From UHGV virus genome UHGV-0038492: a DNA stretch of 64,000 nucleotides, one strand, 5' to 3'. Below the pieces are notes generated by a model. The model worked only from the letters and a program-made list of their open reading frames with translations. It was not told where the DNA came from and did not search any database. Shown here one piece after another: positions 1 to 64,000 of the stretch. The position numbers and the translations under genes are program-made. The number at the start of each line of letters is the position of its first letter. The stretch's first letter is position 1. Source of the stretch: a virus.

Positions 1-3000
1 ACACCTTGTGCAAAACGGAGAATGAGTTTGTGGCGATAACGACTTGCAGCAGCCTTAGTCGTACTCCACTCATTATTCCAGGATGTATGGAGTTCATTCT
101 TCTTCGCCATCAGTGAACCACGAGAAAGTTTACGTGGGAAGAATTGTGCTGGTAATTGCCCATCGTGGGAAATCGCCACGCTCCCTTGTCCTGTTGGAAG
201 TGCTATCGTTTCCGTAGGGCAGTAACTTAGCCCGTACTCGTATGTAGTAGGATCAATCAATTTTTGATAGTAATCACCATCTTTACTCTCCGCCAACCAA
301 CCAACGGAAGAGTCCATATACGACTCAAACAGCGAACGTAGATAATGATACTTATCAATATCGATATTACCCGTTTTCGGATCAATTAACGCGTGGTTAA
401 TAACGAGGCAGCATTTTTCACTCAAACCTTTAAACGCCAGCCCCACACCATCACCGGTAAAATAGTCTACCAGATCAAATGGGAACATTATCTCTATTTG
501 TCGTAAATCGATGGTTGTTGAACCAAACTGCGAAAAAGATAGCGCTAAACGTAACACACGCGTACTCACGTTATAGCGATAACGAATCATGCCACGTGGC
601 GCATGGTTTGCAGAGATTTTATCGCCGCTTGTTCCCCAGCCAATCAAATCGAGAATTGATGCGTTTGTTAGTTCTCCATTAAACAAAACATCTTTGGTCG
701 TAATTTCAACCGATGTTTCACTTCCCGCATCCATTAACATCGAACCATTATTCTTCTCGAAGCTCTTATGCCAAACCTCTGAAGAAGAAACGGCACCTAC
801 ACCCACCTTACAAGTTTTGCTAGTAAGATCAATCCGCACATAGCGACGACCCACTGTACTACCTTGTGAGCCTGCGCAGAGAATAAGATCAGGGGCTACG
901 GATAATGCCTTAGTACCTCCAATATCGTCAACATCAAAGACGAAAGAACCTTCAAATGTTGGCGCATTATTTTCTTTCGGATTAAACGGTGTAAACCAAC
1001 AATAGGGTGTCGCACCCTCTGTTGAAAATATCAACTCTAAATCGGTTTTAACATTTAATCCGTGAGAATAAGAAAAAAGACCACGACTTAAACTACAAAT
1101 TGTACCGCCGCTGCCGCTACCTAACATTTTTTGGTATATTAGAGCTCTCGGTTCCGGGGTAGCACGGTTTAATAACGGCAACCGTGGGTTATCCGTTAAC
1201 GCCCAGTCTACAGAACTGAGTCCGTGTGCTTTACGCGTGTCAATGTGCTCACTAACCTCGGCACTTTTCCCGAAATCAAACGTGGTTTCGAACCCTACCG
1301 TTTTATTCGCGTAATTCTCACCAGCAACAACATCAACGTAACCGATATAACCACGTTCAGGATCAACTGCGATGCTCTGAATCGGTTCAGCACGCGAATA
1401 TAGAGAGCCCGTGAGCATGTTAACGTACAGATAGTGACGAATCCCTACGTGCGTGGTAACAAACTCCTGGAGAAGCTCTACGCGCGTTTCAGGGCCACTG
1501 AAGTAAACAGGGTAATTCCCATCGTAAACTTCAAACTGTACCGCTGCGGACTTAGCCGTATCGCTACATTCGGCTTTAACCGCTACTGTGTAGTTTTCAA
1601 CGTCTGATGACGTTTCGTACACTGCAACGAGCGGAGACTCGCCTGACGCTGCCAGGACACCGTTAATGTAAACCGTAACTGGACCGCCCCCTGCGGCATA
1701 AACCCAGAGCTTCGGTTGGTACGCCCTTACACGCGTCTTTGCCAGTACCGTAACAACTGACTGGTCACCCATCTGCGTGGCAGTCTTACCTACCGGGACA
1801 GACTGGAACCCCATCAATGGCGGTTCTTCAATACCCGTCCAGTTGATCCCCGTACCGTTACTGACCTTACCCGTAGGCCAAGTCAGTTCAAGCTGGTTGT
1901 TCGGTGAGAACCAGTTAAACATCGGGGTGGTTTGCAGGTCAATCGCACCGGTAACGGTACTGTCACCTTTCGTGCCGTCCAGCAAATAGAAATATTTCAA
2001 ATCCTGAACGGAGATTGACGTACCCTGGCTATTAAAACGCCAGTCTGCCCCTTTCACAGCAGCGAAGTCAGTTACCGTGCCTTCTTTCGCGTTTGCAATT
2101 GCAGCAGCGACCACATCTAAACGGGCTGAAAGCTCTTTTAGGATGTTCGGTACCACTGCACGGTTTTCAACTAAGCCGTTCTGGTTAGTTGCGTAACGAC
2201 CAATACCGTAAACCGTCTGCGAGGCTTTATAAATACCTAACTCTGACCAGTCGTGATGGTGACCGACGTCTGCTAAACCACTAACCGAAGCATTCAGTGC
2301 GGTAGACAACGGTTTGTCAAGGTCTGCGGTGTTATCCGCTTGCCCTAATCCCAGGTCAGCTTTCGTGATTGTCCTGGAACCGTCATTCATCGGCTTACCG
2401 TTAATCATGGTCGTTTTAGTCACGTACCCTGATAAGTCGGTTGAATACGGCGTTAATGACGCAGGGGTTGCTGCAACCCCAACCGTTTCTGTGCCTTTAC
2501 CGGTTTTGAGTTTTACAACACCTTTTTCAGCGGTGGTCGCTTTCGTCGGGTCGATAGTCCCCACGATAGGATCGGTACGAGAACCTTTACCGGTAAAACT
2601 AATCCCGTTACGGCCTTCGATATACACTTTGGAGTCATCAGGATCGCTACCGCCGCCACCTGCATCTGGGTCTTGCTGATACTCCATCAGCGCTGTGGTG
2701 GTTAGCAACGGGTTACCGTTCAGGGTGAGTTTGTTCATTCCTAAAGCGTCACCGGTTGACTCGATGCGTAAAACATTGTTACCCGCACGCCAGTTAATGT
2801 AACGTCCCGCACCTGTGCCTTCCAGATGACCTACCGCTAATACCACAGAACCGTTGGATTTTAACGTAAAGCCATCATTCGCAAAAATGATTTCTGACTC
2901 ACCGTTTTTCGAACGGAACTGCGCACGGTTTCCTGACACTGTACAGTTAAACACACCCCGTACTTCCGAAGAAATCCAGTGGGAGATATACGTGTCAATA

Positions 3001-3746
3001 ACTGACTGTGGTAAACGAAACGCTTTCAGTTCTTCCGTTAACGCTTTCAACTTTAACCCGTACGCCATAAAGGTATCAGGTGTTTTCAGGTTAACGGGAT
3101 GAGCATTAATTTGTGCGTTTGTGGTTTCGTGTGGGTTCGTTGCGGCGATATGTGCTGGGTAGTTAAACGCTTCAATTTCTTTCCCCAACGCAGTCACTAG
3201 CGCTTTAACTTCGGCTAATTTATCTTTAATTAGCTGGTTAGCGTCATCGGTTTTCAACTCAATGTCGTGAATCGCCGACGCTAAGTATTTTTTGTTCAGC
3301 AAATCCGCCCAGGACGTTGCCGCAGGCGTAGCTGGGTATAACGACGGTCTACCGTCTAACAACAGCCAGTCTGCACTGACTGGGTTATTCAAATATTTCA
3401 CCAACTCGTCGAGCATGTCAACGAACGGGTCGTAGAACGTACCGCCGAGCATTTGTCCTTCAAAGGTTACGATGCCTTTGATGGATGGGTTGATAAGGTG
3501 TACCCCACAATACACGTTGGCTGCTACCGAGTCATCCAGTTCCGTCAGCTGATATTGCAGTTCGTAGTCCACCCCACGGCTCAGTGGGGTGGTTGAACCT
3601 GGTTGTCTGACGACTAAGTCTTCAAAGAACGGGCGATGGTCTAAAATCACCACCCGGTCATTGTTGTTTTCTGACCCGATGATACGCTCCTCTAAGAAGT
3701 GATTCTCGGTTTTCGTCCCCCGAGGATCGTAAGGATACGCTTTCAT
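1..3746 (-). CDS. tail fibre protein, N-terminal >1240 aa (partial; ORF continues beyond window start)
   Basis: Minus-strand ATG at 3744-3746, 9 nt downstream of AGGAG; N-terminus MKAYPYDPRGTKTENHFLEERIIGSENNN; the track reports no complete minus ORF here, consistent with one frame open to position 1; segment ATTAEKGVVKLKTGKGTETVGVAATPASL (around 2450-2540) resembles the short repeats of T4-type tail fibres. Confidence 0.6.
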   Translation of the reverse strand, partial: MKAYPYDPRGTKTENHFLEERIIGSENNNDRVVILDHRPFFEDLVVRQPGSTTPLSRGVDYELQYQLTELDDSVAANVYCGVHLINPSIKGIVTFEGQMLGGTFYDPFVDMLDELVKYLNNPVSADWLLLDGRPSLYPATPAATSWADLLNKKYLASAIHDIELKTDDANQLIKDKLAEVKALVTALGKEIEAFNYPAHIAATNPHETTNAQINAHPVNLKTPDTFMAYGLKLKALTEELKAFRLPQSVIDTYISHWISSEVRGVFNCTVSGNRAQFRSKNGESEIIFANDGFTLKSNGSVVLAVGHLEGTGAGRYINWRAGNNVLRIESTGDALGMNKLTLNGNPLLTTTALMEYQQDPDAGGGGSDPDDSKVYIEGRNGISFTGKGSRTDPIVGTIDPTKATTAEKGVVKLKTGKGTETVGVAATPASLTPYSTDLSGYVTKTTMINGKPMNDGSRTITKADLGLGQADNTADLDKPLSTALNASVSGLADVGHHHDWSELGIYKASQTVYGIGRYATNQNGLVENRAVVPNILKELSARLDVVAAAIANAKEGTVTDFAAVKGADWRFNSQGTSISVQDLKYFYLLDGTKGDSTVTGAIDLQTTPMFNWFSPNNQLELTWPTGKVSNGTGINWTGIEEPPLMGFQSVPVGKTATQMGDQSVVTVLAKTRVRAYQPKLWVYAAGGGPVTVYINGVLAASGESPLVAVYETSSDVENYTVAVKAECSDTAKSAAVQFEVYDGNYPVYFSGPETRVELLQEFVTTHVGIRHYLYVNMLTGSLYSRAEPIQSIAVDPERGYIGYVDVVAGENYANKTVGFETTFDFGKSAEVSEHIDTRKAHGLSSVDWALTDNPRLPLLNRATPEPRALIYQKMLGSGSGGTICSLSRGLFSYSHGLNVKTDLELIFSTEGATPYCWFTPFNPKENNAPTFEGSFVFDVDDIGGTKALSVAPDLILCAGSQGSTVGRRYVRIDLTSKTCKVGVGAVSSSEVWHKSFEKNNGSMLMDAGSETSVEITTKDVLFNGELTNASILDLIGWGTSGDKISANHAPRGMIRYRYNVSTRVLRLALSFSQFGSTTIDLRQIEIMFPFDLVDYFTGDGVGLAFKGLSEKCCLVINHALIDPKTGNIDIDKYHYLRSLFESYMDSSVGWLAESKDGDYYQKLIDPTTYEYGLSYCPTETIALPTGQGSVAISHDGQLPAQFFPRKLSRGSLMAKKNELHTSWNNEWSTTKAAASRYRHKLILRFAQG

Positions 3747-3759
3747 CAAAAAATTCTCC

Positions 3760-6700
3760 TTAATCGCGAATGATTACCGCCTGCACTTTATTGTTGGTGT
3801 CGATAAACGACATTACGCGCTCCTTGTTAAGATAAGGAGGTATCGGTAACGCAGCGTAATCCGCCAGGTTGTTATTAAACTCGGTTGCCACTAGCGCATT
3901 AAGCGTTTCGGGGTCTGAGCTTGTCCCGGCCAATTCCATAACACGTACACGATTTAACGAGGAGTAGTTGCTGATATAATCCAACAGCGTACCGTAGAGT
4001 TTATTCCCGGTTATGCTGTCCGCCGTAGAGCGGATATTGGCACGCACTTCGTCCTCATAAAGTCCCCCTAATCCGTAGTAAATAGGGGTGTACGGATCGT
4101 TAACGATAGGCGCGAGGTTGAACCCGGTTAAACGGTCGGTCAGCGAGATTTTCTGCGTAGTACCACCTGCCGCCGTACAGCTTACGTATTTATCTGCCGC
4201 AGACAAATACACCACAATGGTGTAAACAGTACCTGCTAAGGTCAGCGTTGCGTTAAACGTTAATTCGTTATTCGCACCACGCGTGTGGGTAAATGACACG
4301 TCAGGTTGTAACGTACTCCACGGTGCTGGGGTAACACGTTTGGTCGGCGTGAAGCCTAACACCACAGATCTCCCGTTACCGAAGTTTAAACCAAACCCGG
4401 CGTAACAATACTCACCGTTACTGTCGGTTAAACGATAACCACGGGTGATAAGTAACGACAATCGCATAAACTCGTCATCGGTATTTTTCCAGCAACCCAG
4501 GACGGTTTCTAGCACCGTACCGGTTTTTGCGTTGCTTTCGGTTTCCCAACTGACACGCATCCCCGCATTGTTAAATACCGGGAACAGGTTGTGGATAAAT
4601 CCGTGAACGTTATCACTTACCCCTTTCGCATCAAACACCCACTTCGACGCAAGCTGGTCGTATTTCACACCATCGAGTGCTTTATATTCGTCACCAACCA
4701 CATAACGCCAGTCTGCTTCGCCACGCGCAACCGCTTGAAGTCCAGAAGCCCAGCAGGGCGCACCTACTGTTAAATTGCTTAACCCCAGCACTGCGCGCGA
4801 AGCAGAACGCTGAATGTGTGCGTTGTCATTGGCGATGTGGTCTTTCAGCTCACGGAAATCACCTAACCGTGTCACGTTACGTAGTTCAGTAACGAACACT
4901 TCAGAAAGGTCGTTAATACCGATCAGCCCCACGCGCGTCATGGTATCCGTTTCAGCCTGACTGTAGCTGTCGTGAATAATGTACTTCGCTTTGTTATCGA
5001 CAATGTCAACAAAAATCCCTGCGTAAACTTCCTTATTCAGATTTGGGAAACGTTCAGTGACGTTAACCGACATCAACGGCACGTCGTACGTTTCACCGCC
5101 AATGAAATACGTGGAAGCAGGAAGTGTCACCAGGATATTGTCTTTAACCGTAACGTCGATTAAGTCGTTACCGGACTTACCAAAGCGAATAATGTCAACG
5201 CGCGCACCCGAGTCAACCCCGCCGACGGTGTTCTCCAAATTTTCAATCTGGGAAGTCTGCGCCATCACCACACTACTATCGAGTGCTAAAGTGGCATCAT
5301 CCACATCCAGACCGAATTTAATCAGACCCCGTTTCGTGGTGTCTGCGTTTTCAACACCGAACACAGAAGACGGGTGTTGGTGAACCTTCGGTGAGTATTT
5401 GTCTAACTCAGTCTGTTGTGCAACAGAAATCGGCAGGTCGAGGTCCGGGGTATTCGCAACGTTACCTAAACCAAAGGTAATTTTGTCGATAGTGACCGAA
5501 CTGGTAAGCTGCATCTCGTTGATGTACGACTTGGCAGCAACCAACTTACCGGTAAACTCTGCGTCCAGTTTTTCAATTAGCGCAGGAGTCGCCGCGAGGT
5601 TTTCAGCCGTACCAAACTCGTCAGTCAACTGCCAACATGCTAACGTCGTGACGTCATTGGCAACCGGAAGGATAAACGTTGCGACAAACGGCGATGCTTT
5701 AATCCCGCTACCCGTAAGTTCCACGGTAGACGTCGACGCACCGTAGAACAGTCCTGTACCGCCTGCGGTATTACCCGGCAAATACGGCCCGACCGTAGTG
5801 GGGTCTAAGAGCTTCTTACCACGCCACAACAGTCCACGGTCATCGGGGTATAGCACAAGCTGGTTACCGCCTGCTTGTAACGTAACAGGGTTATTACCCA
5901 CGTTAACATCGGTGGAGCCTTGACCAATGAACTTAATGGATTTCGGATCAACGACGAACTGGGCACCTAAACGTTTTTCGTCAACTACACCAGGGGCCTT
6001 TTTGATGGTGACGTAGTTTCTGCTGTGGGAAGACTGGATACTGACCCTATCTGCAACGTTATTGATAAATCTCTTGAAGTGATAACGGTTTTCCAGTGCT
6101 TCTAACTCGGCATCCATGTTGTCGAAATTGACACGCGCACTGTAGGTTTTCCCGTTTACCGTAACGATAACGTCAAAAAGATTACCGGTTCGTTTCATCT
6201 GGAAACGTAACGTGAAATCACCATCAGGTATCACCGGGTCGGGTGCTTTGGAGATATAACGGACTTGTGGTACTGTACCGACGCCATATCCGCTAAGCGA
6301 CACTTCGATAGAAAGGCTATTCCCCCAGAGTGAGCCCTCCAACTCGACAAACTTACCAGAGTCGGTGCCCGGATTCTCGTAGAATCGCATCTGTACCGCA
6401 CCGACCGGTGAGTTATCTCCTGCAACTCTTGTACCCGTTACAATAAAGTCGATATCTTGTAAATCAGCGGGAACGCCGTTAAAATAACATCCGAATCCGT
6501 TTCTAGTTCCGCTGTAGCGAAGCGCCCCGTGGTATCTAATTCCGTCCGAAACGTAATATTCGCTAAAATACTGACTAACGTATTTCGACATCGACACAGG
6601 GTCGACTTCGGTAGTAAATGACGTAAAGCCAGGAAGCGTCGTAATCGTGCCGTTAGCGTTCTTGCTCGCCGATTCACGAAGCAGTTTTCTCTGGGCGGTT

Positions 6701-8085
6701 AGCGTTGCCTGTGTTGGGTATTTAGCGTTAACGTAGTCCGTTAACTGTTGCTTGGTTTTCCCGTAGGTTAACGCTGCATCGGACGCAATGCCGTTTAACT
6801 CTAACGCACGAATCGGACCCCAGGTGTCAGCGTGTGGGTTGTCTTTACGAGTGACGTGTTCGTGCGCAGGTGCGTTACGATAGAGCTGTTCTACTAACTG
6901 ATGGTACTTAACGATTAGCTGATAAACGTCATTACTTACGTCAGCTTCTGGCGCACCAGGTAACGCAAGGAATTGTGCATAATCGTTTTCAGCCGCCCAC
7001 CAGTTTAAGTTAACGTTGGTTTTGTATTTCAGCCACTTCGCAACATCCGTTTTGGTGTAACCTGCTGAGAATTCGTCTGGCGGTGTGTCAACGTTAAAGG
7101 TGTAGTCCATGGACTGTTTGTTGGTCGTCACCTCGATAACGTATACACCGTTACCCGGTTGACGGACAACGCTAAACGTTAACTCGCCTTTTAATTCGTC
7201 GTCGGTCAAACCGTTGATTAACGTATAATCGTAATCGGTCGAACCACTGCCTAACGCAACGGTCAGACGTAGGAAGATCTTACGTTGTTTTAATTGGAGA
7301 CGAAGGATACTTGCACCACCATTCGCGTAGCACAGCATCCAATCGATTTGTTCGTTCGGGTTAATACTCCCCATGTTCGGAAAAATAGCCGGGATACGGT
7401 ATTTCATCGACAGGGAATATTCATTTAACGTGGTGGTTTTGTACGTAACGGAGAAACGACGTTTAGCGGTATTGTAGGTATACCCACCTTTGTTGTCGTA
7501 CGTTGCGTACTGTTCAGACGTGATAACCGTACCATTAGCACGATGTTCGATATCTAACGTGTTACGCGCAATCGGGTCTACCCGATTCACCACGTTACCT
7601 AACGAATCACCTAAGCCCGCAATGGCCTGCATTAATTCCAGTTCGCCTTTCCAGTTTTCCCAGTCGAACTGAATGTCGACCGGTGGAAAGTAAACATCGC
7701 CGATAACGGTATCCCATTGACACGCAGACGGGTATTTATCTTTATTGAGTTCGCGTTCTGCGGTAATCTGTTCTTGGGTCGCTTCACCACAACCTACGGC
7801 GTGGTAATCTACCGTGAAATTCGATTTGTATTTGTCGTTAACAATCCAAATCATCCCGTGCACGAGATAGGCTGTGCGCAACATACCGGTCTCGTACGGG
7901 TGTGTAATAACGTAATCGTCGCCTAAGGTCAGTATTTTGCCGCCGCTCTTGACCACCAGGGATGTGGTGAAAAAAGGGGCGTGGGCAGGTACCAACATTC
8001 GGTACTTCGTACCAATGACGGCGACCGCTTCACCGGTTATTTTATTCCCCGGTTCTTTGAAGTGTGGGTCTAGGACGACAGCCAT
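3760..8085 (-). CDS. large virion structural protein (1441 aa), putative tail fibre / tail spike component
   Basis: Complete 1441-aa ORF in track; its stop lies 14 nt upstream of the start of the downstream tail-fibre gene (same strand); function inferred from size and neighbourhood only. Confidence 0.75.
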   Translation of the reverse strand: MAVVLDPHFKEPGNKITGEAVAVIGTKYRMLVPAHAPFFTTSLVVKSGGKILTLGDDYVITHPYETGMLRTAYLVHGMIWIVNDKYKSNFTVDYHAVGCGEATQEQITAERELNKDKYPSACQWDTVIGDVYFPPVDIQFDWENWKGELELMQAIAGLGDSLGNVVNRVDPIARNTLDIEHRANGTVITSEQYATYDNKGGYTYNTAKRRFSVTYKTTTLNEYSLSMKYRIPAIFPNMGSINPNEQIDWMLCYANGGASILRLQLKQRKIFLRLTVALGSGSTDYDYTLINGLTDDELKGELTFSVVRQPGNGVYVIEVTTNKQSMDYTFNVDTPPDEFSAGYTKTDVAKWLKYKTNVNLNWWAAENDYAQFLALPGAPEADVSNDVYQLIVKYHQLVEQLYRNAPAHEHVTRKDNPHADTWGPIRALELNGIASDAALTYGKTKQQLTDYVNAKYPTQATLTAQRKLLRESASKNANGTITTLPGFTSFTTEVDPVSMSKYVSQYFSEYYVSDGIRYHGALRYSGTRNGFGCYFNGVPADLQDIDFIVTGTRVAGDNSPVGAVQMRFYENPGTDSGKFVELEGSLWGNSLSIEVSLSGYGVGTVPQVRYISKAPDPVIPDGDFTLRFQMKRTGNLFDVIVTVNGKTYSARVNFDNMDAELEALENRYHFKRFINNVADRVSIQSSHSRNYVTIKKAPGVVDEKRLGAQFVVDPKSIKFIGQGSTDVNVGNNPVTLQAGGNQLVLYPDDRGLLWRGKKLLDPTTVGPYLPGNTAGGTGLFYGASTSTVELTGSGIKASPFVATFILPVANDVTTLACWQLTDEFGTAENLAATPALIEKLDAEFTGKLVAAKSYINEMQLTSSVTIDKITFGLGNVANTPDLDLPISVAQQTELDKYSPKVHQHPSSVFGVENADTTKRGLIKFGLDVDDATLALDSSVVMAQTSQIENLENTVGGVDSGARVDIIRFGKSGNDLIDVTVKDNILVTLPASTYFIGGETYDVPLMSVNVTERFPNLNKEVYAGIFVDIVDNKAKYIIHDSYSQAETDTMTRVGLIGINDLSEVFVTELRNVTRLGDFRELKDHIANDNAHIQRSASRAVLGLSNLTVGAPCWASGLQAVARGEADWRYVVGDEYKALDGVKYDQLASKWVFDAKGVSDNVHGFIHNLFPVFNNAGMRVSWETESNAKTGTVLETVLGCWKNTDDEFMRLSLLITRGYRLTDSNGEYCYAGFGLNFGNGRSVVLGFTPTKRVTPAPWSTLQPDVSFTHTRGANNELTFNATLTLAGTVYTIVVYLSAADKYVSCTAAGGTTQKISLTDRLTGFNLAPIVNDPYTPIYYGLGGLYEDEVRANIRSTADSITGNKLYGTLLDYISNYSSLNRVRVMELAGTSSDPETLNALVATEFNNNLADYAALPIPPYLNKERVMSFIDTNNKVQAVIIRD

Positions 8086-8152
8086 TATCTACTCCTATAG
8101 TCCGTGGGCGTCGAGTTCATACTATGACTTGAATCTATTGAGGAAAAGAGCT

Positions 8153-9415
8153 GTGACTACTGCTTATCAAGTGCGGCCTGACAGCGCTTTTGGCTTCTCT
8201 CGTGAGACCCGTACCTGGGGAGCCATCGACGTCACGCAACCCTTAGAAACCTTGTGTTCTGATTACCATATTTTCGAAGTCGGTCTGAGTGCGCTTGGTA
8301 GAGACTATACGTTAATTAGCCAATATCACCTCGCTGACTTACAAAACCGTACCGATACATTACAAGACTGGCTGAATGAAAAAGCCGGTGTGGTTATCTC
8401 TGCATTAAAAGACGGTTTACCGACGTTAGAGTTTGATTGGGCACACTACCAATCGATTAATGCCGACGTTCCAGTAGAAACCTACCTGTGTCCTCCCGGT
8501 TATCATTACAGTCAAGATTTCAGTACAGACGATGCTGACGACGTTGTGGTGGTGTGTGAAGATAAATGGAAAGACAAATACCGTAACGGGGTGTTGTACA
8601 ACATCAACGGACAGTGGGTGCCGCATCAATCCGATACTGTTGGCGTACGTTTACCGGGTGCGGGTAAGATAGTACGTCGTGCGGGGACACCGGATATCGG
8701 GTGTATGGTCTTTAGTAAATTGGGGAATGTTAAGACGTACCCCATTGCTAATTTGACCTTAAACAAACTCGACACCACCCGTGACTATTATTCCACGTTA
8801 ATGATTTCTTTACCGGAATCTATTACAGATAAAACCGTGGGGTTTGTTATCGGGGGACTGATACACTGGTTACCGGTTACTGGGTACTTCTCCGACAAAG
8901 CCATTATGGTGTCGCTACCGAACTTTGACGTTGCGCGTACTGTGTTAGAAACCCGACGTTATTACGACTGGGACAGCATTGGTGTGGGTGATTTGTCATC
9001 ACCGACCAACGTACAGCGTATCCGTAACCCAGAAACGTTAAAGGCGCTTTTAACCCACGAGTCGTCGTTTATCTTTACGGTGGATAATCCGTATCTGGAA
9101 GAAGAAGTTGTGGGGGTTTCTCACAACGCTATCTGGGGACGTTTATACCTTAAAGATCCTACCGACCCTGATGGGGAAAAACAACTGGGGTATCTGTTAA
9201 ACCGCTTCGGTAAAACCGTTGCCTATTGGCCGACGTGGGAAGAAGGGGAATGGGTATTTAACACCACGGAGTTTGACAGTCAAAACTACGTGTTCCGTGA
9301 AGCCCGTTGGTATAACCAGAAGAAAATTAACGATGCACAGGCAATCGTAGGGCCTTTCGGTCCCTGGGAAAAAGTCTATTTAGAAATGCATCGTTTCCGT
9401 GCAAGAAAAAAATAA
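8153..9415 (+). CDS. hypothetical protein (about 420 aa)
   Basis: Track ORF 7937-9415 trimmed to the first start codon clear of the divergent minus gene: GTG at 8153 preceded by GAGGAAAAGAG (alternative TTG at 8138); followed by a hairpin terminator. Confidence 0.6.
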   Translation: MTTAYQVRPDSAFGFSRETRTWGAIDVTQPLETLCSDYHIFEVGLSALGRDYTLISQYHLADLQNRTDTLQDWLNEKAGVVISALKDGLPTLEFDWAHYQSINADVPVETYLCPPGYHYSQDFSTDDADDVVVVCEDKWKDKYRNGVLYNINGQWVPHQSDTVGVRLPGAGKIVRRAGTPDIGCMVFSKLGNVKTYPIANLTLNKLDTTRDYYSTLMISLPESITDKTVGFVIGGLIHWLPVTGYFSDKAIMVSLPNFDVARTVLETRRYYDWDSIGVGDLSSPTNVQRIRNPETLKALLTHESSFIFTVDNPYLEEEVVGVSHNAIWGRLYLKDPTDPDGEKQLGYLLNRFGKTVAYWPTWEEGEWVFNTTEFDSQNYVFREARWYNQKKINDAQAIVGPFGPWEKVYLEMHRFRARKK

Positions 9416-9420
9416 ATAAC

Positions 9421-9462
9421 CTCCTACCCTCTTAGAGGGTAGGAGTAGCACGTTTTTTTTTT
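9421..9462. terminator. bidirectional intrinsic terminator hairpin (CTCCTACCCT / AGGGTAGGAG, 10-bp stem)
   Basis: Perfect 10-bp stem 9421-9430 / 9436-9445 with 5-nt loop; T-run 9453-9462 on plus strand; on the minus strand the stem is followed by GTTATTTATTTTTTT; sits between convergent gene ends 9415 (+) and 9466 (-). Confidence 0.7.
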
Positions 9463-9465
9463 CAC

Positions 9466-9675
9466 TTAGTCTTTTTTGTAGACGATCGCGTTACCGTGCA
9501 GTTTGTTGTTACCGGAAATACCGATAACTTTAAACGCTTCACCGCCGATCTTTTCAGCTTCGACAGCCAGCTTAGCAGTAACGTCGTCTACGGTGTCACC
9601 GAAAGCACTTACGTTACCAATTTTCTTGAACTCTTCAGGAATGTGTTCAGCAGAAGAGAATTCTTTAATAGCCAT
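9466..9675 (-). CDS. DUF1471 (YhcN / BhsA-like) domain protein, 69 aa, no signal peptide
   Basis: C-terminal FKVIGISGNNKLHGNAIVYKK matches the conserved end of enterobacterial DUF1471 proteins (BhsA-like ...TLHGTAVIYK, recalled from memory); N-terminus is hydrophilic with no hydrophobic leader. Confidence 0.6.
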   Translation of the reverse strand: MAIKEFSSAEHIPEEFKKIGNVSAFGDTVDDVTAKLAVEAEKIGGEAFKVIGISGNNKLHGNAIVYKKD

Positions 9676-9735
9676 AGCTACTCTCCAGTTAAAGAAAGGA
9701 AGGACTGTATCGTGTTACAACCAAAGCATAAGATA

Positions 9736-9755
9736 GCTCCTCCCTTCTGGGAGGA
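9736..9755 (-). terminator. candidate hairpin terminator downstream of the 321-aa minus gene
   Basis: 8-bp stem CTCCTCCC / GGGAGGAG with 4-nt loop, about 120 nt past the stop at 9876; weakly U-rich on the minus strand. Confidence 0.3.
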
Positions 9756-9875
9756 GTAGAGTGCGCGAAAAAAGTGGCCTGCTTAACTAAACGATGAGGT
9801 TTAAGAAAAGTGTTGATAAGAAGCTTACCAACGTCAGGTCACAATATATAATACCAACGTAAGAAAAAGGGGAAA

Positions 9876-10841
9876 TTAGCGCGGGCCTGAAGTTGGACCA
9901 TGTACACCGTCGTGGATGTGTACGCTGAAGGTAATACCGGAAATCACCGCATCCTTAACTGTAAAGACGCCCACACCTTCACCCGTACCACCGTATTTGA
10001 AGTTCTTAGCAACTTCCAAATTACCGGTGAACATCGCCTCATTACCTTCTTGCTTAAAGTTCGGCGTTTTATACGTTGTGGAACCAGAGGCTTCGGTTAG
10101 CCACGTTTCTGTTTTAAAGGTAACCGATTTCGACGCTTCGGTATTCCGAACTTCGCATTTCTCATTAATCGTTTTCGTTTCCAGGTTAATCGAACGTTTT
10201 GCGTAAATGAACGCATCTTCTTTGTTGATGTTCACCTTCGAAAGCATCGCGTTCTCAAAACCTAGATCGTCTTCCACCGAGTTAATGTAATACTTATTCC
10301 CTTTATGGTCAACGCACTGCCACGATCCGTTAGCGTTATCGAATTGGAATAACCACGCCGCTTTCTCCCCGTTCACCATGCTTGTTCTTAGGGTAACGTG
10401 TTTGTCAATCGTTGAGACGTTTAACACATACGCGTTCGACAAGTCATCCGCCATCTGGTTTTCAGGGTCAGCAGACCACGCGTAAACCGCATCCTCTAAT
10501 CGCTTAACGTTAGCGAAATTCAAATCAATCCAAAAATAAATATCGGTTTGCCCTAGACGTAGCAAGATAACGTAATCTTCACGCTTAACGTCTGGGGAAT
10601 TAATTCGGTTGGAATTAAACTTCCACCACTTTGCAGTAATCGTGTTACCGGTTTTAATCGTTAGGTTGTCGGTAGCACCCCCGGCTTCGTGTACCTTTTC
10701 AGCGGTTGAGGAAACCGATTGTACAACGGTAGGGTTCGCAAAGTTGGTTTCAATGGGAATAACACTCACCCGATCCGTACCACGAGGTTTATCTTCCGCG
10801 ACGATACCAATCGAGAAAAAGTCAACGCTGGATTTCTCCAT
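9876..10841 (-). CDS. hypothetical protein (321 aa)
   Basis: Track ORF; minus-strand ATG preceded by AAGGAA with 7-nt spacer. Confidence 0.65.
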   Translation of the reverse strand: MEKSSVDFFSIGIVAEDKPRGTDRVSVIPIETNFANPTVVQSVSSTAEKVHEAGGATDNLTIKTGNTITAKWWKFNSNRINSPDVKREDYVILLRLGQTDIYFWIDLNFANVKRLEDAVYAWSADPENQMADDLSNAYVLNVSTIDKHVTLRTSMVNGEKAAWLFQFDNANGSWQCVDHKGNKYYINSVEDDLGFENAMLSKVNINKEDAFIYAKRSINLETKTINEKCEVRNTEASKSVTFKTETWLTEASGSTTYKTPNFKQEGNEAMFTGNLEVAKNFKYGGTGEGVGVFTVKDAVISGITFSVHIHDGVHGPTSGPR

Positions 10842-10895
10842 TAGGTCGTTCCTTAGATCGGAAATGTAATCAGATATATTTTACTTAAGTGAATA

Positions 10896-10920
10896 GGGGC
10901 TGAACTCGCACTTCAGCCCC
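10896..10920. other. 9-bp stem-loop (GGGGCTGAA / TTCAGCCCC) in the divergent intergenic region
   Basis: Perfect 9-bp inverted repeat 10896-10904 / 10912-10920 with 7-nt loop; no adjacent T-run, so more likely a regulatory or processing structure than a terminator. Confidence 0.4.
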
Positions 10921-10973
10921 TATGGGCACGTTTCTTTCGAAACGGAGTTACCACGTGATTAGGAGACAGACCA

Positions 10974-11051
10974 ATGTCTACTGAGAAGAAAAGCGGATTG
11001 AACGAAGTAATCGTACTGTTCAAACGCGACAACCCGGCTATTCCTCGGTAA
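10974..11051 (+). CDS. small ORF (25 aa, MSTEKKSGLNEVIVLFKRDNPAIPR)
   Basis: ATG 10974 preceded by AGGAGA with 7-nt spacer; too short for the track; real-gene status uncertain. Confidence 0.2.
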   Translation: MSTEKKSGLNEVIVLFKRDNPAIPR

Positions 11052-11229
11052 TCATAGTATTACTTAAAATTTACAGATTATCCCTTTATTCTGCTACTCG
11101 GGATACCGGTAGGGGGTAGGGGGCAATATGTATACGGATATAAATAGCGGAGGTATACGTAGTATACCGACATACTCTTCCCAGAGGAACGTAGTGACTT
11201 CCTTATTCCTTTTTAGGAGAATAAACCCC

Positions 11230-11964
11230 ATGAGAGAATTGATTGACGATATCTTTACCAATACCAGTTTAGAACTTTCTTCTACGGTGGTTAACGATCT
11301 AATAGGACAACCGTATCCTGCTAAGTTAATGTCAGTCGGTACCATTAAACCTGAAGATTATCCAGACAATGACATTATCGACTGTATAATTGACGAATAC
11401 ACGATAGCCAGTTACGCCAGTCGGGTCTTCTTTGTTCTTAATAGCGAAACCAGTGTCATTTTAATCTATAAGTTGATTAGTGGTGCTGAACTTGAAGTTG
11501 TAGCCGACCACATTCGTCTTATTGCGAGCACGATTGATGATTTCGCTGATGCGCTTTTTGGAGACAGTTGGCCTTTGCAACCCCTCTTCTCTTACTTCCC
11601 TCTATTTAAACATGGAATAGGGTTAATCCGACATGCAGAAAACCTTCCCGATAACGTAGAGCTATCGCTGCTTGGACCCGGCATCGATCTTTATCCATTA
11701 GAAGACGAGGGCACGCTATATGGTTTGCGCATTTATGTTTCTGTGTTAGAGGGATACCGCGTTATTGAATTGATTGCATCAGATTTAGCAAAACAGATCC
11801 CTGAAGCAGAAACGATTTCTAAAGCCACCCACCTGGTTGAGTTTAACCCAGCCGATCCGTTATTAAAATATCACAAAGAAATTGACATTCGTAAAATCGC
11901 CACGGTAAGAGGGTGGGGTTGTGTTGAGATTACGAATAATAACCTGTTACTAGTACGTAAGTAA
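11230..11964 (+). CDS. hypothetical protein; divergent member of the GW...LLF C-terminal-module paralogue family
   Basis: Track ORF 11128-11964 trimmed to ATG 11230 preceded by AGGAGAATAAA; C-terminus IATVRGWGCVEITNNNLLLVRK aligns with the module of the next three genes. Confidence 0.6.
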   Translation: MRELIDDIFTNTSLELSSTVVNDLIGQPYPAKLMSVGTIKPEDYPDNDIIDCIIDEYTIASYASRVFFVLNSETSVILIYKLISGAELEVVADHIRLIASTIDDFADALFGDSWPLQPLFSYFPLFKHGIGLIRHAENLPDNVELSLLGPGIDLYPLEDEGTLYGLRIYVSVLEGYRVIELIASDLAKQIPEAETISKATHLVEFNPADPLLKYHKEIDIRKIATVRGWGCVEITNNNLLLVRK

Positions 11965-11987
11965 AAAACCTAAAAGGAGAATATACC

Positions 11988-12542
11988 ATGTTTCAAACTG
12001 AACTGAAAAATGAAATTATCCAATCCCTTGAAAAAGGCGTAGGCGAACATTTCTTTGTCTGTCCTTATACTGTACTGACCAATACCATTATTCAGCCAGG
12101 CGCGATGATAGTAGGGGTGAGTGTACAAGCTGTGGAGGAAACCCCGCTGCGTCGCAACATCACTCGTAAAAACCATATTCCATTTAGAACGGGTTTTACA
12201 GATTACTTTCAGAGCTTACTGAAAGATAGCGTTTGGAAAACAGGTAGTTTCTTCCACGAAGGGAAAACATCCACGCTGGTTTATAAAGAGAATACCAAGT
12301 ATCTGGTTGATTTTCTCTTAGCGCGTCAATACGCTTTCTTTCCTTCACCCACCGGTCTCACCCCAGACAATCCGAGTAAGCTGTTAAACCAAGACGAAGC
12401 CGAAGCACTGCGTGCACAACTAAGAAAAGAAGGTTGTGATGTCGATGACTGGGAAACGTTGATCGCAGTCGCTAAAGCACACGGTTGGTATACCGTGCGT
12501 AATCTCGGTCAGCAATTGTTGTTCTTAGCTTACCCTGCTTAA
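11988..12542 (+). CDS. hypothetical protein (184 aa); GW...QLLF module family
   Basis: Track ORF; RBS AAAGGAGAA; C-terminus IAVAKAHGWYTVRNLGQQLLFLAYPA. Confidence 0.75.
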   Translation: MFQTELKNEIIQSLEKGVGEHFFVCPYTVLTNTIIQPGAMIVGVSVQAVEETPLRRNITRKNHIPFRTGFTDYFQSLLKDSVWKTGSFFHEGKTSTLVYKENTKYLVDFLLARQYAFFPSPTGLTPDNPSKLLNQDEAEALRAQLRKEGCDVDDWETLIAVAKAHGWYTVRNLGQQLLFLAYPA

Positions 12543-12571
12543 GTAACGAAAAACCCTAAAGGAGAGTAAAG

Positions 12572-13723
12572 ATGCGAAATATTATTTCTAAACCAGGACA
12601 TGCCAAGATCCTAAAAGAACTGATGGACAGATGCTATAATCAGACTTGGCCTCTGCCAAGCTTAACCATCGAGTCTTCATTACAACGCGAGTTGTTTGGT
12701 TATAACTTGGGCTGCTGTGTACTGAGTGAATACGATGAGATTATCGCGCCTGTCGATGTTTGTACTTACGATGAAGAAATTGAAGGTTACCAGTTCGCGG
12801 TTTACTCAAATTGTGGACTAAATTACCGTAAACTCGTTGTTAGAGAAAAGAGTAGCGGCAGGAAGATTATGTTTAAGGTCTTCCCAAGTGGTAAAGTCAG
12901 CAATTTATGTTTTCAGCTTGAGCAAGTGCCGTTTCACGGTGCAGCTATTTTAACTAAAGCAGAACGTGCGTTATTAAGCGGGTTAATCGGCTTTGAAGCA
13001 AAAACCATCAAAGTAGAACAGGAACTCACACAAAACGATTTCGGCTCGACCTGGTACGAAAGTTTCTTCCGCTACGAAATATTAAGTGATAAAGCTATCA
13101 AACTCACTTACCGTTCTACCGACGATCTCGTTTACCATATTTTAGTTAGCGGTGAACCCCACCTGATTATTGAAGACAAAGGAGAAAATCAAATGTCTGC
13201 CTTAAAAGACGAATTAGCCCAATTCATTCGTGATGTTGAAGAGAAAAGCAAGAGCGATCACATTTTCTCACAACGTTATCCTGAACTTATTGACGAAACC
13301 ACCGATAGTGTCGTCGACGGTATACGCATTTTCCCAAGTGGTCTTGCAATTTACCGACTGCCTAGCGTTAACCAGCTTAAAGTCATGGAAATGCTAAAAG
13401 ACGTTTTAGCAGAAGCGGGTTGGGAATATCGCTTCGATTGCAATTTCGAAGGGATGGCGTTATTCGTTACAAAGAAAAATTATACGTTGTCAATCGATCT
13501 ACCTAAAAGTCAATATTACAGTTTCTTCCCGAAAGCGGATGACCGCACTGAAAAAGAACCTGCATTGTTACTTGATGCGGCAGAATCCAATACGCTAATG
13601 ATGCGTCTGCGGATGGTTGACAAAAAATTAAATACCGGTCATCTAACGACGATCGGTAAAGATTACGGTTGGAAATCTGTCGAACCGTACGGCAGTCAGC
13701 TGCTGTTTGTTGCTGACCTTTAA
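12572..13723 (+). CDS. hypothetical protein (383 aa); GW...QLLF module family
   Basis: Track ORF; RBS AAAGGAGAG; C-terminus TTIGKDYGWKSVEPYGSQLLFVADL plus a degenerate internal copy (LAEAGWEYRFDCNFEGMALFV). Confidence 0.75.
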   Translation: MRNIISKPGHAKILKELMDRCYNQTWPLPSLTIESSLQRELFGYNLGCCVLSEYDEIIAPVDVCTYDEEIEGYQFAVYSNCGLNYRKLVVREKSSGRKIMFKVFPSGKVSNLCFQLEQVPFHGAAILTKAERALLSGLIGFEAKTIKVEQELTQNDFGSTWYESFFRYEILSDKAIKLTYRSTDDLVYHILVSGEPHLIIEDKGENQMSALKDELAQFIRDVEEKSKSDHIFSQRYPELIDETTDSVVDGIRIFPSGLAIYRLPSVNQLKVMEMLKDVLAEAGWEYRFDCNFEGMALFVTKKNYTLSIDLPKSQYYSFFPKADDRTEKEPALLLDAAESNTLMMRLRMVDKKLNTGHLTTIGKDYGWKSVEPYGSQLLFVADL

Positions 13724-13749
13724 TAAGTGAAACTACACTTTCTCTAACT

Positions 13750-13775
13750 GCCGCGCTTTAGTCGCGGCTTTTGTT
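13750..13775 (+). terminator. intrinsic terminator (GCCGCG / CGCGGC stem + TTTTGTT)
   Basis: 6-bp GC stem 13750-13755 / 13763-13768, 7-nt loop, T-rich tail; between genes ending 13723 and starting 13791. Confidence 0.55.
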
Positions 13776-13790
13776 AAGAAGGAAATAGAA

Positions 13791-14564
13791 ATGAAAGTCC
13801 AATTAGACGACCTCTTTAAAACTGAACCGTATATGATTAAAGGTTCACTGGCTTCACTGTTGTTAGATGATAGATTTCATCGAACGCTCCAATTACAATC
13901 GGTCGAATCCGCACCAACAGAAGACGCGAGTCTTTATCAACGTATCACTTACACACGCGGAGAATATCGGCGATATAAACCTGATACGCTAACCGTTAAG
14001 CTCTGGCAAGTGGCCACAGGCAAAGTATTAACTTATCGCACTGTTGGTCTATACTACGTTGAACGTGCCTACGCGTGGTTAGAAGAAGTTAAAGAAATGG
14101 ATTACGACCGCTTAAGCAAAAGACTGCGCGATAACAACGCCAGTTTACCGATACGCAATTATTTCTCCACAATTGAAAATAGTCGTTGTTTCGTTTCACG
14201 CGAATCCATGATATTGCCTGGGGCTGATGTTCAGACGACACTAAAAGATGTGGTTGTGAGGAAAATCTTTCATGAATCTGAACACGTTGGATTTCGTATC
14301 TATTTAACGCACAAGAGGCCATTTACCGTGATTCATGTTGTTACCGTACCCGAAGGCTCATCAGTCGTTCGTGAGCTTCCTGACGCACGTGATCGTAGTC
14401 CTAATGAGCCACTTTACTTAATGTCAGGAACAAAATCAGAATCTTTGATGTCCCGTTACAGCATGGTTGATGTTGTTGATACTGCTATGAAGTTAGGTTG
14501 GAAAGAAGTACAGCAGCACGGCAAACAATTGCTGTTTATCGCAGATGTAAATCTCAATAACTAA
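13791..14564 (+). CDS. hypothetical protein (257 aa); GW...QLLF module family
   Basis: Track ORF; RBS AAGAAGGAAA; C-terminus VDTAMKLGWKEVQQHGKQLLFIADVNLNN. Confidence 0.75.
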   Translation: MKVQLDDLFKTEPYMIKGSLASLLLDDRFHRTLQLQSVESAPTEDASLYQRITYTRGEYRRYKPDTLTVKLWQVATGKVLTYRTVGLYYVERAYAWLEEVKEMDYDRLSKRLRDNNASLPIRNYFSTIENSRCFVSRESMILPGADVQTTLKDVVVRKIFHESEHVGFRIYLTHKRPFTVIHVVTVPEGSSVVRELPDARDRSPNEPLYLMSGTKSESLMSRYSMVDVVDTAMKLGWKEVQQHGKQLLFIADVNLNN

Positions 14565-14576
14565 AGAGGTGGTACC

Positions 14577-15155
14577 GTGTACCGATTAATAGAAATGAGA
14601 AAAGACGTTTGGTTGGAAAACCTCGTCGATGGGGAGCTCGAGGGAATAGAGCTTTCCTTACCAGAGAGAGCGGACACGGTATTGGCCTTTCTGGTAAAAC
14701 AGGCAGACCGTGAACCGGTAGGAATCTTCACTGTGGACTATAAAGATCCACGAGGAATTCATTTACGGAACATTTGCAGTGGTTTGGAAAGCTTACCGGC
14801 TAACCCTTTCTTAAACTACGCAAAACGTAAACTCCAACCGGGACAACACCTCTGGGTAACGTTATCGCCTGACGTTAGAATCATACGTGACGATTACTCG
14901 GCGTTTGTACAGGCAACGAAAGTCAGTCTGTATAACCCGAACGCAGAGCGTACCGATATGCCGTTTATAATTACCTTAGAAGACGATGGAACGCAAGAAG
15001 GTATTGAGGCAATTACGGAATTAGTAAACTCTTATCCGGTTGCCACTATCGAGTTAGAAAACCCAAGCCGACTACCGTTGGGTGACCTGCTCGAATGGAT
15101 CGAACTGAATACAGAATTCTTAATCAGTTCGCGTCAGTATCGATTCGATGTATAA
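14577..15155 (+). CDS. hypothetical protein (192 aa)
   Basis: Track ORF, GTG start preceded by AAGAGGTGG; followed by a strong terminator. Confidence 0.7.
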   Translation: MYRLIEMRKDVWLENLVDGELEGIELSLPERADTVLAFLVKQADREPVGIFTVDYKDPRGIHLRNICSGLESLPANPFLNYAKRKLQPGQHLWVTLSPDVRIIRDDYSAFVQATKVSLYNPNAERTDMPFIITLEDDGTQEGIEAITELVNSYPVATIELENPSRLPLGDLLEWIELNTEFLISSRQYRFDV

Positions 15156-15159
15156 CAAC

Positions 15160-15190
15160 GGTGGGGTGTAAGCCCCACCTTTTATTTTTT
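15160..15190 (+). terminator. intrinsic terminator (GGTGGGG / CCCCACC stem + TTTTATTTTTT)
   Basis: 7-bp stem 15160-15166 / 15173-15179, 6-nt loop, immediately followed by a T-run. Confidence 0.8.
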
Positions 15191-15195
15191 GTTCG

Positions 15196-15226
15196 CTGAC
15201 ATTAAAAATAATCTCAGATATATATT
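15196..15226 (+). promoter_or_regulatory. sigma70-like promoter candidate (-35 CTGACA, 17-bp spacer, -10 TATATA; also contains TATATTAC)
   Basis: CTGACA 15196-15201, 17-nt AT-rich spacer, TATATA 15219-15224; lies between the terminator at 15160-15190 and the first gene of the secreted-protein cluster; the polymerase that would use it is unknown. Confidence 0.35.
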
Positions 15227-15284
15227 ACCTAGGGGAGAGTTAAGATTAACTCTTTTACTTGTTAACCCCACGAGGAGCAAAACA

Positions 15285-15746
15285 ATGAAAATCTTCACTT
15301 CCTTTTTAATCGCCCTTTTCGCAATCGGATTCAATACTGCAAACGCTGCAATCAATAGTTGGGAACAATTACTGAACCCAGGTCAGGCTGTTTACGAAAT
15401 TGAAGACATCGCCGGAAACGGACTGTCTATCAACTGTGACACTGAAACTGCGAATCGCAAATTTTACGGTCGGATGGTTTGGTATTACGGGGAACCTGTA
15501 GGCGCAACTAACGCTGAAGATAACACGATGGATATCGTCGTAAATGGCAAAACCTACAACATCCCTACGGTGGATGGTAGTGACAAAGCAGAACACGCTT
15601 GGGTGGCTTTCGTTAATGCTATCGGTAACGCCAAAACTTTCAGTGTGAATATCAATGGTAACGAAGCCGCTAACTTTACCGTAGAAGGCGAACGTCTGTC
15701 TGAAACTTTCTTCCAGAACTGTGGACACACCCGTCCTAACAAATAA
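15285..15746 (+). CDS. small secreted protein 1 (153 aa precursor, Sec signal peptide)
   Basis: Track ORF 15189-15746 trimmed to ATG 15285 preceded by GAGGAG; N-terminus MKIFTSFLIALFAIGFNTANAA is a typical signal peptide; two Cys in the mature part. Confidence 0.7.
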   Translation: MKIFTSFLIALFAIGFNTANAAINSWEQLLNPGQAVYEIEDIAGNGLSINCDTETANRKFYGRMVWYYGEPVGATNAEDNTMDIVVNGKTYNIPTVDGSDKAEHAWVAFVNAIGNAKTFSVNINGNEAANFTVEGERLSETFFQNCGHTRPNK

Positions 15747-15768
15747 GTAATAATCTTTTTTAGAGTGC

Positions 15769-16161
15769 GTGAAAATGAATATCAGAACTATACTTTATAC
15801 CATCATTATTTTCTGTGCAGTCGGTATTACCGGCACTTATGCTTTCGGCGATTCGGACGTCCGCCATTACGAACCGGCTCCTGACTCACCCATTATCAAC
15901 CCGGATGAGTCACCTACGTTAATGCGTAGTTTCGGTAAACTGCAAGTTTATCGCTTAGTGCGTGGTGAAACGTGTACCGGATTACTCATTGCTGACACCC
16001 GTGCACAAGTCTATCAACGTCTGACGGATATCGCCTGCGAACAACCAAAAGTCATGTCGGTCAGTATTCATCCGTTAGAGGTCGGTAACTATACTGCTGT
16101 GGACTTCTTCCATAATGCAGAACTGATTGGCCGTATTACTTTAAATCGTAGCGCTGAATAA
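15769..16161 (+). CDS. small secreted protein 2 (130 aa precursor)
   Basis: Track ORF, GTG start; hydrophobic N-terminus ILYTIIIFCAVGITGTYAFG; two Cys in the mature part. Confidence 0.65.
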   Translation: MKMNIRTILYTIIIFCAVGITGTYAFGDSDVRHYEPAPDSPIINPDESPTLMRSFGKLQVYRLVRGETCTGLLIADTRAQVYQRLTDIACEQPKVMSVSIHPLEVGNYTAVDFFHNAELIGRITLNRSAE

Positions 16162-16179
16162 TTTAATGGAGAATTTACA

Positions 16180-16662
16180 ATGAAACGTTTACATACCCTG
16201 ATGTTCTTCGTGGCTATTCTGTTCACAGGCTTTACCTTTAACGCAGAAGCGGCTACCGTAAAACAAGCACTTAGCTGTAACCCGGAAGCCTGGGCTGAAC
16301 AACCTGGTGCGTGTCCTGATATCAATACGCTCTATACCGACGATGCTACTTATAAAGCCGCAATCGATAAAGCGTTGAAACCTGTCGGACTGGACGGAAT
16401 GTTCGGTAAAGATGGTGTGATGGATGGTCCTGGCAGTGATGTTATTCCTGTGAAAATCAACGGCAAAGTCTGGCTTGAAGCTACTGGTTGTAAAAGCAAC
16501 GCCTGTGGCTGGGAATATATCACAACGCTTTATAACCCGCAGACCCATGTCGTGGTAGGTTACTATTACAACGTCGACCCAGGTTACCTGGTTTGGTTCG
16601 GCGATATCGGCGTTAATGAATTCGCTTATCTGGTTAAGAAATACGTAGCTACGGTTAATTAA
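16180..16662 (+). CDS. small secreted protein 3 (160 aa precursor) with an Ivy-like C-K-x3-C loop
   Basis: Signal peptide MKRLHTLMFFVAILFTGFTFNAEA; mature part has GCKSNACGWEY, same Cys spacing as the CKPHDC loop of Ivy-family periplasmic inhibitors but without the His. Confidence 0.7.
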   Translation: MKRLHTLMFFVAILFTGFTFNAEAATVKQALSCNPEAWAEQPGACPDINTLYTDDATYKAAIDKALKPVGLDGMFGKDGVMDGPGSDVIPVKINGKVWLEATGCKSNACGWEYITTLYNPQTHVVVGYYYNVDPGYLVWFGDIGVNEFAYLVKKYVATVN

Positions 16663-16677
16663 TTTAAGGAGTCTATC

Positions 16678-17088
16678 ATGAAAACGTTTATCAAAACTTT
16701 ACTCGTTGCTGTAACTGTTCTGTTCTCTCTTAACGTGGCAGCAAAAACAGTAAAACTACCGGCGGGTATCAAATACGTCAACAGTACCGATGAATTCTAC
16801 TGCACAGAAATTGACGGTCTGTATTGCCAGACAAAGAATTTGTTTGAATACAAAGGTAACAGATATGTTTTCGTTGTTGAGCAAGGCGGTGCCTGGTGCT
16901 ACGACAGCCCTATGTCGGTACTCAACCTGGAAACTTGGAAAGCACAGAAAATTGAATACAAAGATAACCAACTGTGCTCAGGCGAAAACAAACCGTTCTT
17001 CAAAATCAAAAATGGTGTGCCGACTGTAGGTGTTATCGACACCTCTGGAGCACCAATCGTTGTAGCTCAGGACAAACTTAAAATCTAA
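16678..17088 (+). CDS. small secreted protein 4 (136 aa precursor)
   Basis: RBS AAGGAG; signal peptide MKTFIKTLLVAVTVLFSLNVAA; four Cys in the mature part. Confidence 0.7.
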   Translation: MKTFIKTLLVAVTVLFSLNVAAKTVKLPAGIKYVNSTDEFYCTEIDGLYCQTKNLFEYKGNRYVFVVEQGGAWCYDSPMSVLNLETWKAQKIEYKDNQLCSGENKPFFKIKNGVPTVGVIDTSGAPIVVAQDKLKI

Positions 17089-17098
17089 GGAGTAAACC

Positions 17099-17488
17099 AT
17101 GCGTCTTATCTGCGCTTTGTTGGCGTTTTTCTCAATCGGAGTTATGGCTTCTACACACATCGACGATTTATTACTTACCCCGGCAACGAACACAGACTAT
17201 CACTACAACCCACCGGGTTTTGAAGTCTGCGAAGGTGATGCAGGCGAATGCCAAGAAGTTGGCGCAGATGGACGCTATATACTCGTAAAAGCAGACGGCG
17301 GGACAACCTGCCCTGCGGGTTATTATTTCGTACTTGACTCTGTAGCAAAAGAGGTGCTTCCTGTAACGACCAAAACGTGTGACCCCACAGTTGTACTAAC
17401 GCTTGCGAAAAGCAAATCACGTGACCGTCATCTTATCGTCATCGAAGAACGCGGTGAGATGCTAGGTGCTATTGAATTAGATTACTGA
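17099..17488 (+). CDS. small secreted protein 5 (129 aa precursor)
   Basis: RBS AAGGAG; signal peptide MRLICALLAFFSIGVMAS; five Cys in the mature part. Confidence 0.7.
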   Translation: MRLICALLAFFSIGVMASTHIDDLLLTPATNTDYHYNPPGFEVCEGDAGECQEVGADGRYILVKADGGTTCPAGYYFVLDSVAKEVLPVTTKTCDPTVVLTLAKSKSRDRHLIVIEERGEMLGAIELDY

Positions 17489-17499
17489 TGTGTAGTCTT

Positions 17500-17548
17500 G
17501 ACCCCGGTTCGTGCCGATTCGTCCGGGGTCCTTTTTACGACTTGTTTT
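17500..17548 (+). terminator. intrinsic terminator (GACCCCGG / CCGGGGTC stem + CTTTTT...TTTT)
   Basis: 8-bp stem 17500-17507 / 17523-17530 with 15-nt loop, followed by a T-rich tract; closes the secreted-protein operon. Confidence 0.65.
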
Positions 17549-17567
17549 ACCTAAAGGAGAATTAAAA

Positions 17568-18044
17568 ATGCGTTTATCTAATGTTTATCAAGCAGCCCAA
17601 TTCCATCACGAACTGACGGCTAAGCCTGAATATATTCGCCACAACTTAACGGTGGCTTGGAAACTGTTATTGATTGCTGATGCTGCACGGCACAACGACC
17701 AGGAAACTATTATCAAAACTGTGCGTACTTTACGCCCTATTGACCTGGAAACGATTTGGTCGTTTGACTTAACTCGAATTTATCATCGTCGTTTTAATGC
17801 GGCGGTGGATGCTATACGTCCTTATTTCCACTATTTGCAAGCAACATCGGACTGTGGTCCATCCTTAGAGTGGGTCTTGGTACAAAGCGTATGGAGCGAT
17901 TACATTTATCTCCTATCTTTAGAGACGGGTGAATGCATTATCGCTAACGAGGTATTCTCAACCAACGCTGAAATGTATCGTTCCCACGCTACTATCCAGG
18001 GTGTCTCACAGCCTATCTTATCACTCACGCACTTAGGGCTGTGA
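17568..18044 (+). CDS. hypothetical protein (158 aa)
   Basis: Track ORF 17511-18044 trimmed to ATG 17568 preceded by AAAGGAGAA. Confidence 0.65.
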   Translation: MRLSNVYQAAQFHHELTAKPEYIRHNLTVAWKLLLIADAARHNDQETIIKTVRTLRPIDLETIWSFDLTRIYHRRFNAAVDAIRPYFHYLQATSDCGPSLEWVLVQSVWSDYIYLLSLETGECIIANEVFSTNAEMYRSHATIQGVSQPILSLTHLGL

Positions 18045-18052
18045 TTAGCCCG

Positions 18053-18080
18053 GCCCCGCTGTGTACGGGGCTTCTTTTTT
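18053..18080 (+). terminator. intrinsic terminator (GCCCCG / CGGGGC stem + TTCTTTTTTG)
   Basis: 6-bp GC stem, 7-nt loop, T-run. Confidence 0.7.
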
Positions 18081-18098
18081 GCCCAAGGAAACTGAAAC

Positions 18099-18707
18099 AT
18101 GAACGAAATTACTTTGGTTCGTTTTATCGAAGCGATGCATCGAAACGAAGCTAATCCACACTCTCCATTATTCATCGATTTAATGGAGGAAGAAGTCGAA
18201 GGGTTCTTAGCGTACCCGCGTTTGAAAGCGTATTTTGAACGTAAAACACCAAGCGCTTACGAAAAGCTGATGTACGCGTTAGATAACCGTACTACGCTAA
18301 ATAATACGCCGTTTAAAGCGCTGGAAGCAATAGACCCTACCGGGGGTGCAGGTATCCCACAACGCGTTGTGTTCTACTACATCGACAACGGCCGTATTAA
18401 AGCCGACGTTGTAAACTGGATCTCCGAAGGGGAAATCCCGGAAACGCGTACTTTTAACCTCTGCCCGGTAGAAGAAGGTTGGGTCGCAGGAACGCATTAT
18501 TCCTATCCGTATCAAAGCATCAAATCACCTTATCTGTATCCGGTGTATTTAGATGACGTTACGCCAGGGAAATGTATTCCCGTTACCAATCTGATTTGTT
18601 TACTGACGATGGAAGTTGTTGCGTCAGATGCAGGCCAGGCTTGGGTTGAGCAATCGAAAAATATCCAAAACTGGCAGGAGATGGGCTACAAGCTCTATCA
18701 GCCGTAA
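18099..18707 (+). CDS. hypothetical protein (202 aa)
   Basis: Track ORF; RBS AAGGAAA. Confidence 0.7.
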   Translation: MNEITLVRFIEAMHRNEANPHSPLFIDLMEEEVEGFLAYPRLKAYFERKTPSAYEKLMYALDNRTTLNNTPFKALEAIDPTGGAGIPQRVVFYYIDNGRIKADVVNWISEGEIPETRTFNLCPVEEGWVAGTHYSYPYQSIKSPYLYPVYLDDVTPGKCIPVTNLICLLTMEVVASDAGQAWVEQSKNIQNWQEMGYKLYQP

Positions 18708-18713
18708 TACCAC

Positions 18714-18762
18714 GAGAGAACCTTCGGGTTCTCTCCCTTCTCTTTTATTTTTTTTCTTTTTA
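18714..18762 (+). terminator. intrinsic terminator (GAGAGAACC / GGTTCTCTC stem, TTCG loop, long T-tract)
   Basis: 9-bp stem 18714-18722 / 18727-18735, tetraloop TTCG, followed by CCTTCTCTTTTATTTTTTTTCTTTTT. Confidence 0.85.
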
Positions 18763-18791
18763 CACCACGCTCCGTGAATATGGAGGTGGAC

Positions 18792-21296
18792 ATGTTAAAA
18801 GTTGAACGTATTGTACTTAAAGGATTTACCGGAATGGGATTACACGAAATCGAAACCTTCGATTTTACTATCCATTCCCCGACCACCATTATCCTCGGTG
18901 GTAACGGCTGCGGTAAGACCAGCTTACTGTCCGTGTTTCTACCTATCGCACCTTCGAAATCCGAATTCCGTGACGGGGGTTCCTACACCAATATCTGTTT
19001 GGTTAACGACCATCGTTACAAGTTTAAAGTTGCACGTAAAGGCAACTCACTGGTTTGCGATATCGAGAACCTGACGACGGGTACCAAAATCGTCGAGCAA
19101 GGTAATGCGAAAGTGTACAACTCTCGCGTGGAAGAAATCACGGGTATTACAAAAGAGATTAAAGAGTTACTGAACGGAGAAGTGCTTTTAACGGATGCAG
19201 GAACGGAACTGCGTCGTAAGTGGTTCTACCGTTTAAGTACATCAGACTTAACGTACGCGTTAGGTTTTTATCAACGTTTACGAAAAAACCTAACGATGTT
19301 AAACGGCGGTATTGAAATCACCAGCCGCAAAATTGCAGAGTTGCGTACCCGCGTGATTGATAACGAGGAAGAACGTCAGCAGTTAGCAACACGGTTAAAA
19401 GCATTAGAAGCGGATTTACGTGAACTCAACAAACAGATCGAACAGCTGCCAGGTCTGAATCGTGACGTTACGGTGGCAACGATTCAATCGCTATTGCTTA
19501 AAATCGAAGCACCGATTAATGCTATCTTGGAACACCGTGGCGGATTACCTACGGAAGAACAGGTAGAGGAAGCACGACGCGTTGAAGCCACTGCCCGTGA
19601 AGCGGTGGTCTCTGCTGAAACAGAGCTGTCTATGCTAAACAAAGATTTGTCTTTGTTGATGGACGAGTCTACCCGCCAAGATTACCTGATGCGAAATCAT
19701 GAAGGGTTAAAAAACACGGTTGCGAAACTGCGCGAGTTATTAAAGCAGTGGGACACCGAACACCTTTTCCCTGAACTGTTTGCAGAGACCGTTAACATCG
19801 ACCAGCTTAAAGCAGCGACGGATGCGCGTGTCTGGGGACAACGTTTAGGAACAACGCTGGACGCCATTAAGTCAACGGAGCGGTTGAACGTACTGGAAGA
19901 GAAGCTGTTGACCTTAGACCAAAACTCGTCTGGGTTGCGTGACCGACTACAACGCGTTGAAAACGTATTGCAGAACCTCAACCACGAACGGAATCACTAT
20001 TTGGAAACCGCCGAGGTTGATTGTCCGCAGTGTCAATTTAAATTCCGTCCGGGTGTGCGTCGATCGCTGCCTGAATTGGAAGAAGCCATTCGTGGGCAGA
20101 TGGAGCAACGTAATACGTTACAGACTCAGCTTGATTCCGTGTTGCGAGACCGTACGGAATTAGAATCGGACGTTAATTACATGCGTCAAGTACGGGAAAT
20201 CGTTTTAACGTATTCGAAAGACCCGGTATTGAGTTTGTTCTTTAAACGTCTCCAGGAGCGGAATGTCTTTACGGATAACCGCAGTCAGTTCGGCAGTTTG
20301 TGCGCGGAGTTCGATCGTGAACTTTATTCTGCAATTGAGTACCACGAAACGATACACCGTTTTGCTAAAGCGGAAAAAGAGTGGGAAAATGCAGTTGCAG
20401 CGGTAGGTAACGTTGACGGTGCACTACAGCAGAAAATTGCCTTCCAGCAGGAACGTTTGGGTAAGGCGACAGAAACGCTCTCAGAGCGCCGTAGAGAGCA
20501 CGCAGTTGCTAATGATACCTTTTGTTATCTAAACGAACTTAAAGCCACTGTAGACAATTTTAATGCGGTTTTTGAGCGTTTAGAGAACGATGTTAAGGTA
20601 ACATTAACCAACACGGTGGTCGAAACGTTATTAAACGCCCGAGAAAACAAGTTGGATGCGTTCACCACAGCACGGGAACGGTACCGTCAAATGGAAAACG
20701 AACTCAACCAACTTACTGCGTTAGAAAAGGAGTTATCAGATTTACAAGCGCAGCAATTTAATAACAAACTGATGATTCAAGCGTTCTCACCTGAGAAAGG
20801 GGTGTTACGCAAATACTTCTACAACGCTATCGTGAGAATCACGGAATTGATGACGCGGTATATCGAACAAGTCTGGACCTACCCTATGCGGGTCATGCCG
20901 TGTGACTTAACCGACGGTGACTTAGACTACACGTTCCCAGTGCAGTTGAAAACCCATCCTGAACCGGTACCTGACGTACGGAAAGGGTCGAAAGCGCAGC
21001 GAGCCATCTTTAATTTGATGTTTCGTTTAACCGCTTACAAGGCCCTGAAACTTCATCAGTATCCGCTACTGTTGGATGAACCGTCAGAAGGGATGGATGA
21101 AGAACACCGAAATAACCTCGTTGGGTTTATTAAAACCTTGGCGAATTCTGGTGAGTTCTCTCAGTTACTGGTGGTGTCTCACGAAGCAGAAATTCATTCA
21201 AAACTTAACGAAGCCGCATACTGTGTTATTGAACCTGAAGGCGTAACACTGCCTGCGGTTTACAACGAAGGAGTAAAAATTGTCTACGCAAACTGA
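18792..21296 (+). CDS. Rad50 / SbcC-like ABC ATPase with coiled coil and CxxC zinc hook (834 aa)
   Basis: Track ORF 18774-21296 trimmed to ATG 18792 preceded by GGAGG; N-terminal Walker A GGNGCGKTS; central coiled-coil-like region with CPQC; C-terminal Walker B LLLDEP and H-loop VVSHEA. Confidence 0.8.
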   Translation: MLKVERIVLKGFTGMGLHEIETFDFTIHSPTTIILGGNGCGKTSLLSVFLPIAPSKSEFRDGGSYTNICLVNDHRYKFKVARKGNSLVCDIENLTTGTKIVEQGNAKVYNSRVEEITGITKEIKELLNGEVLLTDAGTELRRKWFYRLSTSDLTYALGFYQRLRKNLTMLNGGIEITSRKIAELRTRVIDNEEERQQLATRLKALEADLRELNKQIEQLPGLNRDVTVATIQSLLLKIEAPINAILEHRGGLPTEEQVEEARRVEATAREAVVSAETELSMLNKDLSLLMDESTRQDYLMRNHEGLKNTVAKLRELLKQWDTEHLFPELFAETVNIDQLKAATDARVWGQRLGTTLDAIKSTERLNVLEEKLLTLDQNSSGLRDRLQRVENVLQNLNHERNHYLETAEVDCPQCQFKFRPGVRRSLPELEEAIRGQMEQRNTLQTQLDSVLRDRTELESDVNYMRQVREIVLTYSKDPVLSLFFKRLQERNVFTDNRSQFGSLCAEFDRELYSAIEYHETIHRFAKAEKEWENAVAAVGNVDGALQQKIAFQQERLGKATETLSERRREHAVANDTFCYLNELKATVDNFNAVFERLENDVKVTLTNTVVETLLNARENKLDAFTTARERYRQMENELNQLTALEKELSDLQAQQFNNKLMIQAFSPEKGVLRKYFYNAIVRITELMTRYIEQVWTYPMRVMPCDLTDGDLDYTFPVQLKTHPEPVPDVRKGSKAQRAIFNLMFRLTAYKALKLHQYPLLLDEPSEGMDEEHRNNLVGFIKTLANSGEFSQLLVVSHEAEIHSKLNEAAYCVIEPEGVTLPAVYNEGVKIVYAN

Positions 21297-21480
21297 TTGG
21301 TGGCGTCAGTTACTAAGCGTTTTAGGGTTTAGCGTCATGGTGCTGGTTGCCATTCTGTACGTGCTATTTTGTATAACGGCGATTTTATGGGTGGTCTTAG
21401 CGTACGCGATTAGACTCGCCTGGGGTTCAATTTGGCACCAACGCGAATGTGAGTGGCGGTGTGTTGGAGGGAAGTCATGA
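21280..21480 (+). CDS. small membrane protein (66 aa)
   Basis: TTG start preceded by AGGAG, overlapping the end of the ATPase gene; very hydrophobic, about two transmembrane segments. Confidence 0.45.
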   Translation: MSTQTDWWRQLLSVLGFSVMVLVAILYVLFCITAILWVVLAYAIRLAWGSIWHQRECEWRCVGGKS

Positions 21481-21587
21481 TTGAGGGTATTCTGTTAACA
21501 CTTGGGTCGTTGTGGATTATTGGGAAATCCCTCAACTGGCTGATTAAAAAGTACGGATGGGCTTTCAAAGGCTCTACGCACAGTTAA
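21477..21587 (+). CDS. micro membrane peptide (36 aa, MIEGILLTLGSLWIIGKSLNWLIKKYGWAFKGSTHS)
   Basis: ATG overlaps the preceding stop (ATGA); one predicted TM helix; too short for the track. Confidence 0.3.
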   Translation: MIEGILLTLGSLWIIGKSLNWLIKKYGWAFKGSTHS

Positions 21588-21595
21588 GTTAGAAC

Positions 21596-21625
21596 CCCCT
21601 CCTGGGTAACTGGGAGGGCGTTTTA
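21596..21625 (+). terminator. weak hairpin terminator candidate (CCCTCC / GGAGGG + GTTTT)
   Basis: 6-bp stem with 10-nt loop and a short T-run. Confidence 0.3.
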
Positions 21626-21637
21626 CGAGGGAAAACC

Positions 21638-21766
21638 ATGACTGTTGTCAATACTACCAATGCTGCAATTGGCGCTTTATACAACGCGGAACTAACATGG
21701 GGTGCGGGATTTATTACCGTACTGCTTCTTGCCGCAGCCGCTTTTATCATTGGACGTTGGTTTTAA
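21638..21766 (+). CDS. micro membrane peptide (42 aa, MTVVNTTNAAIGALYNAELTWGAGFITVLLLAAAAFIIGRWF)
   Basis: ATG preceded by GAGGGAAAACC; one predicted TM helix. Confidence 0.35.
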   Translation: MTVVNTTNAAIGALYNAELTWGAGFITVLLLAAAAFIIGRWF

Positions 21767-21799
21767 TTTCAATCTTTTTGCGTCTGTAAGGTCTGATAA

Positions 21800-22243
21800 A
21801 TGGAAATTTATTTGTTGAACGCACTTTCTAAAATCGGTGAAGAACAAGCGAAAGATTTACTCGCACTTCATTACCGTTACTTAGATCACCAAGCAACGAT
21901 GCTGAAAATCAAAACCGCTGTACCGAAATTAAACGTGCGTCAACTGATCGAAGGCAACTGTGTTGTTCTGATTTATATCGACGATGTTGCGGTGGGTTAT
22001 TGCAGTTACCGTAATCGCAACGGGGTACTCAAAATTCGTTCGTTATACGTGCTACCCGATTACCGTCAGCGCGGGGTAATGAAAGAAATCTTCAAAGCGA
22101 TAGCCGCTGATGAAACATTCGGTGAAATTGCCATTGGGATGTACACGAAGTGCAAAGAAGCGAAAGAGTATTTCATTCGTCGTGGCTACAAAGCAACCTA
22201 TTCTCACGATAAAGAATGGGTGGATTTCAGCAAAACTTTCTAA
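21800..22243 (+). CDS. GNAT-family N-acetyltransferase (147 aa)
   Basis: LKIRSLYVLPDYRQRGVMKEIFKAI resembles the GNAT acetyl-CoA-binding motif region. Confidence 0.7.
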   Translation: MEIYLLNALSKIGEEQAKDLLALHYRYLDHQATMLKIKTAVPKLNVRQLIEGNCVVLIYIDDVAVGYCSYRNRNGVLKIRSLYVLPDYRQRGVMKEIFKAIAADETFGEIAIGMYTKCKEAKEYFIRRGYKATYSHDKEWVDFSKTF

Positions 22244-22253
22244 AACAATAAAG

Positions 22254-22304
22254 GCTCTCTTGACGTTCCTCACTATGAGTGTGAGATTTTTACGTCAGGA
22301 GAGC
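22254..22304 (+). promoter_or_regulatory. stem-loop that base-pairs the Shine-Dalgarno of the gene starting at 22310
   Basis: 12-bp stem GCTCTCTTGACG (22254-22265) / CGTCAGGAGAGC (22293-22304) with one G-U pair, enclosing a smaller CTCAC / GTGAG hairpin; the right arm contains the AGGAG ribosome-binding site. Confidence 0.4.
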
Positions 22305-22309
22305 TACTT

Positions 22310-22546
22310 ATGTTAAACAGTTTCGGTGTAGGTGGAATGGATACAAGCATTTGCTGGAAAGAATACGAACGCGCAAAAGCATTTCTCCAGCATCCCAACG
22401 TGGGTAAGATCGGTCAGGTGTGTTTTGGTAAACCTGCACTGACAGCCTGTATTCAAGGTGCGTTAGGAACGCTGCCACCTGAATCACCTTTCGAGCCTAA
22501 GGAGAATCCAGATGTTACCAGGAACCCAAACCCCGTATCTATTTAG
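22310..22546 (+). CDS. hypothetical protein (78 aa)
   Basis: Track ORF; RBS AGGAGAG; overlaps the next ORF by 35 nt in another frame. Confidence 0.5.
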   Translation: MLNSFGVGGMDTSICWKEYERAKAFLQHPNVGKIGQVCFGKPALTACIQGALGTLPPESPFEPKENPDVTRNPNPVSI

Positions 22547-22886
22547 TGAACCACTGGATAACAGCGACATCTTACAAATCTGTTATCAGTGTCACGAAAT
22601 CGGTGGCAGTGAACTTACGCGGGTTAATAAACTACTGTGGCTGATTCCAGAAATCGAATTACCGTTCGTTAAGCCGAGTTTGTGGCGTCGTGGTGCGTGC
22701 CGCGAAGCGTATATGCTGTCAAGATTTAACATTAATCTGGAGAAGGTCTGGGAGAAAATGAATGACGCCCAAACCCGAGAACAGATTACGCACACGCTAG
22801 AATTGCACCTTGCCATGAATCGCCTCGGTCTCGAACACGAAGGGCTGGAGTCCGTTATCAGTCAATGGGTGAAAAGGAATCGTTAA
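22512..22886 (+). CDS. hypothetical protein (124 aa)
   Basis: Track ORF; RBS AAGGAGAA. Confidence 0.55.
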   Translation: MLPGTQTPYLFSEPLDNSDILQICYQCHEIGGSELTRVNKLLWLIPEIELPFVKPSLWRRGACREAYMLSRFNINLEKVWEKMNDAQTREQITHTLELHLAMNRLGLEHEGLESVISQWVKRNR

Positions 22887-22993
22887 TGTCTAAAACGTAT
22901 ATAGCGATTTTGGTTGAGTTGGCGATTGGCGGAACGCGGTTTATCCCTGTGCATCAATTATGCTTACCTCACTCGGTAAGACCGTTATGTTAA
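22886..22993 (+). CDS. small ORF (35 aa)
   Basis: ATG overlaps the preceding stop (TAATG); RBS AAAGGAA; overlaps the start of the macro-domain gene; real-gene status uncertain. Confidence 0.25.
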   Translation: MSKTYIAILVELAIGGTRFIPVHQLCLPHSVRPLC

Positions 22994-23484
22994 CGATACT
23001 TCCAGAATCGGATATTGACAACGACCTGTTTAATGCGCCTGAGCGCTTCAAGGTCGTTACGATAAATTGCGTAGGGGCAATGGGTCGGGGTATCGCTTTA
23101 GCGTGCAGAGAACGCTATCCTGGGCTTTATCAGGACTACCGAGAACGTTGCTTCGCTAACGAAATACGAATAGGGAATGTGTATGTTTATCCCGAGGAAA
23201 ACTGCATTCTCTTACCAACCAAAACACATTGGAAACTAAAATCCCAGGTTTCTTATGTTATCGCGGGTATCACCGCGTTGGCAGATGCCGCAGAAAATTT
23301 AGAGGGTGGGGTGGCTTTACCGCCGTTAGGGATGGCTAACGGTTGGTTGACAAAAGCTGAACGTCAACAAATCTTTTTGTTTATCGAAAAGAAACTCGTA
23401 CCGAGGAGACAACATTACCGTTTCTATTTACCCGATACGCTTTACCAAGAAGCAAAACCTTTAATTCCAAACCTTTTTAAATAG
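22987..23484 (+). CDS. putative macro-domain (ADP-ribose binding / hydrolase) protein
   Basis: VVTINCVGAMGRGIALAC resembles the Gly-rich ADP-ribose-binding loop of macro domains and LPPLGMANGW the second conserved Gly motif; alternative start at 22960; assignment is motif-level only. Confidence 0.5.
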   Translation: MLTILPESDIDNDLFNAPERFKVVTINCVGAMGRGIALACRERYPGLYQDYRERCFANEIRIGNVYVYPEENCILLPTKTHWKLKSQVSYVIAGITALADAAENLEGGVALPPLGMANGWLTKAERQQIFLFIEKKLVPRRQHYRFYLPDTLYQEAKPLIPNLFK

Positions 23485-23584
23485 ATATTATCATTAGGGC
23501 ACACAACAAAGGAGTACCAGCTGTCCGCGCCGTGATTTCGTTCTACGGAACACGGAAATGTATAAATCCAACTGGAGAACTAGT

Positions 23585-24271
23585 ATGTTTCGTACCTTCT
23601 TTCTTTTACTGGTAACACTTTTCGCGTTTAACGCATACGCATCCAAATCCGCACCCAGTGCCAAACACCATCGTGAATTCGAAATGATTCAAGACCGTTT
23701 CGAACGTGTAAAACCGTTGATTGTGGAAATCTCCCGAAAGCAGGGTGTTGATCCTAAGTTGATGACCACGCTAATCTATCGAGAATCACGGTTTAATCCG
23801 AAGGCGTATAATCGAACGTCTAAAGCGCACAGTCTGGTTCAGATGCTACCGAGCACAAAGCGTAATTTACTAAAACTCTACGGCAACGAAATCGGACTTA
23901 GTCGTAACGCGGATTTGTATAATCCTCGTAATGCGGTGCTATTGGCTTCCGTCTACGTTAAACATTTAGAAAAGGGGTTGACTAAACGACTCAAACGCAA
24001 GCCCACTATTGCAGAAATTGCATTGGCTTATCACTGGGGTGAAAGTGGTGCACACGCCAGGATTAAAAGCAAGTCTCGGGCGGCACAACGAGAAATGGCG
24101 AGCTTTATGAAAGATGCAACGTTCTACAGTGCGAAAATCGACAAGCCTGTAGCATCTCGTCAGCTTGCGTTTGCGAAGAAACCAGAACGCCAGATTCAGT
24201 TAGCGGAAGTTAACCGAATTTGGGATACGATAAACACCAGTTTTCCATTTAAACAAGGAGTCACCCTTTGA
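23585..24271 (+). CDS. secreted lytic transglycosylase (SLT-domain, candidate endolysin)
   Basis: Track ORF 23558-24271 trimmed to ATG 23585 preceded by GGAGAA; signal peptide MFRTFFLLLVTLFAFNAYA; SLT family-1 signature YRESRFNPKAY...AHSLVQM. Confidence 0.8.
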   Translation: MFRTFFLLLVTLFAFNAYASKSAPSAKHHREFEMIQDRFERVKPLIVEISRKQGVDPKLMTTLIYRESRFNPKAYNRTSKAHSLVQMLPSTKRNLLKLYGNEIGLSRNADLYNPRNAVLLASVYVKHLEKGLTKRLKRKPTIAEIALAYHWGESGAHARIKSKSRAAQREMASFMKDATFYSAKIDKPVASRQLAFAKKPERQIQLAEVNRIWDTINTSFPFKQGVTL

Positions 24272-24777
24272 GCATCGTTGTAACCGATTGGTATAAAGGT
24301 ATCACTAAGGCTACCCAACTCACTGCCCAGGACGTATATAGCATCGTTCGTAGCAGTAGCGAAGACCAGATAAAGTCCGACGAAGACTTTGCAACGCGTC
24401 ATGAGTTTTACGATGCCCTTAAAACGGCTTTCGGTGATGACGAAGAAGAAGGTTTAGAGTTTGACTGGAACGTCAACCTTGCCTTGTTGTGGATTTGCGG
24501 ATTACGTCCGAGTGTGAAAGACACGGAGCAAGGGAAAGTTCTGTTGTGGCACTACACCGGTAAATACAATCCGAACCAGGTCTTTAAAGAAGCGTATATG
24601 GAAGCCACTGTAGAGTTACAGAATCTGCTGTTGGGTGAGAACACCTACTGTCAGCGTAGCTTCCTGACGATTCTGGAGAAACTGGCGACTACGCACAAAA
24701 TCTGGCGACAGGCAGATGCCCCTGAACACATCTTCGTTCTGGAATTTACTGTGATTCCAAACCAACCGTTCTTTTAA
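24268..24777 (+). CDS. hypothetical protein (169 aa)
   Basis: Track ORF, TTG start preceded by AAGGAG. Confidence 0.6.
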   Translation: MSIVVTDWYKGITKATQLTAQDVYSIVRSSSEDQIKSDEDFATRHEFYDALKTAFGDDEEEGLEFDWNVNLALLWICGLRPSVKDTEQGKVLLWHYTGKYNPNQVFKEAYMEATVELQNLLLGENTYCQRSFLTILEKLATTHKIWRQADAPEHIFVLEFTVIPNQPFF

Positions 24778-24783
24778 TACTTG

Positions 24784-24822
24784 CCCCTAATCCAATCGGA
24801 TTAGGGGTACTTTCATTTATTC
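24784..24822 (+). terminator. hairpin terminator, CCCTA...TAGGG family (CCCCTAATCC / GGATTAGGGG)
   Basis: 10-bp stem 24784-24793 / 24798-24807, 4-nt loop, moderately T-rich tail. Confidence 0.55.
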
Positions 24823-24840
24823 CCCTAAAGGAGCAAAGGT

Positions 24841-25320
24841 ATGTTGAAGTTTATCTGGCGTTACCCAACCCGCTTTTGGTTCGTGGTATTAGAGGTAATC
24901 ACCGTTCTACTGTTAGTGACGTTCGTAAACGTCCCTACGAAACAAATGGTGATTTTCTGTGTATTCGTGGCTATACCGCTGTGGGTGTTTGCAAAGATTA
25001 TTAAGTTTTGCATGATAAGCTGGGCGAACTACACCTGTCCATTTAAACCCAGAGAAATCATGAATTGGCTGATGTATATCGAAGACCGTTTACCCGCTCA
25101 GTCTAAAACACTGGGCTGGGAATCGATGTTGGATATTGCGCTAGAAACGAATGCAAAATTCCCTGGGTCAAAGAATCCCTATTTGCTGCTGGCCGTTATT
25201 GTTGCCCAGCAGAAACGTGCGGGTGAACGCTGGCTACCGGAAGAAGCGAAAGACTATATTCGTAAGCACCCGAAGGCTTTCTATTCCGTAGGTCAATGGC
25301 GTAACCTCCCACTCTTTTAA
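24841..25320 (+). CDS. membrane protein (159 aa, two N-terminal TM helices)
   Basis: RBS AAAGGAG; hydrophobic segments FWFVVLEVITVLLLVTFV and MVIFCVFVAIPLWVFAKII. Confidence 0.7.
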   Translation: MLKFIWRYPTRFWFVVLEVITVLLLVTFVNVPTKQMVIFCVFVAIPLWVFAKIIKFCMISWANYTCPFKPREIMNWLMYIEDRLPAQSKTLGWESMLDIALETNAKFPGSKNPYLLLAVIVAQQKRAGERWLPEEAKDYIRKHPKAFYSVGQWRNLPLF

Positions 25321-25373
25321 CTTTTTTACAAAACCCTTAGTTGATTTGAACAAACCTAAAGAGGACTATTAAA

Positions 25374-26318
25374 ATGACTTTTCCATCTGAAGTAATCTAC
25401 ACACTGGCTAATATTTTTCGCCGTGGCCATAATTTCCCACAGTTCCGGAAATCAGCAGATGTTACAGCCGACTTTCTGTTTAATTATCTAATTGGTACCG
25501 ATCCTGCAAGCGTTACGCAGGAAACAATTATGGATATTGAACGTGTCTCGGAAATTATCCCGATCGACTACGCCTCAGGGTATCAAGACGGAGTTAAGTT
25601 CAACTTCTCAATGGGTATGCGTCGGACTTCCATTGACATTAAGCCACGCACGAGTAACGAAACCCTTCCAGCAGCAAACTACAATCACGAAGCTCACGGT
25701 AACTGGTTAGTTGTTGTAGAGCAGGGTAAGAATCAGTATGAAGTCGTCGCGGCTAAAGAAGAAAACTATTTCGACCTGGGTCAGATTTCTCGTACTGAAG
25801 AAATCTTTTTTAATGCACGTCAGGGCAATATCGGTGTAACTGGAAGTACGGTTTGTTTCATTCTAAGCAGCTGGCCGCATATTGGTTACGTCTTAACCAA
25901 CGCCTCCAAAACATTCCACACTTTAAAAATAGAGCACAGTCATAAAGTGCTGGGTGATTTGTTTGCTGCCGACGACGAACTACCAGTCCCTGGTACAGAA
26001 GTCGCTGTCTGTGAAAACTACGATGATCTGAAATCTGTGCTCGTTAAACGTGATGTTTTCGAATCGTTAAACCTGGATTTCCCTGGTGACGAAAAAGAAA
26101 TATCCGTAGCTGACCTGGTAGAAGCATTGTGTCAGAAAGACCAAGCTAATGAGATCAGTGACGAAGAAGCGGAACTCTTCCAAGTTCAACAACTCGTCAG
26201 CAAGGTTATCGGCGGCCAGGAAATCGTTGACACCCTTATGGCTTTACCGCCGAAGAAACGTACTCAAAAGTACATTCGTGAACTGGTTCTTGAAAACCTG
26301 GGTCAAGCCAAAAAGTAA
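25374..26318 (+). CDS. hypothetical protein (314 aa); paralogue of the gene at 26379
   Basis: RBS AAAGAGGA; N-terminus MTFPSEVIYTLANIFRRGHNFPQF...FLFNYL parallels MFPSSEYLTHLAYGIRRGSVFRTR...FLFDRL of the next gene. Confidence 0.75.
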   Translation: MTFPSEVIYTLANIFRRGHNFPQFRKSADVTADFLFNYLIGTDPASVTQETIMDIERVSEIIPIDYASGYQDGVKFNFSMGMRRTSIDIKPRTSNETLPAANYNHEAHGNWLVVVEQGKNQYEVVAAKEENYFDLGQISRTEEIFFNARQGNIGVTGSTVCFILSSWPHIGYVLTNASKTFHTLKIEHSHKVLGDLFAADDELPVPGTEVAVCENYDDLKSVLVKRDVFESLNLDFPGDEKEISVADLVEALCQKDQANEISDEEAELFQVQQLVSKVIGGQEIVDTLMALPPKKRTQKYIRELVLENLGQAKK

Positions 26319-26326
26319 TTTAAGTC

Positions 26327-26360
26327 CCCTACTCCTCCGGGAGTAGGGTTATTCTTTTTT
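26327..26360 (+). terminator. intrinsic terminator, CCCTACTCC family
   Basis: 9-bp stem CCCTACTCC (26327-26335) / GGAGTAGGG (26340-26348), 4-nt loop, followed by TTATTCTTTTTT. Confidence 0.8.
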
Positions 26361-26378
26361 CCATCTTAGGAGTATTAA

Positions 26379-26927
26379 ATGTTTCCATCGTCTGAATATT
26401 TAACCCACCTGGCTTACGGTATTCGTCGTGGTTCTGTTTTCCGTACACGTTTAAAGGATATAAATTTCCTGGCTAATTTCTTATTTGACCGTTTGGGAGA
26501 TGGCAATAGCGTTTACAAAAAGATCACCACAACACAACTTTATTCCCTTATAGCAGCGTCTGAAATTGTACCTACAGATATTTGGCGATTCAAACGGTAT
26601 TGCGAGGGAATTACGATCAGTTTTCTTGATCATTCACCGATTACCGTTGAAATCGTCGATCGTGTTGATATTAATAGTGAAGTATCAGGTTGGAAGATTC
26701 TGTTTGATTGTGGCAATCGTTATGCGGTACTTGGTTCTTCTGATGAGCGCGACTTCCCATTCGACAAACCCTACTACTACCTCAACGAAGATGAATTCCC
26801 GGATAAAGAATCCAATATCTTTTTAAACGGGAATACCGTTTACTTCATTTTTCGTACCTGGAACGATGTTGCTGCTATGATTGCTCAAGGCGTCATCGAT
26901 TACCGTAAACTAGAAGTCGACATTTAA
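26379..26927 (+). CDS. hypothetical protein (182 aa); paralogue of the gene at 25374
   Basis: RBS AGGAG; N-terminal similarity to the preceding gene. Confidence 0.75.
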   Translation: MFPSSEYLTHLAYGIRRGSVFRTRLKDINFLANFLFDRLGDGNSVYKKITTTQLYSLIAASEIVPTDIWRFKRYCEGITISFLDHSPITVEIVDRVDINSEVSGWKILFDCGNRYAVLGSSDERDFPFDKPYYYLNEDEFPDKESNIFLNGNTVYFIFRTWNDVAAMIAQGVIDYRKLEVDI

Positions 26928-26937
26928 AATAAAAGCT

Positions 26938-26975
26938 ACCCTACTCCCGAAAAGGAGTAGGGTAATTTCTTTTAG
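26938..26975. terminator. bidirectional terminator, CCCTACTCC family
   Basis: 10-bp stem ACCCTACTCC (26938-26947) / GGAGTAGGGT (26954-26963), 6-nt loop; U-rich flanks on both strands; between convergent gene ends 26927 (+) and 26972 (-). Confidence 0.75.
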
Positions 26976-27595
26976 TTAACTAACCCGTTAGCTTTAAGAA
27001 TCTCTAACATCTGGTTGTTTAACTCTTTTAATTTTTTGTTTTCGTTTGTCAACGAAGTAACTTGTTCCGACAACGGAATAGCCTCTCGAATTTTCCTTTT
27101 CCGAGCTGCTTCCATTTGCAGGTGTTGCTCCTCCGTCACTTTCCCTTCATACTCCATGGTCGTGATTTCGACTTTCGGGTCAATACCCAACGTACGGGTA
27201 AGAATATCCGAAACGTCTTTAGTCATCACCGACACATCTACATAATCCGGTACAAACGATAAGTCCACCACCATCACATTACGCTGATACGCAATTCCCG
27301 ATAAACCAGGACACGATTCTACGTAAGTGTCAGGAATATAAACGACTTGGCCATCGCGTGATTTAAACGTAAGTATTGACGCGTTAACGGTAGCATCAGC
27401 AAGATATTCTTCTCGCTCCAACCCGACGGGCTTGTAATACTCGTTGTAAACATCAATATTCTGACGTACTAAATCTGGGAAGGTACGTGATGCCTCCACC
27501 GTGAAGATAACCGTTTCGGCTAACGTAAACGGTGTTTTTACCTTAAATAAACCCGTTGTGTTGACGGGAACCAAAAGAGGTAAACGCGTAGCCAT
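26972..27595 (-). CDS. hypothetical protein (207 aa), coiled-coil C-terminus
   Basis: Track ORF; second gene of a two-gene minus-strand island. Confidence 0.7.
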   Translation of the reverse strand: MATRLPLLVPVNTTGLFKVKTPFTLAETVIFTVEASRTFPDLVRQNIDVYNEYYKPVGLEREEYLADATVNASILTFKSRDGQVVYIPDTYVESCPGLSGIAYQRNVMVVDLSFVPDYVDVSVMTKDVSDILTRTLGIDPKVEITTMEYEGKVTEEQHLQMEAARKRKIREAIPLSEQVTSLTNENKKLKELNNQMLEILKANGLVN

Positions 27596-27598
27596 TCA

Positions 27599-28972
27599 TT
27601 ACTCCTCGTCGATTTCAGTGTACCATTTCGCTTTACGAGACAGTATACGGTATTCGACGTTATCGTATTCGAACACCCAGAAGTAGTTATCTGGATCGGC
27701 TTCATCAACGAGTTTCACGACGTCCAGACTGGTCTGATACGGATGGTATTCTTCCGCTGCTATTAGCGCCTGGAAGAACAACGCTAACCACTCGGTGGTG
27801 GATTTCGACATTCGTGCAATGTCTGGGTTTGTTGTTGCAATCAGTGCGTAGTCTGGTAACGTTTCGTGTAAGGTATTCTTACGAGTGTCGTTCTCAGGGC
27901 CACTGATAACCACCATGTTCAGCGATTTATACACGGTCGGTAAATCGGTAACATCCGTCGTCGGTTTGCTTACCGTATTACTATTTCTTTCTGCAACAGA
28001 CTGATCAGACCATTCCCCAAACTTTGTAATGGCTTTGACCCAGAAATCATATGGAAGGATGGGGGAATAGAGAGCCGCCACGTCTTCCTCATTCGGTATA
28101 CCACGGATTTTCCACCCCGGAACCATTGTGAATTTCGTGGTGGTAAAGATCTCAGGGAATACCTTCACTCCAATCGGAACCGTAAAGCTGGAGTTTGCAA
28201 GAATATGTTCACGCAACGCTTGCTTTATTTTCGTTGGGTTTTTTCCTGCACGTCCGTAAATGATAACCGACATTGGAACAACCAGTGTTGACTCGTAGTT
28301 TTCTTGGTCATGCCAGGTGTAGTAGTTAGTCTGGATGGCAGTATACGGGAACCCTGCCATTAACTCGTTGATTTTCTTATGGTGTTCGGTAAGGTTAAAC
28401 CCTTCCATCGCTTTTTCAACGACTGACTTCGTGGCCAAAAACGTGTCGATTGGCTCAATCGGCATTTGCACTTCGATTTCATAACCCGTGTAGTCCTGGT
28501 CGAAGTCTTCATCCGAGAACCAAACTATGATTTGGTTATCTACATCAGTGTCATCTTGTACTTGATCTGCTGTTGCTTCATATTTCCAGCTCACCCAACG
28601 TGGGAACCAGTTACTGTTCGTCTGGATCATCGCACCGGACTGGACACCGGAAATGGTTGATTGGAATTGGCCTAATAATAGGCGCTGGAATTCAAGTTCG
28701 TCATTTCTCAGATTCCCCAAGATGGCTTGCTGGTAAATCCATTGAGAAACGGTTAGAATATGATCAGAAAACTCGGCTGGAACAACAACCGTCTGTTTTT
28801 CTCGTTTAGACGTAAATGTCACCAACTGCACTTGCAGATTGGATTTAGTAAACGTCTGTTTACTCTTCGCGTACGAGAGGGTCAAATCAGACAGCTCACC
28901 TACCGGAGCGGTGACGCCGTCCTGATTGTCAAACAGAGCCGGTATCTGAATAAAACCTTGTAAGTCTAACAT
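27599..28972 (-). CDS. hypothetical protein (about 457 aa)
   Basis: Track ORF 27599-29032 trimmed to the internal ATG at 28970-28972, which has GGAG upstream; the 29032 ATG has no RBS and would overlap the divergent plus gene. Confidence 0.65.
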   Translation of the reverse strand: MLDLQGFIQIPALFDNQDGVTAPVGELSDLTLSYAKSKQTFTKSNLQVQLVTFTSKREKQTVVVPAEFSDHILTVSQWIYQQAILGNLRNDELEFQRLLLGQFQSTISGVQSGAMIQTNSNWFPRWVSWKYEATADQVQDDTDVDNQIIVWFSDEDFDQDYTGYEIEVQMPIEPIDTFLATKSVVEKAMEGFNLTEHHKKINELMAGFPYTAIQTNYYTWHDQENYESTLVVPMSVIIYGRAGKNPTKIKQALREHILANSSFTVPIGVKVFPEIFTTTKFTMVPGWKIRGIPNEEDVAALYSPILPYDFWVKAITKFGEWSDQSVAERNSNTVSKPTTDVTDLPTVYKSLNMVVISGPENDTRKNTLHETLPDYALIATTNPDIARMSKSTTEWLALFFQALIAAEEYHPYQTSLDVVKLVDEADPDNYFWVFEYDNVEYRILSRKAKWYTEIDEE

Positions 28973-28997
28973 AATTAAAAATACTCCGAGGTGAGCA

Positions 28998-29501
28998 ATG
29001 GGTTCATTTCTTAAAGTGCTTCCGTTCTTCATTCAGATGTTGATGGAAGCATTTAAACCAGGAGAAGGAGAAAACGTATCAAGAGCAAACAAGATAATGA
29101 CTTTAATCATCACGGTCTTGTTATCCTACTCGGCTTTCGTCTCCTATGCGTACGTAGTGCAGTTTCACAAGCTCGTTACAGTACAATCTCATGATCAATA
29201 CATGTCGCAATCTTACCAAGAGATGAAGCAAGATCGTGACAAACTGAAAGATGATAATGGTAGACTATACGACAAGCTCTTTATTTGCCTCGGCCAGAAA
29301 CCGCCATATGAAAGCGGGTACAGCTCGGTAAAAGAAGACAACTCTACCAAAGATTTAACACCTAAGAAACCAGAAACTCCTGTTAGCCCAGCTTCAACAC
29401 CAGAACAACGCAGAGAAGCTTCGGCGCGACCTGTTGGTAGTCAAAACGCTAACAGTTTCCGTCAGGAGATCATAAAGACGTTATCCTCACCTAAGGAGTA
29501 A
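28998..29501 (+). CDS. membrane protein with one TM helix and coiled-coil region (167 aa); spanin-like architecture
   Basis: RBS GAGGTGA; hydrophobic segment IMTLIITVLLSYSAFVSYAYVV followed by a charged helical region. Confidence 0.65.
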   Translation: MGSFLKVLPFFIQMLMEAFKPGEGENVSRANKIMTLIITVLLSYSAFVSYAYVVQFHKLVTVQSHDQYMSQSYQEMKQDRDKLKDDNGRLYDKLFICLGQKPPYESGYSSVKEDNSTKDLTPKKPETPVSPASTPEQRREASARPVGSQNANSFRQEIIKTLSSPKE

Positions 29502-29504
29502 CTG

Positions 29505-29960
29505 ATGAAATTGCTGTTATTCATCATGATTTTGTGCGTGGGTTTGGTGAGTAATAGCTATGGAGAACCCGGTAAACGGCCATCCTATACTGCGTTACAA
29601 CCTCCGCCAGCGCCGCCTATCATGCTAAATTGGAAAATTGATAAAGACGCGATGCGGGAATATGTTGCGGATGTGAATACATACGCTTATTACGTTTATC
29701 TCTACACACGAAACTTAAATCAACAAGCAGTCAAACGCGGGTGGAATCCACCGATGTTAGCACCTATCTGCGAACGGTTTGAAATTCCTAAATTACATTC
29801 CGTTCCAGAAAAGATGTTATTAGACGACAAAGCGTTAACGCCACAAGAAATCAGTCGGGATTTATCACGTAAACTGAATTCGTTGTTGTGGAATTATCGC
29901 TCTGACCGGCAAGCTTTATTAGACGCCTACGATCAGTATCTGACAACGTGTTTGAACTGA
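29505..29960 (+). CDS. secreted proline-rich protein (151 aa precursor)
   Basis: Start 4 nt after the preceding stop; signal-peptide-like MKLLLFIMILCVGLVSNSYG; PPPAPP stretch; no canonical lipobox. Confidence 0.65.
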   Translation: MKLLLFIMILCVGLVSNSYGEPGKRPSYTALQPPPAPPIMLNWKIDKDAMREYVADVNTYAYYVYLYTRNLNQQAVKRGWNPPMLAPICERFEIPKLHSVPEKMLLDDKALTPQEISRDLSRKLNSLLWNYRSDRQALLDAYDQYLTTCLN

Positions 29961-29965
29961 CAACG

Positions 29966-30005
29966 CCTCCTGTACCCTTCGGGGTACAGGAGGTATTTTC
30001 TTTTT
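29966..30005 (+). terminator. intrinsic terminator (CCTCCTGTACCC / GGGTACAGGAGG, TTCG loop)
   Basis: Perfect 12-bp stem 29966-29977 / 29982-29993, followed by TATTTTCTTTTT. Confidence 0.85.
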
Positions 30006-30047
30006 AACGTTTAACCCCCTTCTAATGTATAGAGAAAGGAGCTTAAC

Positions 30048-30782
30048 ATGACATACCCGAAAACGATTCAACCCACCTTACCGACGCTGGTAATTGGTGC
30101 TGACGCAGAAACCAAATCACTGCGTCCTGATGCGTATTTGTTAACCACAGGCTTAGTTGCCTTTGATGTACCGACTTTAAAAATGGTAGGGTCGTCGTAT
30201 ATGCGTATTGATCCTAATGACCCTAAAGCAAAAGCTGTGTTCCACGAAGACCCACAGACCGTAGGATGGTGGGAAGGTAAAGGGGAACCTGAATACGCAC
30301 CGTCTCGTGAAGCCTACACGGAAGCATGGGGCGGTACAACACCTATGCCGGAAGCGCTGTGGGCAATGCGTAAGTGGTTAGACGAAATCACCGGTAAGCA
30401 CAATTTTGTTATCACCATGCGTGGGCCGGATTTCGATTCGCCTATTTTCATGAACGCGTTCGCACAATGTGACGTCCCTCCAGGTAAATTCCGTAAGTTC
30501 AGCGCGTTAGACAGTGACCGTACCGCAGAACGTTTAGCGTTGGCGTTTGGTTTTGAACCCGACTTGACCGTTGAGCAAGTTTACTGGACGCGCGGTAAAC
30601 CGGCATTTGAACACCATGCATTGTGGGATGCTGCGAAAGAAGCTTACACCACTGCACGTATTTATCACCTTGCACTGATTACCCGCGAGTACGGGTACGA
30701 ACGTGCTAAAGCCTGTCACGAAGAACTGAAGACCGGTGAGTATATTCCACCTCAGATTCGTGATCAGTTAACCAGGGATTAA
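30048..30782 (+). CDS. DEDDh-type 3-prime-5-prime exonuclease (DnaQ-like fold)
   Basis: Exo I-like VIGADAETKSL, Exo II-like RGPDFDSPIF, Exo III-like HHALWDAAKEAY. Confidence 0.7.
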   Translation: MTYPKTIQPTLPTLVIGADAETKSLRPDAYLLTTGLVAFDVPTLKMVGSSYMRIDPNDPKAKAVFHEDPQTVGWWEGKGEPEYAPSREAYTEAWGGTTPMPEALWAMRKWLDEITGKHNFVITMRGPDFDSPIFMNAFAQCDVPPGKFRKFSALDSDRTAERLALAFGFEPDLTVEQVYWTRGKPAFEHHALWDAAKEAYTTARIYHLALITREYGYERAKACHEELKTGEYIPPQIRDQLTRD

Positions 30783-30784
30783 GA

Positions 30785-32296
30785 ATGAAGAACGTTGATG
30801 TTGCTGTACTTTATACCGACGGTAGCCATTTAACCTCACCGATGGGAACAGGCGGTGGGATTCACGGCTACCTGTTTAACAAGGAAGAGATTGTTGACGG
30901 TGGCGTTTATCGCCACCCTACCATTCCCGAAGGGATTACGACCTCTGGTTATCGCCAGATTAACAAAGAGGAAAAACTTCCTGCGTTACCGGACTCCGTT
31001 GAGTTCGTGGACTGCGTTATTCCGGTACCGAAACACCACCACTCTGACGTTGCAGAAATCGTTGCTTTTTTAACCGTTTTCGAAAAAGCACCGTTCGTTG
31101 CAAAGAACTACATTATCTATATCGATGCGTCTTACGTTGTGAATACGTTTAACGATTGGATTGACGGTTGGGCTAAGCGGGACTGGCGGCGGGCTGATGG
31201 AACCCCTATCGCAAACCTTGAGCTGGTTCAACGGATGTGGGAAATTAAGAAACGTCTGAAGAAAGAAGGAAAAGGGATTCGTGTTCTTAAAATCAAAGGA
31301 CACTCTGGTCACTACGGTAACGAACGGGCTGACGGGCTGGCACGAAAAGGATCGTCCATCTCTGCACACGGGGAAGGCTTAGATTATCAGGCGTACTGGT
31401 CAGCAGACGAAATCCCCGAAGAACAGCAGGAAGAAATCGTTAGCGAAGGCGTTAACGTTGCCGCGTTTCCTGATATTTGCGTAACCAAGTTCTGCTACCC
31501 AATGGTAAATGAGCAACACCCTACGGTTAAGGTAAACGGTGAAAATCTCTATTACATGTTCGGGGGTAACCACGCAAAACAGAAGGATGATATTGTCTTC
31601 GTTGGGAAATACATTCCTGATGCGCAGTTCTGTGTGATGTTTACACGTGAGCCGTGGACGAACGTTTACGATTTGGTTAACGCCCACGCTGCTAAAGCCT
31701 GGGAGGGCGTACCACGTTTGCGTCAGTTTGACCCTATCGCTGTTGTGTTCAACCTGTTCGTAAAACGTAAGAAGTTTGCGGAAGCAGCGGCTAACGGTAT
31801 TCCGGTTGACAAAATGCACTTTAGCGAAGACAAGAACCTGTGGATGTACGAAGACTTGTCTATCAGTCGTATTCTGCGTCCCGCGTTATTGTCTTACCGT
31901 TGCATTTCCATTCGTGATGAACTGGCAGAGTGGCTGCGTGACTGTCTGGAAGGGAAATCGAACGTTGTCTTAAACGACATTACCGATTTGCTTTATGACG
32001 AAAAAGGTAAACCCACCAAAGACTTTTACCGAAACGTGGATAAAGGGTTTGACGTCTCCATTAAAATCCCTAACGGGAAGGTTGGCGTTAAAGCTATTTT
32101 GACACGCGCTATCGACCTACCGACGCGTACGGAAATCAACCGTATCAAAGAACCGAATGGACGATTCTACGTCGCTGTACGTCGTCCAGAACGTCAGTAC
32201 GTTGAATACGCGTTAGTGTATATCGGTGAGAAGTATCACGGTCTGTGGTGTGGTTATTATTCAAACAAACGAATATTGACCGATAAGGAACTTTGA
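30785..32296 (+). CDS. RNase HI-domain protein with about 300-aa C-terminal extension (503 aa)
   Basis: N-terminal LYTDGS (catalytic Asp), E in SDVAEIVAF, D in IYIDAS, and KIKGHSGHYGNERADGLA matching the RNase HI GH...NE.AD motif. Confidence 0.8.
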   Translation: MKNVDVAVLYTDGSHLTSPMGTGGGIHGYLFNKEEIVDGGVYRHPTIPEGITTSGYRQINKEEKLPALPDSVEFVDCVIPVPKHHHSDVAEIVAFLTVFEKAPFVAKNYIIYIDASYVVNTFNDWIDGWAKRDWRRADGTPIANLELVQRMWEIKKRLKKEGKGIRVLKIKGHSGHYGNERADGLARKGSSISAHGEGLDYQAYWSADEIPEEQQEEIVSEGVNVAAFPDICVTKFCYPMVNEQHPTVKVNGENLYYMFGGNHAKQKDDIVFVGKYIPDAQFCVMFTREPWTNVYDLVNAHAAKAWEGVPRLRQFDPIAVVFNLFVKRKKFAEAAANGIPVDKMHFSEDKNLWMYEDLSISRILRPALLSYRCISIRDELAEWLRDCLEGKSNVVLNDITDLLYDEKGKPTKDFYRNVDKGFDVSIKIPNGKVGVKAILTRAIDLPTRTEINRIKEPNGRFYVAVRRPERQYVEYALVYIGEKYHGLWCGYYSNKRILTDKEL

Positions 32297-32964
32297 TGCT
32301 GATTGTTTTTAGTCAAGCGTTATCGATGGCACCGAGTTATATCCAGATACGCTTTTCAACAATTGCGCGTCAGCAGTGGGGCTTTAAAGCCCCCTATTCT
32401 GACGACCACTATACACTCGGTGAAATAGCACTTGAACTTGCTTTACGTTCATTGTGGGAAATCATCGCATTGTATAATGCGGGTTGTGATATACCGAAAG
32501 ATTGTTTCCCACAACGGGTGATTGCGCAAGGTACTACGAACACTTACGGTAATCCAGCATTGGTAGAAGAGTGCTTAGGCTACGCTAACCAGTCTGGGGA
32601 ACTGCAACACAACTTTAATCTGGTGATTAACAAAGTCTGGAGTGAGCTGGAAAGCTATCCTGAAAAGATTATCTGGTTTGATCGTAACCAATTCGTTAAG
32701 GAGGTGGCCAGTAAACGACCTGTACGTTTAGTTACCTTAAAACCTACCGATCTTGATTTGAAACAAACGTATCCCTTCCCGGAAGAAATTCGACTTTCTC
32801 CCGAAACTGTAGGTCACACTATTTTCAAACAAGGTGACGCCTGGATATTGCCTCACGATCTAGACCGTTTCCTGCTCAATTCCGATCAGATTCACTCCGG
32901 CTATGATTCTCTCGTAAAAGAGTTTCATATCGATCCCTATTTCACTAAAAACTTTCTTAGATAG
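32293..32964 (+). CDS. hypothetical protein (223 aa)
   Basis: Track ORF; start overlaps the preceding stop. Confidence 0.6.
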   Translation: MMLIVFSQALSMAPSYIQIRFSTIARQQWGFKAPYSDDHYTLGEIALELALRSLWEIIALYNAGCDIPKDCFPQRVIAQGTTNTYGNPALVEECLGYANQSGELQHNFNLVINKVWSELESYPEKIIWFDRNQFVKEVASKRPVRLVTLKPTDLDLKQTYPFPEEIRLSPETVGHTIFKQGDAWILPHDLDRFLLNSDQIHSGYDSLVKEFHIDPYFTKNFLR

Positions 32965-33001
32965 ATATTATTCAGGTGTAGAACCCTCGGAGTTAATCAC
33001 C

Positions 33002-33739
33002 ATGTTGAAAGTTTATGTCCCTCAATTACAACGTATTAATCCCTCGTTGTTCGAGGGATTCTTTTATAAAAACTGGCCACGGTTCTTCGAAGAATCCCTC
33101 AAAGATCCTAAGTGGACGACGATACAGGGGGAATTTTTCTGGACTGCACAATCGGCCTGTACCAACATCTTTGCTAACTTTGTCGGCGAAGTTATCAACA
33201 GTATCAACTCAAATATTCCTTTTGACCTAGAAAACGTAACCGTAGACCTGACCTCGATTTACGACGGGTATGATTGTTCCGATGTTAACTTCGAACATTT
33301 CTCTTCGGAAGAGGTTTGGGAGAAAGTGTATAACTGGTTGGAACATTATGTTAATACGCTGCTCTCACCGTCGATGTTATCGGGGTTCAATAAAGCGATT
33401 CTTCCTATCTACCACGACTTACTGAACGTTAAAGTAACGACGGGTTTAGTAGGGTACTGGTATTCCACCTACGACATGGAAAGCACGTTGTGGGAGAAAC
33501 AAATCAATGCGTACGGTATCGAGTACGGTGACTTTGAAGAAGTCTATCGCGGTTACTGGCCACACAGTTTCTACAGAAACAGAGAAGTGGGCGAACCATA
33601 TCTGTGGTCGTTTTATCGTTGCAACACCACGGGTGTTATTTATCTCGAAGACACCGGTGTGCAAATCCCTAACGGTGCTGATGTGACGTATTGTCAAATA
33701 CGCAAAGACCGGGGACACGTCATTTATAAGGATTATTAA
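33002..33739 (+). CDS. hypothetical protein (245 aa)
   Basis: Track ORF. Confidence 0.65.
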   Translation: MLKVYVPQLQRINPSLFEGFFYKNWPRFFEESLKDPKWTTIQGEFFWTAQSACTNIFANFVGEVINSINSNIPFDLENVTVDLTSIYDGYDCSDVNFEHFSSEEVWEKVYNWLEHYVNTLLSPSMLSGFNKAILPIYHDLLNVKVTTGLVGYWYSTYDMESTLWEKQINAYGIEYGDFEEVYRGYWPHSFYRNREVGEPYLWSFYRCNTTGVIYLEDTGVQIPNGADVTYCQIRKDRGHVIYKDY

Positions 33740-33740
33740 C

Positions 33741-34283
33741 ATGAAATTACTTATTGATTTCTCTCTGAGCTCGTCACGCGACAGGCTAAATAAAATACTT
33801 ACTGAAATGCGAAGTAAGGTGAGGTTAGAACTGCACGACGCAATAGCGGTGTACGAGAGAAAACTGACGAAAGAGAACAACGGGGAAACCGTGGTGATCT
33901 TAGACGCTAAGGCGATGGTGGATTTTCTGGTAAACATGTTAGAAAGGCGGATTCACGCGGTGATAGAGCGACCTTACTTAGTTCGTGTAACTGACCCAGA
34001 CACTACGGTAGAATCAATACTGGAAAAGGCGTTCGTCGACGCAGCACACTATTTACAAAGGCATTCCCCAGACGATTTCGAAACGATTTACGTTGGCGTT
34101 ATACAGCAACAGAATGCTGAAACCAACATCGTGGATACCGTGTGCTGGAGCGATATCCTTACTAATGAAACCATATCTCGTGTCCGGGACATCTTTATTG
34201 AAAATTTGGCATTAGTGAAAAGGGTGTGTAGTTCCGAGATTATTTACTTGTCATCAAAATACGAAAAAACTAAAGGAGTATAA
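33741..34283 (+). CDS. hypothetical protein (180 aa)
   Basis: Track ORF, 1-nt gap from the preceding stop. Confidence 0.65.
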   Translation: MKLLIDFSLSSSRDRLNKILTEMRSKVRLELHDAIAVYERKLTKENNGETVVILDAKAMVDFLVNMLERRIHAVIERPYLVRVTDPDTTVESILEKAFVDAAHYLQRHSPDDFETIYVGVIQQQNAETNIVDTVCWSDILTNETISRVRDIFIENLALVKRVCSSEIIYLSSKYEKTKGV

Positions 34284-34285
34284 CC

Positions 34286-34810
34286 GTGGATATTTTAATT
34301 CAATTTCGTAAGAAAACAACCATTACCACGCCGATTGAGTTAGAGGAGAAAATCTCTAGCGCGGTTGCACGCAAGCTCTGTGGTGCTCACGGCTTCAGCA
34401 GTCATCAAGAACAGGTCGTTACTGCCGCCACATTACACAACTTACGACACACAGTACATTACTGTTTAGTTGACAACGTCACCATCACTCTTGATGATAC
34501 CGCAAAAGTCGACCAACTGCGTCGTGAAATTGACCACAAGATCGGCGTTTATAAAAGACGTTTTGATCGTGCCTGCGCACGTTTAACCGACAACGAGGCA
34601 TTATGGAAACGTTTGAAACTTGAAATTGAGTATGCGGCGCAGCGTTACGGGATTGGCAGTACCGAACCGTTGCTGACCGAACAAGAAATCATGTTAGCAA
34701 TCGAAGTTTACATCACCATTTGTCTCGCCAACCTAAAAGAAACCAACTACGAAATTACAAAAGCGCTGTTAAACACCATTGACAGTCTCTACCCAATCTT
34801 AGGACAATAA
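34286..34810 (+). CDS. hypothetical protein (174 aa)
   Basis: Track ORF, GTG start preceded by AAGGAG. Confidence 0.65.
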   Translation: MDILIQFRKKTTITTPIELEEKISSAVARKLCGAHGFSSHQEQVVTAATLHNLRHTVHYCLVDNVTITLDDTAKVDQLRREIDHKIGVYKRRFDRACARLTDNEALWKRLKLEIEYAAQRYGIGSTEPLLTEQEIMLAIEVYITICLANLKETNYEITKALLNTIDSLYPILGQ

Positions 34811-34811
34811 A

Positions 34812-35297
34812 ATGAACTTAAATGCAATTATCAATCTCTCTAATAGCGACTTTGTCCACGAGTTTCTGAACCACTGCGATCGCACAGAACAGTCTATCCG
34901 TAACTTGTTAGCTCCGAAAACAGTGGACGCCATCTGGATAGCTTCACATGCAGCGAGCGCTATCGTTGCGAGATACCGTGCGATGTTGCTAATGAATCTG
35001 GACAATTTCTTCAGTCATTCAGGTCCTATTACATGGACTTCTATCGGGCGTCGGCTTTACGACGTGCGTATCAAAACCCTACTCTCGATAACTAATGACT
35101 TGCACAGTGGATATATGCCTGACGTGATCGTACCGTACACTGTTCCCGAATGGCGACGCTTTTATAGTCAGATATGGAGTAATGAAAGCGTTTATCATGA
35201 AATAGTGGCTCTTATCAGTGCTGACCAAAACCAACTTGCATATCAGCTGTGGGAGTGGCTAAAAGCTAATTATCCAAACTACGTCAAGATCGACTAA
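34812..35297 (+). CDS. hypothetical protein (161 aa)
   Basis: Track ORF. Confidence 0.65.
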   Translation: MNLNAIINLSNSDFVHEFLNHCDRTEQSIRNLLAPKTVDAIWIASHAASAIVARYRAMLLMNLDNFFSHSGPITWTSIGRRLYDVRIKTLLSITNDLHSGYMPDVIVPYTVPEWRRFYSQIWSNESVYHEIVALISADQNQLAYQLWEWLKANYPNYVKID

Positions 35298-35302
35298 TAA
35301 AC

Positions 35303-35333
35303 ACCCTAGCTTCGGCTAGGGTTATTTTATTTT
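35303..35333 (+). terminator. hairpin terminator, CCCTA...TAGGG family (ACCCTAGC / GCTAGGGT, TTCG loop)
   Basis: 8-bp stem 35303-35310 / 35315-35322, followed by TATTTTATTTT. Confidence 0.75.
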
Positions 35334-35355
35334 AACCATTTTAGGAGCATATACC

Positions 35356-36288
35356 ATGTATTTGTACAAAAGTAAAAAAGTAAAAGGTATTAAAGACTGC
35401 CTTAGACAAATGGGGAGTCAGCATCTAGAAAATGTCATGGAAGAAAACCAAACAAAAGAAAATCCTGTCTCGAAATGGATAAAAAAGAATCGTAACCATT
35501 TAACCAATTCCTTTATACCCTACGACACTGAGTTAGGTCTCAAAGATCCACGTTCCCTTCACGCACAAACGTTGGCAATCGGGTGGCTATATGGCGGGGT
35601 TTCCTTAATATCCAACCAAGCACTTAGAGAACTTGTTTTCGAGACTGAGATGCCCAGTAAATTCCCTGAAGAATGGTTGGACTTTATACCCGCATGGACT
35701 GTGGCAATCGACGTAGGTAAAGAGGATGAGACTTTCTTTCTCGGCTATCGAAAAAATGGGAAGAGAAGGTTTATTATAATCGCTACAAATACTGATTACG
35801 GGTTAACAGAAGGAGTTACCACAATTGCCACTTGTTCGTTAGAGCTTCGTAGTGCAGGGAACGGGCTTGTGGAAATCGACTACGACGACGGTGTGGAGAA
35901 CGAACAAGAAAGGATGTTATGGTTATCTCTGGCCAAAGCCGCCACATCGATGATATTTCTGTGCACGCTAATCCCGCCTAATTACAGGGAGTCTTTTAAT
36001 GATATTAAGTTCAGGGAAATCAAAAAGAACGGTAGTATTAGTTACGACGTTAAACCGCGAGAACGTGATGTTAAGGTAGATATCACACCAGGACAAGTAA
36101 AATATCTAAAAGGATTTAACACCGACTTGAAAGCCATGCAGGGTATCAAACACGCCAAAGCTGCGCACATTCGTCGTGCCCACTGGCGTAGATATTGGGT
36201 TGGCCCAAGAAACGGTGAAAGAAAAAGAAAACTTTGCTGGATTCCACCGACATTTGTCCGAGGCTACGTACCCCACACGCAAGACTAG
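35356..36288 (+). CDS. hypothetical protein (310 aa); HIRRAHW-motif paralogue A
   Basis: RBS AGGAG; C-terminus KAAHIRRAHWRRYWVGP...CWIPPTF. Confidence 0.7.
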   Translation: MYLYKSKKVKGIKDCLRQMGSQHLENVMEENQTKENPVSKWIKKNRNHLTNSFIPYDTELGLKDPRSLHAQTLAIGWLYGGVSLISNQALRELVFETEMPSKFPEEWLDFIPAWTVAIDVGKEDETFFLGYRKNGKRRFIIIATNTDYGLTEGVTTIATCSLELRSAGNGLVEIDYDDGVENEQERMLWLSLAKAATSMIFLCTLIPPNYRESFNDIKFREIKKNGSISYDVKPRERDVKVDITPGQVKYLKGFNTDLKAMQGIKHAKAAHIRRAHWRRYWVGPRNGERKRKLCWIPPTFVRGYVPHTQD

Positions 36289-36298
36289 GAGAATTATA

Positions 36299-37183
36299 AT
36301 GTTAAGACGCAGAATTTATGGAGATACGCTTCGACGTATTAGTGAAGCTATAGAGACTGCACACAAAGACTTGTTTGGTCTGAAAGAAGATCGGTTTCTA
36401 ACGTTTGTCAGGGAACACAAGAGACAACTCCCCGTAACCTTTCTGCCCGTTAACGACCCAACGTACCGTGAGTTCGGCACCACCAAACAGGTGCCGTATT
36501 CTATTCGCCAGTCGTTAGGTTTGGGTTGGCAATACGCAGGTATTGAAATTATCTCTGATAACGAGTTGATGGGATTACTTGCAGACACAGAACGTTTAAC
36601 GGATATTCCGTACGCGTGGATTGAAGCCATCCCATCATTCACCTTTTCCGTGACTGTCAAGATTAATGAACTTCCTGCTACGCTCTTTATCGGTCGTCGT
36701 AAATTCGAAGGTGAAGAAGTATTGTTCGTTTTACGATGGGTGGAGATAAATCAGCGGCACTGTTGGACGACCAAGATTTATCGGTTCAACAGAAAGGCAG
36801 ATGACTTTGTTAGTTTAGAGCCTTACTTTGCTAACGAGTCAAAGGACGAGGAACTTCTGGATGAGGTACATATCGGTTTATATCTTTCCTCGCGGGTGAA
36901 GAAATCGGAACGCGAGAGACGGGAATACCGTGGTAGAACGACACGTTACGTACCTGATACAGAAATCCTTCCACGCAGAGAACCTGTCGTTGTTGACGTA
37001 AGTCCAGTACAACGCGAAGACTTAGAGAAACAACGCAGGGAAGGTAGGAGAATCTGTTTAACGCCGCATCGCGCAGCACACATACGCAGGGCACATTGGA
37101 AACGGGTCTGGTGTGGGCCAATGACAGGACCACGCTGGCAGGAGTGGCGATGGATTGCACCCACCTTTATATCCGGTTTTTAG
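36299..37183 (+). CDS. hypothetical protein (about 294 aa); HIRRAHW-motif paralogue B
   Basis: Track ORF 36176-37183 trimmed to ATG 36299 preceded by AGGAGAA; C-terminus RAAHIRRAHWKRVWCGP...WRWIAPTF; full-length similarity to paralogue A. Confidence 0.7.
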   Translation: MLRRRIYGDTLRRISEAIETAHKDLFGLKEDRFLTFVREHKRQLPVTFLPVNDPTYREFGTTKQVPYSIRQSLGLGWQYAGIEIISDNELMGLLADTERLTDIPYAWIEAIPSFTFSVTVKINELPATLFIGRRKFEGEEVLFVLRWVEINQRHCWTTKIYRFNRKADDFVSLEPYFANESKDEELLDEVHIGLYLSSRVKKSERERREYRGRTTRYVPDTEILPRREPVVVDVSPVQREDLEKQRREGRRICLTPHRAAHIRRAHWKRVWCGPMTGPRWQEWRWIAPTFISGF

Positions 37184-37200
37184 CGTGAAAATAAAGATTA

Positions 37201-37249
37201 CCCCTAGACCACAAGGTCTAGGGGTAGCTTTTACTTTTTATTTTTTGTT
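37201..37249. terminator. bidirectional terminator, CCCTA...TAGGG family (CCCCTAGACC / GGTCTAGGGG)
   Basis: 10-bp stem 37201-37210 / 37215-37224, 4-nt loop, followed by TAGCTTTTACTTTTTATTTTTTG; sits between convergent gene ends. Confidence 0.8.
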
Positions 37250-37993
37250 TGCCTTCAGCGCTTTCAGGCGTTCAGCCGTCACGTTCAGACATTCAATCAA
37301 TTCGTTCACTTGTTTCATGAACAAACCAAACAGTTCAACCCAATCGGATGCAAAGTCTAACATCGCTGTCAGCTCTTTTGCTACGTTAGGATGGATGTTT
37401 TGTTCAGACAGAATCGTTGCAGAGGCTTTAATGGACTCGATGGATTTGTCGATGTTCGTACGAAGTTTCTTCGTAATTTCAACGTTCAGTGCTTTTGCAC
37501 GGTTAAACGCAATATCGATTTCCGTAGCACTGTGGTACGTTTTCTCAATCGGACGCTGATCAATAACGTTGTTGGTGTAGGACTTAGCCAACTGGTTAAC
37601 CAGGTCTTTCGGATTCACGTTACGTAACGGAATGTTAACGTTTTTATAACGGAAGCCGATAGGTAATGACAGTACGCCCACATCATGTGTAAGGGCGGAA
37701 AGTTGCAACTCAACAGGTAAAAGGACACCGTCGTAGATCTTCTGTAATGAACTCCACACCGATTCTAAGCGGTTAATGTGATCCATTACGTAGGTATTGA
37801 AGCCTGGCGGTACAATAACCAACATGCCTGCAAAGTGTAAGAATTTTTCCTGTTGCATCCACTTGGAAACGTCTGACATGTCGTCGTAAGTGGTTAATGC
37901 AATCTCTTGTTGAGGGCCACTGAACCCTTTGGGTAAGATTGCAGACGCTTTAGCGGCAAAGCTAGTTAACGCTGCAAGTGGATTTACGTTCAT
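37238..37993 (-). CDS. hypothetical protein (251 aa), single-gene minus-strand island
   Basis: Track ORF. Confidence 0.7.
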   Translation of the reverse strand: MNVNPLAALTSFAAKASAILPKGFSGPQQEIALTTYDDMSDVSKWMQQEKFLHFAGMLVIVPPGFNTYVMDHINRLESVWSSLQKIYDGVLLPVELQLSALTHDVGVLSLPIGFRYKNVNIPLRNVNPKDLVNQLAKSYTNNVIDQRPIEKTYHSATEIDIAFNRAKALNVEITKKLRTNIDKSIESIKASATILSEQNIHPNVAKELTAMLDFASDWVELFGLFMKQVNELIECLNVTAERLKALKANKK

Positions 37994-38090
37994 TTAAAAC
38001 CTCGGATTATAAGTCAGGGTTACATAGTAAAGTCTTTTTACAGTTCATCCTGAACTTATGACCGAGATTATCTCACAAAGGTAAAGCTCG

Positions 38091-38390
38091 ATGAAAATCA
38101 AATTACTGACTCGAAACACCACGCCTCGTCTGGAACCGGAAATCTATCTTACCCCGGTGAAAAAAGACAAAGAAGGTAAACCTATTCAAGTAGGTAAGAT
38201 TCTTAGCGTGACCTCTTTACCGAACGGTAAGCGCGTGATGGAATTAGAAATCGACGAGCGCAACAAACGTCGTTTCGAGTCTATTGAGAACCCCTATCCT
38301 GAAAAATCGGAAGAAGTTACCGAGTGGGCAGAGACCTACTTTGAATTCTGGCACAAACGCCGTCTTCTTCTTCCGACCAAGAATCGTTAA
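38091..38390 (+). CDS. hypothetical protein (99 aa)
   Basis: Track ORF; RBS AAAGGTAAAG. Confidence 0.6.
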   Translation: MKIKLLTRNTTPRLEPEIYLTPVKKDKEGKPIQVGKILSVTSLPNGKRVMELEIDERNKRRFESIENPYPEKSEEVTEWAETYFEFWHKRRLLLPTKNR

Positions 38391-38405
38391 TTATTGGAGC
38401 GCTAA

Positions 38406-39902
38406 ATGGCAGGCCCAACTAAGCAAGTTATCGGTGAAGTAATTCGTCCTCGTTTTAACGTTTATACCATCATGGACCACGCCTTAGGCAACTACGAAAG
38501 AGGCGAAGATGGTTTATACTACCTTAACGGTGGTTTTGCCCACATCATGGGTTTCGCGGGTCGTGGTAACACCTTCAAATCTACACTGTTGGATTTCTGT
38601 ATCTTCCAAATCCTGCAACGCTATAAAGCAGAGTGGGGTTCGAAATACGATACTGAAGTGTCTGCTGCCCTCGATCGCTTAGAGACCGGTTATATTTCTG
38701 CCATGCACGCCAACGGTATTGACGATGGAACTTCGGTACTGGAACTTATTCACGAAGGTCGTTATAACCTCGTTGGTTCTGACGTGATGCCAGGGGAACA
38801 GTATTACAGTGACTATATTCGTGATGAAGTGGAAAAACGCTTCAAGCAGTATATGTCTGGTAAAACCCGCGTAACGCCGTTCCTTGACCCGGTTCGTCGT
38901 AAGCAAAAAGAAATCCTTGACCCGTGGCTGTATTCTATCGACTCCCTGTCGGAGTGGCACTCGTCTTCTCTGGAAGACAAGCACGCTAAAACAGATATCG
39001 GTGATTCCGATCAGAACATCCTCAACGCCCACGACGCCTTGCAGAAATCGAACATGATGAGTCGTTGGCCGTCTGCGTTTGCCCGTGGTGGTTTCTACAT
39101 GGGCTTTGTTGCACAGATGGCCGATGACTCCGGTAAGGCGATGGCGGGCGGTCGTCAAGGACAGAAAGCAAACGCGAAGCTGTTGGACGATGCGAACGAC
39201 GATCTCAAATTCGCAGGGATTCCTCGTCGTCAGTTAAGCTTCCTGACTAACTCGTTTATTGTTGCGACAAAATCAGGCGAGCTGAAAAAGGACCAGAGTT
39301 ATAACGCGCAGACCGGTGTTAACGAAGAACTTTACCCAACCGCACGTTCAAAAGCCATGAACGCGTCGGTTAACGACCTGAAAGTCATCACCTTTACACA
39401 ATACCGTGCTAAAGGCGGTCACACGGGCGTGAAGTTCCAGATGATCTTCTCGCAAGAGATGGGTCTACTGTACCACCTGAGCTTGTGGCATTACCTGAGC
39501 GACACCCTGAAAAAATCCGAATTTGGCTTTACGTCCAGCGGTAGCGGTGGTTCCATTAAAGAACTCCAGATTCTGCCTGGTGTTAAATTCCAGCGTACGA
39601 CGATTCGTGACATGATCGACGATAACCCGAAACTGCGTCGGGCATTAGAAATCACGGCTGCGATTGCGTACATGCAAAACAACTACCATCGTTTAGAGGT
39701 TAAATATCACCTCACGATGGAAGAAATCTACAAACTCATTGATGAAAAATGGGATTGGAATGAGATTCTGGAGAACACCGTAGAATACTGGATGTTTAAA
39801 GACCAGGAAACGAAAGGCGGTAAACGCACGTTAACTGCCCGTACGATTCTGGGTATGGCCGTGGACGGCCTGGAACCGAAGTTCCTGACCAAAAAGAAAT
39901 AA
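38406..39902 (+). CDS. hypothetical protein (498 aa) with deviant P-loop-like motif
   Basis: GFAGRGNTFKST resembles a deviant Walker A; no confident family assignment. Confidence 0.7.
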   Translation: MAGPTKQVIGEVIRPRFNVYTIMDHALGNYERGEDGLYYLNGGFAHIMGFAGRGNTFKSTLLDFCIFQILQRYKAEWGSKYDTEVSAALDRLETGYISAMHANGIDDGTSVLELIHEGRYNLVGSDVMPGEQYYSDYIRDEVEKRFKQYMSGKTRVTPFLDPVRRKQKEILDPWLYSIDSLSEWHSSSLEDKHAKTDIGDSDQNILNAHDALQKSNMMSRWPSAFARGGFYMGFVAQMADDSGKAMAGGRQGQKANAKLLDDANDDLKFAGIPRRQLSFLTNSFIVATKSGELKKDQSYNAQTGVNEELYPTARSKAMNASVNDLKVITFTQYRAKGGHTGVKFQMIFSQEMGLLYHLSLWHYLSDTLKKSEFGFTSSGSGGSIKELQILPGVKFQRTTIRDMIDDNPKLRRALEITAAIAYMQNNYHRLEVKYHLTMEEIYKLIDEKWDWNEILENTVEYWMFKDQETKGGKRTLTARTILGMAVDGLEPKFLTKKK

Positions 39903-39908
39903 AAGCGT

Positions 39909-39933
39909 TAGGGTAGGGTAATCCCCTACCCTA
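39909..39933 (+). other. CCCTA/TAGGG-family hairpin in inverted orientation, directly upstream of an RBS, no U-tract
   Basis: 10-bp stem TAGGGTAGGG (39909-39918) / CCCTACCCTA (39924-39933), 5-nt loop; followed by GCTAAGGAG and ATG 39948, not by a T-run. Confidence 0.5.
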
Positions 39934-39947
39934 GCTAAGGAGTCGTT

Positions 39948-40247
39948 ATGCGTTATCAAACGGAGATTGTGGAACGCTTAAGTGAAGGTTTAGCCAGCGT
40001 CAGCCTGGAAACAGCAGCGGCATTTCGTGAGACTTTCGCTACTTTCTTTCCCGATCGTGAATCTTTTTGTTTAAAGGTCGGTGAATATTATTCCAAGTTA
40101 CTCGAACACTACGGTTATCCGCCGGTGAAATTCGACGTACCTGAAAACACCGACGACATCAGTTATTGGATTGAAACCCTCGAAGCAGGGACACTATCCA
40201 ACTTGCGTAAGGCGGTAGAAAATGAAACTCGATCCAGCGCGGCGTAA
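39948..40247 (+). CDS. hypothetical protein (99 aa)
   Basis: Track ORF; RBS AAGGAG. Confidence 0.6.
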   Translation: MRYQTEIVERLSEGLASVSLETAAAFRETFATFFPDRESFCLKVGEYYSKLLEHYGYPPVKFDVPENTDDISYWIETLEAGTLSNLRKAVENETRSSAA

Positions 40248-40890
40248 AAAAGCAGAAGCTTACGCCTTACAAATCTTAAACCTGGTTGACCCCTCTGGGA
40301 TTAACGCGGAAGCAGCAAAGAAAGCCTTTGCTCGAATGACGGACGAACAGTTTAATCGTCTTCGTGAAGGGCTACCGATTTACAACCCGGTCGGTAGTAA
40401 AGTTAAAATAGACCACATGCGAAACGTTAAGCTTTGTCGTGTTTTAGGTTTGAACCTGGAACAACGGTTGTGGTTAACTGAACCGAAAACGGGTGTTTTC
40501 CATCGTACTCGCTATCCTCATCTGGTGCTACGTTTACCTGCGCGTCGTCAAACACAGATGCAAGAAAAGAAAATGGCGGTAGCGAAGAACGACAAAGTTC
40601 GTGATAAACTCTCCGGTCAGGTTGTTGGTCCTTCTAAAGCATCTGGTGTGTCCTTCCCAGAAGCGTACATCATGTACTCCGATGGTCACGACTGGACACT
40701 GAAAGAGTTTCTGTGGGCGCGTGGGGGTAACGAAGCGTTACAACGTGCGTTCTATCAATCGTTACGTCAAACCGGTAAGGGACGTATTGACCTACCGGGG
40801 GCAGAACGTACCAGTTCAAAAGCAACACGTACCTGGTCTGCGTATCTGAAAGCGATGCACATTGGTAACAACATAGGCCATCCGTCATGA
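40222..40890 (+). CDS. hypothetical protein (222 aa)
   Basis: Track ORF; overlaps the upstream gene by 26 nt. Confidence 0.6.
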   Translation: MKLDPARRKKAEAYALQILNLVDPSGINAEAAKKAFARMTDEQFNRLREGLPIYNPVGSKVKIDHMRNVKLCRVLGLNLEQRLWLTEPKTGVFHRTRYPHLVLRLPARRQTQMQEKKMAVAKNDKVRDKLSGQVVGPSKASGVSFPEAYIMYSDGHDWTLKEFLWARGGNEALQRAFYQSLRQTGKGRIDLPGAERTSSKATRTWSAYLKAMHIGNNIGHPS

Positions 40891-41609
40891 GATTTTCTCG
40901 ACGTTTTTTGATTGATATCGATGCGTTGTTTGACACCCGAATCGGTTGGGTCAAAGCCATCAAACCTGAAAGATTGGAAATTATGGATTACGACGTTTAT
41001 CGTCGTCGTTTTACGGAGGAATGGGCGACTGTCTTGGGGTTTGAGAATTGGAAAGAGGAGTATCAGAAACGCGATAAACGCGCGTTGATGAATGCGGAAC
41101 CCACCGAACTGTTGTTGACGATGAAGAACGAGTTCGAATGCATGTTACTCGAAATCGAGATGCATTCGCCTATCGAAAAACCGACGCTGACGATCAACAC
41201 CTGGCCGTATACTGACCTTACCGACCAAGAAATGCAAACGTTCTTGCAAATGTTCCGTATCTATTACGATATGGTACAGGTTGAGCTAGTGTCGTGGCCA
41301 CATTCGGAACTCACACCAGGTCGTTTAGCGACAGCTTGGGATTGTTGGATAATGTACGATTGGTTCGCTTGGATTGAACTCAATGCGAAACATCTGAAAA
41401 AGCCTATCCCTAGCTTTACCATTACACACCCTGCCCTGCTAACACCGGAACTTACAAAAGAGACGGTAGAGCAGCTTAAACGCGATGGTGTAAATCCATT
41501 CAAGGAACACATCCGGTTTATGGCAGAGTGGGTCGGTGTCGACCCACGTGATTCTGCGTTATTTAGTCTGGCTCGTCCGAAGAAGGACGCGCAAACGCCG
41601 CAGTCATAA
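40887..41609 (+). CDS. hypothetical protein (240 aa)
   Basis: Track ORF; start overlaps the preceding stop. Confidence 0.65.
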   Translation: MRFSRRFLIDIDALFDTRIGWVKAIKPERLEIMDYDVYRRRFTEEWATVLGFENWKEEYQKRDKRALMNAEPTELLLTMKNEFECMLLEIEMHSPIEKPTLTINTWPYTDLTDQEMQTFLQMFRIYYDMVQVELVSWPHSELTPGRLATAWDCWIMYDWFAWIELNAKHLKKPIPSFTITHPALLTPELTKETVEQLKRDGVNPFKEHIRFMAEWVGVDPRDSALFSLARPKKDAQTPQS

Positions 41610-42027
41610 TGGACTTCACGTCAATTTGTTCGCCAACCGGAGCCAACTCCCCTTCCGAGATTTCGACGTTAGGAATGTCTGGAAGGGTGGGTTGGTAACT
41701 ATTATTTTCATCAGGTTCTTCGTCGTGACGTTTTATTTTCACGTTGCCACGCTGCATCAGAATCGTATTCAGTGCGTTAGCCAAGTCTTGGTTCGCTTCA
41801 CTGTTTTTCTGGGCAGCAGCAACACGACGTTTAGAAATGATTTGCTTATCTAGGTCGTTTAATAACGTCCCGATACGATCCACGGTCTTTAAGTCTTTGT
41901 GAGCATTAGGATCGTCTAAGATTAAATTGACAATTCTGACACGGGCTTGTTGCGTTTGGCGGAGAAGCGATTCTTCGTCGTCTACTTCACCATCTAACGC
42001 CTGGTATTTCACTTCTTCTTCAGCCAT
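41563..42027 (-). CDS. hypothetical acidic protein (154 aa)
   Basis: Minus-strand ATG preceded by GAGGTGG; 3-prime end overlaps the convergent plus gene by 47 nt. Confidence 0.55.
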   Translation of the reverse strand: MAEEEVKYQALDGEVDDEESLLRQTQQARVRIVNLILDDPNAHKDLKTVDRIGTLLNDLDKQIISKRRVAAAQKNSEANQDLANALNTILMQRGNVKIKRHDEEPDENNSYQPTLPDIPNVEISEGELAPVGEQIDVKSIMTAAFARPSSDEPD

Positions 42028-42099
42028 TTAAAACCACCTCATTTTCAAAAAGAAGTCAGACAGATATTATTTACGTGAGACATTCTTTCGGAGTGAATT

Positions 42100-42648
42100 A
42101 TGTTTACAGGATTAATAACGCGTTTTAAGAAACGTCTACAGCAAAAGCGTTTACAGGCTCTCAGAGAGTCTCTAAGGCAGGAGTTTCATAAGAACATCCA
42201 TAACCCCTACGTGAGAACGTTTAGCGGCTTACGGTTGCTTACGTTACCTATAAACGTAGATACCGAACCCTACCACCCCAGCTTACGTGGTAATCTCGAG
42301 TTACGTATCGCTAATCTCGATATTCTTTACCAACGTCTTGGTTTTTATATCAACGAATACCAACGCACGATTAACGGCACGTCTATCGAGTGGTTATCCC
42401 TGCCAGAGTCGTTAAGTAAGCAAAAAGACTCATCAGAAAACCGCTGGTTAGACACTTATTTTGGGACGTCCAATCCGGCGGTTGCCTATTATAAGCTAAC
42501 GCAGTTACTCGAGCTTATCGAACCTTACGAAGATATTTTCTTAAAGCCCAAGACCGATGAAGATCGGGCATTGGTGAATCACTGTGCACATTTGTTTCGT
42601 GAAATGGAGGTACTCATCGAACACTACCTTTTAAACCGACCTGTTTAA
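42100..42648 (+). CDS. hypothetical protein (182 aa)
   Basis: Track ORF. Confidence 0.65.
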   Translation: MFTGLITRFKKRLQQKRLQALRESLRQEFHKNIHNPYVRTFSGLRLLTLPINVDTEPYHPSLRGNLELRIANLDILYQRLGFYINEYQRTINGTSIEWLSLPESLSKQKDSSENRWLDTYFGTSNPAVAYYKLTQLLELIEPYEDIFLKPKTDEDRALVNHCAHLFREMEVLIEHYLLNRPV

Positions 42649-42681
42649 TAACCAGTTAACCCCTTGTAACAAGGTGAAGTG

Positions 42682-43494
42682 ATGGACAACGAAGCAAAAG
42701 CAAAACTGCAACGAGACGAAGACGAACGTGCGGGTAAACCGTTGCAAAAACTTTACTGGGAATATAAAACTCAGATTGGGTGGGAACCTAAAGATTATAA
42801 GCTTGCAGTTGCAAGACACATCCTGTCCCCTGATTTCCGCACACGTTCGAAGGCCGTTCTCGAAGATCGAGTACAACGCATCTCAACGAAACTTACCTCA
42901 GGTAACAACCGTGACTTACCGGTTGACCTTACGTGGCGTGGGTTCACGGAAGGGTTAGTGATTACCGGAGTGGAATCGTTGAGAATCTGTATAACGACTT
43001 ACCGTGGACGTTTCCAGACAAAAACCATTTCTGAAGTCACCACACGAGTGCGTGACGATCTTATCCGCTACGATTTTGAAGACTGTAACGAGAAACCGAC
43101 GGCCAGTGCCAGTACGGAATTAAATCGTTTCTTCCGAGATTGTGCGGGAACCGCAAAGACGATGGAGCACCCCCTTTCGAGACTCCTGTGGACAATCTTT
43201 GCGAATATCAAAATGACTTCGGATTGGTGGCATCGACTTTCAACGAACTATGTTAATAATCCAGAGAACTGTCTTCCTATCTCTTCTAAACGCAATGACA
43301 TGCGGCACAATATGCAGCACAACATGCGACTGAAAAAGAAGCTGTCTTGGAAATGGTTTATGAGGATACTCAAGGCGATTGATGTGAAGAAATTCGATAT
43401 TCTGTTGACGTTAAAACGCAAAAACGACAACAAGATTTACGAAGTCGTTCACACGGTTGACCTCGAGGCTTATCAATTTCGGAGTACAGAATGA
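42682..43494 (+). CDS. hypothetical protein (about 270 aa)
   Basis: Track ORF 42679-43494; ATG at 42682 preceded by AAGGTGAAG. Confidence 0.65.
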   Translation: MDNEAKAKLQRDEDERAGKPLQKLYWEYKTQIGWEPKDYKLAVARHILSPDFRTRSKAVLEDRVQRISTKLTSGNNRDLPVDLTWRGFTEGLVITGVESLRICITTYRGRFQTKTISEVTTRVRDDLIRYDFEDCNEKPTASASTELNRFFRDCAGTAKTMEHPLSRLLWTIFANIKMTSDWWHRLSTNYVNNPENCLPISSKRNDMRHNMQHNMRLKKKLSWKWFMRILKAIDVKKFDILLTLKRKNDNKIYEVVHTVDLEAYQFRSTE

Positions 43495-44765
43495 AACTCG
43501 ATCAGATAACCGGCCAGATTAACAAAGGTCAATCGGCTATCGACAACTCGGTTAATACCGCGAAGAATGCGGTTAACCGAGTACAGTCTACGGTAGAAAA
43601 CGCCGAACGTGGCATTCAGAATACCGTAGATAAAGTCAGTCAGCTTTCCGATCGTGCTGGCGAAACCTTTAACAAACTCATCAGCGGTGGGAGCGAACTG
43701 ACCTCAAAAATCGGTAACCTCTTCGGCGGTAGTGACATTGCCAGCGTAGGGGGTACCAAAACAGCAGGTAGCTCCACCTCCGGTGTTTCCCCAGGACAAA
43801 AAGTTCCTGGGTTTGCTTCTAACACCAAAGAGACACTACCTGTTCTCGACCCGCAGAAGCGCGATGTGTCAGAACCTTTCAAAAAGGTTAATGAGGAAGG
43901 GCTTAAAGCACTAGGATATCTGTCACCGGGTGACTCAGGAAGTTTACTGGGTAAAGGTTGGAACAGTCTTTCGTCGCTTAGTGATTCTCTTCTGTCAGGA
44001 ATCGGTACTGACTTTTCCTCCGTGAAGAAACGTCTCGAAGGAACGCTGAATATCGCAGGCCAACTGGCTAAGCTTCCTTCGGAAATCAGTCATGAAGTCA
44101 ACAACTTTATGTCTGAAGTCAACAGTATGCGTTACCAGATAACCTCGGTTATTGATGACGTACAACACACGTTTGACAGCTACAAAGACCTTGACGATTT
44201 CTTAGCTATCGACAACTTGATTAACAGTTTCAAAGGCAGCGACAGTTTTTCAGCGTTAGACATTAACACATCGTCTGCGCTGATCTACGGTTTGTCTACG
44301 AAACTTAACAGTTACGGACTGCCTGCAAAAATCGACCCGATGATTCAGGCTATTACTGACGATCAAGCAAAAGAGGCGCTTTACGGGGAGTTGATGATTC
44401 AAGCTGCCGCTACCGGTAACTTGGACTCAACGGAATATTACCTGGGCAAACTTCAGGAAGGTCAGGGCAAACAGATTGCGGAAACCGTGATTCAAAACAT
44501 CATGGCTAACTTGCGTGTAGAACCCGGTACGAGCTTTAGTACGTACGGGACACGAATGTTGGCGTTGTTTAAAGCACTGGATGCCAAATGGGATAAAACG
44601 AAAAACGTTACTCCCGAAACTACCGAATTGAAACTCTATACTTACGCAGGCGCTAACGCGATACAAGCGCTGATGACCACCGAAAAACGTAACTACGTTT
44701 TAGCGGCAGGTAGTGTAAGTTATCAGTCTACCGATGAAATCGTGGAAGACTACTTTGCAATCTAA
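43491..44765 (+). CDS. hypothetical Ser/Gly-rich protein (424 aa)
   Basis: Track ORF; start overlaps the preceding stop. Confidence 0.7.
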   Translation: MKLDQITGQINKGQSAIDNSVNTAKNAVNRVQSTVENAERGIQNTVDKVSQLSDRAGETFNKLISGGSELTSKIGNLFGGSDIASVGGTKTAGSSTSGVSPGQKVPGFASNTKETLPVLDPQKRDVSEPFKKVNEEGLKALGYLSPGDSGSLLGKGWNSLSSLSDSLLSGIGTDFSSVKKRLEGTLNIAGQLAKLPSEISHEVNNFMSEVNSMRYQITSVIDDVQHTFDSYKDLDDFLAIDNLINSFKGSDSFSALDINTSSALIYGLSTKLNSYGLPAKIDPMIQAITDDQAKEALYGELMIQAAATGNLDSTEYYLGKLQEGQGKQIAETVIQNIMANLRVEPGTSFSTYGTRMLALFKALDAKWDKTKNVTPETTELKLYTYAGANAIQALMTTEKRNYVLAAGSVSYQSTDEIVEDYFAI

Positions 44766-44775
44766 GAGGCCGGAT

Positions 44776-45597
44776 ATGTCCGAACCACAATTACTGCGTT
44801 CCGTATTGAAGAAAATCAAAAGTCAACGTGAAGACATTCAATCACTGGCTATAACGCTCGGTTATGCGCCGGGTGACTTACGTTCTAAATCCTACGTGAA
44901 CGCGTCAAGCATTGTACTCACACCTGATGAGCGCCTTGCTTATGTCCTGTACCTGAGACGGTTAGGCTATGTTTGTGCGTTACCTGAACAACTCCCGTTT
45001 ACCGATGGGGTGAACCACATCAACTTTTACTCCAACGGCCGTACTACCGTGGGTAAGATGATCAGTAACTTCTACGCGAAACCTGACGGGTCAAAATTCG
45101 ACACGATACACGGTCAGTTCCTGACGTTAGAAGGTTACTATCACTACTTGCGTATCGTTGACTACATGTTACACATGGGTTACTCGATTAAAACGATGGG
45201 TCGTCTGGAAACTGAATTTCCTGATATTCTTCGTTTACGTACGTTAACGGGTACCGAGTGTATTCAGTTAGGTCGTCGATTAAAAGCGGCAATTTACGGG
45301 AAAACGGATTACCGTCCGGGCGAGTTTAGTAGCTACGCGACTGGCGCATTTAAGAATGCACTGCTGCGTAAGTTACACTTATTACAATACGACGGGTCTT
45401 GTTTAGGTAATACCCTGTCTTACTGCCATTCGATGAATCTTCCGTTCTTGCATTACTACGTTATGAACGGTCGGGTGATTACACCACCGCATTCTGAATG
45501 GCTTCCTAATCTGGTGATTTCTATTGTAGAAAACATCGACTATAACGACTCGACGTTCGATATTACGGACGTCAGTGAACGTATGGGATTAATCTAA
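44776..45597 (+). CDS. hypothetical protein (about 273 aa)
   Basis: Track ORF 44734-45597 trimmed to ATG 44776 preceded by AAGAGG. Confidence 0.65.
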   Translation: MSEPQLLRSVLKKIKSQREDIQSLAITLGYAPGDLRSKSYVNASSIVLTPDERLAYVLYLRRLGYVCALPEQLPFTDGVNHINFYSNGRTTVGKMISNFYAKPDGSKFDTIHGQFLTLEGYYHYLRIVDYMLHMGYSIKTMGRLETEFPDILRLRTLTGTECIQLGRRLKAAIYGKTDYRPGEFSSYATGAFKNALLRKLHLLQYDGSCLGNTLSYCHSMNLPFLHYYVMNGRVITPPHSEWLPNLVISIVENIDYNDSTFDITDVSERMGLI

Positions 45598-46256
45598 TGG
45601 GATTGTTCGATACCCTAGCGCGGCTGGATAAAGCGCAGGAAGAAGAAATCATTCGTGTTGCAGGTGAATCCATTAAACACGAAGTCGAAAAGGAATACTG
45701 CGTTTGGGTAAGACCGACGCAAGCGGGATGGGATTGGCTCCACGCACAAGAAGCCAAGATGTTCATGGACATTCTCATGCCGATAGAAGGCGGGCGTCGT
45801 CGTATCCGTATTAAAGAAGACGGAACGGCACAGCTGACGCTTAAGCGTAAATTCCTGGACGGAAAGGTTGAAGAGAATTCGGATATCGGGATTAGTTCCG
45901 CACTCTCTTTTTACAAAGATGGCTATTTGGCACACCTGGTGAAGCGTATTCACTTAAAGCCAGGTGAATTAGCCGACAAAGGCGCTAAGCATTGGGATAT
46001 TGATATTTTCACTATCACCACCGGGCACCCTGCAATTGAAGTTTCGGCTGACTTTAACGATCTCCTCACCGAGATGCGTAGTAGTACCAGCGTCGGAGAC
46101 TGGGTGAAAGTTGAACTGGAAGTCGAGCGTTACGAGATTGCGGATGTGCTGTCTGTAATTCCGTTTGAGTTTGACGGCCACATTCCGGCTACACCAAAAG
46201 ATCCTGAAGACCAAGAATATCTTCGCGATTACTGGGATTCAGTTACCCGTATGTAA
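45597..46256 (+). CDS. hypothetical protein (219 aa)
   Basis: Track ORF; start overlaps the preceding stop. Confidence 0.65.
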   Translation: MGLFDTLARLDKAQEEEIIRVAGESIKHEVEKEYCVWVRPTQAGWDWLHAQEAKMFMDILMPIEGGRRRIRIKEDGTAQLTLKRKFLDGKVEENSDIGISSALSFYKDGYLAHLVKRIHLKPGELADKGAKHWDIDIFTITTGHPAIEVSADFNDLLTEMRSSTSVGDWVKVELEVERYEIADVLSVIPFEFDGHIPATPKDPEDQEYLRDYWDSVTRM

Positions 46257-46261
46257 CACCT

Positions 46262-46300
46262 ACCCTACTCCTGTCTGGGAGTAGGGTATTTTCATTTTTT
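46262..46300 (+). terminator. intrinsic terminator, CCCTACTCC family
   Basis: 10-bp stem ACCCTACTCC (46262-46271) / GGAGTAGGGT (46278-46287), 6-nt loop, followed by ATTTTCATTTTTT. Confidence 0.8.
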
Positions 46301-46320
46301 ACCCTAAAGGAGAATTTACC

Positions 46321-46689
46321 ATGCAAGCTCAGTTTTTTAATACCCCCAACGGGTTCGGTTTTAGATTCCCTGAATTTGTTTTACCAAAACAAGTTATTGA
46401 AGTACCCTTCCCCCGTTATGTGCTATTAGGACTGCGCACTGTACTTGCCAACTTTTCGGGAAAGACTGTGGAAATTCGTGTGTGGTCAGGTTCGGGAAGT
46501 CCTGGTGGTGTTTTGTTTGTCGATTACAATTGGATTAAAACTACAGGTTTTCCGCTTGTACGAAAAGTTGAAGCTGTACACGGATTATCCTTCCACACTC
46601 TACTAGGGGATTTATCGTTTCCTGAAACCGGCGATTATTCTTCTCCTGCGGATGACGAATACCAAATTCATCTTGTCTTGTTGAAATGA
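46321..46689 (+). CDS. hypothetical protein (122 aa)
   Basis: Track ORF; RBS AAAGGAGAA. Confidence 0.6.
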   Translation: MQAQFFNTPNGFGFRFPEFVLPKQVIEVPFPRYVLLGLRTVLANFSGKTVEIRVWSGSGSPGGVLFVDYNWIKTTGFPLVRKVEAVHGLSFHTLLGDLSFPETGDYSSPADDEYQIHLVLLK

Positions 46690-46750
46690 TTTTTACAGTT
46701 GGGAACAGACTTATGTCTCCCCGAACTACATTCAAGCGGAGAAAACGATT

Positions 46751-47299
46751 ATGCGTACATATATTCTCGAACTTGCAATTTCCGTAGAGGAACTTGTGGA
46801 AAAACTCGGTGGTACTGGTCGCGGACTTCATGAGAAGACCAAAAGCATAGCCTATCTTCTCGAACCAAAATACGAACGGAAACTCCATATGATTGCTTCC
46901 GTTCGCAACAAAGCCTCTCACAGGAGAATTCTTCCCGATCGCATAGACGTCTATGAACAGGCTGTGGAAGAAACGAGGCTCTATTTAGAAGAGCTGATTA
47001 AGAAAATTGAAGAACGGAAACGTCAACGGGCTGCGGAAATGAATGCCCGAGCTGCGGAGATAAACGCCAGATATCTAAATCGTGAAGCGTTGTGGAAACA
47101 GGTAGAAGACGAAATCGAACGTAATGAAGTTGAGACAGAACGCATGAGGGCGCAAGCCTTCTCAGCGAATACTGGCTCGTCTACTACGGAAGAGAAGAAA
47201 TGGTCCGATTTGACTGTAGTAGAAAAGATAGGTTGGGGTGCCGGTATTGCAATCATGGGAGCTGCGGTTGCGTACCTTAAAATAAAGTCTCGTGACTAA
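46751..47299 (+). CDS. hypothetical protein (182 aa) with RNxxxH motif, coiled coil and C-terminal TM helix
   Basis: IASVRNKASHRR contains an R-x4-H (HEPN-like) motif; C-terminal IGWGAGIAIMGAAVAYL is hydrophobic. Confidence 0.65.
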   Translation: MRTYILELAISVEELVEKLGGTGRGLHEKTKSIAYLLEPKYERKLHMIASVRNKASHRRILPDRIDVYEQAVEETRLYLEELIKKIEERKRQRAAEMNARAAEINARYLNREALWKQVEDEIERNEVETERMRAQAFSANTGSSTTEEKKWSDLTVVEKIGWGAGIAIMGAAVAYLKIKSRD

Positions 47300-47313
47300 A
47301 TCGGGTATCGGAA

Positions 47314-47859
47314 ATGAAACAAATACAGTTAACTGATCACGTTAATGCGTTTAAACACTTTCTGGATAACGCGGGTATAAAACCCGGCGAACAGACAGAC
47401 GCATGGACTGCACGTGTTTACGGAAGTATCGGCAAAGTCTGTGAATCCACGACGACACACGACGGGTTGTTTGTTGCTAAAGCAGTAGGTATTGCCTTGT
47501 GGGATATTGTCGCTCTAGTTTACGTGATGAATAACGGGGATTTACGTCCCCTTGAAAAATCACTGCACCGACTACTAGCCATTAAGAAATGGAAAAATGA
47601 ACATCCTGAGTCAATCGCGGTTACGTTGATGCCAGAAGCGGTACTTGCTATCAAAGCGGTACGAAGTTGTACCGCTCGCGCACAAATGGAGCGGCGTCTA
47701 CATCTCGCGACGCTCTTTTATCAATTGGCCAGAATTGTAAAGATGAACGGCCTAATCTTCGACCGGGTTCTACAGAACGGACGTATAAGTTGGACAGAAG
47801 AACTAAGTAGTTCTCCGTTCTATACAAAACTAAAACTTAAAGACATTTTGAAGGATTAA
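47314..47859 (+). CDS. hypothetical protein (181 aa)
   Basis: Track ORF. Confidence 0.65.
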   Translation: MKQIQLTDHVNAFKHFLDNAGIKPGEQTDAWTARVYGSIGKVCESTTTHDGLFVAKAVGIALWDIVALVYVMNNGDLRPLEKSLHRLLAIKKWKNEHPESIAVTLMPEAVLAIKAVRSCTARAQMERRLHLATLFYQLARIVKMNGLIFDRVLQNGRISWTEELSSSPFYTKLKLKDILKD

Positions 47860-47860
47860 C

Positions 47861-48169
47861 ATGGAAAACTATTCGGGTTGGGCAATTTCGCAGTGCATTG
47901 GCTATTCTTTACGTTCTTTAGTGCGTACACTTTATAACAAAAACTCGGGTGAAAGCATTTCACCACAGTTACTGGGCAAATTGGAAGTCGAAGTTAACCA
48001 CAAATTAAAACAGTTACTCGACAGCCACGTAAGAACATTGCGTTGGGAGTTTTTGTTACGTGGTAAAAAGCCGTCAATTACCGTTGTAGCAGAAGGCAGT
48101 GAAATCGTTCTCCAATCCAACGCAGACCTGTTTGAAATTTTAACTGAACTAGAAAAGGACAAAATCTGA
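47861..48169 (+). CDS. hypothetical protein (102 aa)
   Basis: Track ORF. Confidence 0.6.
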
Positions 48170-49209
48170 TGAAACAGTATTTAGCATTAATGCAAGACAT
48201 TCTGGATAACGGTGTTGTCAAGAAAGATCGTACAGGCGTAGGGACACTTTCTGTGTTTGGTCGTCAACTACGTTTTGACCTGAAAGAAGGTTTCCCATTA
48301 GTTACTACGAAAAAGGTTCACCTGAAAAGTATCATTCACGAACTACTGTGGTTCTTAGACGGTGACACTAATGTGAAGTACCTGCAAGAGAACGGGGTAA
48401 AAATCTGGAACGAATGGGCGAATGAAGAAGGGGAATTAGGTCCTGTCTACGGACAACAGTGGCGGGAATGGATGGACACCAAAATGCTTTATCTTTGGGA
48501 CGAGCGTAGTAAAGACGTGTTGAGAAAGCGGGGATATCACTACATTGGGACTATTGCAGAGGACAACCCTGAAGAAAGTATCGTTATTTATAGCAAATCT
48601 CACGACCAGATCAGCAAAGTCATCCAACAACTTCGTGAAGATCCTGACTCCCGCCGTATTATTGTTAGTTCCTGGAACGTAAGTGATCTGGACGATATGG
48701 CACTTAACCCGTGTCACAACTACTTCCAATTCTACACAACGGAAATGTCACTACTTGAGAGACTGGAATGGTACGAAGTAAACGAACCGGAAAAAATTGC
48801 GAGCGCACCGCTTATTAAACACGAAGATATTGATGATGAAGAACGACTTCATGTAACTTTAGATCGTGAAGGTATTCCGCGTCGTAAACTTTCGTGTTTC
48901 TTCCTGATGCGATCAAATGACGTGTTCTTAGGTTTACCGTTCAACATCGCTTCGTACGCGTTGTTAACACACATCGTTGCTCAACAACTGAACATGGTTC
49001 CAGACGAACTTGTTTACAGTGGTGTAGATGTCCATCTGTACTCTAACCATCTGGAGCAAGCAAAACTTCAGCTTACACGCGAACCTTACCCGTTACCTAA
49101 ACTCGTTATCAAACGTAAACCTGATTCTATCTTCGAATACAAATACGAAGACTTCGAATTAGTCGGCTATCAAGCTCATCCACATATTGCGGCCCCTGTC
49201 GCGGTTTAA
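48169..49209 (+). CDS. thyA: thymidylate synthase (ThyA family) with two insertions; could alternatively be a dUMP hydroxymethylase
   Basis: Near-identical to bacterial ThyA in the conserved blocks: [51 protein letters not shown], catalytic [29 protein letters not shown]-terminal PVAV; about 35-aa and 45-aa insertions relative to E. coli ThyA (recalled from memory). Confidence 0.9.
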
Positions 49210-49239
49210 ATTACCACCTAATTAAAAGGGTATGATAAA

Positions 49240-49686
49240 ATGTCTAAAACTCATGTTAACTATAACATCGTAGTAGAAGAATTATCAAAAGGTTTAACCG
49301 ATCTGGATTCTAAAGATAACCCGTTTACCGAACGTTATGGTCCCAATGCTTTATCTGAATTTCGTACTATCCGCTACGGTACAGGCAGACAGATGGGGCT
49401 TACAGACTTTGCTGTTGAATTAGCTAAGAACCATAAAGGGAAAGTGTTGTTCGTTAACCCAAAAGGGTTCTTAGAAGACGATGTGCTATTCCGTTTGGGT
49501 CTCGAAGAATTACCGGAGAATATCACACAAATCAGCGGTTACCAAATGGGTACAGAAAAAGAAAAATACAGCCTTGTCATTGTAGACGACGCTGGGGTTT
49601 TCTTTAGCATGTTCCGTTACATGAAGTTCTTCCGCTTACTTGCAAACTCAGTAACTAAAGACGTTGTAATCCATTTAATGGGTTAA
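49240..49686 (+). CDS. hypothetical protein (148 aa)
   Basis: Track ORF. Confidence 0.6.
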   Translation: MSKTHVNYNIVVEELSKGLTDLDSKDNPFTERYGPNALSEFRTIRYGTGRQMGLTDFAVELAKNHKGKVLFVNPKGFLEDDVLFRLGLEELPENITQISGYQMGTEKEKYSLVIVDDAGVFFSMFRYMKFFRLLANSVTKDVVIHLMG

Positions 49687-49717
49687 TTAGAACCTATCAC
49701 ATTCGAGTGGAAATCTA

Positions 49718-49942
49718 ATGAAGAAGCCACGCTTTCACAGCCTGAGATACTTTACAGGTACTCTATATTTTATTGGCTACAACCGTGTACGTAAGGGTCC
49801 TGGTAAATCGAAGATGCGCATCGTGCGATATAAAGAAACGCCGCCAGGTCTAGCACCGATGGCGAAACTTCTGTCGCCGTTCGCTAACCTTAATATCAAA
49901 ACTGTTAACCCCTTTGTAAGAAATTTGGAAACTAAAAAATGA
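49718..49942 (+). CDS. small basic ORF (74 aa)
   Basis: Track ORF; weak RBS; real-gene status uncertain. Confidence 0.3.
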   Translation: MKKPRFHSLRYFTGTLYFIGYNRVRKGPGKSKMRIVRYKETPPGLAPMAKLLSPFANLNIKTVNPFVRNLETKK

Positions 49943-50082
49943 CTGAAGAAGTTAAAGTAGAAACCGTTAAAGAAACTGACGAATTTGCAATCCCTGGCTT
50001 AGACCCGGAAGCGACCGTAGAGAAGGGTGCTGACCCAACTACGGAAGACGATAACTGCTCAGGCGGGGCTTGCAAAATTTAA
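49939..50082 (+). CDS. small acidic ORF (47 aa, ends ...DDNCSGGACKI)
   Basis: ATG overlaps the preceding stop (ATGA); followed by a terminator hairpin; too short for the track. Confidence 0.3.
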   Translation: MTEEVKVETVKETDEFAIPGLDPEATVEKGADPTTEDDNCSGGACKI

Positions 50083-50090
50083 CAGTTCAC

Positions 50091-50130
50091 GGGGTGCTTA
50101 TGTAGCACCCCTAATCATTATTCTTTTTTT
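50091..50130 (+). terminator. hairpin terminator (GGGGTGCT / AGCACCCC)
   Basis: 8-bp stem 50091-50098 / 50104-50111; T-run TTCTTTTTTTG about 10 nt downstream. Confidence 0.6.
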
Positions 50131-50152
50131 GTTAATCTAATGGAGTTTTAGA

Positions 50153-50983
50153 ATGGGCGAACGTTTTGACATCAACGCTATTTACAACATCGTAGTTAAT
50201 CCTGGTCAACACCTGGAAGAAGTTAACGCACAACTGCGTGCTCTGAATGAGAAGGCAATACAGTTCGACGCCATTTACACAATCGGTGTAAACCCTGGTA
50301 CCAGTCGTATTCGCGTGGAAGGTAAACGACACACCGGCACTCAAGAACTGGACATCGAAACGATTGAAGCACCGATTAAACTTACCGACGCCGTTTATAA
50401 CGGTACGGTAATGCACACCGTGTCGGTTCCGGTCTATTCTATTGCGAACTGTGCAGAACATGTTAAAGGCTGGTCTAAAGAACGCGGCATCCTCGATAAC
50501 GGTAAACTGGAAACTCAAATCACGAAATTCTTTGAAGAGTTTGGTGAAATCGCAACAGGTATCAGTAAAAACAAACCTGAACTGATCATGGATGGCATCG
50601 GTGATGCGTTAGTGGTTTTAGTGAACATCCTGGAACTGGGTAAAGACAAACTGTCTGGTGAAATGACAACCGCTGAAATCATCGAGCACGGTTTACAATT
50701 GCAGGTAGATGATGTCGCTGACGTTGAAGAACGTTTTGATGACAACGGGTATCCGCACCATTTGTATCTCCACGCTACCGAAATCTTCGCTACCGCATTT
50801 ATTCGCTCCGATGCTGGGTTCGATCAACTTAACTGGGCTTTGTACCGCCTTGCGAAACTGGCTCTCTACTATCGTCTTGACATTCGTCATTGTTTCTCTC
50901 TAGCCTGGCACGAAATCAAAGACCGTAAAGGCTATCTGAACGCTGACGGTATCTTTGTAAAAGAAGCAGATTTGGCGAAATAA
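50153..50983 (+). CDS. MazG-like nucleoside triphosphate pyrophosphohydrolase with N-terminal extension (276 aa)
   Basis: ITKFFEEFGEIATGI ... DGIGDALVVLVNILE ... AWHEIKDRKG resemble the MazG EExxE / D-loop helices. Confidence 0.7.
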   Translation: MGERFDINAIYNIVVNPGQHLEEVNAQLRALNEKAIQFDAIYTIGVNPGTSRIRVEGKRHTGTQELDIETIEAPIKLTDAVYNGTVMHTVSVPVYSIANCAEHVKGWSKERGILDNGKLETQITKFFEEFGEIATGISKNKPELIMDGIGDALVVLVNILELGKDKLSGEMTTAEIIEHGLQLQVDDVADVEERFDDNGYPHHLYLHATEIFATAFIRSDAGFDQLNWALYRLAKLALYYRLDIRHCFSLAWHEIKDRKGYLNADGIFVKEADLAK

Positions 50984-50991
50984 ATAAAAGT

Positions 50992-51028
50992 ACCTACCTC
51001 CGAAAGGAGGTAGGTTAACTTTCTTTTT
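50992..51028. terminator. bidirectional terminator (ACCTACCTCC / GGAGGTAGGT, GAAA loop)
   Basis: 10-bp stem 50992-51001 / 51006-51015, followed by TAACTTTCTTTTTTTTCTTTTTTT; U-rich on the other strand as well; between convergent gene ends 50983 (+) and 51038 (-). Confidence 0.85.
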
Positions 51029-51037
51029 TTTCTTTTT

Positions 51038-51601
51038 TTAGGCGTCTGGAACGATTCCAGAAGAGATATACGTCAAACCGTCAAGTTCGGTAACTTTAAT
51101 CAGTTTCGAAATATCCTTACCGTCAGACGGCAGTTCAGTTAAGTACACTTCCAACTGACCTGTCCAAGCCAAAGATCTCCCGTTCATGATAATGATGGTT
51201 TTATCTCTGCTGTCTGGTGCAGCCGTTGGGTTCTCAACTTCGTCATCCGTAATCTGCAAGTTATACTTCGTACGGAACAGTTCCAATACTTCAGAAACGG
51301 TAGTAGCGTTCACACCTGCGACAGAGACAACGAAATCACCCAACAGATGTTCCAAATCCAACCGACGATAAATAACGTCAATTTTACCAAACGTTTTTTG
51401 TTCAATAATTCCCTGGACGCTGAGTTGAGTATTTAATCGTGTAAATTGAGTTTCTGGTGTTTCTACTGCGGGGATATGTGCCGGTGTGCCGAAATTCAAT
51501 TTATCGATTGTAATACCTTTCTCTACCAAACCTGGATTCTTTTTTACTAATAACTCATAAACCAGTTGTTTTCCTGATTTACCTAATAGCGTATTAGCCA
51601 T
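51038..51601 (-). CDS. hypothetical virion-module protein (187 aa)
   Basis: Track ORF; last gene of the minus-strand operon with the 2377-aa and 733-aa genes. Confidence 0.7.
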   Translation of the reverse strand: MANTLLGKSGKQLVYELLVKKNPGLVEKGITIDKLNFGTPAHIPAVETPETQFTRLNTQLSVQGIIEQKTFGKIDVIYRRLDLEHLLGDFVVSVAGVNATTVSEVLELFRTKYNLQITDDEVENPTAAPDSRDKTIIIMNGRSLAWTGQLEVYLTELPSDGKDISKLIKVTELDGLTYISSGIVPDA

Positions 51602-51617
51602 TATTTCCTCTCAAACA

Positions 51618-53819
51618 TTAACGTGCTTGCGGCAGGAAGATGTTCGCGATCTGGCGTGCTGGGATAACATCCAGTGCCGAGTTAATAAAACTACCCTGTG
51701 ACCATGCAGATGCCCAGTTTTGTGCCCAGATGCTCGCATTAATCTTGGCACGCGCAATACCGTTAGTACGTTCGTACAACGTAGCACCACCTAAACACGC
51801 CATAAATTCACTGAATTTGTTATCATCATCCCACACACCTGTGTCAGTAACAATGGGCATGTACATAACGCGAGTCAAATCACGAATAGTAACAGAGATG
51901 TCGCAAGACAGTGGGACGGAATCACCTGGCCGCCAACCTAAACCACCCACACCGAACTGTAACGACATCGACGTTACCATCGCATTACGGAACGAGAAAC
52001 GTCCTTGAGAGTAACACTCTAAGTAGAACGGGTGGGTAAAGGATTGTTTACCGGTTGCGAGCGGACACACTGCTGCAATCCAAAACGAAAGCGGAACTAA
52101 CAAATCCTGGAAAATATCCAGGTCGTTACCCGACCAACAACGTAAAGGAATGGTTAAAGTAATGTCGTCTCCTGATGCGTCAGAACTATCCCAGACTTCT
52201 GGGAAGTCTATCACCGAGGAGTTGTACAACGACATTATCCCTGTCAAATGTAGGGTGTCTGCAACGCCTCGCATCGCTGACTTAATACCGGAAACTAAAG
52301 CATCGACCGCACTAAAACCGGTTTGTCCACCCGACAGGTTAACCTCCAACGAACGCGCTTTTGCTGTTGCGGAGTTTACCATCCCGGAAATTTCAGGTTC
52401 TTTCGTGGAGTTAGAGAACGAACGCGAAACGGTGTCTTTACCATCAATACGCCAAGTAACCCATTGTGAACCGTTCTTAATCTCTGACAGGACGTTATCG
52501 CCAACATCCGCAACCATATCGGTAAACTCTTTAAAGAACGTTCCTACTTTGGATTCATCTTTACCTTTGTTCATCCAATCTTGAACTTCGACAATATCGC
52601 CCTCAGTAAGATCCTCCGGGTTCTTTTCATCCAACGTAGAATTCAACTGCTTAGCTGCTGCCGCACGTTTCTCCATAGCCTGACGGGTTTTTTCCTGCTC
52701 TGACTGGATTTCTGCGGCTTGCTGTTGTAGTTCATTAGCGGTACCACCCACCACCAGGCTATTACTCATCTGTCCGATGAGCTGGTCTTCCTGACTGTCA
52801 ATATCCTGTATCGGAGAAGCGTAACCACCCTTTTCACTTCTGGCAACTTTTTCCAAGTCGTATAGTGAGACTTCGAACTGTTCTGCTTTTAGACGTACGT
52901 TATCGCTGTAAGTAGCATTATAGTAAAACGCACGTAAGCGACTAGCAAACAATTCTTCATCGTCACCGGATTCTACACGAATCGCATCGATAGTTTTAGC
53001 CTGATAGTTCGCCAAGGTCTGGTAACGGTTAATCATTCGGTAAATGTCAAACTCACCGTTCGCTTTCCAGACTTCGGGTAAGGATTTATACCACTCTTCA
53101 CGATCTTTATGGTAACTATTTTCTTTGCTTTCGGTATCGTAGCCCAACGCAAAAGTCCCTAACACCCCTGTAGGTACCAAACGACGGTAAATTAGCTGGG
53201 TATTCAGGATGTTTTGCACCGCGCGCAAATACAGATGCATTGTGGGCTTAACGTAATAGTATCTTGACGTTTCTTTATTCAGCGCTGCCGAAAGAATTCT
53301 CGGTGTAATCAGAATCACCGCAAACGCTACAGTACCCACCGTCGCCCAAATAGCAGCCGCACCGATATACGATGCTGCTGTTCGAATAATTCCTGGATAG
53401 TCACCTGTACGCGCAAGATACGCCAGGTTAGAATCGTACATGTTCGCAAAGAACGAAGCCATACCCAGATACTTCGGTTTACCGAAACGGCAATGAACGT
53501 AAAATGAGTTCTGGCTGATACTTTCGTAGTAATACGTCCCTAAGCGATAAGACCCTGCGGCTGAGGAGTTATAAAGAGACTCGGTACCGCTCTTAGTCGT
53601 GTCGGGTTGTGCAAACGCGCCTGTTGAGGAAGGGTCTGCAAAAAGTGTAAACTGGGGCGGTGTGTTAATCGCTTTACTGCCACCAACTGTGGTGTCTTCA
53701 AACGACATCATACCACCGGAATAGCGGCGCAAGGCCAGGAAACGTTCATCTCGGCCATCGACTGCGCCATTAAATAGGTTTTTGACCCAGCTTGAGTCGT
53801 TAACTGTTCTAGCGTCCAC
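51618..53819 (-). CDS. putative virion structural protein (733 aa)
   Basis: Track ORF; immediately downstream of the 2377-aa gene on the same strand. Confidence 0.75.
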   Translation of the reverse strand: MDARTVNDSSWVKNLFNGAVDGRDERFLALRRYSGGMMSFEDTTVGGSKAINTPPQFTLFADPSSTGAFAQPDTTKSGTESLYNSSAAGSYRLGTYYYESISQNSFYVHCRFGKPKYLGMASFFANMYDSNLAYLARTGDYPGIIRTAASYIGAAAIWATVGTVAFAVILITPRILSAALNKETSRYYYVKPTMHLYLRAVQNILNTQLIYRRLVPTGVLGTFALGYDTESKENSYHKDREEWYKSLPEVWKANGEFDIYRMINRYQTLANYQAKTIDAIRVESGDDEELFASRLRAFYYNATYSDNVRLKAEQFEVSLYDLEKVARSEKGGYASPIQDIDSQEDQLIGQMSNSLVVGGTANELQQQAAEIQSEQEKTRQAMEKRAAAAKQLNSTLDEKNPEDLTEGDIVEVQDWMNKGKDESKVGTFFKEFTDMVADVGDNVLSEIKNGSQWVTWRIDGKDTVSRSFSNSTKEPEISGMVNSATAKARSLEVNLSGGQTGFSAVDALVSGIKSAMRGVADTLHLTGIMSLYNSSVIDFPEVWDSSDASGDDITLTIPLRCWSGNDLDIFQDLLVPLSFWIAAVCPLATGKQSFTHPFYLECYSQGRFSFRNAMVTSMSLQFGVGGLGWRPGDSVPLSCDISVTIRDLTRVMYMPIVTDTGVWDDDNKFSEFMACLGGATLYERTNGIARAKINASIWAQNWASAWSQGSFINSALDVIPARQIANIFLPQAR

Positions 53820-53864
53820 TTTCTACCTCTTTAAGATGGGGGTGGTTTCCCACCCCCGTATGTA

Positions 53865-56800
53865 TTAACCTGCACGTCTAACGTTAAGCTGTCGTGCTGG
53901 CTGTTCAACGGACATTTGTCGTGATGCTGAACCTGCTGGTGCCGTAGGTTTAGACGATACAGTGTTTTGTACCGGCTGCGGGCGTTGTTTAAGGATCGTG
54001 ACAATCTCTTTGAGATAACCCGCCGATTCTTTTGCAACAGCCAACTGTTGAACACTAATCGGATCACCACTGCTGAGAGTAGGCCCGTTTTGTGCATCAG
54101 AAGTAACCGCAGGTGCCGGTTTACTCGTCGCTGCTGCACGCTGCACAGCACCTTCTTTCACCTTCTCGACATCCTCTTCCGGCAACCCTTCATTTCTGGC
54201 TCCGGCTGCAACAGTCTCCCCAATCACTGAGGCATCACCGCCTGCACTACTACCGCCAGGTGACGGTACTGCTGGGCCACCACTGGTTGCGGCTTTGACG
54301 TTGTCAGCACCCATCGCGCCTTTCTCTGCTAACGCATCGTCACGACGCTCAGCATTCGATGCAGGTAGGTTATCAGCCGGATCAGAAATCGACGGATCAT
54401 TAGCTGCTCCTGCTGCTACCGCCGGAGAGGAGGCAACCGCAGGCGTTAGCCCTTTCACCATGTCTTTCGTTGAAGCCGGATTAGCCGCAATTTCGTTTGT
54501 CGCCACAGCACCCATGCGGCGGTTCAGTTCATTAATAACTTCACCAACAGTACGAATACGAACAATCTGTTTGCCACGCATTTCGTAGAAGACCCCCTTA
54601 TTACCTCTAAGGATTTGAGGAGTAATGCCTTCTGCTTTGTCGGCTGGCATGTTCGGATTCTGACGCCACGCATTAAGGAACTTCTTACCACCGCCTGGAC
54701 CCAAGAAGTGATACAGATACGCAACAGCCGGAGGCGGCTCTACACCACCCAGGTCTTTCTGCGCCTGCATGATATTGTCACGAATAAACTGTACGCCGAG
54801 GATGGTATTTGCCCACGGGTCATACTGGTTTACTTGCGGTATACCGTACCGACGAGAATATCCTTTCATCATTCCAGACCACGTTTTGTCAATGAACTGG
54901 AACAACCCTGCTGCCGACGCACCTGGGTTCTTGACACCGTATTTGAAACCAGATTCGGCGTTCGCCATCGCAATCGCGACCGCAGGCGGAACACCTAAGG
55001 TATTTGCGACATCCGCAATCATCGCTTTAACGCCGTCTACGTTAGGTGACTCACCACTACCCAGTTTACTGATTGGATATTTCTCAGCCAAGGTTTTGTA
55101 GTCACCCTCTTTGACGTCTCCGAGTTTAATCCCAGATTGGCCCGTAGAGAACTTCGCGTAATTGCTAATACCCATCTCACCCACAACTTGAGACAAGTCG
55201 CCCGGAGTACCGTAAGACGCACCACCGTTTGGCAAGTACCCATCGTTAGACGCTGTACCCCAATCAACGACACCTTTGAAACGATCTTTGGTGTCTTCGT
55301 CGGTTTGGTACATTCTCGTCGCACGATCGGCTTTCTGCCACTTCGCACGTTTACCCGCTGCGGGTGTAGACCGCAGGGTATTACGAACAGCCAGGTCAGG
55401 TTCTTTGGACAGTTCTTTCAGGTTGGCAAGTTCGGTAGCAACAGAACCTGCGTCGGTGTTTGCTTCTTCACCCAGTGGGTTGAATGGAATCTCCCACACG
55501 GACTGACGAATACCACCCTTCATGTTGTAAGCGCCACGAATCATCAACGCCAATTCGTACATGAACCCACCGGATACTTTCAGTTCGGTAGGGTCTGCTT
55601 GCGGAATGTAACGTTTCAGACCAACAACGTAGGTCATATACGCCGGTAAGAAACGGTTGTAGAACCAGTTCTTACAACGCTCCTCTTTAGGGCCACCTAT
55701 CAGGTCAGGCGAGATAACCGCAATGGCTTCTTTCCAGTTGCCTTTATAGGTACAGTTCTTCACATCAATGTCTTTCAACACGTTCTTCTCTAACAGCGTG
55801 AAAAGATTACGTGTTGTTTGGTTGATAGTAACTGCGCCATAGGTCTTCCACCTGATCGATTCCAGGTCTTCCAAATCGCTTTTCTTCGGTAACGAATGCC
55901 AATCAACTTGGATTTGAACCTGCTCGGTTCCATCTTCCCAACCTTCAACCTTCGCAACTTTCTCGTTACGTTCAGCATCCGCATTCGCCAGTACCTGACT
56001 GGTTTCAGCAACAGACGCAACTTTATGTCCTTCGACAGCGTCACGCATACCCGAACGTTGTTTCCGTTTGTCGTCAGTACGCATGTTGATTGACCGCCAC
56101 ACACGTTCCTGTGCTTCGACAACCTCTTCCCCTGACAAGAACTCTGCCGGAGTAAAGGTAACGAAGTCCCACGCTTTAGAGAACCAACCCTGGTTAACTT
56201 TACGCGGGTCAGTCAACGAACGGAACTCCGCAGAATCTTTACCCATCTTCATTTTGTTGTAGAGGGTAATCATGTCCGCTTTCGACACTTTCTTCGGATC
56301 ACCGACATCTGCTAGAGCGATATCGTTATCCATGGACTTCAGTGCTGAAATCCAGCGGAGGTAAATCGGTGCGAAACGTTGTAGCATAAACGCAGTAAAT
56401 GCTAACATCTCACCACGTTCTTCTAAGTTAACACCGAACCCTTCTGCGAGTTTCTTCACGTCTTCGGAAGACAAGCCACGTAATTGTGCTTCACCCCCTT
56501 CGGTATACGAGACGTAAGGTTTCAAAGCGTCTTCTAAATAACGGGCTTTCATACCGTCTTCAGAAGACCACTGGTCGTAGTCACGGAAACCGTATTGTGC
56601 CAGACGCATATAGTCGAGGTATTGTGCTTTCACACGGGTGGCGCATTTATACGCCCAATAACCCAGACCAGCGACAGTCGCACCGATCGCAATTGCAGGC
56701 CATCCCACCGCCGCTACCACCGTAGACGCAGCCGAGGCTACCGCAGTCACTGCCGGAACCGCTAAACGTTGTACGGCAAACTTACCAACGTTCCACGCTG

Positions 56801-59800
56801 CTTTACCAAGGAACCCGGTGGGTTTAAAAATACCCCACTTCGCAACTTTACCCAGTATCGAACCCACCGTACCTAAGATACTCACGATTGGCCCTACTAA
56901 CGGTAAGTCTTTGAGGAAGTCCATCACCCCGCCTTTACGTCCTTTCTGCTCAGCGGTTTTCTTGGCTTTCTCTTCTTCTTTAGAACGTCTACGACGACGG
57001 AAGAATTGGAAGTAGTCACGTTTTTCATCGTTGGCTGCCGGTTTGTTACGCTGTCCGAACTTACTGAACATCGTACGAATCAGGCCATCTGGTGCACCGG
57101 CTCGCTCCGCAGAATCACGCATGGTGTTAAACCAGGACATTTCCTGAAGGTTAACCATCCGGTTCAAACGTTCCAGTAATGCTGAACCAACACTCTTCGC
57201 TTTCTGCTTACCTTTGTTGATAACGCGTCCTGCGGTATCCGTTGCGGTTTCGAAATCCTCCTTCGCTGCGTTAAACACGCGTGTTGGAGAAACCTTACCA
57301 CGAGCGTACAAGTGTTGGCGGTAAAACTCCGCAACGTCGTCATCACGACCTGCTAAACGCGACTCCGCCCGATAACGTGTGGCAATGTCGTAGCGTGGAT
57401 CACGGAAACTATCTACTGTTTCGCCAAAGCGTCCACGGAAACGGCCAAACCACCCTTTACCCGCAGCACCCCAACGAGACAGTCTATCGCCAACGCCATG
57501 ACGGAAACGTGAGAATCGGTCACGTTGTCTGCCTCGCCAATCCCGGAAATTCTGGAAGTAGTCTTTAAATCCGTCGCGGAAATCCTTAACACGGTTAAGC
57601 ATCCCTTTGATAGATTTCGAGCCAACGTTTTTCTCCAGTTGCTCCGTCCAGGATTCATCTTCAGGCTCACCGTCTAAACGACGGTTAAGGAGTTTATAGA
57701 TACGAATCAGGATATGGTTGGTCTTACGGCCATTCGACCAAGAGAACATGCTGAAGCCACCGCCAGAACCACCTTCCTTACGATTCTGCCACCACCGGGT
57801 AAGCGGGTTGTCAGTCGCTAACTCTTTGAATTTCTCAAAGCCACGTTTTGCATTGTTCCACAAACGAGCAGGCATTCCGGTTACGCGAGAAATCATGCTT
57901 TGTAAACGCGTTTTCTCACTGCCCTCAGGAATCTCATTAAGCCACTCACGCGCTTTCTCGAAGATAGACGCTGCTCTTGGCGAGATTAGTCCAATCAGTT
58001 TCTTCGGTAAGTTAACAGCTTTGTTTACTGCTGTACCTGCTTTACCGGAGATATACTGGAACAGGGCCTGGAGTTTACCGCCTTTATAGAAGCGCAATTT
58101 ACCTGCTGCCGCTAGATCGGCCGCTGCGAGAATCAAGTTCCCGGCTTCGTCGACAATATCACGACCTAGCTTAATGTCGTCTAACGAACGGAGTTGTACC
58201 AGCTTATTAGTCTTAGGGTCAGCCTGATAATACTCACCTGCCTCTAAGCGGCTACCTTGTAAAACGACATTGCCTTTTTCGTCGTAGATGTCTCGAACAC
58301 CAAGAACACCTTTCCCGAAGGCGACCGCTGAATTCCAGCCTGTGGACAATGTACCAGTAACTAAACCTTTCAGTCGTTCAAAAACACCCGGGCCGTCAGA
58401 TGGGCCACCGGAGAATTTCCCACGGATAAAACTGCCCAGTGACTGTAAACGTCCTTTCCCTCTCAGGAACATGTTCTTCGCAAAACGACCTGCACCCGTA
58501 CCGGTGTCCCAAAGTACGCCCGCCCAACGACGGAACAGACCGCTTTCACCAAGCACGATGCGTTTACGCTTGCGTTTGTTACCGGCGCTACCTGCATCTT
58601 CAGAAGTGTCATCCTCACCGTCACGACCACCGCCTAAGCTGGCCAGCAGAATACCCTCCTCATCCATGTTCTTGACATGTTTCAGAATTTCCTGCACGGT
58701 GTTGGATTCGGATTTGTTACGGATAGCATCGACGATTCTATCAAACTGCTGTTCTAGTCCTGCGGTGGTATCAGGGCGTTCACTTAACAGTTCAACAAAG
58801 TTGGTGGATTTTTCACCGTAAAGGACAGCAGCAAGTTGTCGTGCTGACAGTCCACGACCACCACGACCGCCTTTACCTTTAACGGAGTCAATCGTCGACT
58901 CGTCACCGGTTACGGAGGCGTCTACCCCTAAACGACGCAAATAGTCACCTAACGCAGAACCGTTTTTCAGTTTGCGCTGGATTTCTTGTTCACGCGTTAA
59001 CGAACGGCCGGAACGGGTTTTCCCCATGGCCAGGTCATTAAACAGCGTATACGGATCGTTAATGTCTTTATCTACATCAAACCGATCGTTCTTCGCATCG
59101 TACTTAAAGATGCCTGCATCACGTAACGCATTCTCACCGTAGATAATTGAAGCTTCGTCTACCGTGTTTTGACGTGCACGTATCGTTGACTGAATGGCTG
59201 AAATCTTACTAGCAATCTCATTGCTAAGTTCGTGATGACCGCCTGTCAGTTCTGAAGACCGTGCTTCTAAGACCGCCTGAATCGCTTCTACCGCGTTTGC
59301 ATTCATGTAACGATACATGTGCATCGGGTCTTTCAGCAGACTGCCTACGTCGAATGCCTTACCTTCAGACGCACGGGATTCAATATAGTCCGCCAGCGCC
59401 TGGCGAGTTTTCGAATCCAGGGTTTTGTCTTTGTCGATAAAGTCAACGGTTTCGTTAATGTACTGCTGTAAACGCTTCCGCTGTTCATCGTTCGCAACCG
59501 CTTTACGGACACGGTTACCGATAACTTTACGGTCAATCATCCCACGCGTGGTTAAATCGTACACCTGGTCGTGGTGTTCGCCGTACCCGCGACGAATAGA
59601 TTTGTTAATCTCCGTCAGCAAAGTCGGGATGACTTCCGTGATGCTAAGATACGCTTTACGGTCGAACTTCGCGGCGGCGGATAACGCTTCTGCTGAACGT
59701 TCTTCTAAAGCTAATCCCTCACGACGCAGCGGTGTCACTAACCCCATCTCGTGCATTAAACGGAAGACGGTGGCCAATGGGCCGTCTATCTCACCAGCAA

Positions 59801-60998
59801 TCGCCGAGTTAGAGATAGACGATAAGTTACCGAACCCGTATCGTGCCAGCTGAAGCCGTTTCATGACTTCTGGGTTCTTTTCTAACTCACTGCGTGTCCA
59901 GTTCTGTAAACGTTCTACCTGAGGCTGTAAGAATCGTTTTGCTAACCAACTACCAGCAAACCCTGCGACTTTACCTCGGGAGTTCGTACGACGACGTTCT
60001 GGCGACAGCGTAGAACTATCTTCCATGCCGAAGTCGTCTTCCTGACTCATTGACAGAACTTGTTCTAATATCCCGCGTCCGTCGCTGAAGATATTCGAAA
60101 TCTTTTTCTTCGCGTTCTCACGAATCTGATCAATAAAGTTATCCGCGTAACGCAAGGGGTTCATCCATTCGGCAGCTTTACGTTTTACGTTAGCCCAACG
60201 AACTTCAGAGAATTCCTCTTTTGCGTAGTCCGGCAACGCGGTGTTTTTAACAATCGCTTCAAGTGCCGGGGTGTTACGGCTAAACTCATCCTGTTTAAGT
60301 TTAGCAATATCTTGCAACGCGAATAACGTACGGTATTGCAGCTCTAACTGTTTACGCTGAACGTTAAGCATTACCCCACGACTTAAACTGGTCGTCAGGT
60401 TAACGTCTTTCGCAATACCGATAACCGTCTGGAACAGCGCATCGGACTTCATGTCCTTGATGGTGTCGCGAAGACGGTCTTCTACCATTCCTTCCTGAAC
60501 CTCGCGTTGTTGTTCAGGTGTTTGTGGTGTGCCTGCAAAAACAGAGTCTAACTCACGATCCATTAACGCTTGTTTAGGATCGTAATTCCCGTAATCGTAC
60601 TGGTCGCTTTTCGCCCACTTGTCGATCTTACGGGTTACACTGTCAGGCAAATACCGTTTTAGGGTTGGGCCTAACTGACGAGCTTGTGCCTTCACTACAC
60701 GGGAGGTCTTTTCAATCTCGTCTTTCGTATGGGCCAGAATGTCTTGACCTGCGGCTTTGACGTTCTTATAACCTTCATAAGCGTCAGTCGCCGGTTTTGG
60801 CATTCCTTTTAAAATGACCTGATCACGTTTATTTTCGGGCCAGATAGTCGACAACGCCGACTTACGGGCAGCACGAAATGTGTCCATGACCGGGTTACGC
60901 GATTGGTCTTGTTGACGAGGGGGCTCATCAAAATCGTCCCAGTCGTCCATGTTATCAAGATCGATTTCATCGAAATCGTCTTTACCTTTTTTAGCCAT
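53865..60998 (-). CDS. giant virion protein (2377 aa) with internal hydrophobic region and soluble-lytic-transglycosylase domain; resembles phiKZ gp181-type tail / ejection protein
   Basis: Single 7134-nt ORF; N-terminus MAKKGKDDFDEIDLDNMDDWDDFDE; hydrophobic stretch LPLVGPIVSILGTVGSILGKV...AVTAVASAASTVVAAVGWPAIAIGATVAGLGYWAY; SLT motif NAESGFKYGVKNPGASAAGLFQFIDKTW encoded near 54880-54950. Confidence 0.85.
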   Translation of the reverse strand: MAKKGKDDFDEIDLDNMDDWDDFDEPPRQQDQSRNPVMDTFRAARKSALSTIWPENKRDQVILKGMPKPATDAYEGYKNVKAAGQDILAHTKDEIEKTSRVVKAQARQLGPTLKRYLPDSVTRKIDKWAKSDQYDYGNYDPKQALMDRELDSVFAGTPQTPEQQREVQEGMVEDRLRDTIKDMKSDALFQTVIGIAKDVNLTTSLSRGVMLNVQRKQLELQYRTLFALQDIAKLKQDEFSRNTPALEAIVKNTALPDYAKEEFSEVRWANVKRKAAEWMNPLRYADNFIDQIRENAKKKISNIFSDGRGILEQVLSMSQEDDFGMEDSSTLSPERRRTNSRGKVAGFAGSWLAKRFLQPQVERLQNWTRSELEKNPEVMKRLQLARYGFGNLSSISNSAIAGEIDGPLATVFRLMHEMGLVTPLRREGLALEERSAEALSAAAKFDRKAYLSITEVIPTLLTEINKSIRRGYGEHHDQVYDLTTRGMIDRKVIGNRVRKAVANDEQRKRLQQYINETVDFIDKDKTLDSKTRQALADYIESRASEGKAFDVGSLLKDPMHMYRYMNANAVEAIQAVLEARSSELTGGHHELSNEIASKISAIQSTIRARQNTVDEASIIYGENALRDAGIFKYDAKNDRFDVDKDINDPYTLFNDLAMGKTRSGRSLTREQEIQRKLKNGSALGDYLRRLGVDASVTGDESTIDSVKGKGGRGGRGLSARQLAAVLYGEKSTNFVELLSERPDTTAGLEQQFDRIVDAIRNKSESNTVQEILKHVKNMDEEGILLASLGGGRDGEDDTSEDAGSAGNKRKRKRIVLGESGLFRRWAGVLWDTGTGAGRFAKNMFLRGKGRLQSLGSFIRGKFSGGPSDGPGVFERLKGLVTGTLSTGWNSAVAFGKGVLGVRDIYDEKGNVVLQGSRLEAGEYYQADPKTNKLVQLRSLDDIKLGRDIVDEAGNLILAAADLAAAGKLRFYKGGKLQALFQYISGKAGTAVNKAVNLPKKLIGLISPRAASIFEKAREWLNEIPEGSEKTRLQSMISRVTGMPARLWNNAKRGFEKFKELATDNPLTRWWQNRKEGGSGGGFSMFSWSNGRKTNHILIRIYKLLNRRLDGEPEDESWTEQLEKNVGSKSIKGMLNRVKDFRDGFKDYFQNFRDWRGRQRDRFSRFRHGVGDRLSRWGAAGKGWFGRFRGRFGETVDSFRDPRYDIATRYRAESRLAGRDDDVAEFYRQHLYARGKVSPTRVFNAAKEDFETATDTAGRVINKGKQKAKSVGSALLERLNRMVNLQEMSWFNTMRDSAERAGAPDGLIRTMFSKFGQRNKPAANDEKRDYFQFFRRRRRSKEEEKAKKTAEQKGRKGGVMDFLKDLPLVGPIVSILGTVGSILGKVAKWGIFKPTGFLGKAAWNVGKFAVQRLAVPAVTAVASAASTVVAAVGWPAIAIGATVAGLGYWAYKCATRVKAQYLDYMRLAQYGFRDYDQWSSEDGMKARYLEDALKPYVSYTEGGEAQLRGLSSEDVKKLAEGFGVNLEERGEMLAFTAFMLQRFAPIYLRWISALKSMDNDIALADVGDPKKVSKADMITLYNKMKMGKDSAEFRSLTDPRKVNQGWFSKAWDFVTFTPAEFLSGEEVVEAQERVWRSINMRTDDKRKQRSGMRDAVEGHKVASVAETSQVLANADAERNEKVAKVEGWEDGTEQVQIQVDWHSLPKKSDLEDLESIRWKTYGAVTINQTTRNLFTLLEKNVLKDIDVKNCTYKGNWKEAIAVISPDLIGGPKEERCKNWFYNRFLPAYMTYVVGLKRYIPQADPTELKVSGGFMYELALMIRGAYNMKGGIRQSVWEIPFNPLGEEANTDAGSVATELANLKELSKEPDLAVRNTLRSTPAAGKRAKWQKADRATRMYQTDEDTKDRFKGVVDWGTASNDGYLPNGGASYGTPGDLSQVVGEMGISNYAKFSTGQSGIKLGDVKEGDYKTLAEKYPISKLGSGESPNVDGVKAMIADVANTLGVPPAVAIAMANAESGFKYGVKNPGASAAGLFQFIDKTWSGMMKGYSRRYGIPQVNQYDPWANTILGVQFIRDNIMQAQKDLGGVEPPPAVAYLYHFLGPGGGKKFLNAWRQNPNMPADKAEGITPQILRGNKGVFYEMRGKQIVRIRTVGEVINELNRRMGAVATNEIAANPASTKDMVKGLTPAVASSPAVAAGAANDPSISDPADNLPASNAERRDDALAEKGAMGADNVKAATSGGPAVPSPGGSSAGGDASVIGETVAAGARNEGLPEEDVEKVKEGAVQRAAATSKPAPAVTSDAQNGPTLSSGDPISVQQLAVAKESAGYLKEIVTILKQRPQPVQNTVSSKPTAPAGSASRQMSVEQPARQLNVRRAG

Positions 60999-61027
60999 AA
61001 CGTTTAATCCGTATCAGGAGATTTAGC

Positions 61028-62653
61028 GTGAATAAACTTAATTGGGTTGACTTTTATCTGCTCAATGTAAACAAGTCTCTTGTGTCGCGATTACGACCCG
61101 TCACGACCACAGATACTTTTCAAGGGTTGACAAAAAACTTTCACCCTGAAGGGTTATACTCCACGGAGATATTCGGTCTTACGGGAAGTGAAGCCCGAGA
61201 CTCAACGTTTTCTTACATTGATATTAAATTAGATATCATTTCGCCGACGGTGTGTTTGGCGTTATTCCAACTAAAACAACTCTACGAAGAAATTTGTTCT
61301 GGAAAACGCTACGCAACCTGGAGCGAAAAAGAAAAAGATTTTGAACCGGCTTTGCCTGGCGACGCTGGCGCAGATACCGGTTTTAACTTTTTCCTTAGTC
61401 ACTACAACGACTTAAAACCCGGACGTAACGAATCGTTACAACGTGACGAAACGGTGGATTTCTTCGAGAAGTTCCGTCCCGTGAGTCTTAGCCGCTATGT
61501 TCTCGTATTACCCGCGGGCTTACGTGATTTGGTGGTTAGACAAGACGGTAGGGAACAGGAAGAGGAAATCGGCGGGTTATATCGTCGTTTGATTTCTTTG
61601 GCCAGGGCGATTCCTGACCGTGCTACACGGGTTGAATTAACGAACCCTGTGCGATGGAAGCTCCAACAAACCTTTAACGAAATCTGGATGTACTTCTTTA
61701 ACATCCAGGACGGTAAAGGGGGCTTCCAACGTCGTAAAGTGACGTCACGTAAACTGATGAACGGGACACGTAACGTATTGTCCTCATTCTCCACAGGCTC
61801 TAAATGCATGGGGCGTGAGGATGCGATTCGACCAACTGACACCAAAATTGGTTTGTATCAGGGTCTGAAAGCGTTACTGCCGGTTGCGCAATACCAGATA
61901 CGTGAACGTTACCTCGGTAACATTCGTGCTGGCGATGGCAACCTTTACGGCGTAAACACCAAAACGCTTAAACGCGAGTTCTTGGAAGTTGGGGGTCGAG
62001 TTTACGACACCTTTACCACGGACGACGGTATCGAAACATTAATTAACCGGATGGAAGCTCGCGAGCTTCGTCATCAACCGTTAATGATTAACGATACCCA
62101 TTACGTCGCGTTGGTCTACCAAGACAACAAACATTTTAAGGTGTTCTACGATATCGATGAACTGCCTAAAACGTTTGACCGTAAAAACGTCCATGGAATG
62201 ACCCTGGTAGAACTACTCTACTTATCGGGTTACGATCTGTGGAACAACTATTTCGGTTTCGTTACACGTTATCCCGTCACCGGTCGAGGCTCGACGTACT
62301 CATCGACCATAAGATTGGAGACCACCACGTCATCTTTATACTTAAAAGAACTGGAAGATGACTGGGAGACTGAAAAGCCTCGCGGGGCAATCAGTTATCC
62401 TGACCGCTCGGTTCCAACCTTTGTTGAGTCGATGGCACCGCACCCGTCACGACTGGGTGGCTTAGGGGGCGACTACGATGGTGACACCGGTTCACTTAAC
62501 GCGCCTATGTCGCAAGAAGCGCTCGAGGAAAACCGTAACTGGATACACTCGAAGAACTACTGGTTCGATTCTGACGGGAATTTCAAAATCAATCCTGTCA
62601 ACAACGTGATTAAACGTGCGACGCAAGCGTTATTAAAGAATCCAAAAGGCTAA
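61028..62653 (+). CDS. beta-prime-like subunit fragment of a split multisubunit RNA polymerase (N-terminal part incl. catalytic DxDGD), 541 aa
   Basis: GTG start preceded by AGGAG; [14 protein letters not shown] resembles beta-prime [36 protein letters not shown] resembles [44 protein letters not shown] resembles the catalytic [22 protein letters not shown] (E. coli beta-prime recalled from memory). Confidence 0.8.
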   Translation: [541 protein letters not shown]

Positions 62654-62656
62654 TCA

Positions 62657-64000
62657 ATGCTGCTCATTAAACAGTTTAACCAACGCTTCTCTGTGCGTAA
62701 AACAGACGAGTTTGGTAATCCGAGGATTATCCCGCTCGAGAAGCTCCAGATACCACGAGGCTCCATACTGCACGTCGTGGATCTCGATCAGGTGGTCTTA
62801 GCACCACCTGCTACGCTGGAAATCATCCAGCCGTTGGAAAAACCTGCACAAATTCGCCACCACTTTAAACTTCCCGAAGAAGGGATTAGTGGGCATCCAC
62901 GTAACAAACCTGTGCAGGGGCAAGAACGTGCTATCTTTGCGTACCATCGCGCTAACCGTCCAATTCGTCGTCTGACTTCAGATGACCTGATTCGTAAAGA
63001 CTTAAAAGTTCTCCTTATCGAGAACTACACACCGATGTTATCGCACTACTATTATCCAGACACACAATTAGCCTGGTACGATAGACTGCGTAACATCCAG
63101 CTGTTAATGACCAACCAGTTCAAATACGACACGCAGGAATACATGCGTCAGAACTACTTCGTAATTGAGCTGGGGTCAACGTTACCGTCTTTCCAGAAGT
63201 TCCAAACGACGTATAACGATCGCGTTAAAAGCAAGATTGAAAAGTTCCAGGACTTTAACCTGCTGTGGTTGTTGGAACTGTTCGCTTGGGCGTACGGTAA
63301 ACAGTCTGATTCTCTGTTTGCGGGAATGGACTTAACGCAACTGTCTCGAATGAACTTCATCTTCACCCACAACGGCGGCTTTACGTCGATGAACATGGGT
63401 GTCGTGGAGAAGATGCGTAAATCGTCCGGTGGTCGTTTAAGTGACGACCAGATGGCCAGGATGTTCTATCGTACGTTAGTGCGTGTAATGACACAAGCAC
63501 CGTCTAATGCGTACGAAGCTGAATTCCTGACACCGGAAGGTGATGAACGTATCTTTGTTAAAGACATCGAAGAAGAGACGGTTGACGTCGCTGACGATGG
63601 AGACGTTGTTAACGACGCTGTGGTTGAATCGGATAACGCTTTCGATGAAAAAGAAGACCTCGTTATTGAGGAACCGAAAGAAGACGTTAAGCCGACGACT
63701 ATCGTTATCGAAAAAACGATTGCCCACGATGACATTATCAAACAGGAAGCGCAGAAACTGGCTGAGGCGGGCCGCTTAAGCTCTAAAGCGTATCAGTTCC
63801 TGTCTGATTCGACTAAACGTTTCGTTCAGTTACCGAACCCGTATAACCCGAAAGAAACTTACGGTGAAGCATTAACCGTTCACGAAAAAGACATTGCCGT
63901 GAAAGCGGAACCGAAGAAAGTCCAGCGACTGGTTACGGATGAAGGTTGGGCAGAAAACGTCACCGACCAAATGGTGAAACAATACAACCAGACCATGATG
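62657..64000 (+). CDS. hypothetical protein, N-terminal 448 aa (partial; continues past window end)
   Basis: ATG 62657 four nt after the preceding stop; frame appears open to the window end (not in track, consistent with no in-window stop). Confidence 0.6.
   Translation, partial: MLLIKQFNQRFSVRKTDEFGNPRIIPLEKLQIPRGSILHVVDLDQVVLAPPATLEIIQPLEKPAQIRHHFKLPEEGISGHPRNKPVQGQERAIFAYHRANRPIRRLTSDDLIRKDLKVLLIENYTPMLSHYYYPDTQLAWYDRLRNIQLLMTNQFKYDTQEYMRQNYFVIELGSTLPSFQKFQTTYNDRVKSKIEKFQDFNLLWLLELFAWAYGKQSDSLFAGMDLTQLSRMNFIFTHNGGFTSMNMGVVEKMRKSSGGRLSDDQMARMFYRTLVRVMTQAPSNAYEAEFLTPEGDERIFVKDIEEETVDVADDGDVVNDAVVESDNAFDEKEDLVIEEPKEDVKPTTIVIEKTIAHDDIIKQEAQKLAEAGRLSSKAYQFLSDSTKRFVQLPNPYNPKETYGEALTVHEKDIAVKAEPKKVQRLVTDEGWAENVTDQMVKQYNQTMM

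Follow-up and report, generated by a model that had tools for sequence, protein, structure and literature searches.

A predicted two-domain MazG-like NTP pyrophosphohydrolase from the thyA gene cluster of a Seoul-like jumbo phage

The locus and its phage

The analyzed window is a 64,000-nucleotide stretch of the virus genome UHGV-0038492, and the gene under study encodes a 276-aa protein whose start and stop are as given in the preliminary description. The features of the locus are collected in Table 1. The gene belongs to a common rightward gene cluster with thyA; its position beside the thymidylate synthase homologue, as described earlier, is however only approximate, since two to three small ORFs separate the gene from the end of thyA at 49209. 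Other neighbors in the window encode a fragment of the RNA polymerase beta subunit, a UvsX-like recombinase, virion proteins, and a 2377-aa SLT-domain protein. An overlapping ORF on the opposite strand (50132..50518, 128 aa) was rejected as non-coding, because the plus-strand product is conserved at the protein level in many phages.

Table 1. Features of the MazG-like gene and its surroundings (window coordinates)
Feature	Coordinates	Strand	Evidence
Canonical thymidylate synthase ThyA with two insertions	48169..49209	+	Pfam (E = 1.5e-110), NCBIfam, comparison with E. coli ThyA
47-aa ORF directly upstream, ends with DDNCSGGACKI	49939..50082	+	ORF list, comparison
GGAG ribosome-binding site, ATG 7 nt downstream	50142..50145	+	sequence reading
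Two-domain MazG-like NTP pyrophosphohydrolase ORF, 276 aa plus stop (ATG at 50153, stop ends at 50983)	50153..50983	+	ORF list, phrog_7855, homologues
N-terminal domain, aa 1-96, cystatin-like topology, clade-restricted	50153..50440	+	
Repeat copy 1, aa 8-18, NAIYNIVVNPG, strand beta1 and NPG turn	50172..50206	+	alignment, shuffles, model
Repeat copy 2, aa 39-49, DAIYTIGVNPG, strand beta2 and NPG turn	50265..50299	+	alignment, shuffles, model
Catalytic core, first part, aa 97-165, helices 97-110, 119-138 and 142-162	50441..50647	+	alignments, profile alignment to E. coli MazG and SSO3215
EEFGE (E128, E129, E132), predicted first metal-binding motif (EExxE)	50534..50548	+	alignment
DGIGD (D147, D151), predicted second metal-binding motif, DxxxD variant of canonical E-E-x-x-D	50591..50605	+	alignment
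Variable helical insert, aa 166-235	50648..50857	+	homologue alignment, lowest pLDDT, variable sites
Conserved C-terminal part, aa 236-276, helix 244-255, small hairpin 260-270, invariant R258 and G260	50858..50980	+	alignments, model
Terminator-like hairpin, bidirectional, 10-bp stem, common to the convergent virion gene 51038..51601 (-)	50992..51015	.	terminator scan

Two further features of the neighborhood deserve mention. A probable dead paralogue is located three genes upstream of the MazG-like gene. The CxxGACKI tail of the 47-aa upstream ORF resembles the redox-active tail of E. coli NrdA, and this small ORF is the most interesting thing near the MazG gene.

Among isolated phages, the nearest relatives are SPN3US (Seoulvirus) and Erwinia jumbo phages, whose MazG-like proteins are 42-44% identical to the window protein over the full length. 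The gene order is kept in SPN3US and pEa_SNUABM_9, where thyA is followed by small ORFs, the MazG gene, and convergent virion genes. Megablast with the region as query retrieved nothing from the phage collection, that is, the phage has no isolated relative there with identity of at least roughly 85%. Many assemblies of Salmonella, E. coli, and Shigella contain contigs of about 222-226 kb that encode proteins with 95-100% identity. The window is ~96% identical to the 221,873-bp circular 'plasmid' of E. coli 98232 (NZ_CP173450.1), and a 222-kb 'plasmid' of Enterobacter ludwigii is 92% identical to window positions 48000-51100 (a 3.1-kb query). 'Persistent' Seoul-like jumbo phages that encode chimallin have been described in bacterial isolates (bioRxiv 10.1101/2024.12.31.630880), and the phage of the window, as a Seoul-like (SPN3US-related, nucleus-forming) jumbo phage, fits this group.

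The orthologues from SPN3US (YP_009153529, ACQ60_gp031) and from Erwinia, Proteus, and Escherichia jumbo phages (PHROG 7855) share with the window protein the two-domain architecture at the above identity and occupy the same genomic place, namely after thyA and a gene for a small CxxGACKI peptide and before the convergent virion genes. They differ in several respects: (i) the 11-residue beta1/beta2 repeat described below is absent, (ii) the central insert is unrelated in sequence, and (iii) the SPN3US protein has a longer C-terminal tail. The literature search for the SPN3US MazG/pyrophosphohydrolase found no characterization, and no activity or substrate has been reported there for the window protein or any close relative.

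The catalytic module

MazG-type helices were previously assigned to the C-terminal half of the protein. The helices are confirmed by Pfam PF03819, by phrog_7855, and by the match of the family profile to the E. coli MazG structure 3crc, but the module spans aa 97-276 and thus makes up about two thirds of the protein. PF03819 matches aa 120-168 with 19.5 bits (E = 0.0012), below its gathering score of 22, whereas 45 of 72 aligned relatives match the same model at E<=0.01 (best 4.5e-10). The profile phrog_7855, named 'mazG nucleotide pyrophosphohydrolase', aligns from position 3 to position 290 of its 291 positions with aa 3-274 (E = 6.7e-72). The NCBIfam models gave no match for the MazG-like protein, and a single-sequence search of PDB returned noise only (1izm, E = 0.04). 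The family profile, on the other hand, matched E. coli MazG 3crc (E = 4.5e-5), SSO3215 (1vmg), and YpjD (2gta), with E-values ranging from 4.5e-5 to 1e-3.

In these profile alignments, which reveal homology with E. coli MazG (3crc/3cra), 1vmg, and 2gta across both acidic motifs, EEFGE (aa 128-132) falls on the EExxE motif of the MazG structures and D147/D151 on E-E-x-x-D; in 1vmg, D147 is aligned with the first E of EELAD and D151 with its D. The window protein differs from E. coli MazG, a tandem of two MazG domains, in having DxxxD as the second motif, and from the minimal MazG proteins (1vmg and 2gta) in possessing the central insert and a C-terminal helix-hairpin with the AWxEIKDRKG motif, in full AWxEIKDRKGxLxxxGxFVKE in the alignments.

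An exhaustive search of 1.84 billion cluster representatives yielded 2062 relatives, nearly all of them single-domain proteins of 160-180 aa that align with aa ~100-275. In phages, such single-domain MazG-like proteins (~160-180 aa; PHROGs 715, 1992, and 1994; 964 phage records, ~2000 clusters at 50% identity) are encoded, for instance, by Pbunavirus NH-4 (gp51), Kayvirus, and Streptococcus Javan phages. They have the same catalytic domain, with 26-33% identity to the window protein, and keep the EExxE, D..GD, and AWxEIKDRKG motifs as well as a variable center, whereas the N-terminal domain is absent; many of them are mislabeled as 'DNA binding protein'. In longer relatives that carry other extensions at either terminus, the only partner domain annotated by Pfam was one DUF3310.

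Residues W107, Q122, K125, E129, E132, G150, D151, R258, and G260 are invariant in the alignment of 72 relatives. Near-invariance is seen there for K256, K270, and D147, the latter being conserved in at least 90% of the sequences. In the homologue alignment A1, E128, E129, and E132 of EEFGE are all invariant. In the same alignment A1 (columns 400-500), the insert at aa 166-235 differs in length and sequence in every homologue. Among 120 variants with 95-100% identity, the proportion of variable sites is 13% in the first catalytic block and 20% in the last one, compared to 33% in the insert and 38% in the N-terminal domain, and the metal ligands and basic residues are fixed except for one singleton each at D147 and K256. 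Purifying selection is thus strongest on the catalytic core.

The AlphaFold2 (AF2) model of the full-length protein (pLDDT 89.9, pTM 0.86) is helical from aa 97 to 255, with a small hairpin at aa 260-270, and has the all-helical core fold of the MazG clan; the insert is the region of lowest model confidence (pLDDT 63-83). The structure 1vmg superposes on the model at 1.7 A over 70 columns. Structure comparison of the model identified dimeric dUTPases as the closest solved folds; the Foldseek search against PDB was uninformative. Dimeric all-alpha dUTPases (phiDI Dut 5myd, Campylobacter jejuni 1w2y, and Leishmania major 2yay) resemble the window protein both in the fold and in the arrangement of conserved flanks around a variable center, the latter being known for the catalytic flanks of staphylococcal phage dimeric Duts (Donderis et al., PMC5608427).

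At the sequence level, assignment to the dimeric dUTPases was rejected: (i) dUTPase_2 (PF08761) has no match in the protein (E<=1) or in any of the 72 relatives, (ii) hhalign against the phiNM1 dimeric Dut was null (probability 0.4%), and (iii) the His-Phe pair is absent. In dimeric Duts, this pair follows the second acidic motif, sandwiches the deoxyribose, and selects uracil (PMC5608427); its counterparts here are V154-V155 (D151+3 and +4, both conserved), as matched by motif register rather than by superposition. The K-x3-N-x2-R helix of dimeric Duts likewise corresponds to K256-D-R258 in the window protein, and the motif V pattern is different.

Membership of the protein in the MazG clan of NTP pyrophosphohydrolases is thus supported, and the protein is predicted to be catalytically competent. 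From the invariant residues and the alignment of the motifs with MazG structures, we conclude that its catalytic apparatus is intact, with DxxxD as the second motif. Several observations weigh against the enzyme call, namely the presence of DxxxD rather than ExxD, the PF03819 score below the gathering threshold, and the lack of an NCBIfam model. The family was already annotated, and one phage record labels a relative as 'NTP-PPase u3', but it is biochemically uncharacterized. The result is a routine annotation, and the protein is a further member of a known phage family. A 'hypothetical protein' found in hundreds of assemblies of Salmonella, E. coli, and Shigella can now be given a name, namely NTP pyrophosphohydrolase of the MazG clan, and assigned to a persistent Seoul-like jumbo phage. 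The MazG-like family is common in phages (~1000 phage records) and entirely uncharacterized, and the weight of the annotation would rise with an established substrate.

The N-terminal domain and its repeat

An extra N-terminal domain is present as initially described, but in the AF2 models its length is ~96 aa instead of about 110 aa. The same fold was obtained in the full-length model and in a separate model of aa 1-98 (pLDDT 83): beta1 (4-14), alpha1 (17-30), beta2 (38-46), beta3 (53-59), beta4 (68-73), and beta5 (82-93). This beta-alpha-beta4 topology resembles the cystatin-like alpha+beta fold; matches to cystatins were only weak, and Pfam gave no match in the domain. A tblastn search against phages detected the domain in 42 phage records, all of them Seoul-like or Erwinia, Proteus, or Escherichia jumbo phages, with one copy per record that was always fused to the MazG enzyme. 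Other jumbo-phage relatives (P0127, P0129, and P0130) combine the same catalytic domain with different N-terminal extensions. According to the models and searches, the N-terminal domain is a single compact beta-alpha-beta4 unit that is specific to the jumbo-phage clade, and no family homologous to it was detected. The domain probably serves in structure, regulation, or partner binding and not as a second enzyme, and would pack onto the catalytic domain.

The preliminary description also reported a near-duplicated segment in this domain. A significant repeat does exist, but it is shorter than the quoted segments and comprises 11 residues: NAIYNIVVNPG (aa 8-18) and DAIYTIGVNPG (aa 39-49) share 8 of 11 residues, whereas the flanks quoted with them, QHLEEVNAQ (helix) and TSRIRVEG (beta-strand), do not align. 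The BLOSUM62 local score of the repeat is 40, compared to 16.6 +/- 3.5 in shuffled sequences, none of which reached 40 in 5000 trials. At the DNA level, the two copies are identical at 27 of 35 nt, are spaced by 93 nt in frame, and form the longest direct repeat of the gene; codon-shuffled genes gave 21.6 +/- 0.95 identities (maximum 25; 0/300 reached 27). Both copies are kept in the 120 near-identical variants. At the same time, internal similarity is not significant in any of the eight homologues with the same domain, SPN3US included (P from 0.14 to 0.91).

One possible explanation is that tandem duplication of a ~30-residue unit gave rise to the N-terminal domain and that the repeat is a trace of this event. 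Significance of the repeat at both the protein and DNA levels, its in-frame spacing of 31 codons, and a faint Y-x-[VL]-x-V-N pattern in both strands of the SPN3US-type proteins speak for such an origin. However, in the AF2 model copy 1 is followed by a helix and copy 2 by a hairpin, the domain forms one beta-alpha-beta4 unit that lacks internal symmetry, and significant internal similarity was found in 0/8 homologues, so that we regard the duplication as very unlikely. Because of the same three observations, the similarity appears to be recent and local rather than ancestral. No duplication of a domain is thus involved: the repeat reflects a local resemblance, peculiar to this lineage, between beta1 and beta2 of one domain, each with an NPG turn. 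It stems from short-patch conversion or from convergence to a strand-turn motif.

Possible role in nucleotide metabolism

The suggestion that the protein helps to reshape the nucleotide pool holds as the most reasonable function. The ThyA of the window passes the NCBIfam equivalog cut-offs and is identical to E. coli ThyA at 173 of 264 positions, with the PCH, RSxD, and FNIASY motifs kept. The complete, 96%-identical genome NZ_CP173450.1 encodes thyA, DHFR, and a 5'-nucleotidase of the NT5C type, and its annotation contains no dUTPase, RNR, dCMP/dCTP deaminase, hydroxymethylase, or PurZ-like gene. Neither tblastn with an E. coli Dut query nor a regular expression for the trimeric-Dut motif found a dut gene; its absence is judged from these searches and from the annotation of a relative. 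The MazG-like enzyme appears to be the sole dUTPase candidate in phages that synthesize dTMP themselves and have no dut or RNR. In Pbunavirus NH-4 and in a S. pseudintermedius siphovirus, single-domain relatives are located within DNA-replication modules; the siphovirus relative occupies a slot similar to the Dut slot of S. aureus phages.

With moderate confidence, we propose a soluble two-domain enzyme of the dNTP pool that converts dUTP, and possibly dCTP, to dNMP feeding ThyA, and that carries a compact clade-specific N-terminal domain with a repeat found only in this lineage. In the predicted mechanism, E128/E129/E132 and D147/D151, provided by two helices, would coordinate Mg2+, and the conserved basic residues K125, K256, R258, and K270 would bind the triphosphate. 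Cleavage of a (deoxy)nucleoside triphosphate would take place between its alpha and beta phosphates and yield a monophosphate and pyrophosphate. Hydrolysis of dUTP, and possibly of dCTP or further pyrimidine dNTPs, would provide the ThyA/DHFR pathway of the phage with dUMP, and removal of dUTP would keep uracil out of the DNA of a phage with no apparent dUTPase gene. The choice of dNTPs as substrates, most plausibly dUTP and perhaps dCTP, comes from the genomic context. Specificity for dUTP in particular is a contextual guess, because the features that determine uracil and deoxyribose specificity in canonical dimeric dUTPases are absent (Val154-Val155; K256-D-R258) and hhalign with the phiNM1 Dut was null. 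In addition, the phage may not need a dUTPase, as the host has a Dut of its own.

The N-terminal domain could couple the pyrophosphohydrolase to a takeover of host dNTP synthesis, either by tuning the enzyme to a regulatory nucleotide (e.g. removing the dATP/dTTP feedback on host RNR) or by recruiting it to a host or phage partner, or both. This RNR-directed reading is based on the conserved synteny with the gene for the NrdA-tail (CxxGACKI) peptide, the 47-aa ORF being the syntenic partner of the MazG gene across the phage clade, and on the common cluster with ThyA; we consider it a long shot. If true, nucleus-forming jumbo phages without an RNR of their own would possess an RNR-directed module that has not been described before. 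The clade-restricted domain and the NrdA-tail mimic are leads into the management of dNTP supply by nucleus-forming phages.

The nearest rival to the dUTP/dCTP reading is a broad house-cleaning activity on non-canonical or damaged dNTPs (e.g. dITP, 8-oxo-dGTP, and 5-OH-dCTP, in addition to dUTP) with no single preferred canonical substrate, which would protect the 220-kb genome as it replicates. Membership in the MazG clan and the placement of relatives in replication modules are consistent with such a role, as is the established promiscuity of many MazG-type enzymes, including Mtb MazG, DR2231, and phage dimeric Duts (PMC5122711, PMC5608427). Val-Val in place of His-Phe also suggests a roomy sugar/base pocket, in line with the argument made for the His-to-Ala change in phiDI Dut (PMC5608427). 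The two readings overlap, and nothing in the present data separates them; however, the conserved linkage to ThyA and the lack of a phage dut favor a role in the pyrimidine pathway, and we consider general house-cleaning rather unlikely. Less probable still is an alarmone hydrolase acting against abortive infection, which would degrade (p)ppGpp, block toxin activation triggered by the stringent response, and could aid 'persistent' coexistence with the host. The precedent is Atd1, a MazG-like protein of Pectobacterium phage PcCB7V that hydrolyzes ppGpp and protects against TIR-STING toxicity (bioRxiv 10.1101/2022.06.09.495361); it likewise belongs to the MazG clan, is encoded by a phage, and has been proposed to manipulate host nucleotides, as compared by description rather than by sequence. 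The persistence of Seoul-like jumbo phages, to which the window belongs, in bacterial isolates (bioRxiv 10.1101/2024.12.31.630880) would agree with this role. However, the Atd1 gene adjoins anti-defense genes, whereas the window gene lies with thyA in a setting of nucleotide metabolism and replication and is not among recognized anti-defense genes. PADLOC gave no match, the closest folds are dUTPases, and the cyanophage MazG, a counter-example, does not hydrolyze magic-spot nucleotides (PMC6850273).

The remaining alternatives are highly improbable. Removal of a canonical dNTP in a phage with modified DNA has a precedent in T4 gp56, and exclusion of a canonical dNTP was offered as an example in the preliminary description. 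In this case, the enzyme would destroy one canonical dNTP, such as dTTP or dCTP, in favor of a modified nucleotide in a base-modified genome, like T4 gp56 or DatZ/MazZ of S-2L. The proximity of a TS-family gene could point in this direction, and all-alpha NTP-PPases are known in phages with modified DNA (PMC8342488, the MazG-like enzyme of S-2L). Nevertheless, the ThyA is bona fide and canonical by the equivalog cut-offs, identity, and motifs given above, DHFR is present in the 96%-identical genome, and neither a hydroxymethylase, a PurZ-like gene, nor a dCTP/dCMP deaminase is annotated in NZ_CP173450.1. The dTTPase Dtt of PhiR1-37 was rejected as a precedent, since the paper on dU-DNA annotates it as a non-canonical purine NTP pyrophosphatase and never calls it MazG-like. 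Finally, the protein could be non-catalytic, either a DNA-binding or regulatory protein, as labels of the type 'ArpR / DNA binding protein' on many single-domain relatives would imply, or a pseudo-enzyme like the probable dead paralogue three genes upstream. We give this possibility hardly any credence: the labels were passed on by annotation and no domain backs them, the matches include no DNA-binding fold, and the metal-binding acids and basic residues are kept both in the 72 diverse sequences and in the 120 close variants, the only deviations being the singletons at D147 and K256.

A probable MazG-like paralogue and sequence divergence around thyA

The canonical thymidylate synthase gene thyA lies upstream of the MazG gene and is itself preceded by two adjacent ORFs in different frames, of which the first matches the N-terminal part of PHROG 10269 and the second its C-terminal part. 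In SPN3US, a jumbo phage with an orthologous MazG gene in conserved synteny, PHROG 10269 is represented by one intact 289-aa gene (gp038), whereas the window carries two ORFs; the annotation of the complete, 96%-identical relative NZ_CP173450.1 shows this split too. The product of the first ORF can be aligned, weakly but in register, with helices 95-153 of MazG; all acidic metal ligands of MazG are substituted in this alignment. The phrog_10269 family also matches the MazG protein (E=4.8e-6). The first ORF probably encodes a catalytically dead MazG-like paralogue.

The thyA region itself (48169..49689) shares only 86% identity with NZ_CP173450.1, whereas its flanks are 96-98% identical, and the relative, compared with the window, has an additional 321-bp ORF immediately 5' of thyA. 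This region looks like a local exchange hotspot. The phage ThyA differs from the E. coli enzyme by two insertions, of ~30 aa after W101 and of ~46 aa after Y/T157.

Features of the window in the thyA-MazG neighborhood
Feature	Position	Strand	Match or location
ORF (first of two adjacent ORFs)	47314..47859	+	PHROG 10269
ORF (second of two adjacent ORFs)	47861..48169	+	PHROG 10269
148-aa ORF	49240..49686	+	PHROG 2586; between thyA and MazG gene
47-aa ORF	49939..50082	+	directly 5' of MazG gene
Hairpin GGGGTGCT-TATGT-AGCACCCC, T-run some bases further on (read from sequence)	50093..50130		between 47-aa ORF and MazG start

Elements between thyA and the MazG gene

The 47-aa ORF ends with ...DDNCSGGACKI, resembling the redox-active C-terminal tail of the E. 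coli ribonucleotide reductase NrdA (...DDGCESGACKI, as checked in NC_000913.3). Homologues of this ORF occupy the equivalent position in SPN3US and in pEa_SNUABM_9, another jumbo phage with the orthologous MazG gene, and have the C-termini CTGGACKI or CPSGACKI. Homologues were found in 56 phage records, all from the same jumbo-phage clade; the matching PHROGs carry no function annotation. No ribonucleotide reductase is annotated in NZ_CP173450.1. The 47-aa product may imitate the NrdA tail in trans, acting as a mimic or decoy towards thioredoxin/glutaredoxin or the host ribonucleotide reductase.

The hairpin downstream of this ORF, which is absent from the calls of the terminator scan, could reduce read-through towards the MazG gene. 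In the 148-aa ORF, the Walker-like strings YGTGRQMG and LVIVDDAG were spotted by eye.

MazG variants and N-terminal fusions

Two substitutions, S51 and R194 (codons at 50303-50305 and 50732-50734), are private to the MazG protein of the window; among the matches listed, the other 119 of 120 near-identical proteins have N51 and H194. Three jumbo-phage proteins with the same catalytic domain, P0127, P0129 and P0130, have longer, different N-terminal regions that share the motif NPGRYTKESL..A...N and have no match in Pfam. Thus, the MazG-type catalytic module has become joined to N-terminal domains of at least two unrelated kinds.

Phage distribution and gene content

The window comes from a jumbo phage of the Seoul-like group, related to SPN3US. 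This phage was not found by megablast in the isolated-phage collection; it is present as contigs of ~222-226 kb in many assemblies of Salmonella, E. coli and Shigella isolates and is also recorded as the "plasmids" NZ_CP173450.1 and NZ_CP134650.1. These observations match the "persistent virulent jumbo phages" described previously (bioRxiv 10.1101/2024.12.31.630880).

In NZ_CP173450.1, two adjacent radical SAM proteins are encoded at 28603..30724, and a DNA adenine methylase and three GNAT acetyltransferases are found as well; DNA or protein modification is a possible function of these proteins.

What the first reader, a model, noticed from the sequence alone, without database searches (positions are those of the whole stretch)
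53865..60998. 2377-aa virion protein combining a hydrophobic segment cluster with a lytic-transglycosylase domain near residue 2030
A single 7.1-kb gene. The SLT signature (ESGFKYGVKNPGASAAGLFQF) lies about 330 residues from the C-terminus, and a cluster of Gly/Ala/Val-rich hydrophobic stretches lies around residue 1400. This is the architecture expected for a cell-envelope-penetrating tail or ejection protein, comparable to phiKZ gp181. Together with the 733-aa and 187-aa genes downstream it forms a minus-strand operon.
Basis: partly seen in the sequence, partly recalled or inferred. Interest (0 to 1): 0.5.

Follow-up and report, generated by a model that had tools for sequence, protein, structure and literature searches.

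The report
Jumbo-phage tail tape-measure/lysin giant protein
This 7.1-kb gene is a new but ordinary member of the giant tail protein family typified by phiKZ gp181 and SPN3US gp239: a long helical protein with a membrane-inserting hydrophobic cluster and a cell-wall-cutting enzyme domain, which most likely sits inside the tail tube and opens the bacterial envelope at infection.

Summary
Window 53865..60998 (-) is one 2377-aa ORF. It has a hydrophobic cluster at aa 1364-1450 and an SLT domain whose Glu-Ser motif starts at aa 2015, 363 residues from the C-terminus.

The protein is a full-length orthologue (about 61% identity, same gene order) of Salmonella phage SPN3US gp239 and Erwinia phage Asesino gp261. 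It is a distant homologue (E = 6e-41) of phiKZ gp181. It comes from a chimallivirus-type jumbo phage with no close DNA match among deposited phages.

Published work on orthologues:
- gp239 is in virions and is lost with the tail.
- gp181 is muralytic and takes no transposon insertions.
- The 733-aa neighbour's orthologues form a ring of the tail-tube initiator complex.

Best reading: a tape-measure-type tail-lumen protein, expelled first, that cuts peptidoglycan and inserts into the inner membrane.

Family-wide features I documented:
- A conserved hydrophobic cluster.
- A duplicated helical module found only in this family.
- A 70-aa repeat with 1-5 copies.
- Swapping of the muralytic module (SLT, GH19, M23, VanY).

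The operon claim is plausible but is qualified by a conserved hairpin after the giant gene. This is a new member of a known kind, of modest interest.

The parts
53865..60998 (-). Giant gene, 2377 aa: orthologue of SPN3US gp239, Asesino gp261 and phiKZ gp181
   Evidence: ORF list and translation. PHROG 3201 matched at 2094.8 bits, best stretch aa 1-1036 onto profile positions 1-1024 of 2408. tblastn shows 100% coverage at about 61% identity to the SPN3US and Asesino group. phmmer against the phiKZ-type protein gives E = 6e-41.
60894..60998 (-). Acidic N-terminus, rich in D, F and L (aa 1-35, net charge -8); conserved across the family
   Evidence: Composition. N-termini of 29 family members.
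58299..60893 (-). N-terminal long-helix region (aa 36-900). It holds the most conserved N-terminal motif, NTALPDYAKEEF (about aa 251-262), and a confidently folded helical part at about aa 350-690.
58074..58298 (-). One copy of a ~70-aa repeat module (aa 901-975), a small beta unit. Copy number is 1-5 across the family.
   Evidence: An HMM built from 10 seed copies finds 1 copy here, 2 in most members, 3 in the phiKZ type and up to 5 elsewhere. AF2 shows strands there at pLDDT 62-78.
56910..58073 (-). Strongly basic, helix-rich and poorly conserved region (aa 976-1363, net charge +35) that leads into the hydrophobic cluster
   Evidence: Composition. Conservation profile.
56649..56909 (-). Hydrophobic cluster (aa 1364-1450). 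Putative TM segment 1364-1386, then an amphipathic Lys-rich stretch, then a 39-residue uncharged run 1412-1450 with a central G-W-P, probably a helical hairpin.
   Evidence: Hydropathy and uncharged-run analysis. Translation. Shuffle test. An equivalent run lies about 15 aa upstream of the R-[LF]-A-Q-Y-G motif in nearly all 117 family members. P1434 and Y1450 are invariant.
55401..56648 (-). Conserved all-helical middle region (aa 1451-1866): a tandem duplication of a ~140-aa module, each copy with R-x-x-x-Y-G ... R-F-x-P-x-Y. It is found only in this protein family.
   Evidence: AF2 pLDDT is 80-90. hhalign of aa 1458-1600 against 1709-1843 gives probability 97.7%, E = 1.6e-12. The exhaustive search finds 327 representatives, nearly all proteins of 2100-2800 aa with the module at about aa 1300-1900. 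No Pfam hit. No PDB fold match.
55194..55400 (-). Predicted disordered linker (aa 1867-1935)
   Evidence: AF2 pLDDT is below 50. Conservation is low and gap fraction high.
54477..55193 (-). Lytic transglycosylase (SLT/GH23, gp144-like) domain, aa 1936-2174
54954..54956 (-). Codon of Glu2015, the predicted catalytic acid (E-S motif)
   Evidence: Translation. Aligns with Glu115 of gp144. E2015, S2016, Q2034, F2035, Y2094 and H2097 are at least 90% conserved in 30 sequences.
53868..54476 (-). Low-complexity C-terminal tail rich in Ala, Pro and Ser (aa 2175-2377). It ends in a short motif, ...Q-P-x-x-x-L-N-V-x-R..., that is conserved across the family.
   Evidence: Composition. Last 22 residues of 29 members.
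53838..53857 (-). GC-rich hairpin (GGGGGTGG-GAAA-CCACCCCC) 7 nt after the stop codon, with no U-tract here
   Evidence: Sequence. Folding gives -19.9 kcal/mol for the 45-nt intergenic region that holds the hairpin. A hairpin in the same position occurs in SPN3US, Asesino and KTN4, followed by a T-run in the last two.
51618..53819 (-). [quoted passage not shown]
   Evidence: PHROG 3181. PDB sequence hits 11lx_H 'Tail tube initiator complex protein gp203' (2e-54) and 9xqs_K PHIKZ182 (9e-54). Structural role from PMC13250141 and bioRxiv 10.64898/2026.04.21.720040.
51038..51601 (-). 187-aa gene: DUF7941 virion protein, matching only the N-terminal domain and linker part of the profile
   Evidence: Pfam PF25613, E = 4.6e-23, profile positions 3-174 of 276. 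PHROG 2935 'virion structural protein'.
50992..51015 (.). Bidirectional intrinsic terminator between the 187-aa gene and the convergent MazG-like gene
   Evidence: 10-bp stem with 6 GC pairs and T-runs on both strands. An equivalent hairpin with a T-run follows the homologous gene in SPN3US and Asesino.

Best explanation
The gene encodes the chimallivirus giant tail protein. It is a tape-measure-type protein that most likely lies inside the tail-tube lumen and doubles as the envelope-breaching device.

Proposed mechanism:
1. A few copies (probably 3 or 6) are built into the tail. The helix-rich N-terminal ~1360 residues extend along the tube. The C-terminal end, with its conserved terminal motif, docks near the hub and tube-initiator rings. 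One of those rings is made by the product of the next gene.
2. After sheath contraction and loss of the spike, the protein is expelled ahead of the DNA.
3. The gp144-like lytic transglycosylase domain (catalytic Glu2015) cuts peptidoglycan locally.
4. The conserved hydrophobic cluster (aa 1364-1450) inserts into the inner membrane. Probably together with the family-specific duplicated helical module, it anchors the tube or forms the conduit through which DNA and co-injected proteins pass.

Shown here: the orthology, the domain anatomy, conservation of the catalytic residues, family-wide conservation of the hydrophobic cluster, and the gene context.

Shown by others on orthologues: presence in the virion and dependence on the tail (SPN3US gp239), muralytic activity (phiKZ gp181), and essentiality (phiKZ orf181).

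Inferred: the lumen location, the ruler function, the orientation, the expulsion, and the membrane insertion.
For: Orthology and gene context:
- Full-length orthology to SPN3US gp239 and Asesino gp261. Homology to the phiKZ-type gp181. PHROG 3201.
- Conserved synteny in four phages: a divergent vRNAP beta gene upstream and the tube-initiator 'spacer' gene downstream.

Anatomy:
- Relatives carry GH19, M23+SLT or VanY+SLT at the same position. What is kept is a cell-wall hydrolase as such, whatever its chemistry.
- The hydrophobic cluster is conserved in position in nearly all 117 relatives. Its 39-residue uncharged run is absent from 5000 shuffles.
- The N-terminal half is predicted 65% helical with very long helices and only generic coiled-coil fold matches.

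Literature:
- gp239 is the 259-kDa 'tail tape measure protein' detected by MS. It is absent or depleted in tailless mutants (PMC5105663, PMC10052503).
- gp181 has muralytic activity (Briers 2008, as reviewed in PMC5380687).
- phiKZ orf181 takes no transposon insertions over 6,714 bp and is called the likely tape measure (PMC12676376).
- The phiKZ and Goslar cryo-EM papers never mention this protein in their main text. That fits a lumen protein with symmetry mismatch, as described for tape measures in PMC10996793.
- The phiKZ lumen is about 68 A wide (PMC13250141), roomy enough for folded domains.
- T5 pb2 has the same module order: coiled coil, then a 46-residue hydrophobic stretch, then a muralytic domain, then a C-terminal tip docked in the hub (bioRxiv 10.1101/2022.09.20.507954).
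Against: - No tape-measure HMM family matches the protein (Pfam and NCBIfam).
- No tail-chaperone gene lies next to it.
- At 1.5 A per residue the whole protein would be about 3570 A, far longer than a ~2000 A tail. Only part of it can act as a ruler.
- In the one two-point test possible, the length before the hydrophobic cluster does not scale with tube length. phiKZ type has about 1297 aa for 43 rings (1622 A). Goslar has about 1255 aa for 46 rings (1801 A).
- No structure places any family member in the lumen.
- Peak hydropathy of the cluster is not exceptional by itself, and the phiKZ-type protein has a weaker cluster.
- AF2 confidence is low for the N-terminal helices and for the hydrophobic cluster.
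Confidence: 0.65

Rival explanations
1. It is an ejected tail-lumen protein that breaches the envelope (lysin plus membrane anchor or channel) but is not the length ruler. Tail length is set some other way.
For: - Length does not track tube length between the phiKZ type and Goslar.
- No tape-measure HMM family matches.
- The protein is about 1.7 times longer than a ruler for a 2000 A tail would need to be.
Against: - No other tape-measure candidate is named in SPN3US, phiKZ or Goslar in the papers read (PMC5105663, PMC12676376, PMC13250141).
- The N-terminal half is long-helix rich.
- The 70-aa repeat varies in copy number across the family, the kind of length variation seen in rulers.
Confidence: 0.17
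2. It is part of the baseplate's central cell-puncturing needle, the older model for phiKZ gp181.
For: Reviews list gp181 as a 'needle-like cell-puncturing device' at the baseplate, citing Briers 2008 (PMC5380687). The gene lies next to a central-baseplate gene.
Against: - The phiKZ atlas builds the spike from gp164 plus gp163.1, the hub from gp101, the spacer from gp182 and the tube initiator from gp88. gp181 is never mentioned (PMC13250141).
- Goslar's hub and spike density is fully assigned without gp204.
- No beta-helix or OB-fold spike features appear in the models.
Confidence: 0.07
3. It is a head-packaged ejection protein that builds a trans-envelope channel, like T7 gp16 (an internal core protein with a transglycosylase domain).
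For: - Chimalliviruses do inject many head proteins (bioRxiv 10.64898/2026.04.21.720040).
Against: - SPN3US gp239 is missing from tailless particles that keep the head proteins, and it is depleted together with sheath and tube in a tail mutant (PMC5105663, PMC10052503).
- The gene sits with tail-tube initiator and baseplate genes.
Confidence: 0.06
4. It is a tail fibre, the label carried by most database records.
For: Many GenBank records and PHROG 3201 call it '(putative) tail fiber protein'.
Against: - No fibre-type folds or repeats. It is mainly helical.
- It contains a hydrophobic cluster and a muralytic domain.
- phiKZ fibres are built from the gp131-135 paralogues (PMC13250141).
- The label looks like propagated annotation based on size.
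Confidence: 0.02

Closest known systems
Salmonella phage SPN3US gp239 (AEP84072.1; 'tail tape measure protein' in the Thomas-lab papers, 'putative tail fibre protein' in GenBank) and Erwinia phage Asesino gp261 / phiEaH2 homologue
   Same: - End-to-end alignment at about 61% identity and the same length (2372-2379 aa).
- The same hydrophobic cluster, a single 70-aa repeat, an SLT domain and the same C-terminal motif.
- Identical gene order: gp239, gp238, gp237, with divergent vRNAP beta genes.
   Different: About 39% of residues differ. DNA similarity is only about 73% and is confined to the start of the gene and the RNAP genes. The window phage is therefore a separate species or genus-level lineage. 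A 99%-identical copy exists only in an unannotated SRA assembly.
Pseudomonas phage phiKZ gp181 (structural peptidoglycan hydrolase; here represented by KTN4_221, same species)
   Same: - Homologous N-terminal about 550 aa and C-terminal about 900 aa, including the duplicated module and the SLT domain.
- The same neighbours, vRNAP beta and gp182.
- Experimentally muralytic and essential (PMC5380687, PMC12676376).
   Different: - Only about 22-24% identity.
- 2237 aa, with three copies of the 70-aa repeat instead of one.
- Much weaker hydrophobic cluster: maximum hydropathy 1.22 against 1.89.
- The middle third is not alignable.
phiKZ gp144 endolysin / neck 'wedge' (PDB 3BKH, 9XPS)
   Different: gp144 is a 260-aa protein with an N-terminal peptidoglycan-binding domain. 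Here the catalytic domain is embedded near the end of a 2377-aa protein, and the gp144 N-terminal domain is not matched (the alignment covers gp144 residues 95-252 only).
Phage T5 tape measure protein pb2
   Same: The same order of functional modules: helical ruler, hydrophobic stretch long enough for two membrane helices, muralytic domain, C-terminal tip. The proposed mechanism of expulsion, membrane insertion and local wall digestion is also the same (bioRxiv 10.1101/2022.09.20.507954).
   Different: - No detectable sequence homology. Nothing from T5 appeared in the PDB or family searches.
- pb2 is half the size, uses a metallopeptidase, belongs to a non-contractile tail and is proposed to insert into the outer membrane.
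- pb2 is cleaved between the hydrophobic stretch and the enzyme. Cleavage was not examined here.
- pb2 lacks the duplicated helical module.
Phage T7 gp16 (internal core protein with N-terminal lytic transglycosylase)
   Different: gp16 is packaged in the head and has the enzyme at its N-terminus. The orthologue of the present protein travels with the tail (PMC5105663).
Phage T4 gp29 (tape measure) plus gp5 (spike lysozyme)
   Same: A contractile tail with a lumen protein next to hub and tube-initiator genes. The two-layer tube initiator (T4 gp48/gp54) corresponds to Goslar gp62/gp203 (bioRxiv 10.64898/2026.04.21.720040), and gp203 is the orthologue of the 733-aa neighbour here.
   Different: In T4 the wall-cutting enzyme is on the spike protein. 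In chimalliviruses the spike (phiKZ gp164) is separate and the enzyme is fused to the presumed tape measure.

Membership tests
phiKZ gp181 / SPN3US gp239 giant tail protein family (PHROG 3201) | Sequence homology over the whole length to family members | tested here: met
   PHROG 3201 at 2094.8 bits. 100% coverage at about 61% identity to SPN3US and Asesino. E = 6e-41 to the phiKZ type.
phiKZ gp181 / SPN3US gp239 giant tail protein family (PHROG 3201) | Conserved neighbourhood: divergent virion-RNAP beta genes upstream, gp182/gp238-type tube-initiator spacer gene downstream | tested here: met
   Window ORFs 61028..62653 (+) are RNAP beta (PHROG 2986), and 51618..53819 (-) matches PHIKZ182 and Goslar gp203. 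The same order holds in SPN3US, Asesino, KTN4 and Goslar.
phiKZ gp181 / SPN3US gp239 giant tail protein family (PHROG 3201) | Size of about 2200-2600 aa, with a hydrophobic cluster followed by the duplicated helical module and a C-terminal muralytic module | tested here: met
phiKZ gp181 / SPN3US gp239 giant tail protein family (PHROG 3201) | Virion (tail) component | not testable with these tools
   Known only for orthologues (PMC5105663, PMC10052503).
Family-1 lytic transglycosylase / GH23 (Pfam SLT PF01464), gp144-like subgroup | Profile match above the curated threshold | tested here: met
   33.3 bits against a cut-off of 21.3, aa 1997-2082.
Family-1 lytic transglycosylase / GH23 (Pfam SLT PF01464), gp144-like subgroup | Catalytic Glu in an E-S motif, plus the G-L-x-Q motif | tested here: met
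   E2015-S2016 aligns with gp144 E115-S116. GLFQF lies at 2031-2035. Y2094 and H2097 align with gp144 Y197 and H200. All are at least 90% conserved.
Family-1 lytic transglycosylase / GH23 (Pfam SLT PF01464), gp144-like subgroup | Lysozyme-like alpha-helical fold | tested here: met
Family-1 lytic transglycosylase / GH23 (Pfam SLT PF01464), gp144-like subgroup | Muralytic activity producing 1,6-anhydro-muropeptides | not testable with these tools
   Needs a zymogram or HPLC-MS of digestion products.
Phage tail tape measure proteins | Match to a curated tape-measure profile (for example Pfam PhageMin_Tail or TMP_2, NCBIfam tape_meas models) | tested here: not met
   SLT is the only Pfam hit. There are no NCBIfam hits, and no hits for the separate segments even at E <= 5.
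Phage tail tape measure proteins | Extended, predominantly alpha-helical or coiled-coil body | tested here: met
Phage tail tape measure proteins | Length proportional to tail length (about 1.5 A per residue) | tested here: inconclusive
   The whole protein is too long: 3566 A against a phiKZ-type tail of about 2000 A. The part before the hydrophobic cluster would fit (1363 aa gives 2044 A). It does not scale between phiKZ and Goslar. This is a two-point comparison only, and the tail length of this phage is unknown.
Phage tail tape measure proteins | Gene adjacent to tail-assembly chaperone genes (G/GT type) and to hub or distal-tail genes | tested here: inconclusive
   A hub-proximal tube-initiator gene is adjacent. 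No chaperone-like gene is adjacent, because the upstream gene is the divergent RNAP beta. Chaperone adjacency is not universal in contractile-tail phages.
Phage tail tape measure proteins | Located inside the tail-tube lumen | not testable with these tools
   Neither 2026 structural paper mentions the protein. That is compatible with a lumen location but is not evidence for it.

The most novel reading that the evidence does not exclude
The conserved hydrophobic cluster and the family-exclusive duplicated helical module may be the missing device that couples the chimallivirus tail tube to the host inner membrane and seeds the early-phage-infection (EPI) vesicle. In this reading the giant protein is expelled first and inserts its hairpins into the inner membrane. 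It then stays as a collar at the tube tip, so that the DNA and co-injected proteins inflate a membrane bud rather than entering the cytoplasm.

Reasons to consider it:
- Cryo-ET shows the phiKZ inner tube attached to the vesicle, and the way the vesicle forms is stated to be an open question (PMC13282480; bioRxiv 10.64898/2026.04.21.720040).
- The module is found only in this family.
- All close relatives identified here belong to Chimalliviridae.

Nothing here tests the idea directly.
Probability: 0.2. Interest if true: 0.75.

Novelty: new member of a known kind. Interest (0 to 1): 0.3.

Why it matters
On its own this gene adds one more orthologue to a family whose founding members have been studied: phiKZ gp181 by biochemistry and Tn-seq, SPN3US gp239 by virion proteomics. 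The finding is therefore largely confirmatory.

Its value is as an entry point to a gap. The largest essential tail protein of chimalliviruses goes unmentioned in the two 2026 structural papers read here, and most database records mislabel it 'tail fiber'. How these phages cross the envelope into a membrane vesicle is also unknown.

The family-level anatomy assembled here gives concrete, mutable targets for that question:
- A positionally conserved membrane-type hairpin.
- A duplicated helical module exclusive to the family.
- Interchangeable wall hydrolases.
- A repeat module of variable copy number.
- Conserved terminal motifs.

Tried and rejected
- **Near-identical DNA search.** It found only a 191-bp, 74% match, so the phage is not a deposited isolate. 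I switched to a protein-level search.
- **Curated profiles for the rest of the protein.** Pfam at E <= 5 on four segments and NCBIfam found nothing.
- **Regular expression for the 70-aa repeat.** It was too brittle, so I replaced it with an HMM.
- **Sigma-70 promoter scan.** It is uninformative for this phage type. Only 4 sites were found against 12.6 expected, and no promoter could be assigned.
- **Ruler test using cryo-EM ring counts for phiKZ and Goslar.** It showed no proportionality. I treat it as inconclusive, not as support.
- **Supplement of the SPN3US MS paper.** It held no gp239 rows in the text available, so no copy number could be extracted.
- **One paper listed as mentioning gp239 (PMC10643120).** It had no such passage in the main text.
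- **Peak hydropathy as evidence for membrane segments.** Rejected after the shuffle control.
Full report
**1. Observation**

The window carries one uninterrupted minus-strand ORF, 53865..60998, with an ATG start and 2377 codons.
- The stretch has higher G+C (0.50 against about 0.45) and a negative GC skew.
- The quoted motif ESGFKYGVKNPGASAAGLFQF is present. Its Glu is residue 2015 (codon 54954-54956), 363 residues from the C-terminus.
- Pfam SLT matches aa 1997-2082 above its gathering score.
- The hydrophobic cluster is at aa 1364-1450. It has a 23-residue segment, an amphipathic Lys-rich stretch, and a 39-residue run without charged or strongly polar residues that has G-W-P at its centre.
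- A run of that length never appeared in 5000 shuffles of the protein. Peak hydropathy by itself is not unusual.

**2. Identity**

There is no close DNA relative among 50,697 deposited phages. At protein level the gene product aligns end to end, at about 61% identity, with a group of proteins variously labelled 'putative tail fiber', 'lytic transglycosylase' or 'hypothetical':
- Erwinia phages Asesino, phiEaH2 and Stratton.
- Salmonella phage SPN3US (gp239).
- Proteus phage 7.
- E. coli phage EC001.

It matches PHROG 3201 at 2095 bits. The phiKZ-type gp181 (KTN4_221, 2237 aa) aligns over the N-terminal about 550 and the C-terminal about 900 residues, E = 6e-41.

The gene order is the same in the window, SPN3US, Asesino, KTN4/phiKZ and Goslar. 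Virion-RNAP beta genes diverge upstream, and a gp182/gp238/gp203-type gene follows. The closest genera, Seoulvirus and Erskinevirus, belong to Chimalliviridae. A 99%-identical protein with identical neighbours exists in an unannotated assembly of run SRR24039119.

**3. Anatomy (shown here)**

- **aa 1-35:** acidic D/F/L-rich N-terminus, conserved across the family.
- **aa 36-900:** long helices. The model of aa 1-1150 is 65% helix and 3% strand. Part of it (about aa 350-690) is confidently folded. No fold match exceeds generic coiled coils.
- **aa 901-975:** one copy of a ~70-aa beta-containing repeat. There are two copies in most relatives, three in the phiKZ type and up to five elsewhere.
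- **aa 976-1363:** strongly basic (net +35) and poorly conserved.
- **aa 1364-1450:** the hydrophobic cluster. In nearly all of 117 relatives a 25-60-residue uncharged hydrophobic run sits about 15 residues before the conserved R-[LF]-A-Q-Y-G motif. P1434 and Y1450 are invariant. The phiKZ-type protein has only a weak version.
- **aa 1451-1866:** a confidently predicted all-helical region.
  - It is an internal tandem duplication: hhalign probability 97.7%, E = 1.6e-12.
  - No Pfam family or PDB fold matches it.
  - An exhaustive search of 1.84 billion representatives finds 327 hits. Nearly all are proteins of 2100-2800 aa carrying the region at the same relative position, so it is exclusive to this family.
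- **aa 1867-1935:** disordered linker.
- **aa 1936-2174:** the SLT domain.
  - Glu2015/Ser2016 lie on gp144 Glu115/Ser116, and Tyr2094/His2097 lie on Tyr197/His200. All are at least 90% conserved.
- **aa 2175-2377:** an Ala/Pro/Ser-rich tail ending in a short motif that is conserved across an otherwise divergent region.

In relatives, the enzyme at the equivalent position can be GH19, M23 plus SLT, or VanY plus SLT. Goslar gp204 is annotated with a chitinase-like COG3179 domain. What is conserved is therefore a wall hydrolase at that place, whatever its chemistry.

**4. Neighbours and transcription**

The 733-aa product matches Goslar gp203 ('Tail tube initiator complex protein', E = 2e-54) and PHIKZ182 (E = 9e-54) in the PDB. 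In phiKZ, gp182 forms the hexameric 'spacer' ring between the tube initiator gp88 and the hub gp101 (PMC13250141). In SPN3US, gp238 is essential and tail-associated (PMC5105663).

The 187-aa product is a DUF7941 protein, matching the N-terminal domain and linker part of the profile only. The Goslar preprint proposes that this family forms head-to-tail filaments on the peripheral baseplate. All three genes therefore encode tail parts.

- The gaps between the genes are 45 and 16 nt.
- A strong bidirectional terminator (50992-51015) follows the third gene, and equivalents occur in SPN3US and Asesino.
- A stable GC-rich hairpin directly after the giant gene's stop codon is conserved in position in all four phages compared. 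It is followed by a T-run in Asesino and KTN4 but not here.
- Co-transcription is thus plausible but may be attenuated.
- Only 29 nt separate the giant gene from the divergent RNAP gene.
- Sigma-70-like sites are depleted: 4 found against 12.6 expected. That fits phage-RNAP-driven transcription.

**5. What others have shown on orthologues**

- SPN3US gp239 (259 kDa) is detected in virions. It is absent from tailless gp64-mutant particles and is depleted together with the sheath in a tube mutant. The authors call it the tape measure protein (PMC5105663, PMC10052503).
- phiKZ gp181 is muralytic, at 60,000 U/mg (Briers 2008, via PMC5380687).
- phiKZ orf181 and orf182 take no transposon insertions, and orf181 is called the likely tape measure (PMC12676376).
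- The phiKZ atlas identifies 40 proteins and the Goslar model 28. The main text of neither paper mentions gp181 or gp204, or a tape measure.
- The phiKZ spike is gp164/gp163.1 and the hub is gp101. The older 'needle' assignment of gp181 therefore does not hold.
- Tape measures are commonly invisible in symmetrised maps because of symmetry mismatch (PMC10996793).
- The phiKZ lumen is about 68 A wide.

**6. Mechanism**

Best supported (confidence about 0.65): a tape-measure-type lumen protein that is also the envelope-breaching device, as set out under 'best explanation'.

The closest functional analogue is T5 pb2, which has the same module order and for which expulsion, membrane insertion and local wall digestion are proposed. 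That comparison is an analogy, not homology.

Weak points:
- No tape-measure profile matches.
- The protein is about 1.7 times longer than a ruler for a tail of about 2000 A would need to be.
- The length before the hydrophobic cluster does not scale with tube length. phiKZ has about 1297 aa for 1622 A, and Goslar has about 1255 aa for 1801 A.

The main rival is therefore that it is an ejected lumen protein but not the ruler. The spike, head-ejection-protein and tail-fibre readings are each contradicted by published structural or proteomic data on orthologues.

**7. Novelty and score**

This is a new member of a known kind.

I did not find the following features described in the papers read: the positional conservation of the hydrophobic cluster, the duplicated family-exclusive module, the variable repeat, the hydrolase swapping and the conserved terminal motifs. 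My literature coverage is limited to open-access text.

The most novel reading still open is that this protein couples the tail tube to the inner membrane and seeds the EPI vesicle. It has a probability of about 0.2 and would be of high interest if true. Overall interest is 0.3.

Noticed in passing
window 53838-53857 (-); L001 15120-15167; L003 11141-11182; L002 12583-12637: A stable GC-rich hairpin directly after the giant gene's stop codon is conserved in position in four phages, although the sequences differ. It is followed by a T-run in Asesino and KTN4 (terminator-like) but not in the window or in SPN3US.
   Followed up: partly
window 58074-58298 (-), aa 901-975; relatives P0088, P0096, P0098, P0110, KTN4_221: An unannotated ~70-aa repeat module (D-I-Y..G..L....L..G-x-Y-Y...D-I-x-G-x-V-x-D..G-N-x-V-L-S) varies from 1 to 5 copies across the family. 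There is one copy here.
   Followed up: partly
window 55401-56648 (-), aa 1451-1866: The most conserved unannotated region is a tandem duplication of a helical module (hhalign probability 97.7%). It occurs almost only in proteins of 2100-2800 aa: 327 representatives out of 1.84 billion. A few short or repetitive hits (P0119, P0126, P0233) look like artefacts and were not examined.
   Followed up: partly
relatives P0042-P0045, P0110, P0116 (GH19); P0111 (VanY+SLT, plus Peptidase_S74 at 824-878); P0114 (M23+SLT); P0084/P0092 (PF18925); L006 2418-9176 (Goslar gp204, COG3179): The muralytic module near the C-terminus is exchanged or doubled in different branches of the family, while the rest of the architecture is kept.
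   Followed up: partly
window 51618-53819 (-): Besides Goslar gp203 and PHIKZ182, the 733-aa tube-initiator 'spacer' homologue matches PDB chain 36za_rp, named 'Capsid decorator gp77', at E = 2.6e-53 over aa 443-660. The same domain is apparently used in a capsid decoration protein of another phage.
   Followed up: no
window 51038-51601 (-): The 187-aa gene is a short DUF7941 protein, matching profile positions 3-174 of 276. [quoted passage not shown] The Goslar preprint proposes that the family forms a filament 'cloud' on the baseplate.
   Followed up: partly
window 60999-61027 and 50000-62000: Only 29 nt separate the giant gene from the divergent RNAP beta gene, so their promoters must lie within coding sequence. 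Sigma-70-like promoter matches are depleted in this 12-kb stretch: 4 found against 12.6 +/- 3.6 expected.
   Followed up: no
window 1-50200: The rest of the window is typical chimallivirus content:
- a 1441-aa virion structural protein (3760-8085, -)
- a baseplate assembly protein (9876-10841, -)
- an SbcC-like nuclease subunit (18774-21296)
- an RNase H-like ribonuclease (30785-32296)
- a UvsX-like recombinase (38406-39902)
- thymidylate synthase (48169-49209)
- a MazG-like pyrophosphatase (50153-50983)

There are no tRNA genes. ORF 12572-13723 (+, 383 aa) had no PHROG match.
   Followed up: no
literature: PMC13250141; bioRxiv 10.64898/2026.04.21.720040; L006 2418-9176: Neither 2026 virion-structure paper mentions the largest tail gene product (phiKZ gp181, Goslar gp204) or a tape measure in its main text. 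Most GenBank records still call it a tail fibre.
   Followed up: yes
L004 (Logan SRR24039119 contig, 111 kb): A 99%-identical copy of the giant protein with the same flanking genes occurs in an unannotated public-run assembly. The cluster lists 635 member sequences. The sample's origin was not looked up.
   Followed up: no

What the first reader, a model, noticed from the sequence alone, without database searches (positions are those of the whole stretch)
61028..62653. Beta-prime-like fragment of a split multisubunit RNA polymerase, start only 29 bp from the divergent giant virion gene
Three blocks align with the double-psi-barrel active-site region of bacterial beta-prime, including DYDGD for the catalytic DFDGD and the following P-[LM]-[ST]-x-EA-x-xE. 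At 541 aa, ending about 50 residues after the catalytic motif, it matches the N-terminal beta-prime pieces of the split virion and non-virion RNAPs of phiKZ-like jumbo phages. In phiKZ (recalled from memory, not checked) the vRNAP beta-prime fragment is adjacent to the giant gp181 gene, as here. This is the main evidence for the phage-family assignment and implies host-RNAP-independent transcription.
Basis: partly seen in the sequence, partly recalled or inferred. Interest (0 to 1): 0.6.

Follow-up and report, generated by a model that had tools for sequence, protein, structure and literature searches.

The report
Jumbo-phage virion RNA polymerase β′ N-terminal subunit
This gene encodes the catalytic-site piece of the multi-part RNA polymerase that phiKZ-like giant phages pack into their heads and inject with their DNA; it is a clear orthologue of well-studied proteins (SPN3US gp240, phiKZ gp180), so the call is correct but ordinary.

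Summary
The ORF is real: 61028-62653 (+), 541 aa, GTG start with an AGGAG 7 nt upstream, 29 bp from the divergent 2377-aa gene. DYDGD lies at residues 482-486, 55 residues before the stop.

It is the β′ N-terminal (β′N) subunit of a jumbo-phage virion RNA polymerase (vRNAP):
- PHROG 2986, E = 1.8e-235.
- 86% identical to Salmonella phage SPN3US gp240.
- 32% identical to phiKZ gp180 (E = 1e-75), against E = 0.13 for the non-virion paralogue phiKZ gp55.
- A family profile hits only β′/γ chains in the PDB (best 4e-13, AR9 nvRNAP β′N).
- An AlphaFold model (pLDDT 80) gives 581 Foldseek PDB matches; all 50 listed are RNAP entries.
- D482, D484, G485 and D486 are invariant in 25 diverse homologues.

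Synteny matches SPN3US and phiKZ. Two partner subunit genes are in the window: βN (62657 to the window end) and βC (40222-40890).

Published work shows the orthologues are head-packaged, injected and needed for host-independent early transcription.

Novelty is low. The phage is absent from the phage collection, but the exact protein occurs in Salmonella assemblies.

One side observation: relatives, including phiKZ, carry a group I intron inside the catalytic motif. This gene is intron-less.

The parts
61028..62653 (+). Gene for the vRNAP β′ N-terminal subunit (β′N), 541 aa; orthologue of SPN3US gp240 and phiKZ gp180.
   Evidence: ORF. PHROG 2986 E = 1.8e-235. 86% identity to SPN3US gp240. 32% identity and E = 1e-75 to phiKZ gp180. 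Profile and fold hits only to RNAP β′.
61016..61020 (+). Shine-Dalgarno AGGAG, 7 nt before the GTG start.
   Evidence: Read from the sequence. Conserved as CAGGAG + 7 nt + GTG in SPN3US and SPFM13. N-terminal residues 1-18 are conserved across the family.
61502..61630 (+). β′ block 1 (residues 159-201): VLPAGLRDL...LYRRLI.
   Evidence: HMMER alignments to plastid and cyanobacterial β′/γ. Profile stretch 136-254 aligns to E. coli β′ 213-356. A163 and R166 are invariant; P162, G164 and D167 are ≥90% conserved.
61709..61795 (+). β′ block 2 (residues 228-256): [26 protein letters not shown], counterpart of [23 protein letters not shown].
   Evidence: K230, R241, G246, T247, R248 and V250 are invariant.
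62252..62500 (+). β-strand-rich region around the active site (residues 409-491, six predicted strands), read here as the double-psi β-barrel.
   Evidence: AlphaFold strands E409-415, 423-431, 436-442, 449-458, 469-471 and 487-491. Foldseek matches to RNAP β′. The barrel topology itself was not checked.
62471..62485 (+). Catalytic Mg2+-binding motif D482-Y-D484-G-D486 (DYDGD).
   Evidence: Sequence. D482, D484, G485 and D486 are invariant in 25 homologues; position 483 is F in 16, Y in 6, H in 3. Aligns to NADFDGD of cellular β′.
60999..61027 (.). 29-bp head-to-head spacer between β′N and the giant virion gene.
   Evidence: SPN3US has the same spacer length. No σ70-like promoter lies in it.
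53865..60998 (-). Divergent 2377-aa virion gene with a C-terminal lytic transglycosylase domain; counterpart of phiKZ gp181 and SPN3US gp239.
   Evidence: PHROG 3201 and transglycosylase PHROG 4067 at residues 1987-2246. PF01464 SLT on the identical gene in public contigs. Synteny.
62657..64000 (+). Start of the vRNAP βN gene (SPN3US gp241 / phiKZ gp178 counterpart), 3 nt after the β′N stop; cut off by the window end (1388 aa in full-length contigs).
   Evidence: Open frame of 448 codons. PHROG 3148 E = 1.1e-127. 1388-aa gene call in contigs L007-L010.
40222..40890 (+). vRNAP βC subunit gene (222 aa), orthologue of SPN3US gp218.
   Evidence: 86% identity, E = 4e-152 to SPN3US gp218. PHROG 3233 'RNA polymerase beta subunit' E = 1.7e-93. 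The subunit role comes from PMC5105663.

Best explanation
The ORF encodes the β′ N-terminal subunit (β′N) of the virion-packaged multisubunit RNA polymerase (vRNAP) of a Chimalliviridae jumbo phage close to Seoulvirus SPN3US and Erwinia phages Asesino and phiEaH2.

Shown here: the protein has the fold and conserved blocks of the N-terminal half of bacterial β′. It keeps the invariant Asp triad (D482, D484, D486), which in all multisubunit RNAPs holds the catalytic Mg2+. It stops 55 residues after that motif, and its best cellular matches include the naturally split cyanobacterial/plastid γ (RpoC1). It is orthologous to the virion paralogue, not the non-virion one. It sits 3 nt upstream of the βN gene, so the two are probably co-transcribed and translationally coupled.

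Inferred from experiments on the orthologues: β′N assembles with βN, βC, β′M and β′C into a five-piece core with no α or ω. The complex is made in the middle/late phase and enters the prohead in a βN-dependent way, at about 10 copies per virion in phiKZ. It is ejected with the DNA and transcribes early phage genes without the host RNAP. It stays outside the phage nucleus.
For: PHROG 2986 E = 1.8e-235 over residues 3-536. 86% identity to SPN3US gp240 and 85% to Asesino and phiEaH2. 32% identity and E = 1e-75 to phiKZ gp180 over residues 11-482, against E = 0.13 (BLASTP) and 0.12 (hhalign) for the non-virion phiKZ gp55. The family profile matches 86 PDB sequences at E ≤ 1; all 60 shown are β′ or γ, the best being AR9 nvRNAP β′ at 4e-13. 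AlphaFold model pLDDT 80. Foldseek finds 581 PDB matches at E ≤ 1e-3; all 50 listed are RNAP entries, led by the AR9 nvRNAP entries and followed by cyanobacterial and plastid RNAP chains. D482, D484, G485 and D486 are invariant. Synteny with SPN3US gp239-gp240-gp241 and phiKZ gp181-gp180-(gp179)-gp178. Partner genes βN and βC are in the window. SPN3US gp240 was detected in heads by mass spectrometry and lost with gp42, gp218 and gp244 in a gp241 amber mutant (PMC5105663). phiKZ gp180 is present at about 10 per virion, co-precipitates gp178, gp80 and gp149, is injected and is excluded from the nucleus (PMC10612078). σ70-like promoters around the gene are not above chance: 1 found against 2.4 expected.
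Against: Nothing contradicts it. Limits: Pfam finds nothing even at E ≤ 10, and single-sequence PDB hits are weak (E ≥ 0.06), so the link to cellular β′ rests on profiles and fold. Foldseek TM-scores are modest (0.31-0.45), as expected for one extended subunit modelled alone. The catalytic loop 478-485 is modelled with low confidence. Virion location, activity and host independence were not measured for this phage. β′M and β′C lie outside the window.
Confidence: 0.95

Rival explanations
1. It is the β′N subunit of the non-virion RNAP (the phiKZ gp55 / AR9 nvRNAP type), made early, imported into the phage nucleus and used for late transcription.
For: The best solved-structure match is the AR9 nvRNAP β′ chain. 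AR9 nvRNAP β′ also has DYDGD.
Against: That ranking only reflects that no vRNAP orthologue ranked above AR9 nvRNAP β′ in the PDB searches. Direct comparison gives E = 1e-75 to virion gp180 against E = 0.13 to non-virion gp55. Synteny is with the virion genes. The orthologue gp240 is a head protein. The paralogue in a related Salmonella jumbo phage (SPFM1) matches only weakly, E = 7e-6 over 62 aa (H74).
Confidence: 0.02
2. It is a catalytically inert head or ejection protein that keeps a β′-like fold, a relic of an RNAP gene.
For: It is very divergent from cellular β′ (12-14% identity in structural alignments). Pfam finds nothing. F is replaced by Y in the motif.
Against: The D-x-D-G-D triad and about 50 other positions are invariant down to 37% identity, which indicates purifying selection on the active site. 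Position 483 varies freely (F, Y, H) in the family. The AR9 nvRNAP β′ chain, solved as core and as holoenzyme bound to a promoter-like oligonucleotide, also has DYDGD. The partner βN (gp241) is essential in SPN3US.
Confidence: 0.02
3. The ORF, or its motif similarity, is a chance feature.
For: None beyond the absence of a Pfam hit.
Against: 1168 homologues, PHROG E = 1.8e-235 and the exact protein on at least 22 independent contigs with the same neighbours.
Confidence: 0.005

Closest known systems
Salmonella phage SPN3US gp240 (vRNAP β′N; Seoulvirus, Chimalliviridae)
   Same: 86% amino-acid identity over 537 residues. Same GTG start and Shine-Dalgarno, same 29-bp divergent spacer to the giant gp239-like gene, and the same downstream βN gene. 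gp240 is head-associated by mass spectrometry and depends on gp241 for packaging (PMC5105663).
   Different: Here 541 aa against 537 aa. The gap to βN is 3 nt against 18 nt. In megablast of this region the best matches are Erwinia phages at about 74% DNA identity, and no SPN3US record appears, so this is a different species or lineage.
Pseudomonas phage phiKZ gp180 (vRNAP β′N)
   Same: Orthologue (32% identity, E = 1e-75). Divergent neighbour of the giant transglycosylase gene gp181, with the βN gene gp178 downstream. Shown experimentally to be in virions, injected and part of the vRNAP complex (PMC10612078).
   Different: phiKZ gp180 is interrupted between D and F of the DFDGD motif by about 1.44 kb containing the gp179 ORF and a group I intron (RF00028, 92 bits). 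The window's gene is continuous. The spacer to gp181 is 75 bp against 29 bp. The motif is DFDGD against DYDGD.
Bacillus phage AR9 non-virion RNAP β′ N-terminal subunit (PDB 7S00/7S01 chain d)
   Same: Closest solved structure (profile E = 4e-13; Foldseek E = 3e-16). Same split β′N architecture and the same DYDGD variant.
   Different: It is the non-virion paralogue and is shorter (426-448 residues in the solved chains). Identity is only 13-14%, and the significant sequence alignment covers only residues 37-256.
Cyanobacterial and plastid RpoC1 (γ / β′ N-terminal half), and bacterial β′
   Same: Same fold and conserved blocks. The γ subunits are also β′ N-terminal halves (profile E 2e-10 to 3e-7; Foldseek about 1e-13). 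That the phage split coincides with the cyanobacterial one is stated in PMC7598289.
   Different: About 12% identity. No Pfam RNA_pol_Rpb1 domain reaches any threshold. Only three, non-conserved cysteines, so no conserved four-Cys Zn site. The phage enzyme works without α and ω homologues (literature).

Membership tests
Jumbo-phage virion RNAP β′N subunit (phiKZ gp180 / SPN3US gp240; PHROG 2986) | Full-length sequence homology to gp180 and gp240 | tested here: met
   PHROG 2986 E = 1.8e-235, profile positions 2-538 of 539. 86% identity to gp240. E = 1e-75 to gp180.
Jumbo-phage virion RNAP β′N subunit (phiKZ gp180 / SPN3US gp240; PHROG 2986) | Homology and fold of the N-terminal half of multisubunit-RNAP β′, including the active-site barrel | tested here: met
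   86 PDB sequence matches at E ≤ 1; the 60 shown are all β′/γ. 581 Foldseek matches; all 50 listed are RNAP entries. Six-strand region 409-491 in the model; the barrel topology itself was not checked.
Jumbo-phage virion RNAP β′N subunit (phiKZ gp180 / SPN3US gp240; PHROG 2986) | Catalytic D-x-D-G-D Mg2+-binding triad | tested here: met
   DYDGD at 482-486. D482, D484, G485 and D486 are invariant in 25 homologues.
Jumbo-phage virion RNAP β′N subunit (phiKZ gp180 / SPN3US gp240; PHROG 2986) | Polypeptide ends shortly after the active-site barrel (split β′) | tested here: met
   Stop 55 residues after the motif. Family lengths are about 535-545 aa. The split site is described in PMC7598289.
Jumbo-phage virion RNAP β′N subunit (phiKZ gp180 / SPN3US gp240; PHROG 2986) | Closer to the virion than to the non-virion paralogue | tested here: met
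   gp180 E = 1e-75 against gp55 E = 0.13 and 0.12.
Jumbo-phage virion RNAP β′N subunit (phiKZ gp180 / SPN3US gp240; PHROG 2986) | Conserved gene neighbourhood: divergent from the giant SLT-domain virion gene, followed by βN | tested here: met
Jumbo-phage virion RNAP β′N subunit (phiKZ gp180 / SPN3US gp240; PHROG 2986) | The four partner subunits (βN, βC, β′M, β′C) are encoded in the same genome | tested here: inconclusive
   βN (62657 onward) and βC (40222-40890) were found. By synteny, β′M (gp42-like) and β′C (gp244-like) would lie outside the 64-kb window.
Jumbo-phage virion RNAP β′N subunit (phiKZ gp180 / SPN3US gp240; PHROG 2986) | Physically present in the virion head and injected with the DNA | not testable with these tools
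   Shown only for orthologues: SPN3US gp240 (PMC5105663) and phiKZ gp180 (PMC10612078).
Jumbo-phage virion RNAP β′N subunit (phiKZ gp180 / SPN3US gp240; PHROG 2986) | Supports early transcription independent of host RNAP (rifampicin-insensitive) | not testable with these tools
   Literature on phiKZ-type phages. The only indirect hint here is that σ70-like promoters are not above chance.
Jumbo-phage non-virion RNAP β′N (phiKZ gp55 type) | Best reciprocal similarity to gp55-type proteins | tested here: not met
   BLASTP E = 0.13 and hhalign E = 0.12 (probability 0.5%) to phiKZ gp55.
Cellular RpoC / RpoC1 (bacterial β′, cyanobacterial γ) | Pfam RNA_pol_Rpb1 domains at gathering score | tested here: not met
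   No Pfam family even at E ≤ 10. Identity to cellular β′ is 11-14%.
Cellular RpoC / RpoC1 (bacterial β′, cyanobacterial γ) | N-terminal four-Cys zinc-binding element | tested here: not met
   Only three cysteines in the protein (C76, C90, C260), and none is among the invariant or ≥90% conserved columns.

The most novel reading that the evidence does not exclude
This β′N gene is an intron-less allele at a recurrent group I intron insertion site, located between the first Asp and the aromatic residue of the catalytic D-F/Y-DGD motif. The site is occupied in phiKZ and in several uncultured relatives. The gene could therefore be a natural target for intron-encoded homing endonucleases of co-infecting jumbo phages. 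The mechanism would be the interference competition shown for PhiPA3 gp210 against the phiKZ vRNAP β gene. The Tyr codon and other synonymous differences at the site might reflect escape from such cleavage.
Probability: 0.12. Interest if true: 0.4.

Novelty: new member of a known kind. Interest (0 to 1): 0.15.

Why it matters
The gene anchors the window to the Chimalliviridae (phiKZ-like, nucleus-forming jumbo phages). It predicts that this phage starts infection with its own injected polymerase, making it insensitive to rifampicin-type drugs and to host control of transcription. That has practical value for annotation, because the identical protein is deposited as 'hypothetical protein' in Salmonella assemblies. 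It adds no new biology: the family, its split architecture, its virion location and its role are already established experimentally in SPN3US and phiKZ. One open point remains. No virion-RNAP β′N orthologue ranked above AR9 nvRNAP in either PDB search, so the virion enzyme appears to be structurally uncharacterised.

Tried and rejected
- Pfam scan at E ≤ 10 found nothing.
- Single-sequence phmmer against the PDB gave only weak β′ hits (E ≥ 0.06). A family profile was needed.
- hhalign of the family profile against phiKZ gp55 was not significant. I used this as negative evidence against the non-virion assignment.
- Rfam at gathering threshold on the whole window, and at permissive threshold on 60900-64000, found no RNA family and hence no intron in this gene.
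- ARAGORN found no tRNA in the window.
- The σ70 promoter and terminator scan around the gene was not above the shuffled expectation, and nothing lies in the 29-bp spacer.
- translated the downstream gene one base out of frame; one search corrected it.
- fetched the wrong phiKZ stretch (gp194-266); one search corrected it.
- One search failed on a file path; it was rerun.
- I considered and rejected a later start at codon V19. That would match the 519 aa listed for gp240 in Table 5 of PMC5105663. Residues 1-18 ([16 protein letters not shown]) are conserved across the family, and the GTG with its SD is conserved in SPN3US.

Full report
**1. Observation**

An AGGAG lies at 61016-61020, 7 nt upstream of the start.

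The divergent 2377-aa ORF occupies 53865..60998 on the - strand, so the spacer 60999-61027 is 29 bp. SPN3US and SPFM13 have the same GTG start, the same CAGGAG and the same 29-bp spacer.

Residues 1-18 are conserved across the family. This supports the annotated start over a later one.

DYDGD occupies residues 482-486 (window 62471-62485), and 55 residues follow it.

The three β′-like blocks are visible in the HMMER alignments to plastid and cyanobacterial β′/γ:
- residues 159-201;
- residues 198-294;
- residues 468-505.

**2. What it is**

Pfam finds nothing. PHROG 2986, 'RNA polymerase beta subunit', matches end to end at E = 1.8e-235.

tblastn against 50,697 phage records finds 315 records, essentially all of them jumbo phages. 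The best protein matches are:
- Seoulvirus SPN3US and its relatives at 86.4% identity;
- Erwinia phages Asesino, phiEaH2 and Stratton at about 85%.

DNA identity in this region is only about 74%, and only to the Erwinia phages and to SPAsTU. In SPN3US the orthologue is locus SPN3US_0240, flanked by the giant gp239 and the 1401-aa gp241.

The large protein database holds 1168 homologues. I aligned 25 of them, spanning 37-86% identity to the query. In that alignment D482, D484, G485 and D486 are invariant. The second position of the motif is F in 16 sequences, Y in 6 and H in 3.

A profile built from this alignment matches 86 PDB sequences at E ≤ 1, and all 60 shown are β′ or cyanobacterial/plastid γ:
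- the best is the AR9 non-virion RNAP β′ chain (7S00/7S01 chain d, E = 4e-13), which also has DYDGD;
- plastid and cyanobacterial β′/γ follow at 2e-10 to 3e-7;
- E. coli β′ residues 213-356 align with profile positions 136-254.

An AlphaFold2 model has mean pLDDT 80. It shows six β-strands between residues 409 and 491 around the motif, which I read as the active-site double-psi β-barrel.

Foldseek against the PDB gives 581 matches at E ≤ 1e-3. All 50 listed are RNAP entries, again led by AR9 nvRNAP. TM-scores are modest (0.31-0.45), as expected for a single extended subunit modelled on its own.

**3. Virion or non-virion**

phiKZ gp180, the virion paralogue, aligns over residues 11-482 at 32% identity and E = 1e-75. 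phiKZ gp55, the non-virion paralogue, gives E = 0.13 by BLASTP and E = 0.12 by profile comparison.

gp180 is annotated as a structural head protein and is the divergent neighbour of gp181, 75 bp away. The βN gene gp178 lies downstream.

The giant ORF in the window matches the gp181-type family and has a C-terminal transglycosylase (SLT) domain.

The gene that starts 3 nt after the β′N stop (ATG at 62657) is the βN subunit (PHROG 3148, E = 1.1e-127). It runs off the window end and is 1388 aa in full-length contigs.

A third vRNAP gene is also in the window. ORF 40222-40890 is 86% identical to SPN3US gp218, the βC subunit, and matches PHROG 3233.

**4. How it works**

The steps below come from experiments on the orthologues and are inferred for this phage.

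In SPN3US, gp240 (β′N), gp42 (β′M), gp244 (β′C), gp241 (βN) and gp218 (βC) are head proteins by mass spectrometry. All of them disappear from particles when gp241 carries an amber mutation. This indicates that the complex assembles before packaging (PMC5105663).

In phiKZ (PMC10612078):
- gp180 carries the DFDGD motif;
- it is a middle-gene product;
- it is present at about 10 copies per virion;
- it co-precipitates gp178, gp80 and gp149;
- it is injected with the DNA;

The review PMC7598289 states that both phage β′ paralogues are split after the DPBB domain, at the same site as the cyanobacterial split.

The protein here therefore most likely supplies the catalytic Mg2+ site and the clamp-core part of β′ in an injected, host-independent early-gene polymerase.

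The local scan finds σ70-like promoters no more often than chance: 1 found against 2.4 expected, and none in the 29-bp spacer. That fits, weakly, with transcription by phage enzymes. With only 29 bp between the start codons, I infer that the two promoters lie inside each other's coding sequence. This was not tested.

**5. Comparison and membership**

All testable defining features of the virion β′N family are met:
- full-length homology;
- the β′ fold;
- an invariant catalytic triad;
- a split shortly after the active-site barrel;
- closer similarity to the virion paralogue;
- conserved gene neighbourhood.

Only two of the four partner subunit genes can be seen, because the other two would lie outside the window. 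Virion location and host independence cannot be tested with these tools.

The protein is not a member of the cellular RpoC family in the Pfam sense. It also lacks a conserved four-Cys zinc element: it has only three cysteines, none of them conserved.

**6. Side observation on introns**

phiKZ gp180 as annotated (490 aa) stops at '...LGAD'. The continuation 'FDGDTVSFNAVYSEEAIAE...' is encoded about 1.44 kb further on, beyond the gp179 ORF. A group I intron (RF00028, 92 bits, E = 1e-22) lies just upstream of that second exon.

Four uncultured homologues of 478-479 aa also end at '...LGAD'. In one of them (locus L011), 'FDGDTGSGDS...' resumes 466 nt later, with no ORF in between. A sub-threshold RF00028 match covers that interval (32 bits against a gathering score of 50, E = 2e-6).

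The window's gene is continuous across the homologous site, 62473|62474, and shows no Rfam match.

Introns in these RNAP genes are already noted in the legend of Fig. 7 of PMC5105663. An intron-encoded HNH enzyme in the PhiPA3 vRNAP β gene has been shown to attack the intron-less phiKZ allele (bioRxiv 10.1101/2023.09.30.560319).

**7. Provenance and novelty**

The exact 541-aa protein is on record on at least 22 contigs, always with the same neighbours. These include NCBI assembly GCA_009040705.1 and several sequencing-run assemblies. A 99%-identical cluster of 207 members is named 'hypothetical protein' from Salmonella enterica serovar Wangata and sits on a 220,621-bp contig.

The phage is therefore absent from the phage collection searched but present in public Salmonella data. 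Seoulvirus is classified in the Chimalliviridae.

**Verdict**

This is a new member of a well-known kind, of low interest (0.15).

Noticed in passing
window 62473|62474 (between codons D482 and Y483); L004 10173-11790 (-); L011 4938-5407: There is a recurrent group I intron site inside the catalytic D|F-DGD motif of vRNAP β′N. phiKZ gp180 is split there by about 1.44 kb containing gp179 and an RF00028 intron (92 bits). Four uncultured homologues of 478-479 aa also end at '...LGAD'; in one of them exon 2 resumes 466 nt later, with a sub-threshold RF00028 match and no ORF. The window's gene is the intron-less allele.
   Followed up: partly
whole window; loci L007-L010: The phage is not in the INPHARED phage collection: the best DNA identity is about 74%, to Erwinia phages. 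Yet the exact β′N protein occurs on at least 22 public contigs, including Salmonella enterica assembly GCA_009040705.1. A 99%-identical, 207-member cluster is labelled 'hypothetical protein' from serovar Wangata on a 220.6-kb contig. This suggests a jumbo phage carried along in Salmonella isolate sequencing.
   Followed up: partly
window 61028-61084: Table 5 of PMC5105663 lists SPN3US gp240 as 519 aa, whereas GenBank gives 537 aa. A start at the in-frame GTG at codon 19 would account for the difference. Conservation of residues 1-18 across the family, plus the conserved SD and GTG, favour the longer form.
   Followed up: yes
window 60999-61027 and 62654-62656: The 29-bp head-to-head spacer holds the AGGAG of the β′N gene, and no σ70-like promoter was found in it. 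It appears too short to also hold promoters, so these probably lie within the opposite gene's coding sequence. β′N and βN are separated by only 3 nt, so they are probably co-transcribed and translationally coupled (18 nt in SPN3US).
   Followed up: partly
window 35356-36288 and 36176-37183 (+): Two adjacent ORFs of 310 and 335 aa overlap by 113 nt and both match PHROG 6160 (unknown function). The apparently corresponding stretch of SPN3US (gp210-gp213) holds only small genes of 372-543 nt. This may be a lineage-specific tandem paralogue pair.
   Followed up: no
protein P0090 (692 aa homologue, 49% identity): One uncultured homologue carries a C-terminal extension of about 150 aa beyond the usual β′N end. 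The extension contains an HExxH-type motif (HECAH), which may indicate a fused metallopeptidase-like domain.
   Followed up: no
L006 9924-12576 (phiKZ gp55-gp56): The non-virion β′N gene gp55 of phiKZ (annotated 420 aa) is directly followed by the HNH endonuclease gp56 and then about 370 nt with no annotation. This resembles the gp180-gp179 arrangement, so it may be interrupted in the same way.
   Followed up: no
window 54001-60000: The giant gene region has higher GC (0.50, against about 0.45 elsewhere) and a strongly negative GC skew (-0.11 to -0.14). The skew fits its coding on the - strand.
   Followed up: no
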